52,464 nucleotides of DNA from a virus (lineage: Duplodnaviria > Caudoviricetes). Below the pieces are notes generated by a model, which did not search any database, was not told the DNA's origin, and saw only the letters and a program-made list of their open reading frames with translations. A program made the translations under genes and the position numbers. Below are positions 1 to 52,464 of this stretch, piece after piece. The stretch spans positions 1 through 52,464 of the IMG/VR virus record IMGVR_UViG_3300048999_000016. One strand, given 5' to 3'. The stretch's first letter is position 1. Every line of letters starts with the position of its first letter.

Positions 1-2166
1 ACGGATCACACGGTCAAACCCTGCCGCCGCCGCTGGCTTCAAATGAGCGAATGAAGAACGCGATAACAGATTGACTTGCAAGTATGCACGGCGTACCATC
101 CCGGTTTGCCAATTGGCTTCGTTGAATTGACCGCGTGGCAATCGTTTGTCGCCTTTCTTCCACGTAACGTACCGCAACAGAAATTCCATTAGTTCCTTAT
201 ATGCAACCGTGTCTGTTGCGTCGCCTGTTTCGCCTGCCTTGACTTTGTGTGCAATGAGCGCCGCGCCGTTTTCAACGATGTTTGCCGCCCACTCCAAATA
301 TGAACGCAATATCACCGGATTCCATGGATCGACGCCGATTGCAATCAATCCAGCGATACGCACAACGTTTGTGGGCACACGTCCCCAAAGTTCGCCCTGA
401 TCCTCTGTTTCAACGGCACGCGTATGCATATGCTCCGTGTATGCGTCAAACCACACACGTGCATCGGCATCTAGCATTATGTCGCGCACACTATTCTGTT
501 GTATCGCTGCAATGCATGACATGACAAGACCGCTGATGTCTTTGATTGTTTCTTGTGATAGCTGTATTTCGTCGCGCTGTTTGTTTATTTTTTTTGCTGC
601 CTCTTCTTTCGTGTAATTCAAAATGACGAATCGACCAATCGTGCCATCGTCAATCAAATTGGTATTGATTAGTTGCATGAATTTCTTTGGCGTCGCTTCA
701 CCAAGAATAGACAACGATGGCGATTGTGTGCTCGTGGTGTTCTGTTTCACATCGGCGAATACTGATGCACCGATAATGTTTCCCTTACCTGCTTGACCGT
801 GCAGATTCAAAATTGCGTGTTTCAATTGCACGTCGCCCATCATTGCTCGGTCATTAGTAATTCGCTGAAAGAAAGTGGAAAATTCCTTGATGCGAAACAA
901 CAGGGATTTTTGCGCGTGCATCTTGGCATACAAACCTTGACCGCTCGCCGCATACTCCATCGAATAGAATTCATTTAATGATGTGATCATCGGCAATGAA
1001 TTCACAATGGCGATAATGCCACGATGCATTGCTTCTTTGCCGCTGGTAGATGGCCCCAACACAATCGTGTATGTGTTTACGCCGTCGCCATCCACGTTAT
1101 ACACTCGGCCACATATGCCGCTCATAAATCCAATGGCACCGGCAATTGCAACTTTGATTTGTGGATATGGCGCGCGCCAATAGATGAACCGTGCCAATTC
1201 GCCGAATATGCCGGGCACTTCGCTAATTGCCTGCATTTCGGGTAACGCGTTAACCGATGTTGCCTCAATATCCGGTGTGGCGAGTGGTGTAAACGCTGGC
1301 CCTTGAATCGGTGGCAAAGGTACAAGATTGCCCACAGGAACGTCACGATCCATCGCGTGATCGATGGTAGCCTCAACATACTTAGGCCGTGATTGCACCT
1401 TATCGCGTCGGCCTAATGGCGTCTGAAACCACAGCCGTTCTACCTGCGCGCGATTGCGCGAATAGAACCACAGCATATTCACTAACGCCTGATCGCCTGC
1501 GCTGTCTGATTTGTCGGCAGTGTCCACCGGCATAGGCGTGCCCGGCTGTGCTTCCCACAACGCACGAAACTTTGCACCGTTGGCAGCGTTGAACGCCATT
1601 TGCAATATGTAATCGTCAGTGTATTTTTCTGGCGAGTCAACGCGCGCGGCTTCGGATCGTTGCCGGTGCGCTGTCAATGCTGCATGTAAACTCAACAATT
1701 GCGGAGTGCAATCGTTGATTGGTAGATCGCGCATTGTATTCCCGGTGACGGTCATATACCGTTCCTGAGAATACAGTTCAATCTTGCCGTACTTTACCGC
1801 AGTGGGAACCTTGCCGCGACAAATGAGATGTACGCCGTGACCGCTTGGCGAGAATTCCGCATACGTCGGTATATTGTCAAAAATTTCCTTTTGTCGCGCC
1901 TGCGTCGTTGGGTCATTGTTGGGGTCCAGATCGATAAACGTAAACGGATCAGACGCACTAAGCACGTAACCCACACCGTTATAATTGCCGCCGTTAATGC
2001 TAGTCGCATGTGCTGCCTCGAATGTTGACCACGTTTCAGGATTGGTTGTATCTGCTTTGTGTCCGGTGCGCGCGTTGTATGGAACCTTTGTTAGTTTCTC
2101 GCCGACCATTTCCAAACGCCATACAACCCAATTGGGGAATTGGATTAGATCATTGGGAATTGGCAT
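1..2166 (-). CDS. NrS-1-like primase-polymerase fused to DUF3987-type ATPase/helicase domain (3' end runs off the window)
   Basis: Translated by hand from ATG 2166: MPIPNDLIQFPNWVVWRLE..KVPYNARTG..NPETWSTF, catalytic FIDLD, YAEFSPSGHGVH, IELYSQERYMTVTG, later Walker A-like GPSTSGKE. Open to base 1 (722 codons). Absent from the track because there is no stop in the window. Confidence 0.88.
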   Translation of the reverse strand, partial: MPIPNDLIQFPNWVVWRLEMVGEKLTKVPYNARTGHKADTTNPETWSTFEAAHATSINGGNYNGVGYVLSASDPFTFIDLDPNNDPTTQARQKEIFDNIPTYAEFSPSGHGVHLICRGKVPTAVKYGKIELYSQERYMTVTGNTMRDLPINDCTPQLLSLHAALTAHRQRSEAARVDSPEKYTDDYILQMAFNAANGAKFRALWEAQPGTPMPVDTADKSDSAGDQALVNMLWFYSRNRAQVERLWFQTPLGRRDKVQSRPKYVEATIDHAMDRDVPVGNLVPLPPIQGPAFTPLATPDIEATSVNALPEMQAISEVPGIFGELARFIYWRAPYPQIKVAIAGAIGFMSGICGRVYNVDGDGVNTYTIVLGPSTSGKEAMHRGIIAIVNSLPMITSLNEFYSMEYAASGQGLYAKMHAQKSLLFRIKEFSTFFQRITNDRAMMGDVQLKHAILNLHGQAGKGNIIGASVFADVKQNTTSTQSPSLSILGEATPKKFMQLINTNLIDDGTIGRFVILNYTKEEAAKKINKQRDEIQLSQETIKDISGLVMSCIAAIQQNSVRDIMLDADARVWFDAYTEHMHTRAVETEDQGELWGRVPTNVVRIAGLIAIGVDPWNPVILRSYLEWAANIVENGAALIAHKVKAGETGDATDTVAYKELMEFLLRYVTWKKGDKRLPRGQFNEANWQTGMVRRAYLQVNLLSRSSFAHLKPAAAAGFDRVIR

Positions 2167-2354
2167 TGTTCTTTCTTGTCCGATGAGACGGCCCGACGTA
2201 GCAACATAGCTACAATTTGCGCATAGGATAATTGCACGTCATGCTCACGCGCGTATTCTAATTGGGTTTGTAACACGTGACGGATACAATCATCCTCAAT
2301 TATGCTCACCGTGATTCGTGGTGGCACAGGCGGCTTTCCTGCTCTGCTAGGCAT
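2145..2354 (-). CDS. Small putative DNA-binding protein
   Basis: 69 aa, strand-helix-helix-like pattern (ITVSI...LSYAQIVAMLLRRA). Follows a clear promoter and overlaps the primase start. Confidence 0.5.
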   Translation of the reverse strand: MPSRAGKPPVPPRITVSIIEDDCIRHVLQTQLEYAREHDVQLSYAQIVAMLLRRAVSSDKKEQCQFPMI

Positions 2355-2363
2355 AGATCACCG

Positions 2364-2392
2364 ACCATATGCAAAATGCAGTGACGTGTCAA
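2364..2392 (-). promoter_or_regulatory. Sigma70-like leftward promoter
   Basis: TTGACA-N17-TATGGT, with ATG 2354 nine nt downstream. Confidence 0.7.
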
Positions 2393-2445
2393 GAAAAACT
2401 GTGCGTATCGCGCACACCCGCATAAACACTGGCGATTTTTCATAC

Positions 2446-2474
2446 TTGACATCGTGCCCTGTCAGATGTAGCGT
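2446..2474 (+). promoter_or_regulatory. Sigma70-like rightward promoter for the replication arm
   Basis: TTGACA-N17-TAGCGT, back-to-back with the leftward promoter. Confidence 0.7.
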
Positions 2475-2511
2475 TGTGTGACCGGCATCCCACCGGCCCG
2501 AAAGGATCACA

Positions 2512-2928
2512 ATGGCGTTCACCGAGGAACAGAAAGCGCGAATCAACGATTGGCAATACGCGCAACAGAAAGCGCGTCAATGGCGCGAAACAGAAATGAG
2601 TTTGCGCGCTGAAGTTATGGGTTTTGCGTGGCCTGCATATCAAAATGCGCCGACCGCTGGCACGGTGTATGCAGACATCGCCGCCGGTTACAAATTGAAG
2701 TACGAACAATCATTTTCGTATAACCTGAAAGACACGCCGACGGCGTTTGTGGAAGAAATTCTCAACAAACATTTTGAACCGGTTGCCGCTGATCTTCTGG
2801 TACGGTGGAAACCTGAATTGTCGGTGAGCAATTACAAAAAACTTACCGCCGACGAACAACGGTTGTTTACTCCGGTGCTTACTATCAAGCCGGATGCGCC
2901 CAAACTGGAATTGATCGCGCCCAAATGA
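2512..2928 (+). CDS. Conserved phage hypothetical protein
   Basis: RBS GAAAGGA. The LVRWKPELSVSNYKKL...LTIKP motif is typical of proteins upstream of Sak4 in related phages. Confidence 0.75.
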   Translation: MAFTEEQKARINDWQYAQQKARQWRETEMSLRAEVMGFAWPAYQNAPTAGTVYADIAAGYKLKYEQSFSYNLKDTPTAFVEEILNKHFEPVAADLLVRWKPELSVSNYKKLTADEQRLFTPVLTIKPDAPKLELIAPK

Positions 2929-3042
2929 TAATCAAACCAGCGTCGCCCCGGTGCAGACATTGCATGATGCACCGGATGTGGCACGGTTTGAATTCTGGCG
3001 CGTGCATGATTAAAAGTTTGATCACCGGCAAAATCGAAAAAT

Positions 3043-3369
3043 ATGAAGAATGATGACTATCTCCAATTTTGCTTGGATGAAATCAAATACCCGCGTTGCG
3101 CTCACGGCGTAGATACGCGTCTAGGCTGTTGGCCGTGCAGCAAGAAAGGAATCACAATGGACATTTCCGAAACAAACGTGCCGGATGATTTGCGCACCTT
3201 ATGGGATTTGGTGACAAATGCGCTGCCCGGTGATCCACCGGCATGCAGCGCTCAAGACGTGCGCGCACTGTTGGAAGAAATCATTATCAGCCGCAAAGCC
3301 TCGCGCGAATTGCGCGAATACGTGCACGATCTAGTTACACGCGCCGAAAGGATATTCAAACAATCATGA
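3043..3369 (+). CDS. Hypothetical protein
   Basis: 108 aa ORF in an operon; stop overlaps next start (ATGA). Confidence 0.55.
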   Translation: MKNDDYLQFCLDEIKYPRCAHGVDTRLGCWPCSKKGITMDISETNVPDDLRTLWDLVTNALPGDPPACSAQDVRALLEEIIISRKASRELREYVHDLVTRAERIFKQS

Positions 3370-3605
3370 AAATATACTTGCGTCTCGGTCGCCGTGGTAT
3401 CGAACTAGCACCCACCGTGCAACACGTCACCAATCTTAACGGTTGCGATAGTGAAATTATGCTTGTCATTGTGGATGAATCAGCAGACGAAGCGATCCAC
3501 ATCACCATGCATCGTGAAGAAGCGATTTCATTAGGCGAATCGCTCTGTAACGCTTTCCATCATGCGAGCATCGCGCAACCGTACGAAATGAAGGTACGTC
3601 TGTGA
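3366..3605 (+). CDS. Hypothetical protein
   Basis: Start reassigned to ATG 3366 (MKIYLRLG...), coupled to both neighbours. Confidence 0.55.
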   Translation: MKIYLRLGRRGIELAPTVQHVTNLNGCDSEIMLVIVDESADEAIHITMHREEAISLGESLCNAFHHASIAQPYEMKVRL

Positions 3606-4303
3606 CATCTAACGATCTTCGGCCAGCATCGGCAATCGCGCGGCAATACGGCGTCAAGGCACTCGTATTCGGTCCACCGGGTCAAGGTAAGACACCGGTG
3701 ATGCTCACGGCACCACGTCCCGTCGCGTGCCTCATTGAACCGGGATTCGCATCGATCCGTAAAACCAATCTACCAATGTGGGTTGCAACCGAGTACGCGC
3801 GTCTCGATGAATTCGTAACGTGGGCAACACAATCGAAAGATGCGCGCAACTTCGACACATTCTTTTTTGACTCCGGTTCACAAGCTGCGCAGAACATCGA
3901 AGAAACCGAACGACCGAAACACAAAGATGGTCGCAAGATGTTCTATCAGGTACAGATTCAAATGTGGGCGCTATTTAATCGCATGTACATGGCGCAGAAT
4001 GCCCACGTGGTGATGATTGCAAAAGAAACCACATTGGAAGACGGTCGCATCGTGCCGATGTTTCCATCAAAAAAGATAACGCGTGATATGACGCACCTTT
4101 TCGATTTGAACGCGCGGTTTTGCCGTATCAATTTCGGTGGCACGCCGACCGCATGTTTCCAGTGCTTGCAAGGTTACGATTTGCATATGGAAATACGCTC
4201 ACGGTATGGTGAGACAATGCCCGATGGATCGTATCGTGAATATCTATCGCAGTACGAACCACCGAATTATCAATCGTTGTTTAATAAGGCGATGGAACTG
4301 TGA
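3602..4303 (+). CDS. Sak4-like AAA ATPase (ssDNA annealing recombinase, AAA_24)
   Basis: Walker A GPPGQGKT, Walker B FFFDSGSQ; lies upstream of SSB and exonuclease. Confidence 0.85.
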   Translation: MTSNDLRPASAIARQYGVKALVFGPPGQGKTPVMLTAPRPVACLIEPGFASIRKTNLPMWVATEYARLDEFVTWATQSKDARNFDTFFFDSGSQAAQNIEETERPKHKDGRKMFYQVQIQMWALFNRMYMAQNAHVVMIAKETTLEDGRIVPMFPSKKITRDMTHLFDLNARFCRINFGGTPTACFQCLQGYDLHMEIRSRYGETMPDGSYREYLSQYEPPNYQSLFNKAMEL

Positions 4304-4767
4304 GCGAATTAACGTTTCTGTATAACTCGTGGAGGAAACCACGGCACGCGGTATATAAGTGCTCGTGTGGTAAGGTATGCGAGAAACGCAAGGATCACGT
4401 CAAAAGTGGTAACACACGCTCATGTGGGCACCTTGCGGAAGTTACGCGTACACATTTCAGTGTCAAGCACGGTCATGCATTGTCAACCGGAAGAAGCCGC
4501 ACGTATCAGTCATGGTTATCAATGCGCCGTCGTTGTCTCGATCCCAAGGCGAAAGGATATGGTGATTATGGTGCACGCGGTATTACAGTATGTGAACGAT
4601 GGTTAAATGATTTCGGTGCATTCCTTGCCGATATGGGCGAACGTCATTTCGGAATGACGATTGACCGCGAGGATGTAAACGGCAACTACACTCCCGAAAA
4701 TTGCAAGTGGTCAACCAACAAACAGCAAATGAATAACCGGCGTATATCACAACGTCAGAAAGCGTAG
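4300..4767 (+). CDS. Free-standing HNH homing endonuclease
   Basis: CSCG...SCG, TYQSWLSMRRRC, YGARGITVCERW, TIDREDVNGNYTPENCKWST..QQMNNRR. Confidence 0.9.
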   Translation: MSELTFLYNSWRKPRHAVYKCSCGKVCEKRKDHVKSGNTRSCGHLAEVTRTHFSVKHGHALSTGRSRTYQSWLSMRRRCLDPKAKGYGDYGARGITVCERWLNDFGAFLADMGERHFGMTIDREDVNGNYTPENCKWSTNKQQMNNRRISQRQKA

Positions 4768-4773
4768 ATAACC

Positions 4774-5490
4774 GTGGCACAAATTGGTGGAACGTTCAGC
4801 GCACGAAATGTACCGCCGCAGTCGGCACCCGAGGCATGGCCCGAGGGATGGCACAAGGTAATAATTTTCAATTCAGAAATTGTTGCCGCACTCGACAATG
4901 CAAACAACAAAATGTTGCGTTTGCATTATCGCGGTATCGAAGGGCCAATGACCGGCAAGGAAACAAACGAAAATATCAACCTGTGGAATCAGAACCAACA
5001 GGCAAGCGAAATTGCACAGCGTACGCTATCGTCGGTGTGTCACGTGACCGGCGTGTACGACGTGCAAGACTCGGCGCAGTTGCACAATATCCCGATGCAA
5101 ATCCGCATTGCCCACACAAAGAGTGGTGAAACCGTGTACGGCAACGTGAAAGCGCACAAGGATATTCACGGCAACGATCCCGGCAAGACGGGTGCGGGTC
5201 AACAGGCACCGGCACCGGCTCCAGTGCAACAGGCACCACAGCAATACGCACAGCCTGCCGCGGCTGCGCCACAGAACGGCCAGTTTGCCGTCAGTGCTCC
5301 AATGCCAATGCCCGGCGCGCCTGCGGGTGCTCCTGCGCCTGCGGGATGGCCTGCGGGTCCACCGGCTGCAACCGCTCCGGCTCCGCAGTACCAGCAACCG
5401 GCGCAGCAATACGCGCAACCGGCACAACAGGCACCACAGACGTTCCAACAGGGACCGATGCCCGGTGCACCGCCATGGGGTCCACGGTAG
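4774..5490 (+). CDS. Single-stranded DNA-binding protein (DUF669-like)
   Basis: PEGWHKVII, NINLWNQN..ASEIA..TLSSVCHVTG, DSAQLHNIP; Pro/Gln/Ala tail ending PPW. Confidence 0.85.
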   Translation: MAQIGGTFSARNVPPQSAPEAWPEGWHKVIIFNSEIVAALDNANNKMLRLHYRGIEGPMTGKETNENINLWNQNQQASEIAQRTLSSVCHVTGVYDVQDSAQLHNIPMQIRIAHTKSGETVYGNVKAHKDIHGNDPGKTGAGQQAPAPAPVQQAPQQYAQPAAAAPQNGQFAVSAPMPMPGAPAGAPAPAGWPAGPPAATAPAPQYQQPAQQYAQPAQQAPQTFQQGPMPGAPPWGPR

Positions 5491-5500
5491 AAATTTTGAG

Positions 5501-5659
5501 GGGCTGCCACGTTGCCGCGCTTCCAACACGCGTGCAATGGGTTTGGAGGGCAGCCCATTGAAACGGCAACGATGTTTGTTGCCGCGTGCGTTCTATTCGT
5601 AAGCCACCCGGTGATTTGGTTACGGGCCAAACACGATGCAGAGGGAACGCACGCGGGAG
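5501..5659 (+). ncRNA. Structured intergenic element (two stem-enclosed pseudoknot-like domains)
   Basis: Stems GGGCTGCC/GGCAGCCC (5501-08/5549-56), CGGCAAC/GTTGCCG (5564-70/5578-84) and CGCGTGCGTTC/GAACGCACGCG (5583-93/5645-55), with loop-strand complementarities. Confidence 0.55.
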
Positions 5660-5668
5660 CATACAACA

Positions 5669-5851
5669 ATGCGATTGATTTCGGAAGACGTGTATGACGG
5701 TTTGCTGAAAGTCTATGGTGCTGCGCAGTTGTTCTGCGAAGTAACGCAAGGTGAAATGTCGGAATTGGAAGGATCAGAATCCAACAGCATCCCGGCAGAA
5801 TTCATGCTATTGCACCGTGCCGTCAAGGAATACGAGAAAATACCGCGATGA
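5669..5851 (+). CDS. Hypothetical protein
   Basis: RBS GGGAG at 5655-5659, ATG 5669 (MRLISEDVY...). Confidence 0.55.
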   Translation: MRLISEDVYDGLLKVYGAAQLFCEVTQGEMSELEGSESNSIPAEFMLLHRAVKEYEKIPR

Positions 5852-5984
5852 TACAGGCAGAACGTAACATGACATATGACGAATTCGCGCGTGTCTATCG
5901 GTTGGTTGCAGAAGTGTACAATCATCCGGCACCCGCTGATTTGGAAATCCAACGCGCGTTTGCCCGGTATATCGTGGTGACGAA

Positions 5985-6833
5985 ATGAGTGATCAGCAAC
6001 AATGCGATTTGCTTTCTGAACGGTTAACCAATCGGCTTGCAACAATCACGCTGTGTGATGCCCACGCGCTAAACACCCGGCTTGAACTAGGCGCGATGGG
6101 GCACGAGTGCGACCGCAAATTGTGGTATGACTTCCGCCACGTTGTGAGCGAAGATCACACAACGAAACGTGACCGGCAGAACATGCATACGCATATCGTG
6201 CGCGAATTAGTGCGTGATCTACTGACGAACGCCGGTGTGCGTGTTGGTGCGCGTGCCGATTTTGAAAGTATCAACGGCCATTTCCACGGCGATTCACAAT
6301 ATATGGTCAATCTGCCGTTGCGTGAAGGTGACGAACCGGAATTGATGCCGGTGTTTATTCACGTGAGCGGCACCGGTGCGAAGTTTAACGAAATCACTGG
6401 TGGTGGGTTGGAACGTGCGAAGCCTACGCACTACGCGCGCATGTGCGTGCTGTTGCGGCAATTGGATTTGATCCACGGTATATACATCGCGTTCAACAAA
6501 AACGATGAATCGTATTACGTGGAAGTGGTTCCGGTGGATGTCGAAGTGGCGAAAAAAGTAACGCATCGTGCGGAGTCAATCATTTATGCCACGATCCCGC
6601 CGCCACGTATCAATGAGTCTCCGGCGTGGCACGTGTGCAAAGCGTGTGCGGCGAATGAGATTTGCCATCCCGATCCGGTTGCAAATCCGAAAGTGCTGAA
6701 GAATTGCCGCTCGTGCAAAAATGCGTATCCGATGCCCGGTGGCCGATGGCAATGCGATTTTTACAAGCAAATCATACCGGTTGAATTTGTGGACAAAGGA
6801 TGCGAAACGGCGTATAGTCAAATCACCATATGA
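5985..6833 (+). CDS. Cas4-like PD-(D/E)xK exonuclease family protein with degenerate active site
   Basis: GHECDRKLWYDFR, GHFHG, KPTHYARM, NKNDESYYVE, CKAC....C and CRSC...W.C clusters; located between SSB and helicase. Confidence 0.8.
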   Translation: MSDQQQCDLLSERLTNRLATITLCDAHALNTRLELGAMGHECDRKLWYDFRHVVSEDHTTKRDRQNMHTHIVRELVRDLLTNAGVRVGARADFESINGHFHGDSQYMVNLPLREGDEPELMPVFIHVSGTGAKFNEITGGGLERAKPTHYARMCVLLRQLDLIHGIYIAFNKNDESYYVEVVPVDVEVAKKVTHRAESIIYATIPPPRINESPAWHVCKACAANEICHPDPVANPKVLKNCRSCKNAYPMPGGRWQCDFYKQIIPVEFVDKGCETAYSQITI

Positions 6834-8470
6834 ACGCAATGTTAAATCCGATTGTGCAAGAATGGTATTTCCAGAATGATGCGGTGCAAAGTGTTTACGA
6901 TTACTTTGACAAAGCAACTGGAAATCCAATCATTGCGATGCCCACCGGTGTAGGTAAAAGCATTGTCGCCGGGAAATTGATCCGGCGTATCCTGCAAGAA
7001 TACCCACGGCAACGCATCCTGTGCATGACGCACGTTAAGGAACTAATCAAGAACAACAGTGAAAAGCTATCGCAACTGTGGCCGACCGCGCCGTACGGCA
7101 TCCTATCGGCTGGATTGAAATCACGTGACACGTCTCTGCCGGTGATCTTCGGCGGCATCCAAACGGCAATCAATTACACAACGCAAATTGGATGGCGTGA
7201 TTTGATGATTGTTGACGAGGCACATTTGATTTCGCCCAAGGCGAAAACGCGGTATCAACAGTTCATTGCGGCAATGCTGGAAATCAATCCAAATTTCAAG
7301 GTGATTGGTCTAAGTGCAACGCCATGGCGTCACGGCACAGGACATCTAACGAATAGTGGTATTTTCACTGACGTATGTTTCGACATCACCGGTTTTGATT
7401 GGTTCTTGCGGCTGATCGATGAAGGTTATCTGTGTCCACTCGTGCCGAAAAAGACGGCAATCGAACTAGATTACGGCAATGTAAGTATCGGTCCAGATGG
7501 TGACTATGCGAAGAAGCAATTGCAAGACGCCGTGGATGACCACGATACAAATCGTAAAATCTGCGAAGAAATTTGCGAAATGGCAGATAAACGTAACTCG
7601 TGGCTGCTGTTTTGTGCCGGTGTGAAGCATGCGCAACACGTCGCCGATACACTTTGCAAAATGAACGTCAAGGCACTAGCAGTGTATGACAAGATGGGAG
7701 ACAAGGAACGCGATTACGCACTTGATTCGTTTCGTGGTGGTGACACGCGTTGCTTAGTCAATAACAACATTCTAACCACCGGGCACGATTTCCCGTTTCT
7801 CGATTACATTGGCATGTTGCGGCCAACGGATTCGGCGGCACTGTGGGTGCAGATGCTTGGACGTGGCACGCGTCCCTATCCCGGCAAGGATAATTGCCTA
7901 GTGGGTGATTTCGCTGGCAACACACGGCGTCTTGGCCCGATTAACGATCCGGTGATCCCTGTACCACGTGGGCAAACGAGTGGTGACGCGCCCATTAAAT
8001 TATGTCCAAATTGCGGTGCCTACAATCATTCGTCATCGCGCATTTGTATTGGCTGTGGTTACGAATTCCCGGTGATGGGTTGGGATAGGAACGTATTACT
8101 TCAGCCACAGGCAGATGACGCGCCGCTCGTGGCCTTGCGCGAGCAACCGGTGTATGAGTGGTTCAACGTGTCGCGTGTGATCTACACCACGCACAAAAAA
8201 GAGAATACGCCGGATTGTTTGAAAGCTAGTTACGTTTGCGGCTTGCGCGTGTTCCACGAGTATCTGCATTTCGAGCATCCCGGTTATGCTAAGCACAAGG
8301 CACACGAGTGGTGGCGTCAGCGTGTGTTAGCAAGCAATAGTGACTCACCGGACACTACGGCTGAGGCAGTAGCACGTGAAAAAGAAATATGCGTGCCGGG
8401 CCGAATATTGATTTGGGTTAACCGGAAATATCCGGAAATTGTCAGCTATGAAAATTTTAGGGTGCAATAA
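6830..8470 (+). CDS. SF2 DEAH helicase (RadD/YejH-like) with C-terminal Zn finger
   Basis: PTGVGKS, VDEAH, GLSATP, LTTGHDFP, QMLGRGTR, CPNC...CIGC. Confidence 0.93.
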   Translation: MNAMLNPIVQEWYFQNDAVQSVYDYFDKATGNPIIAMPTGVGKSIVAGKLIRRILQEYPRQRILCMTHVKELIKNNSEKLSQLWPTAPYGILSAGLKSRDTSLPVIFGGIQTAINYTTQIGWRDLMIVDEAHLISPKAKTRYQQFIAAMLEINPNFKVIGLSATPWRHGTGHLTNSGIFTDVCFDITGFDWFLRLIDEGYLCPLVPKKTAIELDYGNVSIGPDGDYAKKQLQDAVDDHDTNRKICEEICEMADKRNSWLLFCAGVKHAQHVADTLCKMNVKALAVYDKMGDKERDYALDSFRGGDTRCLVNNNILTTGHDFPFLDYIGMLRPTDSAALWVQMLGRGTRPYPGKDNCLVGDFAGNTRRLGPINDPVIPVPRGQTSGDAPIKLCPNCGAYNHSSSRICIGCGYEFPVMGWDRNVLLQPQADDAPLVALREQPVYEWFNVSRVIYTTHKKENTPDCLKASYVCGLRVFHEYLHFEHPGYAKHKAHEWWRQRVLASNSDSPDTTAEAVAREKEICVPGRILIWVNRKYPEIVSYENFRVQ

Positions 8471-8853
8471 TGGCAAAGAAATTCACAACGATTACATCCG
8501 GTGTTACATATAGTTTTAGGCGCAAAGCCGCAATTTGCGCACGCATCGCAGAAAAATCGATGTCCACGTTTGTACATGATGCCGTAGAACAAGCATGCGA
8601 AAATTACCCTGAAATTGAAACAACACGCGCAATATGGGATGTACCAACAGAAATGCAGTTATTTATTAATTTGTGCACGAGTGCGCCGCACTTACTCGAT
8701 CCATTGGAACGATCCACAATGTACGCGATAACTTATCTGGCAAGTCCAAATAAACTGAGTGCTTACGTGGAAAAACATTGGAATGTTGTGCGTGAGTGCA
8801 CAATGGGACGCCGGGCACACCACACATTACCAGATGAAAGAGGCAAACTATGA
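8470..8853 (+). CDS. Putative ribbon-helix-helix transcriptional regulator
   Basis: N-terminal RRKAAICARIAEKSMSTFVHDAVEQA resembles RHH helices. Confidence 0.5.
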   Translation: MAKKFTTITSGVTYSFRRKAAICARIAEKSMSTFVHDAVEQACENYPEIETTRAIWDVPTEMQLFINLCTSAPHLLDPLERSTMYAITYLASPNKLSAYVEKHWNVVRECTMGRRAHHTLPDERGKL

Positions 8854-9443
8854 CGGTCGCAGGATGCGTACAGTTTAGGGAATCATGGCGCGTGCAAATC
8901 GAATACGGCGAAAAATACGTTGACGGTGGGTACACGCGCAAATTTGAAACCGATGTACTCGCCGAATCAATGGGCGGTGCAATTGCCGCTGCTGTTGCAT
9001 TTCTGAATCGAAACGAAAAAGATCGTATTTCGCCTGAAAATGTCACCGGTGTTGTACGGAGTGAGTTATCACCATATTTGCTTGTGCCCACAACGGTTGA
9101 AGCGTTGCATTATCCCGACGTGGAAGTAACAGCAGATATTGCCGACGCCGCACGGTATCGCAAGCCGGTGGAGAGTGTGCACCCACACCCGCCCGGTTGT
9201 TTTTGCACTGACTGCATGCCCACGCGCTACACGAACACGCAACAGCCGGAATTACCGATGACACAAGCGCGCATGCAAGCCGAACAAGCTGCCGCACTGC
9301 CGTTGCGCGAACCAGAGCACGCCGCGCTGCCGACAACGCCGCTCATTAGTCAACGGGCCATAGATCGTGATCAGAACAACGCGCAACGGCGTGGATTTGC
9401 AACGCGAGCCACAACCGGTGACGATGAAGGAAATGAGAGATGA
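8850..9443 (+). CDS. Hypothetical protein
   Basis: Coupled ORF with HPPGCFCTDC metal-binding-like motif. Confidence 0.6.
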   Translation: MTVAGCVQFRESWRVQIEYGEKYVDGGYTRKFETDVLAESMGGAIAAAVAFLNRNEKDRISPENVTGVVRSELSPYLLVPTTVEALHYPDVEVTADIADAARYRKPVESVHPHPPGCFCTDCMPTRYTNTQQPELPMTQARMQAEQAAALPLREPEHAALPTTPLISQRAIDRDQNNAQRRGFATRATTGDDEGNER

Positions 9444-9679
9444 AATTAGGCGACCGGCAAGACATTCCGCGCGAAATTCCGATATTAAACAACACGGTAC
9501 AACGTGCGTTGGTTATGGCACTATTTTCCGATCCACTGTTACGTGAAACAATCTGCCGTACTTGCCTCAGTTGCTTTAATTGGGCACATGAAGAAGAAAC
9601 ATGCAAATTATACAAGCAACGGCCACCGGCAAAGATCATTGCTAATGGTTGCGAAAGTTACGACGATTTGCCATTCTAG
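9440..9679 (+). CDS. Small Cys-rich phage protein
   Basis: TCLSCFNW...C..Y..RPPAKIIANGCESY..LPF. Confidence 0.7.
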   Translation: MKLGDRQDIPREIPILNNTVQRALVMALFSDPLLRETICRTCLSCFNWAHEEETCKLYKQRPPAKIIANGCESYDDLPF

Positions 9680-9695
9680 AAAGGAAATTCCCGAA

Positions 9696-9989
9696 ATGCG
9701 TGTTAATATTTATGCTGAAGAAATGACCAATCGTGTTGAAATCATCGAAAAGGTAATCGATGGTCGCACGTTTACCGCAGTTCGTTTTTATCTTGAACTG
9801 CCTTGCACAATCCCGGCAACCGCGAGCACGGCTGACAAATTTGAAACGGTCAACGTTCGTGGTCCCTTTATACATCGTCCCGGTGATGATGACTCCGGTG
9901 CTGTTACGTTTTGGGGCAAGCAAGATTTGCGTCCATTGTTACAAAAAGCAATTGTGCTATTAAACGAACATTACGCAAAACCACGGTGA
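9696..9989 (+). CDS. Conserved hypothetical protein
   Basis: RBS AAGGA; MRVNIYAEEMT...GPFIHRPGDDDSGAVTFWG. Confidence 0.7.
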   Translation: MRVNIYAEEMTNRVEIIEKVIDGRTFTAVRFYLELPCTIPATASTADKFETVNVRGPFIHRPGDDDSGAVTFWGKQDLRPLLQKAIVLLNEHYAKPR

Positions 9990-10283
9990 ATGATGGAACG
10001 CGATAAAAAATTTATTGCCGTAATCGAAGAAACAACAAAAATGGCGGCACTGATTCGTTTAATGGACGATGACGAATTAGGGACGTTGTTTATGACGTGT
10101 CTTGCGGCACAGCCAATCTATCCCGATCAAAAAGCACCGGATGCACAAGTTAACAAAATCATTGTCACAATTACCGGTGAATTAGTGTATCGGCGTAAAT
10201 TTCACGGTGAGTTACCACGTGATGAAAACGCGGAAGAATTAGTAAACGAAATCCGCAAACAACAACCGCCACCAATCATGTAA
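9990..10283 (+). CDS. Hypothetical protein
   Basis: 97 aa ORF in the operon. Confidence 0.55.
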   Translation: MMERDKKFIAVIEETTKMAALIRLMDDDELGTLFMTCLAAQPIYPDQKAPDAQVNKIIVTITGELVYRRKFHGELPRDENAEELVNEIRKQQPPPIM

Positions 10284-10297
10284 CAAGAAAGGTTACG

Positions 10298-11170
10298 ATG
10301 ACTGATAACGTGCATTTGGTAGTTACAGACAAAGACGGCACGGTGCTCGACATTACCGGCAGTCTAGATGCGGCGCTGATCACTAAGACCGCGCCCGTAG
10401 TTACGCCACCGGTTGTCACGCCGCCCGTAGTTACACCGCCTGTTGTAATTGTGGGTGCTCCGGTGATCCCTGCCGATGCACACCGCGAAAACATGCTGAC
10501 AAAGAAATGGAAAGGCAACCACGACGCCGGTACTGGCGGCACCGCAAGTGGTACATCGTCGTACCCTGAAACGTCACCCGATGGTCGCGCTAACTGCCTC
10601 AAGTACGATTTCGATACCAACGGCGGAGGAATGATCTATCACGTGTTGGCACTAACTGCCGGTGCATCGAAGTTCAACAAAATTTGTTATCGCAAGCGCG
10701 AGCGCAAAACTGATCCCGGCGGATGGAAGACAATCAATCAAGTAGAAACCGACGTGGAAATGACCGATATTAAAACCGGTATTCCCACTGATCTTGCGAT
10801 GCAGCAATCGGCAACCGGTGGCAACGGTGAAGAAGTTACGATCAATCACCATTGGACACCGACCGGCGTTAAGATCAATCCACAGTTACGTGATCCGAAC
10901 GCGTGGCATCTCACCGAAAACTACATGACGTTGCACGCTGACAAAACCATCACGTATGATTTTGTGGCGTTCGACAATGTTCTATATCCCATCGGCAAGG
11001 TAGGATTCCGTGTAACCGATCAGGATTCTACACCGTGGGGTTTGGACGAAGCCAACGTGCAAGCGCAATACAACGGTATTGCCGGTGCGCAACATCACAC
11101 GGTATTTCTTGATATATTTGAAATTGTGTTCTGGTATGACCCAACGGTGGATAGTGTCAAAGCCGCGTAA
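10298..11170 (+). CDS. Protein with (VVTPP)n linker and ConA/LamG-like beta-sandwich domain
   Basis: RBS GAAAGG; three VVTPP repeats; beta-rich domain with ETD, WTPTGV, WHL, YDFVAFD and QAQYNG landmarks. Confidence 0.65.
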   Translation: MTDNVHLVVTDKDGTVLDITGSLDAALITKTAPVVTPPVVTPPVVTPPVVIVGAPVIPADAHRENMLTKKWKGNHDAGTGGTASGTSSYPETSPDGRANCLKYDFDTNGGGMIYHVLALTAGASKFNKICYRKRERKTDPGGWKTINQVETDVEMTDIKTGIPTDLAMQQSATGGNGEEVTINHHWTPTGVKINPQLRDPNAWHLTENYMTLHADKTITYDFVAFDNVLYPIGKVGFRVTDQDSTPWGLDEANVQAQYNGIAGAQHHTVFLDIFEIVFWYDPTVDSVKAA

Positions 11171-12176
11171 CAAAGAAGACAACACGTTATTGCAAGCGTT
11201 ACGTTTTATCAGTGTTGCACAACGCGCCACTGGTACGACGATGCAAACCCATTGCGGATTTCACAATGGGTTTGCATACGCTTGTGATAGTACGATCACG
11301 GCGGCATATCCGGTGCCGGATTCGTTCGACGTTGCATTGCACACCGGTTTGTTGTTCGCTGCTGTCGAGCGTGCGCAGGGTCCAGTCACATTCTCGCAAG
11401 CGAAAAACGGCCAGTTCATATTCCGCGCTGACGGCTACCTGCCGGGCATGGGAGACTTCAGGGCATACATTCCCACACTTGAGCGCTCCGTGCTCCCTGT
11501 GAGCCTGCCTGACGCGAATATAGCCGCCTTGGATGACCGATTCAAAGAGGCTTTGACGGCCGTTTCTCCGATCGCCACGGAAAAGAGTCTCCAGATCCCC
11601 TGCGCGTCGTTTCTGATGACTCCCGGCGCGCTCGTGGGCACCAATTTTGAAATGATGATGGAAGCATGGCACGGCATTGCATTGCCAACCGGCTTGATTC
11701 TATCGAAGGATTTTGCAACCGCCGTGTGCAAGCAAACAATGCCAATCACCGGCTTCGGTTTTAGCGACAACAGTGTAACGGTGTACTTTGGTGATGCGTG
11801 GATTAAAACGCAATTGTTCGCGCCAACGTTTGAAGGAAAACCGTCATGGCCCGATCCAGAATCATTCTGGAAATTAAAACAACCGAAACAGTTGCAAGAT
11901 ATACCGGCTGGCCTGTGGGAATGCATTGATGCTGTAGCGCCGCATTGCGAAGATGACACGGTGTACTTTATTGATGGTTGCGTATCATCTGCGCACAAGA
12001 TCGCCGAAAAGGGCGCGAGCATCACACTCGACGGCATACCGCCGCGCTCTGCGTACAAGATCAAAAATCTTAACTACATGCGCAAGTATGCGAAGCGTGT
12101 AGAGTGGCGCAAGGATCACGCTCTATTTTTCGGCGATAGCATGCGCGCAATTGTCATGGGACGCACGAGTGCTTGA
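11154..12176 (+). CDS. DNA polymerase processivity factor (beta-clamp-like)
   Basis: Probable GTG start (MSKPRNKEDNTLLQALRFISVAQ..QTHC); about 340 aa directly upstream of PolA; ends FFGDSMRAIVMG. Confidence 0.7.
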   Translation: MSKPRNKEDNTLLQALRFISVAQRATGTTMQTHCGFHNGFAYACDSTITAAYPVPDSFDVALHTGLLFAAVERAQGPVTFSQAKNGQFIFRADGYLPGMGDFRAYIPTLERSVLPVSLPDANIAALDDRFKEALTAVSPIATEKSLQIPCASFLMTPGALVGTNFEMMMEAWHGIALPTGLILSKDFATAVCKQTMPITGFGFSDNSVTVYFGDAWIKTQLFAPTFEGKPSWPDPESFWKLKQPKQLQDIPAGLWECIDAVAPHCEDDTVYFIDGCVSSAHKIAEKGASITLDGIPPRSAYKIKNLNYMRKYAKRVEWRKDHALFFGDSMRAIVMGRTSA

Positions 12177-14217
12177 ATTTTGGGAAGAATACGTTACAAC
12201 TTCAAAGCACACGAAACGTGCATTGTCGCGTGTGCCACCACCTATACCAGAAACCGGTTGGCGGCCTGATACCACATTCCCGAACCTGAGTGCAGCGGTT
12301 GCGCTCGGCTTCGATTTGGAAGTAAAAGAATATGATTTGGAACATGGTCCCGGTTGGGCGCGCGGCCAATCGCATATTGTCGGTGTTGCTATTACGGCGT
12401 TTGCGTCAAACGGTGAACGAATTAGACGGTATTATCCGGTTCGCCATGAAATCGAACCGGAATTTAACATCGAAACAGCGCGAGTGTTTAATTACACTGC
12501 TGAAACGTTCAGCCGCAATATCCCTGTATGCGGTGCGAATCTTATCTACGACGTTGGAACCGCCGCCGCCGAGGGAATAACAATCACCGGCGAGTTACAT
12601 GACTGCCAATTTGCCGAACCGCTGTTACATGAAACCGGTGAAGTAAATTTGGATTTTCTCGGCCTAAAATATCTAGGCGTTGGCAAAGATGCAAACGAAT
12701 TACAAAAATGGCTTACCGAGGCATACGGTGATCGTGGCGAACGCTGGCGAGAAAATATATATCGATGCTCGCCGCGTCTTGTGGGTCCATATGCAGAGCA
12801 AGATTCCGAAATTCCGTTCGACATAATCAATAAGCAAATTCCACGGTTACAAAACGAAAATTTATATCAGCTATACCGCATGGAATGCGATTTGATTCGG
12901 CTGTGGGTACGCATGCGGTTTGCCGGTGTCCAGATAGATTTGCCGTATGCCCACAAGCTGTACGGCGAAATCTCCGGCATGATTGACGAGTTACGCACGA
13001 ACCTGCGCAACATGACCGGCGTGGATGTGGACGCGACAACGCCGACCGCGCAAGTTAAACAAGTGTTCGATGCGGCAGGGATTCCATATCCTTACACGGC
13101 ACCATCGAAGAATTTCCCACAAGGGCAACCGTCGTTCGTTAAGGAATGGCTTGCGGCCCAAACGCATCCCGCCGCTGAATTAATTCAGCAAATACGCGAG
13201 CATGAAAAGATACGAACGACGTTTATTAAATCCTACATTCTGGAAAACCACGATACGGCGGGAAAAATACACGGTGAATTTCATCCGCTGCGCGCCGACA
13301 ATGACAACGCAAAGAGTAAAAGCAAGGGCACACGCTCCGGCAGATTGTCATCCGCACATCCAAATTTGCAGAACATACCGGTGCGCACCGAACTAGGGAA
13401 GAAAATCCGCACGGCATTTGTTGCGGATTACGGCCATAAGGCATTTCTAGAATGTGATTATTCGCAGTACGAATACAGGCTACTTGCACATTTCGCGGTT
13501 GGTCCCGGTAGCGACGAACTGCGCGCGAGTTATTGCAATAATCCGTTGATGGATTATCACGATAACATGCAGTCAACGATTTTCAATAAAACCGGAAAGC
13601 AGTTAGAACGTAAGCCGGTCAAAACTATCAATTTTTCGTTAATGAACGAAATGGGTGAACGGGAATTGGCCCGGCGTCTCGGCCTACTCGACAAAAACGG
13701 CAAACCGAACGAACAATGCATTGCACTGTTTCAGGCATACCACGCCGGTGCACCATACGTTAAAGCAACATCGCGCGCGGCACAGGACGAGGCACAGGCA
13801 CTCGGTTATGTGACCACGATATTAAATCGTCGAAGCCGGTTCGATCTATGGGAACCACGTGAAAAGAATTGGGAAGAACCGGCGAAGCCGCTTTCGTATC
13901 AGTTTGCGTTACGTGAATACGGCCATGACATCATACGCGCAATCGTCCACATTGCATTAAATCGCAAGTTGCAAGGTAGCAATGCCGATGGTATGAAAAT
14001 GTCGCTATGGCTCGCGGATCGCGCGGGAGTATTCAGAGTAATTGGTGATCCACGAATCACGGTACACGATTCGCTTGGATTCTCACAGATAGATGACTCA
14101 CCACCACAGATGCAAGGATATAGTGAACTGTTTCACATCATGGAAACGGCGTTACCGTTGCGCGTGCCTGTGCGTGTGGATCACAAAACGGGTGCTAATT
14201 GGGGAGAGTGTGCATAA
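12169..14217 (+). CDS. polA: Family A DNA polymerase with 3'-5' exonuclease
   Basis: ExoI FDLE, ExoII NLIYD, ExoIII YAEQD; TRSGRLSSAHPNLQNIP; motif A DYSQYEYRLLAH; motif B RKPVKTINFSLMNE; motif C VHDS. Start could be TTG 12151 instead. Confidence 0.95.
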   Translation: MLEFWEEYVTTSKHTKRALSRVPPPIPETGWRPDTTFPNLSAAVALGFDLEVKEYDLEHGPGWARGQSHIVGVAITAFASNGERIRRYYPVRHEIEPEFNIETARVFNYTAETFSRNIPVCGANLIYDVGTAAAEGITITGELHDCQFAEPLLHETGEVNLDFLGLKYLGVGKDANELQKWLTEAYGDRGERWRENIYRCSPRLVGPYAEQDSEIPFDIINKQIPRLQNENLYQLYRMECDLIRLWVRMRFAGVQIDLPYAHKLYGEISGMIDELRTNLRNMTGVDVDATTPTAQVKQVFDAAGIPYPYTAPSKNFPQGQPSFVKEWLAAQTHPAAELIQQIREHEKIRTTFIKSYILENHDTAGKIHGEFHPLRADNDNAKSKSKGTRSGRLSSAHPNLQNIPVRTELGKKIRTAFVADYGHKAFLECDYSQYEYRLLAHFAVGPGSDELRASYCNNPLMDYHDNMQSTIFNKTGKQLERKPVKTINFSLMNEMGERELARRLGLLDKNGKPNEQCIALFQAYHAGAPYVKATSRAAQDEAQALGYVTTILNRRSRFDLWEPREKNWEEPAKPLSYQFALREYGHDIIRAIVHIALNRKLQGSNADGMKMSLWLADRAGVFRVIGDPRITVHDSLGFSQIDDSPPQMQGYSELFHIMETALPLRVPVRVDHKTGANWGECA

Positions 14218-14444
14218 TGCAATACACGTATTGCCGTGCCTGCGGCCAGCCAATTAAATCGGATAATCGAAAAACAAAGCCGGGTGAGTATGAGCACGCG
14301 CGCGGCTGCCCTAACGATCACAAGCCAACAAAGCCGGTGCCCTTGTTAGTCGGTGGTGGCACTGCGGTGCCGGAAGGTGGCGAGTATGGCGCGGCTGGAT
14401 TAGGTAATCCGCCGCCTGTGCTGCCATCTAAGCCGCCCAAGTAA
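14217..14444 (+). CDS. Small Zn-finger-like protein overlapping the tail tip gene end
   Basis: TAATG coupling to polA; CRAC...HARGC. Confidence 0.4.
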   Translation: MQYTYCRACGQPIKSDNRKTKPGEYEHARGCPNDHKPTKPVPLLVGGGTAVPEGGEYGAAGLGNPPPVLPSKPPK

Positions 14445-17038
14445 TTGCCGTTCACGTCGTACTGCCCTGTCTCCGGAATAATCGCGTGCGTCAATACATC
14501 GCTATCGTGGGCATAATAACGATCATCATAGTTAACAACTTTGATTTGTTGCAGCATTTTATCTTGCGGCTGATTATCGTTAATGAGAAATGCACGGTTA
14601 CGTGTATCGCCGGATGACACGATATAAAACGCCGCCTTTGCGAAGTTGCGCGGATCGCTGGAAATCGCTTGTGAAAATGCACTGCCGAGGATCACCGTGC
14701 GTGCATCCGGTCCCGGCGTGATTGGGTGACTCTCCAGCGAACCATCCGGCATCTGTACCCAAATGACGTACGATCCACTTGAGATATTCACCGGTTGCGA
14801 TAGCATGAGCGCCAAACCATTCATGCCTATAATTTCGCCGTCAATCGTATCCTGTCGCGTATTGTCGGCAACTAGCACCCGCTCATTAACTACGCACGTC
14901 GAAGCCTCGCGCGTCGCATTAAACTGCACGATAGTGTTCTGATACAACATTTTCTGATAAAGCCGCCACGCGAGCAATAGTGCCTGTGTGGTATTTCGCA
15001 CGCCAATGGATGTAATTTTCTTTGGATTTTTCGCCGATCCGTCGCGCGGGAAATACAACGTTTGCGCCGTATCTACATTGGGGTAGTTACTCGCGTTTGG
15101 GTTGACGTAATCGTACGTGAGTCCGTCGTTATTTTCGGGAAGTCCAAATGTAACTGTTCGTGTTTCGCTATTCGGTTGTTTGTTACGGTGATTGAAAAGA
15201 AGAGTAGCATCGCTCGATTTCTGTTCAAAGGCAAGCGAAAGGATATTACCACGCCGGTACGCCGTGCAACCAACTGCCGCCGCAATATCGCCGACAATTT
15301 CTTCAAACGACCGATTTGTATCGTCATAGGTATAACAAAACTCCGTCGCTAATTTTGTTCCGAAATACCCTTGAGCTTGTGCCACAGCGCCGTGAATTCC
15401 TGCGGTATCGATCTCAGATAAAGCGCGATTGCCGATGTACGGGTCCAGTGCCAAACCGCAAAGAATATCCGCCGCATTATTCGTTCCTTTCGCTGCTCCA
15501 AATGTACTGCCGTTCCAGATAGGAAAACGCCGTGTAACTAGCAGGTTTAATTTCCGTTCCTTTTCCGACAATGCCGCCTGTGTCGCATACGTCATTGTTT
15601 GAACGGTGGTGACGTTGCCAAAATGTGCAACTGTAACCGGTGAAATTGCAAATAGGTCAGCCCATTGCGTTTGGTCGGATACCTGATCGTTCTTGTCTAT
15701 CTGCATGTTGGTAGTGCGACGCGCACGCACAGATACCGGCCCGGTTGTGGGCAACACGCATTTGATCGTAACAGCACGTGTGTTGCGGATCGTCGCCGAT
15801 CCCGGCACCACGCCGTTGTAATACAATTCGCTTCCGATGATATGACCGTTAGCATCCAACGCTGTCACGCCGACTTGTACGCCGACATCTACGCTATGCT
15901 GGTTGCCGTCGCCATCTAAGAAATAGGCACCATTGGGTGCAACGAAATTTGCCCACACTTCGGCCAGCGTGCCAACGTTCAAGACAAACGGGCCAATCCA
16001 TTGCACGCCGGTAGTGGCGATGGTTGGTGATTTGAAATCGGTGGAACCTAGTTGTGCATTTGCGTTGCAACCGGCGATTTTATTCCAATCGGGATTAGTT
16101 ACTCCCGGATTTGCAAGGATCACTGTATCCGATGTGACCGATAGCACGGTAAACGTGCCGTCAAGATTAAACGAAATGCCATTCTGAGTATTGGCCGAAT
16201 TGGTGATTGCAACTTGACTATTCGGCTGGAAATACTGCGTCAAATCAACCGCGGAATTGTTCGTATTAATCGAATCAGGATAGATGAAACGAATATTGTT
16301 GTTGCCCTTGACGATGTTGGCATTGGGTGCAATAAGTAACTGACCGTTCACTAAATCGAGCGGTTGTGCCGAAACTACTTTGCGCCCGATTGGTGAACCG
16401 ACAACCATCTGCGGCACACCACTGTTAGGTGACGTGTTAGGACCATACACGGCAACTGACGTGCCGGTGATCGCCGTCACTGAATTATTGGTGTAGTTCG
16501 CCGTGTTGTCTTTTATATCGTGGATGTCATACGCGCCACGACCGATGCACATATAACTGATTTCCACTTCTTGCGAATTGATATATTCCTTGTACGGTGT
16601 CACGATTAAATCGGGAATGCTTCGCACCGTACCGACAATATCCGGAATACGCTCGCCCAACCGTGCCGTATTCTGACGGCCAGTTAGCGCGTTATTTGGT
16701 GACGCCTGCGATTGATTCGGCGGCTTAGGACGCAACAGAAACGATAGACCGATGGAAATTGCACCGATGGCAATTGCAACAATGATGCCGATAGTTATCG
16801 GGTCATGCGGGTATGTAACTACCCAAAAATCGCCGGCCAAATTTCGCAAGTAATCAATGCCTGCCTCATCGTGCGGAGTGACATCGTGCTCTAGATCGAT
16901 GCTGCCGTGATACAGCTTGGCATCCGTGGGCATTTCAACGAATTCGTTACTGAGAAATGCACAAATATCCTCATCGGTGACGTGGGTAGTCCACGCCGTA
17001 GCGTCGAGTGGATCAGCACAAACCGTAATTCGATTCAT
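14318..17038 (-). CDS. Tail tip / host-specificity (lambda J-like central tail) protein
   Basis: SPNNALTGRQNTARLGERIPDIVGTVRSIPDL, LLFNHRNK, VNYDDRYYAHD; last gene of the tail module. Confidence 0.88.
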   Translation of the reverse strand: MNRITVCADPLDATAWTTHVTDEDICAFLSNEFVEMPTDAKLYHGSIDLEHDVTPHDEAGIDYLRNLAGDFWVVTYPHDPITIGIIVAIAIGAISIGLSFLLRPKPPNQSQASPNNALTGRQNTARLGERIPDIVGTVRSIPDLIVTPYKEYINSQEVEISYMCIGRGAYDIHDIKDNTANYTNNSVTAITGTSVAVYGPNTSPNSGVPQMVVGSPIGRKVVSAQPLDLVNGQLLIAPNANIVKGNNNIRFIYPDSINTNNSAVDLTQYFQPNSQVAITNSANTQNGISFNLDGTFTVLSVTSDTVILANPGVTNPDWNKIAGCNANAQLGSTDFKSPTIATTGVQWIGPFVLNVGTLAEVWANFVAPNGAYFLDGDGNQHSVDVGVQVGVTALDANGHIIGSELYYNGVVPGSATIRNTRAVTIKCVLPTTGPVSVRARRTTNMQIDKNDQVSDQTQWADLFAISPVTVAHFGNVTTVQTMTYATQAALSEKERKLNLLVTRRFPIWNGSTFGAAKGTNNAADILCGLALDPYIGNRALSEIDTAGIHGAVAQAQGYFGTKLATEFCYTYDDTNRSFEEIVGDIAAAVGCTAYRRGNILSLAFEQKSSDATLLFNHRNKQPNSETRTVTFGLPENNDGLTYDYVNPNASNYPNVDTAQTLYFPRDGSAKNPKKITSIGVRNTTQALLLAWRLYQKMLYQNTIVQFNATREASTCVVNERVLVADNTRQDTIDGEIIGMNGLALMLSQPVNISSGSYVIWVQMPDGSLESHPITPGPDARTVILGSAFSQAISSDPRNFAKAAFYIVSSGDTRNRAFLINDNQPQDKMLQQIKVVNYDDRYYAHDSDVLTHAIIPETGQYDVNGNYLGGLDGSTGGGLPNPAAPYSPPSGTAVPPPTNKGTGFVGL

Positions 17039-17379
17039 CGGAAGAATTGATAATCCTTAAATCCGTGCGTTGCTACATTCAACGGTTGCAATGATGCACC
17101 GGTTTTTTGCAAATGGAAAATCTTATCGTACCAATAAATACCAATGTGCATTTCGCCGGTAGACTTGCGCATTAAACAAAGACACGGCGTGACTGGCTGC
17201 CGCAACCGTACCACATATTTAACATGGCTCGGCATCACCTTTCGAGTTGCCGCTTCCATAAGGCCATGCAGTCTATCTGAAATATCTTCGCCGGTGAGAT
17301 GTGCCCACACTTCGCGCACGAAATGGAAACAATCGTACACGTTGCGCACATACACACGATCTATAAATTCATCTGTCAA
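17035..17379 (-). CDS. NlpC/P60-like tail tip assembly protein
   Basis: YDCFHFVREVW...HIGIY...IFHL; canonical position. Confidence 0.8.
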   Translation of the reverse strand: MTDEFIDRVYVRNVYDCFHFVREVWAHLTGEDISDRLHGLMEAATRKVMPSHVKYVVRLRQPVTPCLCLMRKSTGEMHIGIYWYDKIFHLQKTGASLQPLNVATHGFKDYQFFR

Positions 17380-17734
17380 AAAAGTGGTCCCCTATTGCTT
17401 CGCCAGTTGCGTCGCCGAATTCTTTCGCCTCTTCGCCAATTTCATGCAACATCTTATGCCAAAAATGCGGCCGATTTTCATTCAACGTTGTCAGATATTC
17501 TTCGCACGTTGCGCGTGCTTCATCGCGCGTGCTCACTGTCGGACCTAACGGCATGCCGCTGGTGCCTGACTTATTCAGTTGCACCATTGAAAATGCGCGC
17601 CAACCGCTGAGTGATTGCCGGATAACCTGCGCCACGCGTAAGCCTTTATGTAACAACCATTGTGACACGGTGGCGGATTCTTCATCGGGCCACCAACCAT
17701 CTTTCGGCATGTTGTCATCGTTAATCGTTGTCAT
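17369..17734 (-). CDS. Hypothetical protein inserted in the tail tip operon
   Basis: 121 aa; overlaps both neighbours by a few bases. Confidence 0.55.
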   Translation of the reverse strand: MTTINDDNMPKDGWWPDEESATVSQWLLHKGLRVAQVIRQSLSGWRAFSMVQLNKSGTSGMPLGPTVSTRDEARATCEEYLTTLNENRPHFWHKMLHEIGEEAKEFGDATGEAIGDHFFDR

Positions 17735-18243
17735 AGCAACCCATTTAACATCGGAAATCGATCCAGCGTGTATGTTTCGCCTGTTTCAGCCGTGTTTAAT
17801 TGTGGCGCGTTCGCCGCAATTGTGGAACCTGCCTTAGTGAACGAAATGTTATCTGCAAGAAACGTCACCGGGCCATACATCGGCGCGTTCAAGTTATCCG
17901 AACGATACGACCGGAAAATGACCATCGGTTTAAGTACAAAATTGCTTGCCGCTGCAATTCGATCTAGTTCCATCGGCAACACTGATCCTAGATCGCCTAA
18001 ATCGATTTGTAACTGCTGATCTAGTGTTGTGTCTGATCCTTGCCGTGTGATCTTTGCTGGATAGTATTGAAACGCCTGCATAACTCCATTTTCCAGCCGT
18101 GCCGTAATTCCACCGGTAGCGTTGCGCACAAAGAAGTAACTACGCGAAAAATTCACGTGCGATAGTTGAACCGTTTCCAGTTCGATAATGCTGGAAAACG
18201 AATTCAGAAAAAACGATTTGTATTGCGCGCTGTAATCGCTCAT
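17731..18243 (-). CDS. Minor tail protein (DUF1833-like)
   Basis: FFLNS...ELETVQLSH.NFS..Y..VRN, TGETYTLDRFPML. Confidence 0.82.
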   Translation of the reverse strand: MSDYSAQYKSFFLNSFSSIIELETVQLSHVNFSRSYFFVRNATGGITARLENGVMQAFQYYPAKITRQGSDTTLDQQLQIDLGDLGSVLPMELDRIAAASNFVLKPMVIFRSYRSDNLNAPMYGPVTFLADNISFTKAGSTIAANAPQLNTAETGETYTLDRFPMLNGLL

Positions 18244-18692
18244 TCGCCAAATGTCGCTATCTGCTCGGCATCGTCGTTTGGATCAGTTGCCACCGGCCAT
18301 ACATACAACGTTGCTTGAACCACGTACTGTAACCCTTGTTGTGACGCAAGTTTGAACGATCCCTTTTGAAATTGACATTGATGTGTTTCGGTCGGATCGC
18401 TGGTATCTATCGGCATCGCCAGCATGAACGGTGTTAACGGCGTACCATTCTTGCCGATCACCGTACGATAAAACGCACGCAAGTAGTTATAACCGCGTGG
18501 TCCCACCGTCCACCGTACAGATACAATATCAATCGTGCCAAGCAAATCGGCCCGTTGCCGTGGCGCGCCGCCGTCAAGTGCAGTTTCAACAATGCCATCG
18601 TCGGGCTGATCGCTGAAACCTTGCGAGTCCGGTGGTAGCGCAAGAATCGGTAATGCACCGGCAGTTGCCGGATTCAACGGGAGACTAGCCAT
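18240..18692 (-). CDS. Distal tail protein
   Basis: LDGGAPRQRADLLG...V.W....YNYLRAFYR; follows the tape measure gene. Confidence 0.8.
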   Translation of the reverse strand: MASLPLNPATAGALPILALPPDSQGFSDQPDDGIVETALDGGAPRQRADLLGTIDIVSVRWTVGPRGYNYLRAFYRTVIGKNGTPLTPFMLAMPIDTSDPTETHQCQFQKGSFKLASQQGLQYVVQATLYVWPVATDPNDDAEQIATFGE

Positions 18693-21171
18693 TACGCCGC
18701 CTTGTCGCTGCCGTATGCACTGCTAGTGCTTTCGATGTTTTACTATTCGGATTTGCAACCGCTGTTGCGATATGACCGTCTGTGTTGTTCTGGATTTCCT
18801 GCCGGGCAATCACGCGTACGGTGCTATCGTCCATGTGGTTCACTTGAAACGTTGTTCCGCCTAGTGTGTGATCTTCCACCGTGACGTGCAACCTTCCGCC
18901 GCCGCCACCGGTTGATTGTGTTGCCGCGCGCGCTACACTCGCACCGCTGTTAATCGCATTTAACAAAGCGTAGTGCTGTTGGGTTGCGCGTGCGTTCACC
19001 ACGTATTCGCCAGAGGATGCGCGGATCACCATGGAGTCGGATGTCCCGCTGCCGGTTCCGCTCACTGGCCCACCACTGGCGTAATGGGGCACAATGCCGC
19101 CTGTAGCGAAGCCAAACCCCATAAACCCTGCACCGCCTACCGCGCCTGCCCCGCCGCCGCCTACAGGCAACAGGAACGATAGAGCGGCGCGGGTGATTAT
19201 GGCCTGTATCGCCATCTTGATTAGCGCCGAAATGATTTCCTGCAATCCCTCACGCGCAACATTCGTCATTGCTTGCTTGAACGACGTGGCATACACAATG
19301 CTGTGGGCAATGCTATCTGCAAAGCCATCACCGATAGTTTTGAATAGCGATGTAAAATCCCGCTGCACTTCCACGAAATCAGATTTGGGGAATGCTTGCC
19401 GTAACGCGTTACGCGCCGCACCGCCCACAGTGCTAGGGTTGTTTGCGCCGAATTGACCGGTTAATTGATTCTGTTGCGCCTGCACTTGCACACGCTGACT
19501 ATCCAAATTCGTCAGTTGTGCTTTTTGCTCGTTTGGATCGAGAAATTTCTGTGATTGGATTTTCGCTTGACTTTCGGCAATGTCGGCAAGTATTTCGTTA
19601 TACGCCGTCATCTTGGCGTTGTACTCTTCTTGCCGTGCCGTCTGCCCCGAAATCACACCGGTTGCCAAATCAGTTTGCGCCTGCGCAATTGCATTTTGCT
19701 CTGTTACTTGTCGCTGGATCGCGGTATAGTCACGCGCCGCCGTTGCTAAATCGGTCAAGCCTTGAATCTGTTGCCGTAACGCCGCAAGCGATTCCTCGCC
19801 CTGTTGTTTTGAATCTTCGCCGATCATGCGCGCACCTTCAGATTCAAACGCCGCCATGCGTTCTTTGGTATCGCGCTGCACTTCAGACACGTACGCTTTT
19901 TCTGACGTGATCATTTCTTCAAACGCTTTTTTCTGCGAAATACTACCTTGCTGCGCTTGAATCCCTATCATTGTCCAGAACGAAACTACATCGCGCCGAC
20001 CGTCATCACTGAATGCTGCAATTTCCGCCGCTTGGTCCCGCCAACCGGCAATGATCTTTTCCTGCGCGGTTTTGTACGCTTCCATCGCCGCTTTACCTTC
20101 GGCGTATTTTTCATTCTGTGTTGCAAGCGCACCCGTCGCTTTGTCTAAATCTAGTTGTTGCTGTGCCGCACGCACGCCGGTAGCTGCTGTCGCCTCTTCT
20201 TGCCCGTATTGCGTAATCAATCGCTTGTACACTTCCGATTGATCGTTAAATATCGTACCGGGCTGTTTTGACTTATTGATTGCATCCGACAAACGTGTAC
20301 GCGCCGCTTCATAATCTGCGGATGCTTGCCGTAATGCTTCGGTATCTTGTCCAACGTCAAATGCCGATCCAGCCGCGCGCCCACGCTGCGCTTGCCCGGC
20401 ATGACTGCCGATGGCTTCCGCCGCTGTTACGCGTTGTTCGCGCGTATTGCGCAGCATATTTTGCTGGATTTCAATTTCTTTTTGTTCCGAATCAGATAAC
20501 GCCTTAAATGCCGCATCTTGAATTTTGCGGAGTGCGCCCCAATCACGAACCAAATCCGCAACCTTAATCGCCATTTCACCGAGTACATTAATCAGTGCGA
20601 GCGCACCAAATACAGGAAACGCCGTTGATAGCGCCGCACTCATACCGGGAATGATTGTAAGGAATCGCTCTGCCGCGCGAATCGGAATGGAACCACCGAA
20701 TGTACGAATAGCCGCCGACGCCTCATACATATGCACCGTGGTATTTTGCGCGCCGCGTCCGGTGGCATTGGCTGCCGCCGTCAAACCGTTAATGCCCTTT
20801 GTAGATGCGACCGTTGCCGATCCAGTGGCGTTAATCGCCGCTGTCATCTGATTTGCCGACATGATGACAACTTGCATTTGTAACACGAACCGTTGCAAAT
20901 TACCTTCGGCTTTAGCTGCCGCGTCGCTTAAACGACCAATTGCCGCCGCAGAATTGCCCACGCTTCGGGACATTCCGCTTGCCGCCGTCGAAACGCTGGT
21001 TAGATTTCCTGCCGTGATCTTTGCAAGCGCGCCCTGTAATCCTGTTAACTGTTTTTCAGCATTTTCGGCATCTAGTGCAATCGCCTTTAATTTCGGTGAA
21101 ATAGTTGTGGCGATACCATCGCGTACCGTGATGTCAATGCCACTACCTAGATTCATGCCCGGCGTGCCCAT
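18685..21171 (-). CDS. Tape measure protein
   Basis: 828 aa, Ala-rich helical; C-terminal FATGG..ASGGPVSGTGSGTSDS...SSGEYVVNA. Confidence 0.92.
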   Translation of the reverse strand: MGTPGMNLGSGIDITVRDGIATTISPKLKAIALDAENAEKQLTGLQGALAKITAGNLTSVSTAASGMSRSVGNSAAAIGRLSDAAAKAEGNLQRFVLQMQVVIMSANQMTAAINATGSATVASTKGINGLTAAANATGRGAQNTTVHMYEASAAIRTFGGSIPIRAAERFLTIIPGMSAALSTAFPVFGALALINVLGEMAIKVADLVRDWGALRKIQDAAFKALSDSEQKEIEIQQNMLRNTREQRVTAAEAIGSHAGQAQRGRAAGSAFDVGQDTEALRQASADYEAARTRLSDAINKSKQPGTIFNDQSEVYKRLITQYGQEEATAATGVRAAQQQLDLDKATGALATQNEKYAEGKAAMEAYKTAQEKIIAGWRDQAAEIAAFSDDGRRDVVSFWTMIGIQAQQGSISQKKAFEEMITSEKAYVSEVQRDTKERMAAFESEGARMIGEDSKQQGEESLAALRQQIQGLTDLATAARDYTAIQRQVTEQNAIAQAQTDLATGVISGQTARQEEYNAKMTAYNEILADIAESQAKIQSQKFLDPNEQKAQLTNLDSQRVQVQAQQNQLTGQFGANNPSTVGGAARNALRQAFPKSDFVEVQRDFTSLFKTIGDGFADSIAHSIVYATSFKQAMTNVAREGLQEIISALIKMAIQAIITRAALSFLLPVGGGGAGAVGGAGFMGFGFATGGIVPHYASGGPVSGTGSGTSDSMVIRASSGEYVVNARATQQHYALLNAINSGASVARAATQSTGGGGGRLHVTVEDHTLGGTTFQVNHMDDSTVRVIARQEIQNNTDGHIATAVANPNSKTSKALAVHTAATRRRNG

Positions 21172-21638
21172 TATTTGCCTGCCTTGCTAACGAAATCTTC
21201 GATGAGTAGTTCAGCACGTTCCACGAATCCAGCCGGTGCTTGCTTACTGCTGCCATTATTCAATTTCACAATATAAGGCATCCAATTTTGCAAGTGGATC
21301 ACATCACCGGGTTTTTTCTCAATTAACACCGTGCGCGCTGCCTCAAGTGTGGGCGGAATGTTTGCCTCGCGTGTCACTGCCGGATCGATCGTATGCGTCC
21401 AAGTACCGGCAACCATCTTGCCGCGTTGTGACGGTGCGTATGGCGGAATGATTTCCTGCACCGCAGTATTGAGCGTAACGCGCCAATTGGACAACGCCGC
21501 GCCTGTATCCACCGGTGTTACGTTTACAAGATCAGTCAAACCGATAATGACCGCAGTAGATGCAATTTCGCTTGCAAACACGTTGGCTTGTGCGTCAAGA
21601 TTTCGCATTGCCGCTGCCAAATCTTTAAGTGTCGCCAT
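21171..21638 (-). CDS. Tail completion / neck protein (HK97 gp10-like)
   Basis: TPVDTGAALSNW, N..PYI..LN.GSSKQAPAGFV. Confidence 0.85.
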   Translation of the reverse strand: MATLKDLAAAMRNLDAQANVFASEIASTAVIIGLTDLVNVTPVDTGAALSNWRVTLNTAVQEIIPPYAPSQRGKMVAGTWTHTIDPAVTREANIPPTLEAARTVLIEKKPGDVIHLQNWMPYIVKLNNGSSKQAPAGFVERAELLIEDFVSKAGK

Positions 21639-21950
21639 GCTTGCCGCGCTCCAAACTGATCGTGTCTAGCTGTGGAATGATGCGAAACAAAAATTCGGTT
21701 TGTTCTTCGTCGAAATCGTGAAACCGTGCATACTGTGCAACCGATGTCCATGGTATCCGGCCCGGTGACATGCCCACGTGTCGATCACCGCTCAAATCAA
21801 AAAACGCATGCAAATACATTTCCAAGCCGGGCAATAATTCCGTTCTGTTTCTAATTCGTTCCGGTATTTGAGTGCCTGACATACGGCAGTCTCGCAAAAT
21901 CTGCATTTCGACACCGCCGTAATCAAGCGCATATTCAAATACCGATATTA
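21625..21950 (-). CDS. Tail assembly chaperone, frameshifted C-terminal part (gpT-like)
   Basis: The -1 frame is open from the slippery site (LISVFEYALDYGGVEMQILR...AFFDLSGDR.VGM..GRIPW). Confidence 0.8.
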
Positions 21951-22370
21951 GTTTTTTTCCGCCGCCTCCGTTGCAATCGCCTGATAGTTCGCAATCTTCC
22001 CTGCCTCATACGCGAGTGTCAAATACAAATCAGGTAGTTGCGTTAATAGCTTGATTGCGTTGTCATACGAAAATCGAATTTCCTGTTCGTCAATGTCGCG
22101 CACGTGCTGCCAACCTTTCAGATTGGCTTTCACGAATACTTCCACGTTCAAACGAAACATATGTTGCGGGTCGAGCGTGCCTGCCTCGATTTCGCGCGAA
22201 TATGGACGCATGATTTGATCGCGTATTTTCGTGAATTGATGATTTTGTCCACCGATGCGCGCAACGAAAAACGTTGCCTCTGTACCGTCGGCATTAAAAC
22301 CGGCTGGCTTAATTGGTACGCCGCTGACTTCCATTTGTTCGTCAGTTCCAAACGCTTTCCACAGTGACAT
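21948..22370 (-). CDS. Tail assembly chaperone (gpG-like)
   Basis: MSLWKAFGTD..ME..GV, FFVARIGGQN, LPDLY; between tube and tape measure genes. Confidence 0.85.
   Translation of the reverse strand: MSLWKAFGTDEQMEVSGVPIKPAGFNADGTEATFFVARIGGQNHQFTKIRDQIMRPYSREIEAGTLDPQHMFRLNVEVFVKANLKGWQHVRDIDEQEIRFSYDNAIKLLTQLPDLYLTLAYEAGKIANYQAIATEAAEKN
21951..21957 (-). other. -1 programmed ribosomal frameshift site A AAA AAC
   Basis: GAA AAA AAC TAA at the end of the chaperone gene; a -1 slip joins the downstream ORF in frame. Confidence 0.85.
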
Positions 22371-22394
22371 ATTCAAAACACCTTTCGGGATTAT

Positions 22395-22428
22395 GTAAGA
22401 ATGGCCGCACTTAGCGGCCATCTTACCA
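22395..22428 (-). promoter_or_regulatory. Hairpin overlapping a possible extended -10 (TGG TAAGAT)
   Basis: GTAAGATGGCCGC-TAAGT-GCGGCCATTCTTAC downstream of the tube gene. Confidence 0.45.
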
Positions 22429-22453
22429 TGGGAACGCCGCAGTGTGCGCTAAG

Positions 22454-23992
22454 TTACGGCGTCCCCATACCGGCTTGGGGGAGATACAAAAAGAACGTGG
22501 CGAGTAGGGTATATCCCAAATTATTCATCGCCATATTGTTAGTCAATTGCGTTTGAATCGGCTTATCTTTCACAATGTCCAATTGACCGCCGCCCATTGT
22601 CAAAAGTGGCGCGTCCAAGCAAAATCCCTGATTCTTTGCCGCGAAGATCATAAAGTAACCCACATCGGCATTTGCACGAATCGCTTGAATTGCTTCCACC
22701 GAATTAAAGTACGCCGTCAACGTCGCCGTTACATCGAAATCACCGGCAGTGGCATCGAACGCACCGAGTACGCCGACCGCTTTGGTAGGTGTCACGCCGT
22801 TGTTAATCGATAGCTTGACATCCGATGCGAACGCAAACGCCGCGCCGGGATTCAGCGTGGTTGGGTCCAGCAAGTACAAACGTTGCATGAGCAAATCAGT
22901 AGAGCAATTGTATGCTGATTCATCCAAGATTGGCATGCGCGTGCCGGTCATTAGGCCATCCACGCCGGTGCGATACAGCGCGTCCAATCCCACAAACGTC
23001 AAATCAGCATCCAACAATCCCGCTTGCTTGACGTTCAAGGTGATTTGATTAGCGTGGGCACCAACGATGATTTCTGACTGTATGCCGGTGCCATCGTTGC
23101 CAAGCTGCCGTTCCAACGTGTAGGTGCGGCGAATGATCGAAGTACCTTGCTCATTCTTCAACACGCGACCGATGAAAATCGGCATTGTGATGCCGGTGCC
23201 AGTATTGGCGACCGCTGCAAATTGCGTTAAATCGAGCACAAGCGAATGTGCCGACACGCTGTACACGCGAGCATACCCACGGTTGACCGGCACGCCGCCA
23301 CTCTGCATGTATGATCCGGTGAAATCTCCGCCGAGGAAAACCCACTCGCCGGGAATCACGCCTAGTTGCGTGAATAGCGTTGTGGTTGATGTGATAATAA
23401 CGTGATTGCCGCTGATCGTAATCGACAATTCGCCGGTGGCAAACATCACGCCGACTTTATCCAGTTTCGCCGCTGCCGGTGGTGCCTCAGTGACAAGCGC
23501 GCCGGTTGTTGTAACCGTCGTGGCCGAAATTGCCGTGACTTCTGAAATGCCGTTGTTCTGGTAGTTCACAAATCCAGATGCAAGCACAATATCGTTTGCC
23601 GCAAACAACGCTGACAAACCGGCTGCCGCCGTATACGCGTTGCCGCCCGATGTTCCGGTGAGCGGGATTTGCGTACCGTTCAGCGGTTGCGTTGATGCTT
23701 TTTCGCGCATATTCGCAAACCAGAAACCTTGCAAAATACGCTGCAAATTGTTCTGCGTCCAATCCTGATTAAAGCCGCCGCTCGCGTCAAGATCAGTGGT
23801 TGAACCTTTCAACTTCTGGCGCAGATTGTTGATGACGTTGCGCGATGTGTTCGTAACTTTGCCGCCGAAATTGGAATAGCTATTCGGCTCCAGTTGATAA
23901 AACGTTGGCGAACCGGGCAGCACCTTTGGTGTAACTTCTTCGGCGAATGCAAGACCACTCACATTGCTATCAATCGTTGCCGGAACTGTCAT
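22454..23992 (-). CDS. Major tail tube protein
   Basis: IDSNVSGLAFAEE, LEPNSYSNFGG, KGSTTDLDASGGFNQD, LTAYF..V.AIQAIR.N.DV. Confidence 0.9.
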   Translation of the reverse strand: MTVPATIDSNVSGLAFAEEVTPKVLPGSPTFYQLEPNSYSNFGGKVTNTSRNVINNLRQKLKGSTTDLDASGGFNQDWTQNNLQRILQGFWFANMREKASTQPLNGTQIPLTGTSGGNAYTAAAGLSALFAANDIVLASGFVNYQNNGISEVTAISATTVTTTGALVTEAPPAAAKLDKVGVMFATGELSITISGNHVIITSTTTLFTQLGVIPGEWVFLGGDFTGSYMQSGGVPVNRGYARVYSVSAHSLVLDLTQFAAVANTGTGITMPIFIGRVLKNEQGTSIIRRTYTLERQLGNDGTGIQSEIIVGAHANQITLNVKQAGLLDADLTFVGLDALYRTGVDGLMTGTRMPILDESAYNCSTDLLMQRLYLLDPTTLNPGAAFAFASDVKLSINNGVTPTKAVGVLGAFDATAGDFDVTATLTAYFNSVEAIQAIRANADVGYFMIFAAKNQGFCLDAPLLTMGGGQLDIVKDKPIQTQLTNNMAMNNLGYTLLATFFLYLPQAGMGTP

Positions 23993-24001
23993 TGCATCCC
24001 C

Positions 24002-24463
24002 CTAAATTAATTCGTCAAATTGAAAAGTAGCACTCACGTTGAATTGATACCACGCGCCACTTAAACCGATTGGTGCAATCTTCGCATTACGAAACCAAAC
24101 TTTATCGCTCGGTTCACGCTTCCGAAACGTATTTCGGCACATCGTGGCAAGTAACCGACCGCGAGTGTACGCCGGTGGATCGTTCGCCGGTGCGAATACC
24201 TGCGCAAAAATCAAGCCTTGCGACGTGTATAGCTTCGGCCCGTAGCCGCCTGCTAGAGCGGTTTGTGACTCTGTGACCATCTGCTCGGTCACCCTGAGCC
24301 AGTAAGTGCCTGCCGGTGGCGAATCCGGCTTCTCTGCACCCTGCCAACGTATCTCCGGCACTGTCTGTATGCCCACTATGCCGGGAGCATTCGCCGTCCA
24401 ATCGGCCTTTATCATGCCGAACATTGCATCCACTGCCGCCGAATATGTTGTGGTTTGCCCCAT
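24002..24463 (-). CDS. Tail terminator protein
   Basis: GLIFAQVFAP, VWFRNA..IG..GAWYQFNVSATFQFDE; canonical position. Confidence 0.82.
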   Translation of the reverse strand: MGQTTTYSAAVDAMFGMIKADWTANAPGIVGIQTVPEIRWQGAEKPDSPPAGTYWLRVTEQMVTESQTALAGGYGPKLYTSQGLIFAQVFAPANDPPAYTRGRLLATMCRNTFRKREPSDKVWFRNAKIAPIGLSGAWYQFNVSATFQFDELI

Positions 24464-24466
24464 GCG

Positions 24467-24877
24467 TCATTTCTGAAACGTAACGTAATACAACACTGGT
24501 ACGCCGTCCGGTTCCACAACGTCAATCGAACTAATCGCCATTACCGAATTATCTGGTTTGATCACCGTATCTGTTAGTTCCGGTGTAAATGGCACGTTGC
24601 CCGGCAACAAACCCATTTGACCGCCGCCCGGTACATCCGAACCTTTCATCATTGCGTATAACTGTGCTGCCAAACCTTTACCGCGCGTGAGCAAACATTT
24701 CACAATGAATCGTGCCGGTGGCACCGGTGCGTTGTTTAGTTGTTCCTCTGTCACCTTCCACGGCTGTGTAACATCCACTGTTACATTCGTTGCCGCCGCG
24801 TTTGTCTTTACCCACGTAACCGTTGCGCCATCTTCGGCAATCATCGTTGCGGCAAACTGCGCATCCGACAAACTCAC
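24467..24877 (-). CDS. Head closure / head-tail joining protein
   Basis: Position; ending PDGVPVLYYV. Confidence 0.72.
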   Translation of the reverse strand: MSLSDAQFAATMIAEDGATVTWVKTNAAATNVTVDVTQPWKVTEEQLNNAPVPPARFIVKCLLTRGKGLAAQLYAMMKGSDVPGGGQMGLLPGNVPFTPELTDTVIKPDNSVMAISSIDVVEPDGVPVLYYVTFQK

Positions 24878-25404
24878 GCGCGTACCACTTCCAAACCACC
24901 GGCCATACTGCGATTAGTCAACAGTGGCGCGAGTAGTGCGTTCACACTCTCAATAACGGGTGATGTAGTAATGCCGATCCGTTCGCTAAACGTGCGCGTT
25001 AGTACGTCAACCTTGCGCAATGTAAGAAAGCCGCCGCCCTGCGCTTGCGGCAACGATGTGGGCAACAGAATAACGCCGTTGCTTACTTCCATGACTAGTT
25101 GACATTCTGCATCGATGACACGCTGTGGAATTGACGCCGAATCCAGCCACGCGCCACGAAAATCAACATGACGCCGTGGCCAAGACAATTCTTGACCGTT
25201 ATACGTGCAACGTCCCTTGAATTGCCGTTCAAATGTTTCAAGGTACAGCATCGCATGCGTGATTAACGGCAATAGTGCCGTGTCATCTGCCGGTAGCGTG
25301 ATGCCTGCCGGAACCGCATAGGCGCGCACAACGTCACCGGATGCGTAAGAATTCGCCCCGGTGACGTTGCTGCCATCTTCGACGATGATTGGTGACGTGG
25401 GCAT
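24874..25404 (-). CDS. Head-tail adaptor (DnaT-like family)
   Basis: IIVEDGSNVTGANSYAS, QELSWPR, IP..VIDAECQL. Confidence 0.85.
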   Translation of the reverse strand: MPTSPIIVEDGSNVTGANSYASGDVVRAYAVPAGITLPADDTALLPLITHAMLYLETFERQFKGRCTYNGQELSWPRRHVDFRGAWLDSASIPQRVIDAECQLVMEVSNGVILLPTSLPQAQGGGFLTLRKVDVLTRTFSERIGITTSPVIESVNALLAPLLTNRSMAGGLEVVRA

Positions 25405-25406
25405 TG

Positions 25407-25925
25407 TTAGGACGCGTTACGCTGCCATCCTGCCGCTTTGGGTGCACCCGCTGCCGCTGCCGGTGTATCGGGATTCTGCAATTTTGAATCCACTTCCGGC
25501 GAGCCGGTTGCATTCTTCTGGCTGCCCACACGTGCAACGTGATCCACCGGCTTGTTATCGATCACTGCCGTGCGTGTCGCCTGTGCAATCGCAACGTCTG
25601 TTTCGTCGTGCTGCTTTTCGCCGACGGTCGGATTGACCGTATCCGAAACGGGCGCATCCGGCAAAACGGAAATTGTGCCAAGTGGCCGCAACTTCGGACC
25701 ACTCGCCGCAATTTTCTGCGCCTGCAACCGTTCATTGACACGCCGGTTGTTATCGTTCTTGCCGAACTGATCCGAACCGCTCAATTCCGGCAAGTACATT
25801 TCAGTCGGTTCGCTGTACGTCGTTGCCAAGTGCTTTTGATCTTCCGGCAAAGACGCGTTGCGAATATCCGCCTGCTCTTTCAATTGCTGTTGCCGCAAAG
25901 TACCGGGAGTTGCTGCCGTTGCCAT
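25407..25925 (-). CDS. Hypothetical protein downstream of the capsid gene
   Basis: RBS AGGAG; low-complexity 172 aa. Confidence 0.65.
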   Translation of the reverse strand: MATAATPGTLRQQQLKEQADIRNASLPEDQKHLATTYSEPTEMYLPELSGSDQFGKNDNNRRVNERLQAQKIAASGPKLRPLGTISVLPDAPVSDTVNPTVGEKQHDETDVAIAQATRTAVIDNKPVDHVARVGSQKNATGSPEVDSKLQNPDTPAAAAGAPKAAGWQRNAS

Positions 25926-25960
25926 GATCGTTGCTCCTGATTTGAATTTTGTGAAACGGT

Positions 25961-25980
25961 GCGCGGTATTTCTACCGCGC
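25961..25980 (-). terminator. Hairpin after the capsid gene (GAAA tetraloop; weak U tract)
   Basis: GCGCGGTA-GAAA-TACCGCGC. Confidence 0.5.
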
Positions 25981-25984
25981 GCAA

Positions 25985-27019
25985 TTAACCGTTGGTGACC
26001 ATGAACGCAAGTTTCACGTTTTCCCGATATTCAACACGCGCCCAATTCGCCGCAACCTGCAAATCAGCATTCGTTGCATTGACGCCAACGCTTACCGTGC
26101 CGCCGACGAAATTGTAACCGGCTGGATGCATCATCATCGATTTGCGTTCGATTAGAATATCGACGCCGCCGCCGTTACCCTGCAAGGGCTGCCGGTAAAT
26201 TTCCACCGGCACTTGCGTGGTGCCTGCCGCGTAGCCGATCGCGCCCTGTGCGAAGAGAATCGACAAGTACCGCGCCGCAACCAACGTGCCGCCGCTGCCC
26301 GTCGCCGGGAAAAACGGCATGTCTTCGTCAACGATGACAAGTTTCTCATCGAAGTACGGCATTTTGATTGGTACTTGTGACGGTTGCACATACGTGATCA
26401 GTTCGTTCTTGATCATGTTGGAAAGCACGGTCGGGTGCACCATGAGTGCCGCAACATCGCCGAAATGCTCACCGAGAGTGAAATTTGCGTCAACGAACGC
26501 GTTGCGCGCAAATTGGTTTGCCGTTGTGGGCGCAACCGCCGCGCCTGCCGCAATGTTAACAACCATGTCGGCACTGTTCTGTGCAACGTTGGCGTTGTAC
26601 ACGCCTAGCACCGTTGCGAGCAAACGTGACTGCCAACGCCGCTGCCAATACCGATCAGTGCGCGCGCGGATTGCCGCCATCGGATCAGTACCGGCAAGTT
26701 CGCGCACAAGATTCGCCGCGCTCCATGCCTGATCCAAAAATGCCTTGCGCATTTTCCATTCGAGCGTGCCGAGTTTCAACGGCACTGCAACGTCAGCCGG
26801 GTTATCCGTCTGGTAATTCGGCTCGATGGTACGATCCAAATCGCCCCACGCGGGGACCGTGACTTCCAAGCCGGTGTCACTGTCGAGCGCCGCACGCAAA
26901 ATTGGATCTTGCGTAACAATGCCACTCTCAAAGATCGCTGTAAGTTTGGGGTTAATTACATCCTGATACGAAAGGAAAACCGACGGAATAATAACATCCG
27001 AGAGTTGCACGAGTGCCAT
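25985..27019 (-). CDS. Major capsid protein
   Basis: 344 aa after the scaffold; MALVQLSDVIIP, ELAGTDPM.AI..R...YW.R.WQ, GNGGG.DIL.ERK..MMHP.G. Confidence 0.92.
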   Translation of the reverse strand: MALVQLSDVIIPSVFLSYQDVINPKLTAIFESGIVTQDPILRAALDSDTGLEVTVPAWGDLDRTIEPNYQTDNPADVAVPLKLGTLEWKMRKAFLDQAWSAANLVRELAGTDPMAAIRARTDRYWQRRWQSRLLATVLGVYNANVAQNSADMVVNIAAGAAVAPTTANQFARNAFVDANFTLGEHFGDVAALMVHPTVLSNMIKNELITYVQPSQVPIKMPYFDEKLVIVDEDMPFFPATGSGGTLVAARYLSILFAQGAIGYAAGTTQVPVEIYRQPLQGNGGGVDILIERKSMMMHPAGYNFVGGTVSVGVNATNADLQVAANWARVEYRENVKLAFMVTNG

Positions 27020-27045
27020 GGCTTAACGCTCCGCGAAACGCATCC

Positions 27046-27789
27046 TCAGATGCGGATTTGTTGCGAAGACCGTAGCGCATTACTCTCCCGCGCAAACTTG
27101 TCGGGGTCGGTGCGCAACAGTTCCGCCCGTTCAAGGCCATTCAAGTCCTTAAACGGTTTGGACTGCGGGGCACCGCCGCCGCCATTCCTTTGGTCACCGT
27201 TGGCACCGCCACCGGCTGCTTTGCTGCCAATCAAGATTGAATGCAAATCTTTATTGGCCTTGATTTCTTTCTTGAACGTATCTGCCGTTGCCGCTTCATC
27301 CACTGAACCGTCTTCATGCAGAAATTGCACAACCGGCTTGCCGTCATCATCGATTGCAACCTTGATCCGGTCAATCACATACTTTTGACCGATCTTGGGA
27401 ACCGTAAACAATTCGGTAGCGATTGCCTGCGCCGTCTGTTGGCGCAAATGTTCTTGCGTAGCTGTAAGCTGCGCCGTTGCCTTGCTCAAATCAGCGGTGT
27501 ACTTATCGTTCCACTCTTTTTCGATTTGCTTCGCAGTTTTTTCCTTGCCGTCGCCGCTGGAATGTTTCGCGCGTTCCGCCGCAAGTTCCGCTTCCAAATC
27601 CGCTGCTTTCTTGCCGCGTTCCTTCGCCTCTTGCTTCTCACGTGCGAGCGCACGTTTCAGTGCACCGGTATCCTCGGTTCCTTCCACGTCGAGCGTAAAC
27701 TCACCATCGCCATTGTCCACGTACTCTTTTCGCACCGCTTCGCTAAGTGCGTCATGCTCGGCCTTGGTGATCTTCGCTTTCAACGCCAT
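27046..27789 (-). CDS. Capsid scaffolding protein
   Basis: MALKAKI...EY...GDGEF.LDVEG.EDTGALKRAL.REK; coiled coil; GSKAAGGGA. Confidence 0.85.
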   Translation of the reverse strand: MALKAKITKAEHDALSEAVRKEYVDNGDGEFTLDVEGTEDTGALKRALAREKQEAKERGKKAADLEAELAAERAKHSSGDGKEKTAKQIEKEWNDKYTADLSKATAQLTATQEHLRQQTAQAIATELFTVPKIGQKYVIDRIKVAIDDDGKPVVQFLHEDGSVDEAATADTFKKEIKANKDLHSILIGSKAAGGGANGDQRNGGGGAPQSKPFKDLNGLERAELLRTDPDKFARESNALRSSQQIRI

Positions 27790-27807
27790 AAATCGAAACG
27801 CTCCCGG

Positions 27808-28785
27808 TTACTTATTGATGAATGAAACGATCTTCGCTCTAAACTGATCATCTGTCAACGGTCGGGTTGCAGAAATTCCTCTGATCATATCTTGGATGCT
27901 AACTGCCAACGTGCCCACATAGGCGGATTGCGTCGGCATTTGGATATTATCCTCAACAGCGACAACCGGCATCGTGTGGGCACGGCATCCGTAGTGCCCC
28001 GGTGGAACTGGCCCTTTACCGTTCTGGTAAACGTTGCCGTTATGTTCGATGCAAAAATCGGTAGTCTTTTCATCTAAAATCGAGCACCACATATACGCTG
28101 CAAGAAAAATTGAACCTACCGCAAGATTGGTAATTGCATGCGCGTGTTGAATCACTGTGCTCGTATTTGTCGCCGCCTGATTATTGAATATTGCAAACTG
28201 ATCACGAAACGCCGTGATTAATGTTGGTTTATCCCAACCGTTCACATACGCACGTTGAATAAGCGCATTTGTTTTTTTGAGATGAGTTAATGCCATTTCG
28301 TTTATCATCTCAACCGGATACATACCAGTAGCGCCGACCGGTGTATTTTTGATTACGCTCCAGAGCGTTTGCGGTTCTGTCGCCGCAGTAATGCCCCGGT
28401 GCGAACCATGCGCGCGAGCTTCTTCCGCTTCGCCGACACTTTGCGTAAATGCTGCCTCATAGATTTTGGTTGCGGCATCTTGATCCACTTCCACGAATGC
28501 TTGCAACTGCGCAATTAATTCGTTGACGTATTTGCTGTAAAATCCGGCTTCGGCTTCTTTCAATTGCCAAATAAACTGCCGTAACTCTGCCTTGCGAAAT
28601 CCATCGAGTGTTTCATACCGCACAGCGTTAATGTACTGCGTGAATTGCGCAAGTAACACCGCAAGGTGCCGTGAATACTCGTTTGCAAATCGTGCCTTGA
28701 TTCCTTGCAAATATGATTGAAATAGAAACAACCATAGAAACAATTCACGATTTCGCTTTTCAAATTGATCGAATGTTTCCGCCAT
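27808..28785 (-). CDS. Minor head protein (SPP1 gp7/MuF-like)
   Basis: WCSILDEKTTDFC...PPGHYGCR. Confidence 0.85.
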   Translation of the reverse strand: MAETFDQFEKRNRELFLWLFLFQSYLQGIKARFANEYSRHLAVLLAQFTQYINAVRYETLDGFRKAELRQFIWQLKEAEAGFYSKYVNELIAQLQAFVEVDQDAATKIYEAAFTQSVGEAEEARAHGSHRGITAATEPQTLWSVIKNTPVGATGMYPVEMINEMALTHLKKTNALIQRAYVNGWDKPTLITAFRDQFAIFNNQAATNTSTVIQHAHAITNLAVGSIFLAAYMWCSILDEKTTDFCIEHNGNVYQNGKGPVPPGHYGCRAHTMPVVAVEDNIQMPTQSAYVGTLAVSIQDMIRGISATRPLTDDQFRAKIVSFINK

Positions 28786-30566
28786 TACTTGCTCTTTGTC
28801 ATTTTAGGATATGGCGCTGCCTTTGGTGGTGCCGGTGCTGGTGTGGGTGCACCGCTTGCGCCGCTTGCGCCGCCTGCGCCCGGTTGTGGCACCTTGCCGT
28901 CTTCCGGTGGAATAGCATTAGGATCAGCACCGGAAGGTAGATAGACCACCGGTTGTGGTTGCGCGAGCAATTCCGCTTGTACTTGGTCCCATGCCTCTTC
29001 ATCGTCCAATGTCGCCGAACCTGCGTCACGCAATTGCGCGCGCATCTCAGACCACGTAATAACGCCTGCCTCATATTCCTTCACCGCTTGCGCGCGAATT
29101 TCGGCAGACATTTTATTCAAATCGAAATCTTTGTTTAATCGGTATTTGATACCGTTACCTGTACTTGAAACGTTGTTCTTGTCCTTTGGATCAGTTACCG
29201 AGTTATTGCCAAGAAATGCTTGGCACCATCCAAGTGCCCATTCGATTGCATCGCTCACGTTATCGGCGATATTCGCAAGTACCGATGACTCAGACGTGGT
29301 ATTAATCACCGTTTCAGTCGCCGTACGCGATGACTTCATTTCTTGAACTAACTTCGCGCCTAATGCAACCATCTGCTGTTCTTTCGCTTTCATCGCTTCA
29401 GCCGCAAGTTGCTGCGCCGAAATTTCAACCAATTTCATATCGCCGCCCGGTGGCAATGGCACCGCTGCGCGCGAACCGAACATTACCTTGCCTTTCAATA
29501 CCGTATCGACCCAATCGGTACTTAGTCCAGTTATCACCGGTGTAGGCTGGCCGACCATGAATACTATTTCCTCGTGATCCGCGCTGTTATGAAAATGACC
29601 GATTGCTAATTCGCAAAGATCGTCGAGCGGTGCCTTTTGCATTTGGTGCGTGTTACCTTCAGCACCAACCATGAAAAACGGCATTTCGCCGTCGAATTCC
29701 CGACCATCGGAATTTTTCGGCGTGTACGTTTTTTGTAGCACCACATCGCCTTGTGCTTTTTTGTTGGACTCATCCCAATTGTGCCAAATTTCAGCGTAAT
29801 GCTTGCCGTCAGCCGATAAACGTAACACGCGATATTGCGTGTATTCGATCAGTTCAAAATCGTCACCTTCTGCCCACACGCGCTCACGTAACACCACGAG
29901 AGACAAAACCGTGTTTGCGCCTAGTCGAGTGGTACGCCAATTGATAATATCCCATGGCTCGTACCACATAATTGTAGGCCGCAACCGTCCGCTTTCAATA
30001 TCGGCCATTGACGCAACCGGTGGTGCAACATCTTCGGTTGATGCTGGCGCATCGTTCTGCTGTGCTGTATTCGCAGATGCCACATCTGCCGCCGTGGGAT
30101 AGTCCACAAGGAAACCGCCGCGACCATATGCCACAACGGATTTCACCGCTTGTTTCGCTACCTGATCCAGCGAATTACCGGTGCCGTCCGCATCGGCTTT
30201 AATGTTGTCGAGTGTATCGGGAATATTCGCTTGCGGATCGCGCAAGAACACTTGGCCCACTAAGCCTTTCAATGTTCGATCCGGCACGTTATACCATACC
30301 GCGCGATTGACATACGCGTTGTATCGCATGCGATTTTCGACGGAATCATCTGCACCATTCGGCATCGGCAAATAACGCTTGCGTTTGTCATGCTCCCAAA
30401 CTATCGCATTGATAGTTTCAGAAAGTGGCGCGTTCAAAAACCACGGTTCCGGTGGCAACAAACCTTTCAACGCCGGTGAACCTTGCAAACAATCGAAAAT
30501 GCGTTCGTACACCATGAGCATTCTAGATAGTTCACCACGCGTGAACGATACACCGGTATTTGGCAT
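28785..30566 (-). CDS. Portal protein (DUF4055-like)
   Basis: YLPMPN, RY.AY..RAVWYN, GR.GFLVDYP, IINWR, HFHNSADHEE...GQPT, QMVALGAKL. Confidence 0.9.
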   Translation of the reverse strand: MPNTGVSFTRGELSRMLMVYERIFDCLQGSPALKGLLPPEPWFLNAPLSETINAIVWEHDKRKRYLPMPNGADDSVENRMRYNAYVNRAVWYNVPDRTLKGLVGQVFLRDPQANIPDTLDNIKADADGTGNSLDQVAKQAVKSVVAYGRGGFLVDYPTAADVASANTAQQNDAPASTEDVAPPVASMADIESGRLRPTIMWYEPWDIINWRTTRLGANTVLSLVVLRERVWAEGDDFELIEYTQYRVLRLSADGKHYAEIWHNWDESNKKAQGDVVLQKTYTPKNSDGREFDGEMPFFMVGAEGNTHQMQKAPLDDLCELAIGHFHNSADHEEIVFMVGQPTPVITGLSTDWVDTVLKGKVMFGSRAAVPLPPGGDMKLVEISAQQLAAEAMKAKEQQMVALGAKLVQEMKSSRTATETVINTTSESSVLANIADNVSDAIEWALGWCQAFLGNNSVTDPKDKNNVSSTGNGIKYRLNKDFDLNKMSAEIRAQAVKEYEAGVITWSEMRAQLRDAGSATLDDEEAWDQVQAELLAQPQPVVYLPSGADPNAIPPEDGKVPQPGAGGASGASGAPTPAPAPPKAAPYPKMTKSK

Positions 30567-30577
30567 TTTCCAACCTT

Positions 30578-32179
30578 TCAACGCGCAAACTGTACAGTTA
30601 TGTTTTTCGCCGTGCGATACGTGCCTTTTAATACACGGTAACGTGCACCGTCGTACGGGTGATCTTCCGCGGTTGTGTCCACATCATCGCGCTTCACTTT
30701 ATCACGCGGGAGTACCGGCGTTAGAGCGATAAATGCCCGGCAGTGATCGAAGACATAAAAACCCGGCCCTTCCCCTAGTTCCGATGCTGTAAGCCTGTCT
30801 CGGAGCAACTGTAGGCCATTACGACGGCTGCCCGGTGACTTGTCGGACTCTTCCCAACGGATGCCCACGCTTGCCATTTTCGTTTCGATATTTTCTTCGC
30901 TCGCCTCGTGCACGTCGCGTATTTGATTATCTGCCGGGCCAGATACCGGTTGCCGTAAAATCCAACCGTCTTGCATTAATGCAATTTCAGTATCGCGGAT
31001 TGTTTCGGCAACAGGCACTGCGCCTAATTTCATTCCTTCATTGTCGCCTAACTCACCTTTATAAAAATAGTATTCATGGATCAGTATCAGCGAACCGGGT
31101 GCCGGTGTCCACGTGTCAAAGCTACCGTCACGATTACGCTTGAAACTCGTGAGTGTTTCACCGGTTGCGAGTGCCCACCAACCACACCACGCCGGGTGAG
31201 TACTGCCCCAATCGAACGACCGATCCACGTACCAATCTGCCGGTATCTGATACTTGCGCGGTTTGACATGCACACTTTTCCGCCATACGTCATCGAGCGC
31301 GCCGCCGCTTACAATCTCCCACGAACCGGTTAACCACGATGACCGCTTTGCCGGATCAGTTTGCGAATGCAGCGACGCGATATACTGCGCGTCAAGATAT
31401 ATGTTTTCCTTGTAACTTCCGAAAATTGCAACCTGCGTTTTGTTGTATATTTCGTTACGCTGTGTCTTCGGATTGAAAACCTCCACCGGCGTAGTTACAA
31501 TTTTCCCATTCGGTGCCGGATCGATGAAACGACGTTTGACCGCTGCAAATCCGATACCTTCACTATTCGTTGTTGAAAATGTTTTCAGCGGGATTGGTGG
31601 CAACGTGTAATTGCCGTTTTCATCTTGCGGACTATCTTTTTCCTGCGTCCACGATGACCGGTTACACGATTGCATCGCGTCATAGAATTTCAAATTGACC
31701 CAATTTGTTAATTCGTTCCAACCTTGAAATGGGTACTCGTGACCGTGATACAGCGGATAACTCGCCTCACTCGTGCCGGATCGAAATAATAGCTGCTCAC
31801 CGGTGGGCCATTCCCACAGGTACGCCGATTGCGATTCATAAAACCGCGCGCCATCTTCAAACGCGAGAAACATCTTTTTCGATTGTTGCAACAAATCGTC
31901 AAGATTTTTGTACTCGTAACCGAAAATAATGCCGCGCCAATACTCGCCATATCCTAAGCCGACATAGCGCCGATAATTCGCAAGTTGTGTGGTAGTTTTG
32001 CCGGGTCCACGTGTGCCGTGGTATAGCGTCTGATCCGCGCGTGTGTCCAACGCGAGCGCCTGTGACGATGGGTAATACTTCCCATTGATAACGCGTCCCG
32101 GTAGTGGCTGCCATACAACTTCAAACGGCTTGCCGTTACTCGTGGTGGCTTGCGTGGGTAATGTCGCTGTCGTTGTCAT
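30578..32179 (-). CDS. terL: Terminase large subunit
   Basis: Walker A GTRGPGKT, YHGHEYPFQGWNELT, RSFDWGS, DDVDTTAEDHPYD..RY. Confidence 0.95.
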   Translation of the reverse strand: MTTTATLPTQATTSNGKPFEVVWQPLPGRVINGKYYPSSQALALDTRADQTLYHGTRGPGKTTTQLANYRRYVGLGYGEYWRGIIFGYEYKNLDDLLQQSKKMFLAFEDGARFYESQSAYLWEWPTGEQLLFRSGTSEASYPLYHGHEYPFQGWNELTNWVNLKFYDAMQSCNRSSWTQEKDSPQDENGNYTLPPIPLKTFSTTNSEGIGFAAVKRRFIDPAPNGKIVTTPVEVFNPKTQRNEIYNKTQVAIFGSYKENIYLDAQYIASLHSQTDPAKRSSWLTGSWEIVSGGALDDVWRKSVHVKPRKYQIPADWYVDRSFDWGSTHPAWCGWWALATGETLTSFKRNRDGSFDTWTPAPGSLILIHEYYFYKGELGDNEGMKLGAVPVAETIRDTEIALMQDGWILRQPVSGPADNQIRDVHEASEENIETKMASVGIRWEESDKSPGSRRNGLQLLRDRLTASELGEGPGFYVFDHCRAFIALTPVLPRDKVKRDDVDTTAEDHPYDGARYRVLKGTYRTAKNITVQFAR

Positions 32180-32645
32180 GCGTTAACGCGTTTTGTTGTG
32201 CCTCAAGTGTTATGGCGTACTCTTCGTCGGTGCCGTGATCTTTTTGTACCATAACACGATTCACAGTTACATTATTGACGGTGATGTTAGACGGTGCCGG
32301 TTTTTCTACATGCCCACGCATTGACGCGTATAGGTTATCGTACTTGAAACCTACTTCTGGATCATTCCGGCGTGCGTTGCGCGCGTGCTCAAGTAGTTCC
32401 TGTAAATACGCCGCCTTTGTGGGCAACAAATCATCTTCAGTAAGTACCTGTTTCAGCCGTTCGACTTCATCGAGTACAACCTTGTCATTAACCCACTGCT
32501 GTGCGACCGTGTACGCCTGATGACCGTTTGTGGGAAACAGTTTGGATGCCGCACGAAATGGCTGTTGCGGGTCTTCCAACCATAACCGCGCGAATCGTAG
32601 TTTATTATTCCTTTCTCCCTCTGTTAATGCTTGAATTAAATCCAC
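32136..32645 (-). CDS. terS: Terminase small subunit
   Basis: Directly upstream of terL; W.ND..V..E, LYASMRG.VEKP, N.VMV.KDHGTDEE. Confidence 0.75.
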   Translation of the reverse strand: MDLIQALTEGERNNKLRFARLWLEDPQQPFRAASKLFPTNGHQAYTVAQQWVNDKVVLDEVERLKQVLTEDDLLPTKAAYLQELLEHARNARRNDPEVGFKYDNLYASMRGHVEKPAPSNITVNNVTVNRVMVQKDHGTDEEYAITLEAQQNALTHDNDSDITHASHHE

Positions 32646-32952
32646 GCAAAACCTCTTCTTTGTGGTCCCTAAATTCTTTGCCTAAATCGCGCCTGTCTTT
32701 CACTTCTTCATTCAACCGATATTCCATCATTTCATCGGCACTTTGCAATTTCGTAATTGCTTCTTTCGCTTGATCCATTCCTTCCGATAATGCTTTGACT
32801 GCTTTATTGTTGACTTCCGACCGTGATGTAAATGCATGCCGAAAGATATAGGCCAGAATCGGGATAGCCGCGTACTCTGCTATCAATTTCCAAATATCGT
32901 ACTCAAATGACGCCGGTTGGGGAATAAAAACAAGGCAGAAAATGGCCGTCAT
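32605..32952 (-). CDS. Membrane-anchored coiled-coil protein
   Basis: Hydrophobic N-terminal segments followed by a charged helical tail. Confidence 0.55.
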   Translation of the reverse strand: MTAIFCLVFIPQPASFEYDIWKLIAEYAAIPILAYIFRHAFTSRSEVNNKAVKALSEGMDQAKEAITKLQSADEMMEYRLNEEVKDRRDLGKEFRDHKEEVLRGFNSSINRGRKE

Positions 32953-32956
32953 TCGA

Positions 32957-33430
32957 TTATGCTCCCTTGGGATGTTTGTAACTCTCCTGTCGCGCGGCGA
33001 TGTGCAACTTCTGCCGTTCTACTAACGCATCGGCCCTTGTGTTTACCTTTTCCATTTCCTGCTTAAATTCATTCGTTGCGTTGGACAACTGCTTTGATTC
33101 TTTTTCTGAGCACTCCAGCGTGTTTTCGATTTGTCGCGCGTTGCGTTCAACCATGATTAGTAAAAATCCGCCTGCCGCCGTGCTAAGAAACGCTACATAC
33201 TTCAAACCGAATGTGAAATTAAAGTATACGGCAATGATCCAGTATGCACGATAAAACGCCATGAGATACCAGAACCAAATAACACATTGCAAAAATGTCT
33301 TATGCCCGGCAAGTGGATTTCTGTACCACTTCCACAAGCGCAGCGTAATTGTGATGTAAAAGAGCACGGAAAAACCATCGGCAATCATGCGTGCCCAATC
33401 GATCAACAATAGTTGTTGCGTAACATGCAT
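32957..33430 (-). CDS. Three-TM membrane protein with coiled-coil tail
   Basis: RBS AAAGGA; three hydrophobic segments then a charged helix. Confidence 0.65.
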   Translation of the reverse strand: MHVTQQLLLIDWARMIADGFSVLFYITITLRLWKWYRNPLAGHKTFLQCVIWFWYLMAFYRAYWIIAVYFNFTFGLKYVAFLSTAAGGFLLIMVERNARQIENTLECSEKESKQLSNATNEFKQEMEKVNTRADALVERQKLHIAARQESYKHPKGA

Positions 33431-33502
33431 CGTGGAAAATCCTTTCCTGCGATAATGGGTGCGCTGTTACACGCACCCAATCGCAACGAACTGTGTTACG
33501 TT

Positions 33503-34003
33503 TTACGCCGCCTGCAAATTGCCTGTCAGTGCCTTTTCCAATTGCGCGAACATCGCCGGATCGATGCCGTTGAGGAAACCGACAACAGCGCTGATTGCTT
33601 TTTCCACTGCCGACGCCGACGCATCCGCACCGGCATCCTTCAACGCTTGTTCAATCAAGCTGCCGATTGAATTTGCAACCACACCGGCTTTGATTTGACC
33701 GCTGCCGTTTTGCTGCCCGGCTGCCGATAGCGTACCCTCTGCCATCACCACAAGCTGCACAATTTCAGACGCAACCGCACCCCATGGAGTGAACGCAAAG
33801 ATCGATGCCGTGAACTGTGCGATGGGCAAAGTGTTCTTGAGCACCACGTCCGCTTTGGATAGATCAGACGCAATTACTTTGCCTGCATGCTGTAGCCATG
33901 TTTCGGCTTTCTGCAAGATGCTTTCATGCGTGACCGGTGCCGCTGCAACTGCATTCTGTGCAAGCGTATTCGGCACGCCGGGAGTGGGTGCGGTTGTCGC
34001 CAT
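33503..34003 (-). CDS. Lysis-region protein (possibly holin-like)
   Basis: RBS GGAGA before ATG 34003; amphipathic helices, NGSGQIK motif. Confidence 0.5.
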   Translation of the reverse strand: MATTAPTPGVPNTLAQNAVAAAPVTHESILQKAETWLQHAGKVIASDLSKADVVLKNTLPIAQFTASIFAFTPWGAVASEIVQLVVMAEGTLSAAGQQNGSGQIKAGVVANSIGSLIEQALKDAGADASASAVEKAISAVVGFLNGIDPAMFAQLEKALTGNLQAA

Positions 34004-34175
34004 TGGTGGAATCTCCGTACCACCACGAGGAACCGCAGTGGTTGATTTGAGCGGGGCAACGCCGTGCCACGTTGGAATTGATAGATGGCTTGGGATAGCC
34101 GGAAGTTTATTCATGGTGTATTCGATTGCCTCTGTTGCTGCCGCGCGAACGTGTACCGCGTGATTATCTACAATT

Positions 34176-34517
34176 TCATTGATTATTAGTTGCTTTGCTA
34201 GTGGAAGCAACCGCGACCGTAGAATCTGCACTAATGATTTGCTCGCCGCTTGCGGGGGAGATGGCTGCGTCAAGGGTAGTTTTGCGTTGTCCATTTCTAT
34301 ACCATCCCCACAGTGTCACCACCAACGGCACGCCTAGTTTGAAAAATACCAGATAAATAAACGGATGTGGAACCAATCGCGCGTTGACTGCTTTCCAGAT
34401 CGAAACTAAACCATCGCGGAAATCAGCCGACGTTGCGAACGTTGTAATGCAAAATGCAATTACAACCGCGCCGCTATGTGTCGATATGTGGTATTTCGTC
34501 AGAAATCGTTGGAGCAT
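34176..34517 (-). CDS. Putative holin
   Basis: ATG 34517 (MLQRFLTKYHISTH...), two TM segments, basic stretch after TM2; overlaps the endolysin end. Confidence 0.6.
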   Translation of the reverse strand: MLQRFLTKYHISTHSGAVVIAFCITTFATSADFRDGLVSIWKAVNARLVPHPFIYLVFFKLGVPLVVTLWGWYRNGQRKTTLDAAISPASGEQIISADSTVAVASTSKATNNQ

Positions 34518-34971
34518 CGTCCGCACCTTTCCATTCCTTGTAAATTGCAAGCACTGTTTTTGTGCGCCATTCCGCCGTGGCGTAATTCGTGCTCGCCTCT
34601 TGCACGTATTCCTCGCCAGTCTTCGCATCGAGCGCACGCGCGTAGTGCGGATATGCATCGCGCAACCGAACCATGGTTGCCATATGATCCACAATGCTCG
34701 CCGTGTCGCTTGGGTAGCTAATGAACGGTGCCACGATTGAAACCGTAGCACCCTGTAAGCGCTCCCTCGTGGGCAATGCAACTGTGCCGAATTCGGCATG
34801 CCGATGCTGTTTCATGCCGAATAGATTGTGAAACTTCGTCGCAAGCGCCGACGTGCCCCACGCCGATTCCACGGCTGCCTCACACGCTGCGTAATCGGGC
34901 CAGATGTGCTGCGCCGTTGCGCATGCTTGCGCCGTTGCACGTAACCATGTCAGTTGCTTTTCGCTTGGCAT
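34474..34971 (-). CDS. Endolysin, GH73 glucosaminidase/FlgJ-like
   Basis: EAAVESAWGTS.LA....NLFGMK, T.E, F..Y, NYAT. Confidence 0.88.
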   Translation of the reverse strand: MPSEKQLTWLRATAQACATAQHIWPDYAACEAAVESAWGTSALATKFHNLFGMKQHRHAEFGTVALPTRERLQGATVSIVAPFISYPSDTASIVDHMATMVRLRDAYPHYARALDAKTGEEYVQEASTNYATAEWRTKTVLAIYKEWKGADDAPTISDEIPHIDT

Positions 34972-37343
34972 TAGATTGGTCCTATCCAGCCAACCGCGCT
35001 GAAATCTACGTTATCCATGTACGTTGTGCCCCAACCTGTCGGGGCTGTTGTGGCCTGTGACCCAAACCACACTGTGTCAATCGTGGCATTACCGGTATTC
35101 AGATTTGACGCCGATGTGTATGTAATCGTACCGTCAACCTTGATAATGTATTGTCCCGCCGTTGGACTAATTTTTGTATACGTTTCTACTAAGTGGATCG
35201 CGCCTGCCGGTACAGTTCCGCCGCCTGCTGTTGTGCCTGTGGCCTGATTATTACCTGTAACGGTTGGCGTTGTTTGTCCTAAATAGTAAGAAAATAGTTG
35301 TGCGCCACTATGGAAGAATTTCAAAATTCCCATAACTGACGTTGTGCTCACCGTGGAAACATAGATATATTGCCGCGTGTACAACGTTGACGTTGGCGAC
35401 GATAACACATCCGTGTAATAGTTATTACCGGTTGGGAACGCCGCACCATTTGGCGTAGTATGCGGATGCAATGTAGAAATTGACGGTGATCCGACCGCAG
35501 TTAATCCAACCGCTGTTGGTGTACCGCTGTCGAAATCGAACGAATCCAATTCGCCGGTTCCGGCTGTGCCGCCGCCGTTGCTGCCGGGATTGGTGTTAGG
35601 ATCAGCCGCGTTGCCAAACGTAACAATGTCAGTATCAACATTTATCGTTGACGTTGCCGGGCTGCCACTACTCGCCGTTGTCGGATCAAGATCGATTTGC
35701 CATTGTCCACCATTTTGCGCCCATGTAGTTGTTGTCGCTGGCAATGATCGTCCAATTGCGGTTGTTGTACCGTCAATTGTGAATGTATCCCACCAAATAC
35801 ACGGTGCCGTACCTGCTGCGCAGTTATGCGCAGCGGGTAAATCACGATGAAATGTCTGTTTAATATGGTGCCAACTACCATCAAACACCGTGCCACACGC
35901 TGCCGGTGTGTTAACCCAACCGTTGCCCTGATTATCATATTGAAAAATGAGCGAATGACCGTTACATTGCGAACCAGCCATGTAATCCCATCCGCTGCAA
36001 AACGAATAGGTGTCAAATTCCAAATTGATTAAACCGCTGGATCGAACCGCACGCACGTAAAAATCACGCGCGAAATTTGTAGATGTGCAATCCGCCGCAA
36101 GTGCGCTGCCGCTTACCGGTGTCCACAATGCTTGCGTATACACGCCGCCTGCAACGGCTGTACTGATACTCATCGTGCCCACAGCGTTCGCTGTGCCGGT
36201 TGCCGCGCTCGGAGTGTTATTGCCAAACGATGATTGCGGGGTACTTGCCGGTGCCTGTGATCCAACGCCGCCGCTGCAAACACTACTGCCGACATAGCAC
36301 GTTTTGAATTTCACGCTGCCGTCAGTTAAATCGACGGTTTGACTTACTGTGCCAATTCCTGTACCGGGATCACCCGCCGTACCACCGCCACCGGTAGTGC
36401 CGCCGCCTGTACCGCCGCCCGTCGTTCCGCCTGTGCCGCCTGCACCGGGGATGCCCAAATCTAAATAGAACGTATTTGGATCAGTACCCGCGCGAATGTT
36501 CGCCGTTGCCAGCGCCGTGGATGCGAGCGTTGCAACATTGCCGATTAGCATCGTTGGTGTTGGGCTGTCGGCACCGTTGGTTCCGTTCGTGCCGTTCGTA
36601 CCATTTGCACCGGCTGCGCCATCGGCTCCCGGTGGCCCTTGGGGGATGCCTAGATCGATGGCGTATTGATTGACACCCACAACGCGCACGGCTGCCGTGG
36701 CTTGGCTGCCGGGGTCCAGCGTGGATACAGTGCCCATCTGGAACGATGGCGTTGAACCGCTCGCGCCGTTCGTTCCGTTGGTGCCGTTTGTACCGTTCGT
36801 GCCGTTGGTTCCGTTGGCACCTTTAATCGGCCCAACCAATGGCCAGATTGTGCCACTTGCTGCCTTTGGCCCATACAGATTCATTGCCGTTGTATCGATA
36901 ACGAAATCGCCGACACTATGCGATATGCTCGCCGGTGGACCGCTGTTAGCATACAAACCGGGTCCAGCCGGGCCAGTGGCACCGGTGCCGTGCGTATCGG
37001 CATAATGCTTGTTTGCAACTTGATTGTCAGTTGTCGGATCAGCGATAAAAATATTCAACAGCGTTTGACCGTTCAGCAGTTGTATAACCTGCGCCGCTGT
37101 TATGTTGCTGCCTGTACCATTATTGCCGCCGACCGGTGACGGATACGAATACAACGCATGGAACTGCCACACGTGCAAACCCAAATAGTTAATGCACGTC
37201 CATTGTGCGCCGTTGGCATCGTTTTGTGTGTAGACATCACCCGGTGTACACGTTGCCGTGGGTGCGCCGTTGCCGTTCGTGTTGGTTGCCCACAGTGGTG
37301 CCGCTGCTGCAAACAACACAAGCATAGTTACAAATCTGCGCAT
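34971..37343 (-). CDS. Signal-peptide-bearing collagen-like fibre protein with two ConA/LamG-like C-terminal domains
   Basis: MRRFVTMLVLFAAAAPLWA; fibre motif DPTTDNQVANKHYAD; G-X-Y and (NGT)n repeats; duplicated GxV.TL..LGIP hinge; 10 Cys. Confidence 0.75.
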   Translation of the reverse strand: MRRFVTMLVLFAAAAPLWATNTNGNGAPTATCTPGDVYTQNDANGAQWTCINYLGLHVWQFHALYSYPSPVGGNNGTGSNITAAQVIQLLNGQTLLNIFIADPTTDNQVANKHYADTHGTGATGPAGPGLYANSGPPASISHSVGDFVIDTTAMNLYGPKAASGTIWPLVGPIKGANGTNGTNGTNGTNGTNGASGSTPSFQMGTVSTLDPGSQATAAVRVVGVNQYAIDLGIPQGPPGADGAAGANGTNGTNGTNGADSPTPTMLIGNVATLASTALATANIRAGTDPNTFYLDLGIPGAGGTGGTTGGGTGGGTTGGGGTAGDPGTGIGTVSQTVDLTDGSVKFKTCYVGSSVCSGGVGSQAPASTPQSSFGNNTPSAATGTANAVGTMSISTAVAGGVYTQALWTPVSGSALAADCTSTNFARDFYVRAVRSSGLINLEFDTYSFCSGWDYMAGSQCNGHSLIFQYDNQGNGWVNTPAACGTVFDGSWHHIKQTFHRDLPAAHNCAAGTAPCIWWDTFTIDGTTTAIGRSLPATTTTWAQNGGQWQIDLDPTTASSGSPATSTINVDTDIVTFGNAADPNTNPGSNGGGTAGTGELDSFDFDSGTPTAVGLTAVGSPSISTLHPHTTPNGAAFPTGNNYYTDVLSSPTSTLYTRQYIYVSTVSTTSVMGILKFFHSGAQLFSYYLGQTTPTVTGNNQATGTTAGGGTVPAGAIHLVETYTKISPTAGQYIIKVDGTITYTSASNLNTGNATIDTVWFGSQATTAPTGWGTTYMDNVDFSAVGWIGPI
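36571..36820 (-). repeat. Coding 9-bp tandem repeats encoding (NGT)n, in two blocks
   Basis: NGTNGTNGTNGTNGTNG and NGTNGTNGTNG in the translation. Confidence 0.85.
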
Positions 37344-37350
37344 GATTCCC

Positions 37351-39375
37351 CTATGAAATGCCGACAAGTTTCCACGTACCAGAACACACGTACATATTCG
37401 TGGGAGTAAACCAGATATTCATGCCGAGTGGACCGCCGCACGAACCGCCCGGTGCTCCCGGTGCCTGCCAAATCGTAATTGCGCCAATGACGCCGACGAT
37501 TTGTGCACCGCCCGTCATCGTTGGGAAATTGGTTGCTAGTAATGGCCTTTGCGCGGCTGAAATAACATCATCCACTTGCACCGCGCCGCCGAAATGCATC
37601 GCATTAAGCGACGTATCGCCCCATAACAGGAAATTGTGCAATCCGCCTGCGTTTAATGCACCATTGAGACACGCAACGGCAATACCTGTGCCGGTGTTGA
37701 CATGGTTGTTATAGATTGAAATAGAACCAATTGCGCCGCCATCGACTAAACAATTCGCCGTGCCAATTTTCGTATTTTCGTCAATTGACGTGGAAATAAC
37801 ATGCTTTAATTGAATTTCTGTTGTATTGTTCGCCGCGTTTGTTGTCGGATCAGTCGTATTTCCAGAATCGTTGAAGAAGTTATGACTGATTATCGAATTG
37901 ACGTTATTGCCGCCGAACTGCGCCGTGTAGCCTGTGGGGATCGTCACGCCGGGATCACCGGCAACGCATCCGGTGACCACACCGATTTTCTGTGCTTCAA
38001 AATACGTGGATTCAATTCGTGTGCCCGTAGTGAAGCACGATAGAAATCCACCGTACGAATTTTGATCCGCCGTGCCGTTATTGGCGATTGTGTTACTCAG
38101 CCAATAGTTACCGAACGCCGACGAAACGCTGCCGCCAATGATGTCATTTTCAAGCACACCCCAATGCAGATTGTTTTGCATGCGATTACTTACCGCATGA
38201 ATCGCGTTGGGTGCGTAGCCGCTTGTACCGGCACGCGTAGTGGCAACCCACGTTGACGGTGTGGAACGGTCCCACGTGCATAGATTGGAACCATTGCACG
38301 TATTGCCGTTTACGCGTACACCGTTCAAATTCAAACTTTCGGATGTTTCAAATAATTCGACGTGGTTTGCGCCATCGATCCAAATACCGTCACCGTTTGA
38401 AAATCCCTGTACGATGACATCGCGCACCGCGTAGCCTTGACCGGCACGAACATGCACACCGGAAATGCCGCTGGCTGTGCCAATGATCTTGCATCCGCCA
38501 TCGATCACAGTACCGCCCAAATTCACGGTGCCGTTAACTGCAACCGGCGTTGTGATAAAACTTCCGCCACCGGTGTATGTAATCGTGGCCTGTTTATCGC
38601 ACGTAAACGTTGTGCCGTTCGCGCGTGCCGGTAGTACAATGCCGGTAGTTACGGGGTTGTACACTCCCGGTGGAATCCATAGGTGGCACGGTGCCGCATC
38701 GGTGCATAGCGATGCCGCGCTATTCGCCATAGCGCCGATGTCGCCACCGGTCCCCATAAGCGCAACGTCAAGCATGCCGTTAATATTGCGCACACTGCCG
38801 TTTGTGCCGTTGAAATTCGTTGCTGTAAAATTGGTAAAGTTCACCAATCCTTCAACAGTCAAATTGCCGGGCACATCGAAACTACCGTTAACGCCATTTG
38901 CCGTAACTGTGCCGGGATCGCCTTTAACCGTCAACGGCCCATTGATTACATTGACCATTAAATTTGCGCTGCACCAATCAAACGTGGCACCGCCGCTCGG
39001 CGATATATCCACGTTCTGATACACCGTAGTGTGACCGTTAACAACAAACGTGAACGTATACGGAATTTTGGTATTGCTCGCGCCTGTCACCCATTGCAAC
39101 TGCAACGGTGCCATTTGACCATTGGTGATCGCGCGCGAAATGGCATTGCCCACGGCTTGATAGCTGTTGCCGCCTGTGGTACTGCGAAACGGCATCGCAT
39201 GCCCGGCACCGTCTGTGGCTTGAATTACCACCGTGCCATTTGCAAGACCGCCGCCAGCATCGGTTATACAACCGGTGTTATTTGATAGTGTGTTAATCGT
39301 GATTAGTTCCGGCGTCTGCGCCGTTACCACGATGGGAAATAGTAACACTGCGAGTGACAAAAGAAGACGCCGCAT
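37351..39375 (-). CDS. Signal-peptide-bearing tailspike-like protein (parallel beta-helix)
   Basis: MRRLLLSLAVLLFPIVVTA|Q; N-terminal beta-sandwich; WIPPGVY; Asn/Gly ladder repeats (GFSNGDGIWID, NNLHWGV); 14 Cys. Confidence 0.78.
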   Translation of the reverse strand: MRRLLLSLAVLLFPIVVTAQTPELITINTLSNNTGCITDAGGGLANGTVVIQATDGAGHAMPFRSTTGGNSYQAVGNAISRAITNGQMAPLQLQWVTGASNTKIPYTFTFVVNGHTTVYQNVDISPSGGATFDWCSANLMVNVINGPLTVKGDPGTVTANGVNGSFDVPGNLTVEGLVNFTNFTATNFNGTNGSVRNINGMLDVALMGTGGDIGAMANSAASLCTDAAPCHLWIPPGVYNPVTTGIVLPARANGTTFTCDKQATITYTGGGSFITTPVAVNGTVNLGGTVIDGGCKIIGTASGISGVHVRAGQGYAVRDVIVQGFSNGDGIWIDGANHVELFETSESLNLNGVRVNGNTCNGSNLCTWDRSTPSTWVATTRAGTSGYAPNAIHAVSNRMQNNLHWGVLENDIIGGSVSSAFGNYWLSNTIANNGTADQNSYGGFLSCFTTGTRIESTYFEAQKIGVVTGCVAGDPGVTIPTGYTAQFGGNNVNSIISHNFFNDSGNTTDPTTNAANNTTEIQLKHVISTSIDENTKIGTANCLVDGGAIGSISIYNNHVNTGTGIAVACLNGALNAGGLHNFLLWGDTSLNAMHFGGAVQVDDVISAAQRPLLATNFPTMTGGAQIVGVIGAITIWQAPGAPGGSCGGPLGMNIWFTPTNMYVCSGTWKLVGIS

Positions 39376-39382
39376 GCGTGGA

Positions 39383-39393
39383 AGAGTAGCACA
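39383..39393 (-). promoter_or_regulatory. Extended -10 promoter TGTGC-TACTCT, leaderless start
   Basis: Seven nt upstream of ATG 39375 with no SD; same motif at 39474 and 43231. Confidence 0.6.
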
Positions 39394-39399
39394 GTGCAC

Positions 39400-39430
39400 A
39401 AAAAAATGCCGGGAGTTTTTGGCTCCCGGC
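39400..39430 (-). terminator. Rho-independent terminator
   Basis: GCCGGGAG-ccaaaaa-CTCCCGGC followed by ATTTTTTT. Confidence 0.85.
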
Positions 39431-39467
39431 TGCCGTGACTACGCTCTTGCACGCAGTCAACCGAATT
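39400..39467 (-). ncRNA. Candidate ~68-nt small RNA
   Basis: TGTGC-TATGCT promoter at 39474-39484, hairpin TGACTGCG/CGTAGTCA, then the terminator; no ORF. Confidence 0.5.
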
Positions 39468-39493
39468 AAATCAAGCATAGCACAAGGGAAGAC

Positions 39494-39910
39494 CTAGCTT
39501 GGCGTCTCCACGCCGCTGCCCTGTGCGACCGCTCCACCGGTGCCGGGATCGCCACTTACAGGCGCGCTGCCGCTCGCACCCGCTCCGGCTGTGGGATCGC
39601 CGCCGACCGGTGCGGGAGTGCCGCCAGTGCCGGGATCAGTGGTAACGGTGCCGGGATCGGTGGTGGTGGTAGTGCCGCCGCTGGCATCGCCGCCGCTCGC
39701 CGGAACACCGGGCACACTCGCAAGCACGTTCTGCATCGCCGTGTTGTTTGTCTGCAACTGTGAAAGCAACGATGTCACCGTTGTGTCTGTGCTCGGATCG
39801 TCTGCATTCGCAATTGCGGCCTGCAACTTCGCAATTAGCTGCTGCTCGGTTGCTGTGTTCGTTTGCACTTGCTGTGCAAGCGATTTTACATCGATGTCTA
39901 CCTGTGACAT
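39494..39910 (-). CDS. Coiled-coil protein with Pro/Gly/Thr tail (longer start at 40060 possible)
   Basis: RBS GGAG before ATG 39910; helical N-half, DPG repeats. Confidence 0.6.
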   Translation of the reverse strand: MSQVDIDVKSLAQQVQTNTATEQQLIAKLQAAIANADDPSTDTTVTSLLSQLQTNNTAMQNVLASVPGVPASGGDASGGTTTTTDPGTVTTDPGTGGTPAPVGGDPTAGAGASGSAPVSGDPGTGGAVAQGSGVETPS

Positions 39911-40197
39911 GACACGCTCCAGTTTATTCAGATTTAACCGCTTCACTGCAAGATACAATTCAGCGAGAATTACCGCAAACGGTTGGTCACTGGTATACAA
40001 CACCATTAGTGACGCATCTAGAAATTTCTCACGCGCTGAAAACCGTTCGTCGTTTTGCATTTTATCCCTCGCAATTTTCGCCGGTAATCGTGCCCACAGT
40101 ACCGGCAAACTGTGTCCCGCGTTGGCGTATGAACGCTGGCACTGAACCGGATCATCCCCGATCTATTCCGCACAATACCATAACTCGCCGACAAAAA

Positions 40198-40959
40198 TTA
40201 ATTCGATTTGTAAGCTACTATCATGCCAACACTTACGTCTGATGCGGACAACGGAATCGTTGCAGATTGTGTGCCTGTTGTTGTTACAACTTTGTCATAC
40301 CATCCCAATGTGTTGCGCTCATTCGCCGTGCGATTCGTATAACCGGTGGTGGTGCCCCACGTCTGCCCCGCGTTGAAATTCTCGCAAAATGCAAGCACCA
40401 AATCGTTAGAACCTACTGTTGCCGCTGTTGTACCTGTGGCGCAACTTGTGCTTGCCGTGTTGTTGAGACTCACAACCGTTTTATCTGCCGTTGCGCTATT
40501 CCACGTGAAATTGGCCGAATAAGTTAATAGCGATATGTCAGTAAATGAACCGCTGCCGCCCGTCCACGTTATAACCGGGTGAATCGTTGTGGCTGTGTTG
40601 ACTAGACACGCATAGACACTTACGACGAAATGACCGCTGCCGTTAGACTGAAACGTACTCGCCGGTGTGATCGCTTGTATCTTGCTCGTGCATGGCGCGG
40701 TTCCTGTAAACGTAAGCGCCGCGGTTGCACTTGACGATACGCTCGCCGTCTTTGAAATCACAATCATTAATTCGCCAAATGCACTTGCCGCTGCTGCCGT
40801 GCAATTGGCTGTGGCTGTTGCCGTGTTTGCGACGCATAATGCCGTAGTCGGCGCAATGATGCGACCGGTGCCAAGCAACAAACCCGATTCGCCGTTATCT
40901 TGCTTCGCCGCGAGTGGCAACGCAATAAGTAACAGCGCAAGTAGCGAAACAAATTTCAT
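40198..40959 (-). CDS. Signal-peptide-bearing Thr/Ala-rich beta-sandwich protein
   Basis: MKFVSLLALLLIALPLAA|KQ; two related beta-rich halves; 6 Cys. Confidence 0.72.
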   Translation of the reverse strand: MKFVSLLALLLIALPLAAKQDNGESGLLLGTGRIIAPTTALCVANTATATANCTAAAASAFGELMIVISKTASVSSSATAALTFTGTAPCTSKIQAITPASTFQSNGSGHFVVSVYACLVNTATTIHPVITWTGGSGSFTDISLLTYSANFTWNSATADKTVVSLNNTASTSCATGTTAATVGSNDLVLAFCENFNAGQTWGTTTGYTNRTANERNTLGWYDKVVTTTGTQSATIPLSASDVSVGMIVAYKSN

Positions 40960-41336
40960 GGGCCAACCCAAATGTTAATTGACTGCGCGCCGCCTGTGAT
41001 CGATGACGTGTTGGGATTGCACACTTGCGCAATTACAGTGCCGCTGCCGGGTGCAACGCGTACCACTAAACCGCCACTGCTGCCGTAACCCGCAACTGCG
41101 CTTGGATCGCTGGCCCAACCGAAATTAACGTGACTCGCCGTAGTTATGCCGGTAGCTGTAAATGGGCTGCCTGTAACTGCCGTGCACGCTCCGGCTGTAA
41201 TCGCCGTTGTGGGCAAAGCAACGCCGTTATTGTTGTACGCGTTCAAACTACCGGCTTGACCGTGCACATTGTCAATGCGCACGAACACAAACAACACAAG
41301 CACAAATGTTGCGAAAATTCCAATTCGTTTCATCAT
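40956..41336 (-). CDS. Small signal-peptide-bearing fibre-tip-like protein
   Basis: MMKRIGIFATFVLVLFVFVRIDNVHG|Q; TTAITAGAC...QVCNP..SSIT; 2 Cys. Confidence 0.7.
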   Translation of the reverse strand: MMKRIGIFATFVLVLFVFVRIDNVHGQAGSLNAYNNNGVALPTTAITAGACTAVTGSPFTATGITTASHVNFGWASDPSAVAGYGSSGGLVVRVAPGSGTVIAQVCNPNTSSITGGAQSINIWVGP

Positions 41337-42241
41337 GCAACTATCATCCAATTCACAAGCGAAGTGTCAAGCGCGCTTGTCGAGTTAATCACGAACGACG
41401 TGCCGTTAACGATTGTGCCCACGCTCAAGACGCCGATTTGGCCCGAGACACCCGCATGCGTAAGAAACACCAACATGCCGGTTGCCGCCGCTGCGTTTGT
41501 AATCGTAACCGTGCCGCCTACTAATGTGGCTTGGCCTTTGGTGATCGTCGGCACGCCGAGTGCCGTACGCGCTGCTGCCGCCGTTGTGGATGCCGTGCCA
41601 CCTTGCGCAACCGCTAACGGCGTGCCAAGCGTAAGCGACGGCATCGTAACCGTGGCTGTGCCCGGTGTGCCGGTATGCGTGATTGATAGCGTGCTTGTGG
41701 GGTTGGTGCCTGCGCCGACCGTGACAACCATTTGCCATAGATCGTTCGCCGCCGCGCTGCCCGTCCAATAACCACCATACAATTGCAATATGGGCGAATT
41801 TGTATTTGCACCGCTGTTTACCGGTTGGTTTGATGCAAAGCGAACAAACCCCGTTGAACCTGCAACGCTCGGTGCCGTGAATAGCAAAACAGCATTCGGT
41901 GTGCTACCTGCGCCGACGACATGCTGCAATGACCAATTGATACTTGCCGCCGCGCTGCCCGTCCAATACGATCCGAAAAATCCAATCGTGTATGAGTTAC
42001 CATTCGCGCCGCTCGTGGCAACCGATGACGCACCATGATTCACAATTTGAAACGTTTGCGTTGCCGCCCATGTTTGCGCTGCTGCTAAAAAAGCAACGCC
42101 GGGCAACATCGTTGAATCAACCGCACCGCTTGCGTTTAATCCAACGATATTCCCGGCGTTAGCAGCACCGGCAGACGTTTGCGCCGCTCGCGCTTCGTCA
42201 TATCGTCCACCGTTATTGAAAACGTACTTGTCGCCTGCCAT
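41333..42241 (-). CDS. Fibre protein, no signal peptide
   Basis: Fibre motif LAVAQGGTASTTAAAARTALG; two tandem SGAN..YWTGSAAA..W...VGAG repeats; N-terminus shared with the next gene; no Cys. Confidence 0.75.
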   Translation of the reverse strand: MAGDKYVFNNGGRYDEARAAQTSAGAANAGNIVGLNASGAVDSTMLPGVAFLAAAQTWAATQTFQIVNHGASSVATSGANGNSYTIGFFGSYWTGSAAASINWSLQHVVGAGSTPNAVLLFTAPSVAGSTGFVRFASNQPVNSGANTNSPILQLYGGYWTGSAAANDLWQMVVTVGAGTNPTSTLSITHTGTPGTATVTMPSLTLGTPLAVAQGGTASTTAAAARTALGVPTITKGQATLVGGTVTITNAAAATGMLVFLTHAGVSGQIGVLSVGTIVNGTSFVINSTSALDTSLVNWMIVA

Positions 42242-42247
42242 GCCGTC

Positions 42248-42763
42248 CTATGCGATTACGGTTGTGTAGACTTGTGACGGCTGGAAATAAAGCGACGTTG
42301 CACTGATCGCATCGCCCACACGCTGCACGCTATTGCCTGCCGATGATGGCGCGGCTGCTGCGACCGCACCGGATGCGCCGAGGAACGCCGGGCCAACAGT
42401 TAGGCCAGTTAAACCGGTGATCAATCCTTCACCGATTTGCACCGTACCACTCGCACCGCTGCCGATGGCTCCCGGTGCAAAGCCGTTTGCCTCATTGCCT
42501 GCCGTTGTGTTGTCTGCCGGTTTAACGTTTGCCGTGCCTGCATTGTTATACACACGCACTAGCTGCCCGGCTGCAATCGCTGCCGATGCAAGCACCGTGA
42601 TTGTGATTAAACCGCTGATACCGGCAAGCATCGTTGCGTCAATCAAACCGGCACTATTCAAACCGACTAGCTTACCGGCATCACCGGCTCCCGCGCTTGT
42701 TTGATTTGCGCGTGCTTCATCGAACCGGCCACCGTTGTTTACTAGATACTTATTCCCCGCCAT
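42248..42763 (-). CDS. Capsid decoration/cement-like (DUF2190-like) protein
   Basis: ASAAIAAGQLV..., KPAD..., G.ITGLTGLT.GP.FL...G, QRVG.AISAT.L.F.P. Confidence 0.65.
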   Translation of the reverse strand: MAGNKYLVNNGGRFDEARANQTSAGAGDAGKLVGLNSAGLIDATMLAGISGLITITVLASAAIAAGQLVRVYNNAGTANVKPADNTTAGNEANGFAPGAIGSGASGTVQIGEGLITGLTGLTVGPAFLGASGAVAAAAPSSAGNSVQRVGDAISATSLYFQPSQVYTTVIA

Positions 42764-42772
42764 TATTTCCCC

Positions 42773-43222
42773 TTATGCCGCAAGCACAACCGGCGGCTGT
42801 AGTTGCACAAGCAACGTTGTTGGATTGATTGGTATCCCGATGATTTGGCAAAATCCAACCGTGGGCGCAGTTTGGGAAAGTGTGCCGCTCGGCCCTAAGA
42901 ACACCGGGCCATTGTTCCAGTTCCAACCGGAATTGGTAATTGCACCGCTGAATTGAATATCAAGATCGCCACCGGCTTGTACGCTGTTGGAAGCGATTCC
43001 GGCAACATTCCCCGCCTGCGTCGCATCGGCGCTGTCAGCACGCACAGGAACGCCGTCAACGATGCTCATAGGCGTGTATTGGCCTATGGAGACGGGCGGC
43101 TGGACTCGAAACAAGGCAACGCCACTGCCGGGTGCTCCCGGTGGTCCCGGTGGCCCTTGCAAGCCTTGCGCAGCGGGTGCGCCAATCGGGATCGTACCAG
43201 TGAAGCCGACGAATCCGCCCAT
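42773..43222 (-). CDS. Cement/decoration-like protein with a short collagen segment
   Basis: GLQGPPGPPGAPG; GWNW..GPVFLG..G.L.QTAP..GF...IG; leaderless ATG 43222. Confidence 0.65.
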   Translation of the reverse strand: MGGFVGFTGTIPIGAPAAQGLQGPPGPPGAPGSGVALFRVQPPVSIGQYTPMSIVDGVPVRADSADATQAGNVAGIASNSVQAGGDLDIQFSGAITNSGWNWNNGPVFLGPSGTLSQTAPTVGFCQIIGIPINPTTLLVQLQPPVVLAA

Positions 43223-43230
43223 GGGAAAGA

Positions 43231-43241
43231 AGCGTAGCACA
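43231..43241 (-). promoter_or_regulatory. Extended -10 promoter TGTGC-TACGCT, leaderless start
   Basis: Eight nt upstream of ATG 43222, right after a terminator. Confidence 0.6.
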
Positions 43242-43274
43242 AAACACAAACGGCGCGAGAATTAACTCGCGCCG
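43242..43274 (-). terminator. Rho-independent terminator
   Basis: CGGCGCGAG-ttaatt-CTCGCGCCG followed by TTTGTGTTT. Confidence 0.75.
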
Positions 43275-43327
43275 TGCGTATCACCGGTGAAGCCGAGGCA
43301 ATGCGGCATGGCCGATGAATCGTTCAA

Positions 43328-44068
43328 TTACTCAGTGCGATAGACGCGCGCACCCTCGCCAGCCGGATCGCTCGCGTCAACACGCCGAATGACGTAATGC
43401 GCGTATTTGCCGACCGTCTCAACACCGTTGGAATCCTTGACCGTTGCTTTCTTCTTCGCCTGCATGGTCGCCGTGCTCACAACACCGGCGAACGTCTTTG
43501 CCGGGTTGCCGTTCTTGCTGTCTGCCGCCGTGGGGATGTGAAACGAGAAATACACCGTTTCATCATTCGGTCCCTTTGTCGGTGGCTGCAACTGCGCGAA
43601 CGGGTACTTGCTCGGCTTGCCGCCATTGGTGATGCGCAAACTGCCCTTGAGTGGTACACCGCTCGCAACGGCAAATGTGGGTGCCGTGTTCGCCTGTGCG
43701 CTTGTCTGATCTACTGCAACCGCTTCTGTTGCCATTGTGGGATTGTCCTTTACCAATTCTGAGTCTTGGGCACCGGATGTTGCACCGGATGCCGTCGCTG
43801 TAATTGATGCTACATCATTGCCCACAACTTGTGAAGGAAATTCGTCAGCCAATTTTTGCGTCGCACGAACACGCACAATTGTGTCTGCCGCGTTCACTGA
43901 TGCCGCATCGTCCGGATGCATTTCGATCAGCCCATGAGCCGCAAACGCCTGTGCGTCCATAAACGTCACCCGCGATTCGCCGACCGTAAACGTATCGTCA
44001 ACGATCCGTTGTTTCGTTGCCTCAGTCGGATCGATTTCCACAACTGCCTTGCTTTTCTTCTTTGCCAT
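43328..44068 (-). CDS. Putative DNA-binding phage protein
   Basis: SKYPFAQL...SFHIP...GARVYR motif; basic N-terminus; RBS GAGG. Confidence 0.65.
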   Translation of the reverse strand: MAKKKSKAVVEIDPTEATKQRIVDDTFTVGESRVTFMDAQAFAAHGLIEMHPDDAASVNAADTIVRVRATQKLADEFPSQVVGNDVASITATASGATSGAQDSELVKDNPTMATEAVAVDQTSAQANTAPTFAVASGVPLKGSLRITNGGKPSKYPFAQLQPPTKGPNDETVYFSFHIPTAADSKNGNPAKTFAGVVSTATMQAKKKATVKDSNGVETVGKYAHYVIRRVDASDPAGEGARVYRTE

Positions 44069-44107
44069 TGTGCATTGCCTCTTGATTTGGGATTTTGTAT
44101 TGCCGGA

Positions 44108-44542
44108 TTACACTATCAGTTGCGGTACAGTGTTGTCTACAGGAAACATATACGATTGCGCAATTGCAATTGCATGCTCCCAACCTTTTGCCACGGTGAC
44201 GCCGTAGCCGGTGGCCTTGAGCGCACCGATCCACTTCCATTGCTCGGCAGAAACGGCACTGGCTGTCGCACCGGGTAACTTCATTTCAATAAAGCAACCA
44301 TGCAAACCGTAATTCGCAACCGGAATAAAAATATCCGGTATGCCTGCCTTGACGCCTTCCGCTTTCATGCGCGCGGCAGTTGCCTTGTCACGTAGTCCAC
44401 CGTTGGGGATTGCAAACGGCAAATGCCACAGTGGGGATAGCTTCGCACGTTCATTGCATTCGCAGAAAAACGCCATTTGGTGCCCATGCTCGGTGCCGCT
44501 CGCCGCAAGTTGTGCCGGAGTATATATCATTTCTTGCTCCAT
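44108..44542 (-). CDS. VRR-NUC domain endonuclease (Holliday junction resolvase-like)
   Basis: TEHGHQ, FAIPNGG.R, KAEGVKAGIPDIF, FIEMK, SAEQ. Confidence 0.9.
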   Translation of the reverse strand: MEQEMIYTPAQLAASGTEHGHQMAFFCECNERAKLSPLWHLPFAIPNGGLRDKATAARMKAEGVKAGIPDIFIPVANYGLHGCFIEMKLPGATASAVSAEQWKWIGALKATGYGVTVAKGWEHAIAIAQSYMFPVDNTVPQLIV

Positions 44543-45108
44543 TCGCCTTTCTTTGTGCAAATGAAACCGTGCCATGTATCACCGGGTTTGCACGCACTAT
44601 CGGTTTGGATCGTATCAATTTCCCAATTAGGAGTGATTGTATCGATTTCATGCTGCGTAAGATGCGATGGCTGCATATCAATTTGGTCCTGCATTCTTCT
44701 GTGATCGTACCAATCCAGCCATTCGGCTTGCGTGTGTGGTTTGCGCGTGTCAAAATCGTACGAATCAAAATCGTTGCACGGCAACGGACCTTTGCACGTG
44801 CGTGCCGTTGGCACCTTGTGATGTTTGGGTACGATCTGAAAATATTTCGCAAACCATGCGATTTCGTTTTGTGATCCATCGGAATAACCGTGATCGTATT
44901 CGGTTGCCTTTGCGATTTCGATGCGCCGATTAAAAAAATCCGCTGTTTCGTGCGCGGGTCCACACGCTGCTTGCCAGTGCTCATGCAACGTTTGCCATTT
45001 GCCATGCTCGTAACCGTGACTGTTACCTGCAAGCCAACCAATCACGCCACCACAAAGCGTGAACCACGCCGCCATGATTAAAAAACCAATTAGCATTTTG
45101 CGATTCAT
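44527..45108 (-). CDS. Membrane-anchored hypothetical protein
   Basis: N-terminal TM (LIGFLIMAAWFTLCGGVIGWL), GY..G repeats, paired Cys. Confidence 0.6.
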   Translation of the reverse strand: MNRKMLIGFLIMAAWFTLCGGVIGWLAGNSHGYEHGKWQTLHEHWQAACGPAHETADFFNRRIEIAKATEYDHGYSDGSQNEIAWFAKYFQIVPKHHKVPTARTCKGPLPCNDFDSYDFDTRKPHTQAEWLDWYDHRRMQDQIDMQPSHLTQHEIDTITPNWEIDTIQTDSACKPGDTWHGFICTKKGEWSKK

Positions 45109-45263
45109 CGCTCAATAAACCTCATGCTTTTGTGTTGGATCGAACATTGCTGTTAAAATGTGTAGTTGCCTGCTATCAATCACACCGCGTGAGGCAGCGC
45201 GACACAATAATGCGCTGATTCTTTGATTCCATATGCGATGCGTACATTTCAGAATTAACTTTC

Positions 45264-45488
45264 TCATCCGATTAAATCCTCCATTGCCTTGTCTATTGCC
45301 TTGTCAACCGCTGTGGGCGCAAGTGGTACGCTCGGTTCAATCGGAGTATACACCGGCTCCACGTACGGCAAACCGCATTCGCCGCCCAAATCCCAAATCT
45401 CAAAACAGGCTTCGCACAAACCATTTGTCACGGCTTGCTCAGTGCACGGCACGCGACACTTGCACGTCACAACCGCACCGCTTCCCAA
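45264..45488 (-). CDS. Small Cys-rich hypothetical protein
   Basis: C..PC...GLCEAC. Confidence 0.45.
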   Translation of the reverse strand: MGSGAVVTCKCRVPCTEQAVTNGLCEACFEIWDLGGECGLPYVEPVYTPIEPSVPLAPTAVDKAIDKAMEDLIG

Positions 45489-45689
45489 TGATGCCCGTCT
45501 TGTTTAAGTAAATTCAATTGATGCGCCGTTTTAACTGCCTGTGCTTCATTACGCATTAAACACGTTTGCGATAATTGGGCCATACTGTGCCCTAATTTGC
45601 TCCAATACAAACAACCGGCACCACGCACGACCCAATATTCTTTTGATTGTCGTTTCACCGGCCTGCGCACCAAATCGCCGCACCGAATG

Positions 45690-45968
45690 TTACAATCCAG
45701 AAAATAAGCGGATACACAATCCACCAAGCAGTTCTAATTGCAATTCCAAATACTCGCGTTTGCATAGCAGCTTGACCATTTCTTTCGTTGTGAATCGGCA
45801 AACAATGGTTGCGCGCACCGGATCATACAACGTGTATGCCGACCGCATATTGCGAATGTGGTGGTAGCACTTCACCCATGTATCGGCACACGTAATCACA
45901 ATTGTTGCAGATGGTGACGCGAGTAATCGGTATATCATCGTGTAACCTATCCTGTCACGGAATTTCAA
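45690..45968 (-). CDS. Hypothetical protein
   Basis: ORF coupled to the upstream gene. Confidence 0.4.
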   Translation of the reverse strand: MKFRDRIGYTMIYRLLASPSATIVITCADTWVKCYHHIRNMRSAYTLYDPVRATIVCRFTTKEMVKLLCKREYLELQLELLGGLCIRLFSGL

Positions 45969-46381
45969 TAGCGCACCAACCGGGATTGATTCGCTTGCTG
46001 TGTGTGAATCGCGTTAATGTTGCGCGCCACGTTGCCGAGTGCCCACGCTGCCGCAACGAACGCGATGCCACGGCCAATGTACGGGTGCCCGGCACGGTTA
46101 AACAACGCTGCCGTGCCATCGACAACCAACACCGTGCCAAACTCATATGCGGCAAGCCTGCCGGGTGATTGCACCACGAACGCCGGTAACGTGTGTTCGA
46201 TCATTGCCGGGTGCATCGTCACACCCTCACGCGTAGTGAGATAATCGCCAAGCGCACCGGCTGCAACTAAACCGTATGCGGTATAGTCAGCAGCATTGAA
46301 ATCAATGGTTTTGTGTTTGCGCGTCTCTTGCGCATGCACCGTAGTTGCGAGCAATAGGACCGCGATGGCTGCTGTTTTCAC
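45965..46381 (-). CDS. Signal-peptide/membrane protein
   Basis: MKTAAIAVLLLATTVHA|Q then hydrophobic helices, DYLTT..G...E..LP.FV. Confidence 0.65.
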   Translation of the reverse strand: MKTAAIAVLLLATTVHAQETRKHKTIDFNAADYTAYGLVAAGALGDYLTTREGVTMHPAMIEHTLPAFVVQSPGRLAAYEFGTVLVVDGTAALFNRAGHPYIGRGIAFVAAAWALGNVARNINAIHTQQANQSRLVRY

Positions 46382-46584
46382 GGCTGCCCCGGCCCGAGTG
46401 GATCGCGTACCGGCTCATCTAATGCGCGCTTATTCGGCGTCAAGTCTAGTTTGTATTTCGGTGGGCGCATCGCCGCAATATTCAAATGTTTGCGCACCGC
46501 GTCACACGCCGTTGTCGGATTGTCTTGACCGACTACATCGATACGCGCGATAACTTCGCCGTCAAATTTGATTTCCACTTCCAT
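46378..46584 (-). CDS. Hypothetical protein
   Basis: RBS GAGG; coupled to the next gene. Confidence 0.55.
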   Translation of the reverse strand: MEVEIKFDGEVIARIDVVGQDNPTTACDAVRKHLNIAAMRPPKYKLDLTPNKRALDEPVRDPLGPGQP

Positions 46585-46829
46585 TGCATTGCCTCGATTC
46601 GGGAGTTACAACCGGGACCATACCGCATCCCGGCTGTAGTTGTCTAGCTACTTTGCACTTTCAAACGCGGGGTATTCATCGCGCTTGAGTTAACTTTCAT
46701 TGTTGGCGTGCTCAAGTGCTGATTCGGTGGATGGTTGCGTCCGGTTGGAAGCACCGGTGACGTGAATGCAAGAACAAACAAATACAATAGTGCCATTGCA
46801 CCACCTTTCGGATACAACACCGTGAGCAT

Positions 46830-46942
46830 ACTGGCTCCCGGTTGCGCAGCTACCTGATGCCTTTACCCTGCCTGTTAATTGGGGATGCAAGGATATTCCG
46901 CAATCTTCCCCTTTGGCTGCGCAACCGGCAATCAATCTGCCG
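46830..46942 (-). ncRNA. Long-stem RNA element, copy 2
   Basis: CCGGTTGCGCAGC/GCTGCGCAACCGG stem; 21-nt identity with 47354-47374. Confidence 0.55.
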
Positions 46943-46948
46943 TGATTG

Positions 46949-46984
46949 AAAAAATGAGCCGGTGGTCCTTCAGTTACACCGGCC
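46949..46984 (-). terminator. Rho-independent terminator
   Basis: GCCGGTG...CACCGGC then TCATTTTTT. Confidence 0.65.
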
Positions 46985-46996
46985 CGTCAAGCAAAC

Positions 46997-47278
46997 TTAA
47001 ACCACAAATCCCGGTGATTCTGCCGTTACACGCTCGCGCTCGCGCGCTGCCTTGCGCTCAAGTGTCCACCGGGTCAATTCCGAAATGAACAACGCGTGAG
47101 AGATGTGCACACCGCGAAACACATATGCAATTACGCCGTTTGCAAAATGCCGGATCAGAAAATCCGATTTCAAAACCGTAATTCTGCGGTTGGGGTTGCA
47201 CGATACAATCATGTCGAGAAATTCAAGGAACCACGCCGTACTCATTTCCGGCTGGTATGTCAGAACGATTTCTTCCAT
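46997..47278 (-). CDS. Hypothetical protein
   Basis: RBS GGAGG before ATG 47278. Confidence 0.6.
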   Translation of the reverse strand: MEEIVLTYQPEMSTAWFLEFLDMIVSCNPNRRITVLKSDFLIRHFANGVIAYVFRGVHISHALFISELTRWTLERKAARERERVTAESPGFVV

Positions 47279-47303
47279 CGTATTGCCTCCGATGTTGCGA
47301 CTT

Positions 47304-47374
47304 ATTGATTCCCGGTTGTGCGCTGTGGCGCGTCCACATCGATTGTCCACGCACAACCGGCAATCAATCTGCCG
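47304..47374 (-). ncRNA. Long-stem RNA element, copy 1
   Basis: ATTGATT-G-CCGGTTGTGCG / CGCACAACCGG-G-AATCAAT. Confidence 0.55.
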
Positions 47375-47378
47375 GTGT

Positions 47379-47414
47379 AAAAACACGGTACGCCGTTGCA
47401 GCGTACCGTGTCAA
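47379..47414 (-). terminator. Terminator hairpin overlapping TTGACA-N18-TACCGT
   Basis: Perfect 11-bp stem ACACGGTACGC/GCGTACCGTGT plus T tract just after the DUF932 stop. Confidence 0.7.
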
Positions 47415-47417
47415 GGG

Positions 47418-48404
47418 TTATCTTGCGATTCCGGCCATGTCCAGTGCGACGTTAACCGCGCTGTTTTTCAGTTCGTTCGAGTTGCCGAACCACGCCGACA
47501 TCATGCGCGAATCAGCAGTGCGACCGCGACGGTGATCAGCGTAGTAGGTTACGCCGTTGACCGCGCCCCACAGAGTGCCACGCGCCGATTCCAGATTGGC
47601 ACCGGGTGAAAGGATTGTGTCATCCTTGATTTCACGCGCCACCTTCGTCAACGTGCCATCCTTAACGCTGATAACGTTGGTGTCACCCATTAGCTTGCAC
47701 ATGAAATCGAGCCATGCCGATTCGTCAATCGTGACGTTTGCGAGCGCCGCTGCATTCTCATTCGCACGAATCACGTTGCCGATTTCATCGGCCATCATCA
47801 CTCTGCAACGCTCCTTTTCGGCATCGGTGAATTTGGCTGAGTGCTTGAGTTTGAAAGGTGCCTTGCCTGCCGACCGTGCCGCGTCGAAGGTATTGTTGCA
47901 GACAACGCGTACCTGAGTGCCGCGTCCCTCAGTCTGTAAGCTGCCATCGTGGGAAGTGCTCAGAAGAATCTTGCCGGTGAGTTTGTCGCCGCCTTTCAGG
48001 GTAGTAGTTGAACCGCCGTTGATGTTCGCCAGTGCCCACACAACCGCGCCACCGTGCAACGCGCCTACTACATCCATCGTGGCGTGCCCGGCTTCGCAAA
48101 ACGAGTGGAACATTTCGATAATTTCCGCATTTTGCACCGGCTGGTAACGATCCGATGCAACATGGAAAACCTGTTGTGTGTCACCGCGAGTGATGGCCTT
48201 ATAACCGGGGATCACCAGATTGCGGTTGGAAGCATCCGCATCCGTGTTGCGCATTGCGATGGTGCGCGCTTCGACGGGCCAATTCAGCCCGGCTGAAATC
48301 AGCATTTCCATGCCGGTTGCCGTCTCATCTACGCGTACGCCAAGACCATGCCACGGTGTCTCGCCCTTGTATGCAATCTGGTTGTCTACGATGTTTGCAG
48401 CCAT
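47418..48404 (-). CDS. DUF932 family phage/plasmid protein
   Basis: ETPWHGLG, AGLNW.V, Y.PVQN, G.LHGG..VW.LA, SHDGS, VRVVCNNT, GTLWGAVNGVT...DH. Confidence 0.88.
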   Translation of the reverse strand: MAANIVDNQIAYKGETPWHGLGVRVDETATGMEMLISAGLNWPVEARTIAMRNTDADASNRNLVIPGYKAITRGDTQQVFHVASDRYQPVQNAEIIEMFHSFCEAGHATMDVVGALHGGAVVWALANINGGSTTTLKGGDKLTGKILLSTSHDGSLQTEGRGTQVRVVCNNTFDAARSAGKAPFKLKHSAKFTDAEKERCRVMMADEIGNVIRANENAAALANVTIDESAWLDFMCKLMGDTNVISVKDGTLTKVAREIKDDTILSPGANLESARGTLWGAVNGVTYYADHRRGRTADSRMMSAWFGNSNELKNSAVNVALDMAGIAR

Positions 48405-48467
48405 TTTGTTTCTCCTTGTTTCCGGTTTGTGCGCCGGTGCGCGTCTGTGTTGTTTGTTACTTCCACA

Positions 48468-48496
48468 ACTGTACACGTGCACCGGGACACTTGCAA
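48468..48496 (-). promoter_or_regulatory. Sigma70-like early promoter
   Basis: TTGCAA-N17-TACAGT with an AT-rich UP region. Confidence 0.6.
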
Positions 48497-48523
48497 ACAA
48501 AATCGTAAATAGTTTTCCACAGG

Positions 48524-48751
48524 CTACGTTGCCGTTTGTGTCATCGGCCCTTGCCACGCGACAAACTCCCAATCACGCGCCATCACATCGAAAGCATCCA
48601 ACGTGTAGATGACCGACCGCATGTATCCTCCGCTCATACGGTCATACCGGTATTGTTCATTGCGCACGTACAACGGGAAATGCAAACGCGGGTGCGCAAA
48701 CTTGCGCATGTCGCCGTTGACTGCGAACCGGGTTATTTCAATGATCGTCAT
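48524..48751 (-). CDS. Hypothetical protein
   Basis: Coupled ORF ending DVMARDWEFV. Confidence 0.55.
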   Translation of the reverse strand: MTIIEITRFAVNGDMRKFAHPRLHFPLYVRNEQYRYDRMSGGYMRSVIYTLDAFDVMARDWEFVAWQGPMTQTAT

Positions 48752-49422
48752 CGCGGTATAAACTCCATAATGTCATAGACACGCTTGGACGATCCGCACT
48801 GCCGGGCAGTCTCATGCACTACGCCGTCAATGACCGCAAACACATGGCCTTTAACGCCGATGATGCACCGTTTGGGTAGCAAGCCTGATTTCAGCACCTT
48901 GCCGACCGTCATCGATTCAGCAGCGCACAAACCACCGTTCAACGCAATTTTGACGCGCGATGTAATCGGCACAAACTTGCCGTGCTCGCCATCATAGTTG
49001 CTGCAATGGTATGACCACATTGTGATGCCTTGCCCATCCTTCCGACCGCGCGACTTGAGAAACGCATGCGCATCAGCATAGGGGATGCCTGCGGCGACCG
49101 CCAGAGCGTGCACGGTGCAGTCGGATTCCTCGTGGGGATGTGTGGCGCGTGCTACGTCCGTATTGACGCGCATAGACGCAAACCTGCGGCGATTGGCCCA
49201 CCGGCGTGTCTTGCGCACGATCCGCAAATCCTCAAGTAATCCGTTTTGCACCGGGAATGTCCAATGTTTGTTCTTGCCGTCCATACCGTGCAACTGTGGT
49301 GGGAAATTAATTCCGCTGTGCGTCTCCGCTGGCGTCAACGATTGAAATAAAAACCGTTGTTTACGCCAGTAAAACGCCGATTCATTGCGCCGTAACTGTT
49401 TCAGTTCGTCAAGTGTGGTCAC
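48748..49422 (-). CDS. Protein with a papain-like Cys/His motif domain
   Basis: DCTVHALAVAAGIPYADAH...GHVFAVIDGVVH; GTG start overlapping the upstream stop. Confidence 0.6.
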   Translation of the reverse strand: MTTLDELKQLRRNESAFYWRKQRFLFQSLTPAETHSGINFPPQLHGMDGKNKHWTFPVQNGLLEDLRIVRKTRRWANRRRFASMRVNTDVARATHPHEESDCTVHALAVAAGIPYADAHAFLKSRGRKDGQGITMWSYHCSNYDGEHGKFVPITSRVKIALNGGLCAAESMTVGKVLKSGLLPKRCIIGVKGHVFAVIDGVVHETARQCGSSKRVYDIMEFIPR

Positions 49423-49622
49423 AGTACATTCTCCGCATACACCGTCTCGGCTGCATCGAATTCTGTCGGCATCTGTTGTTCGCTGTTGGTTCCGCAATAT
49501 GTGAAAATCGCGTTGTCGCCGGTGCAATTGTCTGTTTTGACGTAACGCGCAACCGGTGCATTGCGCGTAATGGAAAATGCCGTGCCAATCGGCAATTCTG
49601 CGAAGATGCATTTCTGTCTCAT
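49419..49622 (-). CDS. Hypothetical protein
   Basis: FAELPIGTAF...YVKT; coupled ORF. Confidence 0.55.
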   Translation of the reverse strand: MRQKCIFAELPIGTAFSITRNAPVARYVKTDNCTGDNAIFTYCGTNSEQQMPTEFDAAETVYAENVL

Positions 49623-50047
49623 AGTGCCTTCCATGCTACGCAAACGTCACAGGTAAACACATTGCCGCGATGACCGCATGCAAGCACCGGTTCGACGTAC
49701 GGCGCGCCAGTAGATACCGCCGACCGCAATTCGGGGCAGTGTGCCTCGCACGTCAAGCAATTGCGCACCGGCGTGGTGTGACCGCAACAGCGGACACCTT
49801 CCCATTGCCACGTGCCCGGCTTGTACGTACGCTGACGCGACCGCTTGCCGGTAACTTGCGTGAGCACAAACAGCGAACCATCGGCCTTGACTGCAAACGC
49901 GCCACCGACGCGTGCACTCGTGTACCGCATCGCCGCTTCCCACGATGCGCCGCCTAGTTTCTGGCCCAACGCGCGCCAATCGGCGACCGTGAGCAAATCG
50001 GCATCTTGCGCCGCGCGATTAAAGTTAGTTACCGTTTTATTTGCCAT
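49619..50047 (-). CDS. Hypothetical protein with a Cys-rich C-terminus
   Basis: RBS GGAGG; CCGH..C..C, CGH..C.VC. Confidence 0.55.
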   Translation of the reverse strand: MANKTVTNFNRAAQDADLLTVADWRALGQKLGGASWEAAMRYTSARVGGAFAVKADGSLFVLTQVTGKRSRQRTYKPGTWQWEGVRCCGHTTPVRNCLTCEAHCPELRSAVSTGAPYVEPVLACGHRGNVFTCDVCVAWKAL

Positions 50048-50067
50048 TTGGAATTGCCTCCACACAC

Positions 50068-50096
50068 ATCCTCGCATTGATGACCGTGCATGTCAA
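50068..50096 (-). promoter_or_regulatory. Early promoter repeat
   Basis: TTGACA-N17-GAGGAT. Confidence 0.6.
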
Positions 50097-50105
50097 GCGT
50101 TTATT

Positions 50106-50342
50106 TTACAATTCTTCCAACCGTGGCTGACGATTCACGCGCCGACGATCCGCCATAAACCGGCGTTGCCAGTATTCCGACAACGGAATTGCCCTTGCAC
50201 GCTCGGTTGTCCAACCCCAATCTGATTTGGAAAATCGCACGCGTTTTAATCCGTCGTGACCGGGCAAATCCGCCACGTACCATACGGGTGCGTAACCGCT
50301 GCGCGCCCGTATGTGCGTCTGTTGTTCGCTGCCAATCATCAT
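50106..50342 (-). CDS. Hypothetical protein
   Basis: DWGWTT...AIPLSEYWQRRF.AD; coupled ORF. Confidence 0.55.
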   Translation of the reverse strand: MMIGSEQQTHIRARSGYAPVWYVADLPGHDGLKRVRFSKSDWGWTTERARAIPLSEYWQRRFMADRRRVNRQPRLEEL

Positions 50343-50506
50343 TTGGCCACCGCCAATACCGTACCGCCGTCTGATTCAAGGTTAACAGCCGTGTATGTGT
50401 TCTGATTTGCGAAAATGTATGCAATCATGCGTTTACCTGCGGCAATAGTACCGTTGAACTGCTCTGACATCTGCCATTTGCCGCCGTTGAAGTAATTGAT
50501 TGTCAT
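50339..50506 (-). CDS. Hypothetical protein
   Basis: ATG 50506 just after a promoter. Confidence 0.5.
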   Translation of the reverse strand: MTINYFNGGKWQMSEQFNGTIAAGKRMIAYIFANQNTYTAVNLESDGGTVLAVAK

Positions 50507-50515
50507 AATGAATAC

Positions 50516-50544
50516 ATTTTCGCAAACTACGCCGTGACTGTCAA
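50516..50544 (-). promoter_or_regulatory. Early promoter repeat
   Basis: TTGACA-N17-GAAAAT. Confidence 0.62.
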
Positions 50545-50547
50545 CCG

Positions 50548-50721
50548 TTAGTTTTCCACATTCTTTCCACCGGCAACGTACAACCGATACCAACCGTCCT
50601 TTTCGCACGTGATACGCACGTACCACCAATACCGCTGCAATGCCGTACGCGCGCGCTCTGCTGCTGCGCGCGTCGGGTGTGCCTTGCCGATCCGGTGAAA
50701 CACTCTTCCGCGCGTTGTCAT
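50548..50721 (-). CDS. Small basic protein (SPOR-like pattern)
   Basis: TRAAAERARTALQ..WYVRI....GWYRLYV. Confidence 0.45.
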   Translation of the reverse strand: MTTRGRVFHRIGKAHPTRAAAERARTALQRYWWYVRITCEKDGWYRLYVAGGKNVEN

Positions 50722-51062
50722 CACTCCGCGAGCCTCCGTTTCTCGTCCCTGATAAACCGCTGAAACATCTTGATATGTTCGTTGATTGCGTTTGCCGTGA
50801 TCGTCAAACAAACCAATTCTTTACACACCGCTTGTGGCGGCACGCCGGGATGCTTACGCAGTAATGACCGGTGCGTATCATCCAAGTATGCCCACACGTT
50901 GATTACGCGTTTAAGACCATGCTCCAATTCCGCCAGATGCGCGTATATCAGCGTATCGTCACCGCGGTAGCGTGTGCCGTACAGTGCCAACCGCTCACCG
51001 CGTGCAACCATATCAAATGCGGCTGCTTGCCGCTCGCCTGTATGGATATATTTCCAATCCAT
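50721..51062 (-). CDS. Hypothetical protein
   Basis: 113 aa coupled ORF. Confidence 0.5.
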   Translation of the reverse strand: MDWKYIHTGERQAAAFDMVARGERLALYGTRYRGDDTLIYAHLAELEHGLKRVINVWAYLDDTHRSLLRKHPGVPPQAVCKELVCLTITANAINEHIKMFQRFIRDEKRRLAE

Positions 51063-51202
51063 TTATTTCACCGCCTTTGGGAATCGAAACGTTGCGCGCA
51101 TTGGTGGCTGGCTGTTCCACGTGCTTTGCATCGGAACATACAGGTAAGAAAAATCGCCGCTGGCCGACCGCACCAGTTCCGACAGTTGATTACGATCCAT
51201 GA

Positions 51203-51409
51203 CTATTTGCATATGGGTTTTGCCTCCAGCTTGACGTTGCGCATGTTGAGTGCGCTGTGCTTAAATGTTGCCGAGTATTGATTCGCCGACCGTAACGCCA
51301 TTGCGCAAGCCGCTTCTGGCGTCTTGGCGCTAAAATCGCCCCAATTGCCATTTCCGCCGTTTGCGACGTTCCGCACGTTGTACCTAACGAACTGTTGACG
51401 TTTTGCCAT
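51203..51409 (-). CDS. Hypothetical protein (leaderless)
   Basis: ATG six nt after the -10. Confidence 0.5.
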   Translation of the reverse strand: MAKRQQFVRYNVRNVANGGNGNWGDFSAKTPEAACAMALRSANQYSATFKHSALNMRNVKLEAKPICK

Positions 51410-51415
51410 ACACAC

Positions 51416-51444
51416 ATTCTCGCACGTACGCCGTAACGTGTCAA
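51416..51444 (-). promoter_or_regulatory. Early promoter repeat
   Basis: TTGACA-N17-GAGAAT. Confidence 0.65.
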
Positions 51445-51470
51445 CAAAAATCTGCAAATAAAATTAGCAC

Positions 51471-51686
51471 CTACACCGAAACGGTATAGGTGCTGATGAT
51501 GAATTTGGCCCGGTTGATTGTCTGCCGTGCTTCCAGCATTGCGCCATGCAACATTTGTTCTTGCGCATCGCTCAAGAGCGATAGCGCGATGTGGTGTGCG
51601 TCGGTGCATGACTGCGAAATAAGATCGCGGATGTCTTGAATCATGCATCCGAACATCATCGTTTGTGCTTCCACCGTCATTGCCAT
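51471..51686 (-). CDS. Hypothetical protein
   Basis: SLLSDAQE......EARQTINRAKFII; TAATG coupling. Confidence 0.6.
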   Translation of the reverse strand: MAMTVEAQTMMFGCMIQDIRDLISQSCTDAHHIALSLLSDAQEQMLHGAMLEARQTINRAKFIISTYTVSV

Positions 51687-51829
51687 TACCGCACCATCCT
51701 TGTGTTTAAGATCACACCGCCGTACGCTGATACTGCCTGATGCTCTGCTGCCCACACGTCGTGCGCTTGCACGTTGTGGCTGTGTTTGTTGCCCTTAGTT
51801 GCCATCACGACCGTGTATGTATTAAGCAT
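51686..51829 (-). CDS. 47-aa hypothetical protein (leaderless, not in track)
   Basis: MLNTYTVVMATKGNKHSHNVQAHDVWAAEHQA...; starts six nt after the -10 and is coupled to the next gene. Confidence 0.5.
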   Translation of the reverse strand: MLNTYTVVMATKGNKHSHNVQAHDVWAAEHQAVSAYGGVILNTRMVR

Positions 51830-51835
51830 GAATAC

Positions 51836-51865
51836 ATATTCACACGTCACGGTGCACCGTGTCAA
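51836..51865 (-). promoter_or_regulatory. Early promoter repeat
   Basis: TTGACA-N18-GAATAT. Confidence 0.6.
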
Positions 51866-51877
51866 TGTTAATTGCAG

Positions 51878-52114
51878 TTATTTTTGCAATCGCATTTCAA
51901 GTTCCGCAAACAGTACATCGGCGAATTTAGCAGCAAACGCGGTTGGATCGTAATACATACCGGTGTTTGTTGCGCCGACGAACTGCAAAGCAGCACAAGC
52001 GAACTGTGTCCACAGTTGCCTTTGCTCTGTTGTAGCTAGTACCGTATCCGGTGTGGTGTACGGCTTCTGATTTGCGTTTATTCCGTCAGTGGTGGACGGT
52101 TGACGTTGTAACAT
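51878..52114 (-). CDS. Hypothetical protein
   Basis: RBS AAGGAG; W.QFACAAL...AAKFADVL.AEL. Confidence 0.6.
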   Translation of the reverse strand: MLQRQPSTTDGINANQKPYTTPDTVLATTEQRQLWTQFACAALQFVGATNTGMYYDPTAFAAKFADVLFAELEMRLQK

Positions 52115-52464
52115 GATGTAACTCCTTTGTTTAGTAATACATATAAGATATATAATATATATATATCATATATATAATGAATAAGTACAGTAGAATCAAT
52201 GACGTATAAGAGATATAAGGTTTTTCCGGGTGCGCGATTTGTTAAATTTCACGCGCCGTGACCGTGCCACGTAACCGTACACCGTACACGTGATCGTCCG
52301 AGAGTGCCCGAGCGCGAACCGGCAAAAATATTATATCTCTATATGTCGTTGATTCTGAACGACTTGCGTGACATTTCCACTTTATATGCCCTTATATCTG
52401 TTATATCTTGTTGATTCTAACAAAGTTAACTCATTCGACAATCATCGAATCAATCGAAGTACGC
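52115..52464. other. AT-rich non-coding region with inverted/direct repeats (candidate replication origin or genome end)
   Basis: (TA)n-rich tract 52141-52178; AGAATCAA..GATATAA repeat at 52192-52218, inverted at 52331-52356 and 52392-52418. Confidence 0.5.

Follow-up and report, generated by a model that had tools for sequence, protein, structure and literature searches.

Tail fibres and tailspikes such as lambda Stf, P2 gpH and P22 gp9 fold in the cytoplasm and have no signal peptide. The window analysed here, a stretch of 52,464 nucleotides from a tailed phage, contains a cluster of fibre- and spike-like genes of which four (A, B, D and E) begin like genes for exported proteins and encode cysteines that appear to be paired. 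This raises the question of where such proteins fold and whether they ever become part of the particle. As judged from sequence, the four very probably fold outside the cytoplasm where the rest of the particle is built. The best explanation that we can offer is that they would be late proteins of the fibre, spike or lectin type of a soil phage, probably sugar-recognising and made for extracytoplasmic life. Our search of the literature found no paper describing exported, Cys-paired fibres in tailed phages.

The cluster and the tail operon

All genes of the cluster are on the minus strand, and the coordinates and cysteine counts given for them in an earlier sequence-only reading were confirmed (Table 1; cysteines were counted from the starts listed, for H from the ATG at 43222). 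The cluster is separate from the tail operon and precedes the lysis and terminase genes; as had been proposed, it runs up to the start of an endolysin gene of the Glucosaminidase type. At F/E, E/D, B/A and A/endolysin the stop of one gene overlaps the start of the next, an operon-like arrangement. Genes H to C are bracketed by two terminator-like hairpins, one of 10 pairs (8 G-C) before H and one of 8 pairs (7 G-C, with the tail ATTTTTTTGT) before B, in a region where the total of hairpin-type sites is not above that in shuffles. Gene C encodes a helical stretch with a Gly/Thr/Pro-rich tail behind it and matched no family at the curated threshold.

Table 1. Features of the cluster and of the tail operon
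Feature	Coordinates	Strand	Properties
J-type central tail fibre/tip	14318..17038	(-)	906 aa; phrog_469 3.4e-194; phrog_31 'central tail fiber J' 2.8e-20
Endolysin, Glucosaminidase family	34474..34971	(-)	start overlaps A stop; membrane-protein genes next
Gene A	34971..37343	(-)	790 aa, 10 Cys, predicted signal peptide
Gene B	37351..39375	(-)	674 aa, 14 Cys, predicted signal peptide
Terminator-like hairpin	39408..39430	(-)	GC-rich, then T-run; 32 nt upstream of B start
Gene C	39494..40108	(-)	up to 204 aa, no signal peptide, 0 Cys
Gene D	40198..40959	(-)	253 aa, 6 Cys, predicted signal peptide
Gene E	40956..41336	(-)	126 aa, 2 Cys, predicted signal peptide
Gene F	41333..42241	(-)	302 aa, no signal peptide, 0 Cys
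Gene G	42248..42763	(-)	171 aa, no signal peptide, 0 Cys
Gene H	42773..43222	(-)	149 aa, no signal peptide, 1 Cys
Terminator-like hairpin	43250..43275	(-)	GC-rich, T-rich tail; just upstream of H

The sequence-only reading had also held that the tail operon has no fibre gene of its own. This is wrong, since the operon encodes a lambda-J-type protein, which is a candidate for its signal-less host-recognition protein. It is side-fibre genes that the tail operon lacks. As a J-type fibre is present, the phage does not need A, B, D and E in order to infect.

Signal peptides and cysteine pairing

Textbook-type Sec/SPase-I signal peptides are predicted at the starts of A, B, D and E, as had been claimed, and F, G and H are without them. 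The predictions come from a crude home-made score of the n-, h- and c-regions, not from SignalP, applied to the 76 greedy ORFs of the window; a start was called strongly signal-peptide-like when it combined a hydrophobicity of 2.6 or more with a positive n-region. Strong starts were found only in these four genes and in a 138-aa ORF at 45965-46381. All four proteins have a basic n-region, an uncharged hydrophobic h-region and small residues at -3/-1, with cleavage predicted after MRRFVTMLVLFAAAAPLWA in A (before TN), MRRLLLSLAVLLFPIVVTA in B (before QT), MKFVSLLALLLIALPLAA in D (before KQ) and MMKRIGIFATFVLVLFVFVRIDNVHG in E (before QA). The signal is present in 13 of 13 full-length relatives of A and in the copy at locus L002, in the four other members of the B family that were found and in the copy at L003, and in 35 of the 37 D representatives of at least 225 aa (47 cluster representatives were found for this family). 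Across these 52 relatives of A, B and D the features of the n-, h- and c-regions are kept despite drift of the sequence. The signal peptides are 18-26 aa long and very hydrophobic, and in the A family their h-regions are short. Two other assignments were considered and rejected: Tat substrates, as a twin arginine occurs in 6 of 14 A-family N-termini (window A and 13 relatives) and is not conserved, and lipoproteins, as no lipobox Cys stands where A, B, D and E are predicted to be cleaved. Their sequences show no visible outer-membrane sorting signal.

The number of cysteines in the mature protein is even in 47 of the 52 signal-bearing relatives (A 13/13, B 4/4, D 30/35) and in 15 of the 16 signal-bearing proteins of the loci; the control, made up of the window's signal-less ORFs, divides into 18 even and 19 odd. 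All 13 of 13 sequences of the A family retain Cys 349/356, 460/483 and 508/515, and the two members of pairs 32/50 and 419/449 are only ever present together. Similarly, for each of the pairs 36/135, 259/295, 360/366, 447/569 and 646/664 of B, both members are found in one and the same set of sequences. Even counts together with paired gain and loss are a strong disulfide signature. The correlation between signal peptide and cysteine content that the sequence-only reading had suggested looking for was borne out across the loci, where cluster proteins with a signal have 1.75 Cys/100 aa (n=16) and those without 0.43 (n=9), a contrast with a Mann-Whitney p of 4e-4 for rows that are not independent. 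There are exceptions, namely two fibre-cluster proteins that are Cys-rich yet signal-less, of 613 aa (12 Cys) at L008 and of 719 aa (8 Cys) at L032.

These two exceptions, and the heuristic nature of the signal-peptide calls, are in keeping with a reading in which the hydrophobic N-termini are inactive as export signals and the proteins assemble in the cytoplasm like ordinary fibres. We consider this very improbable. Signal features would not be expected to persist as they do in 52 diverging relatives, cysteine parity and paired gain and loss are not readily accounted for under reducing conditions, and an Acidobacteriota genome encodes secreted cellular proteins that also have the Cys-rich jelly-roll domain of A. 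Given the signal peptides and the cysteine pairing, cytoplasmic folding and assembly as for a virion tail fibre or tailspike is not what the sequences indicate. Secretion and oxidative folding are well supported computationally, by the conserved signals, the invariant or paired cysteines, the even counts and the jelly-roll shared with secreted cellular proteins, and we regard export with oxidative folding of A, B, D and E as highly likely.

Domain architecture and possible action on polysaccharides

Behind its signal peptide, A has a small Cys-paired N-terminal domain, a fibre motif, a (GTN)n/collagen-like shaft of ~300 residues and two LamG/ConA-like jelly-roll heads. Its sequence hallmarks are DPTTDNQVANKHYAD, (GTN)n runs and GPPGADGAAGANG, and it matches the PHROG 'minor tail protein' at 6.6e-6. 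No Pfam family, the PF01391 collagen repeat included, matched A above threshold; (GTN)n and GPPG runs are visible all the same, and more distant matches do carry PF01391. In a structural model, residues 330-580 and 600-787 have a pLDDT of mostly 70-92, and the top Foldseek matches are laminin LG4-5 (E 8.7e-10) and Cip1 (3zyp, TMt 0.64), so that A, as modelled, is a fibre with two LamG-like heads. In B the signal peptide is followed by a beta-rich N-terminal domain of ~112 aa (NTD-2), a predicted beta-helix and a Cys-paired C-terminus. The model of B has a mean pLDDT of 55.5. Compared with the PDB it scores best against GH28, the Klebsiella phage depolymerase Depo32 and the P22 tailspike (E 2e-4 to 4e-4), and on this footing B looks like a beta-helix depolymerase or tailspike. 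Of the fibre hallmarks claimed earlier, the motif and the (GTN)n runs of A stand, while the beta-helix of B comes from a low-confidence model. D consists of a signal peptide and a jelly-roll-type beta sandwich, and E of a signal peptide and a small domain containing its 2 Cys; the sole relative of the latter domain, P0060, has it at the C-terminus of a longer ORF with a signal-less start on a 930-bp contig.

Among the signal-less proteins, F carries a C-terminal Pfam K1-lyase_C domain (5.4e-18) and has a weak match to the 'tail fiber protein' of Tunturiibacter phage Tunturi_3. F and G share an N-terminal module (45% identity over 107 aa, E 5e-22), and G joins this module to the C-terminal module of H, with a match to phrog_4368 at 2e-11. 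H has a short collagen-like run and a C-terminal domain known from phage 'structural', 'head decoration' and 'neck fiber' proteins.

Domains such as these could also belong to proteins that are exported but never become part of the particle, acting free or in the periplasm as polysaccharide-binding or -cutting factors. This is a possibility to be taken seriously, if not a probable one. Such factors might conceivably act on exopolysaccharide or lipopolysaccharide, nascent or surrounding, trimming it on the infected cell and, once that cell has lysed, in the vicinity. Progeny would thereby get clear of the matrix without being lost to debris, and the phage would have an extra, capsule-level lysis step or a receptor-destroying function. 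The depolymerase-type beta-helix fold of B (a weak model), the resemblance of the A jelly-rolls to Cip1 and glucuronan lyase, and the glycanase-like, SGNH-esterase and chitobiase-type domains of relatives are all consistent with this, as is the gene order: signal-bearing genes directly adjoin lysis genes in the window and at L002, L035 and L032, and the terminator-like hairpin upstream of B makes B and A the leading genes of the lysis-terminase unit. A precedent is Pantoea stewartii WceF, described as an exported trimeric beta-helix with a tailspike fold which cuts the exopolysaccharide of its own producer; it differs in having a Tat signal and in being encoded in a polysaccharide synthesis cluster, not a phage (PMC7949094). 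However, an enzyme set free by lysis has no use for a signal peptide, and the N-terminal module and long shaft of A would be superfluous in a soluble enzyme.

Genomic positions of relatives and comparable systems

The positions of relatives also argue against a purely soluble role. At L009/L008, L003, L032 and L033 they occupy the tail-fibre slot of a tail module, and the slots are those of a P2-type baseplate and of lambda-type prophages of Acidobacteriota. The A relative at L009/L008 comes after Phage_base_V, GPW_gp25 and Baseplate_J, four signal-bearing genes at L003 lie within a lambda-type tail module, and a signal-bearing collagen/SGNH protein that matches 'tail fiber' PHROGs is encoded at L032 behind both J and a signal-less fibre-slot protein. 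In addition, NTD-2 is common to signal-bearing and signal-less fibre-slot proteins (hhalign probability 92.9, E 3.8e-7); one NTD-2 at L003 is internal in a 1516-aa protein, not N-terminal. Lambda Stf, P2 gpH and P22 gp9 resemble these proteins in having an N-terminal module, a shaft and a swapped receptor-binding or enzymatic C-terminus, and in their slot after baseplate or J genes. No tblastn match to A, B or D was found in 50,697 deposited phage records. Tunturi_3 and Tunturi_4, isolated phages of Acidobacteriota, have no signal peptides among the tail-region genes examined, and the design is thus not general for the phylum.

The closest parallel comes from phages of Cellulophaga baltica, phi18:3 (gp085-gp087, NC_021794.1) and phi10:1 (gp091-gp094, NC_021802.1), whose proteins likewise have N-terminal Sec-type signal peptides. 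They are of the fibre or pectate-lyase type and are encoded in a row adjoining lysis genes, as in the window; the phi18:3 set is also upstream of terminase and portal as here, and the phi10:1 set follows the tail module. Their N-terminal module is kept and the remainder swapped. The records call them structural or tail proteins 'based on experimental MS/MS proteomics analysis', the source of which is reportedly Holmfeldt et al. 2013 (PNAS). Their recorded presence in virions speaks against a soluble factor, although a co-purifying secreted protein could also be detected in this way and the records are silent on removal of the signal. The signal and N-terminal module are common to a podovirus and a siphovirus (83% over 118 aa), which fits a host-directed N-terminus equally well as a shared adaptor. 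These proteins differ from ours in having no detectable relation to A, B or D, in their 0-3 Cys and in their Bacteroidota host. By analogy, the Cellulophaga records, the relatives in tail-fibre slots and the sharing of NTD-2 with signal-less fibre-slot proteins give docking onto the virion indirect support.

A further reading would place the exported proteins on the host envelope, anchored there through their N-terminal domains, with receptor masking, phage exclusion or altered adhesion as the result. The model for this is the set of 21 mosaic adhesive trimer (MAT) fibres of Bdellovibrio bacteriovorus, which have signal peptides and resemble phage fibres as outlined in PMC10769870. [quoted passage not shown] Several relatives, moreover, are within prophages. 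The MAT fibres differ in being encoded by chromosomal genes of the predator and displayed on its own surface, according to the same source, where the present genes belong to phage late operons or tail modules. Conversion of a lysogen is unlikely for this phage, which encodes a DNA polymerase, a helicase and a primase-like protein of its own and in which no integrase was found among the ten non-structural proteins scanned. The genes are in a late block with overlapping stops and starts, and neither an outer-membrane sorting signal nor a lipobox is visible. Envelope display is for these reasons improbable.

The whole chain from export to virion docking at lysis is in our opinion the best single reading, albeit an unproven one that we hold tentatively. 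A, B, D and E would be made with a cleavable Sec signal, threaded unfolded through the inner membrane and each cut by signal peptidase I. They would then fold in the periplasm, probably as trimers, with all cysteines paired into disulfides, and remain there until the envelope is opened by the holin-endolysin cassette, which is encoded right behind the cluster. At this point, and here the scheme is at its most conditional, their N-terminal modules would most likely dock onto the particle built in the cytoplasm, adding accessory polysaccharide-binding or -cutting appendages to the J-type central fibre. The sequences themselves show the signal features with their conservation, the statistics of cysteine pairing, the kinds of domain and the order of the genes; export, cleavage, trimerisation, timing and, most of all, docking are inferred. 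It may be, then, that particles of some tailed phages are assembled in two places, heads and tails in the cytoplasm and a set of receptor-binding fibres and spikes in the periplasm, the latter being snapped on only when holin and endolysin merge the two compartments; this is a suggestion which has nearly as much for it as against it. If true, disulfide-stabilised lectin and enzyme domains borrowed from secreted proteins of the host become usable by phages.

Release of periplasmic proteins by phage lysis is familiar from the Shiga-toxin genes of lambdoid phages, which lie between the late terminator and the lysis genes and encode signal-peptide proteins that mature in the periplasm and are freed when the phage lyses the cell. 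B and A are similarly placed behind a putative terminator-like hairpin and before the endolysin, the difference being that Shiga toxins are toxins without fibre architecture.

Export signals and paired cysteines

The products of genes A, B, D and E are, to judge from their sequences, phage proteins of the fibre, spike and lectin type that are very probably exported and disulfide-bonded. Their N-termini bear out the sequence-only reading: the n-region is basic, 10-15 uncharged hydrophobic residues come next, and the cleavage site is of A/G type. By a crude score of our own, 5 of the 76 window ORFs were strongly signal-like, these four and a small ORF among small genes distant from the cluster. 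The latter encodes 138 aa beginning MKTAAIAVLLLATTVHA, with the cut before QE, has further hydrophobic stretches and no cysteine, and may specify a membrane or exclusion protein. For the four cluster products, the Tat route and a lipoprotein anchor were considered and ruled out on the sequences.

The signal is also kept among relatives. Searching with A gave 53 proteins, 14 of them strong and with the C-terminal 460 residues in common, and all 13 full-length strong relatives carry a signal, each of different sequence; the fourteenth, P0010, was left out of the count because its 5' end is cut off. The same is true of all four B relatives found among 5.8 billion clusters and, in the D family of 47 cluster representatives, of 35 of the 37 that are at least 225 aa long. 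E has one relative, a fragment in which the E domain sits at the C-terminus of a longer ORF.

Cysteine counts agree with the earlier reading both for these proteins and for the signal-less F, G and H (see table). Within the A family, Cys 349/356, 460/483 and 508/515 are invariant in 13/13 sequences, 32/50 and 419/449 are present only as pairs together, and in the B family five further pairs come and go jointly. Once the predicted signal is removed the number of cysteines is even in 13/13 A, 4/4 B and 30/35 D relatives, and in 15 of 16 signal-bearing proteins across loci, compared with 18 even and 19 odd among the other Cys-containing window ORFs of at least 100 aa; family members are related, hence these are not independent trials, and the counts span 2-18. 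Over such a range the cysteines have therefore been gained and lost in pairs. In three of the five odd D cases a cysteine lies between the applied cut and a later A-x-A site. Such sequence patterns make export and oxidative folding of the four proteins highly likely. Two signal-less fibre-cluster proteins with many cysteines, even in number, in the L008 and L032 loci are exceptions to the association of signal and cysteine.

Coordinates of features in the window and in loci of relatives or comparison phages (L numbers)
Sequence	Feature	Position	Strand	Cys	Description
window	primase-like ORF	1-2166	-		DUF3987, NrS-1-type helix bundle
window	J-type protein	14318-17038	-		906-aa lambda-J-type central fibre
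window	endolysin	34474-34971	-
window	A	34971-37343	-	10	signal-bearing
window	B	37351-39375	-	14	signal-bearing
window	hairpin	39408-39430	-		strong, GC-rich, T-rich tail, terminator-like; gap before B
window	C	39494-40108	-	0	no family
window	D	40198-40959	-	6	signal-bearing
window	E	40956-41336	-	2	signal-bearing
window	F	41333-42241	-	0	signal-less
window	G	42248-42763	-	0	signal-less
window	H	42773-43222	-	1	signal-less
window	hairpin	43250-43275	-		strong, GC-rich, T-rich tail, terminator-like; gap before H
window	I		-	0	DUF7303
window	small ORF	45965-46381	-	0	signal-peptide-like
L003	1516-aa protein	6470-11020	+		signal-bearing
L008	Cys-rich protein	5337-7178	+	12	signal-less
L016	cellular protein	1495-2280	-		261 aa, signal peptide
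L021	cellular protein	1459-2787	-		442 aa, signal peptide
L032	Cys-rich protein	9668-11827	+	8	signal-less
L040	run of seven ORFs	9482-15669	+		190-384 aa each
L041	phi18:3 structural genes	4545-8584			podovirus
L042	phi10:1 structural genes	44100-47391			siphovirus

Genome and gene order

The window, an entire IMG/VR virus record, is a siphovirus-type genome of 52,464 bp, rated 100% complete by CheckV. On its minus strand stand, in this order, the small and large terminase, portal, major head protein, tail tube and tape measure, and the J-type protein; as this protein lies in the tail operon, the earlier statement that the operon has no fibre gene is incorrect. A family-A DNA polymerase and a helicase are on the plus strand. 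No integrase was present among ten non-structural window proteins scanned, so the phage is probably virulent. Despite the completeness rating the primase-like ORF runs off the record end; a circular or permuted genome has probably been cut at arbitrary points.

The cluster is the head of a long minus-strand block, in the order I, H, G, F, E, D, C, B, A, followed by the endolysin, membrane proteins and the terminase onward. Stop and start overlap at F/E, E/D, B/A and A/endolysin. Gene C, between the signal-bearing D and B, encodes a helical segment with a long Gly/Thr/Pro/Asp-rich tail, and its true start may be other than the first ATG-type codon.

Folds, families and loci of relatives

The model of A is confident only at residues 330-580 and 600-787, which form two jelly-rolls; as a pair they match laminin LG4-5 (E 8.7e-10), and singly Cip1 and TtX122A (TMt 0.60-0.64). 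N-terminal to them are a small domain with paired cysteines, the fibre motif and runs of (GTN)n/collagen-like type. In B a beta-helix comes after a beta-rich domain of about 112 aa at the N-terminus (NTD-2), in a weak model (pLDDT 55.5) that best matches GH28, Depo32 and the P22 tailspike (E 2e-4 to 4e-4). D is a jelly-roll whose closest Atlas clusters are viral. F and G have an N-terminal module in common (45% over 107 aa), and G and H a C-terminal one; the C-terminal domain of H has matches in 18 phage records, to proteins called 'structural', 'head decoration' and 'neck fiber'. Sequence searches of solved structures with B and with the A profile gave nothing below E 0.1, and no match to A, B or D came from tblastn against 50,697 deposited phage records.

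Only one TerL relative is close (L002, 86%), four others being at 33-35%, and L002 has the gene order of the window: B, A, endolysin, terminase, portal. In 401 Acidobacteriota genomes TerL had two partial matches at 40-44%, one in the unpublished genome G050, which contributed nothing further; the host assignment therefore rests on the fibre genes only. The A profile matched five of the 401, strongly just two, which argues that A is a phage family and not a common cellular one. Its Cys-rich jelly-roll does occur outside phage context in two cellular proteins with signal peptides, both from one Acidobacteriota genome (L016, L021), and this sequence likeness hints at exchange between host secreted proteins and phage fibres.

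Several further loci place signal-bearing proteins near tail genes. L009 and L008, which overlap and come from the same single metagenome, have Phage_base_V, GPW_gp25, Baseplate_J, a small protein and then the signal-bearing A relative P0001, past which lie collagen and beta-helix proteins that lack a signal, and one more signal-like ORF. Complex prediction for three copies of the N-terminal 104 residues of P0001 with the small upstream-encoded P2-type baseplate-block protein of L009, run without controls, scored 0.00, which counts neither for nor against an interaction. L003, from a record labelled Acidobacteriota bacterium, carries four signal-bearing genes in the stretch that separates the tape measure from the distal tail genes. 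Its 1516-aa signal-bearing protein combines a large N-terminal region, glycanase-like by eye and without family match, with Big_3_5, an internal NTD-2, fibre repeats and an A-type jelly-roll. The NTD-2 profile matched in 5 of the 401 Acidobacteriota genomes. L032 encodes a J-type protein and, after it, an NTD-2 protein that lacks a signal (hhalign probability 92.9); behind these lie a collagen/SGNH protein that bears a signal and has 'tail fiber' PHROG matches, and then membrane proteins. In L033 a 980-aa protein that looks J-type by position only precedes two signal-like proteins. L035, in a 57-kb record with terminal repeats (G402) where most large proteins have no family match, has four consecutive signal-bearing proteins ahead of the endolysin. 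The structural half of the 57-kb record behind L035 also contains a run of seven ORFs (L040), some with N-termini that are glycosyltransferase-like by eye.

A signal-bearing fibre design is not general to Acidobacteriota phages, as the tail-region genes read in Tunturi_3 and Tunturi_4 have no signal peptides. The comparison of NTD-2 with Tunturi_3 gp15 was not significant (probability 7.5), and neither 'signal peptide' nor 'mass spectrometry' turned up in a term search of the Tunturi paper (PMC11924767).

Virion parts or free enzymes

In the textbook view tailed-phage assembly is wholly cytoplasmic. Full-text literature searches gave us no account of signal-peptide tail fibres or a periplasmic route in tailed phages. 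The best single reading is that the exported proteins would dock onto virions at lysis; the main rival is that the products of A, B, D and E are free exported enzymes. The two terminator-like hairpins occupy the cluster's only two intergenic gaps, so that B and A lie between such a site and the lysis genes, where lambdoid phages have stx. Terminator-like sites are no commoner in the cluster region than in shuffled sequence, and a role for the two is at most possible.

Two Cellulophaga phages bear on the choice. In the record of the cultured phi18:3, gp085-087 are annotated as virion, structural or tail proteins 'based on experimental MS/MS proteomics analysis', and signal peptides are found in 3/3 of them whereas 0/8 other MS/MS-marked proteins translated have one. 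Siphovirus phi10:1 has signal-bearing gp091-094, with the same annotation, after its tail module. Like A, B and D these proteins are signal-bearing, and those of phi18:3 are encoded upstream of endolysin, terminase and portal; unlike A, B and D they are Cys-poor, and they are unrelated. That such proteins are recorded in virions raised virion association of the cluster products, by analogy, from rather unlikely to a possibility somewhat short of even.

If host-recognition parts do mature in the periplasm, particle assembly would include a late extracytoplasmic step, host range would depend on the host Sec and disulfide machinery, annotation and host prediction should stop discarding signal-peptide fibre genes as 'not structural', and engineering would need periplasmic production of such fibres. 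Should they act as free exported enzymes, they would instead define a step of phage release at the level of capsule or matrix.

Between phi18:3 and phi10:1, two structural proteins have the signal and the first 40-95 residues in common and then diverge completely, N-terminal identity being 83% over 118 aa and 59% over 70 aa. Because one phage is a podovirus and the other a siphovirus, one N-terminal module serves two tail types.
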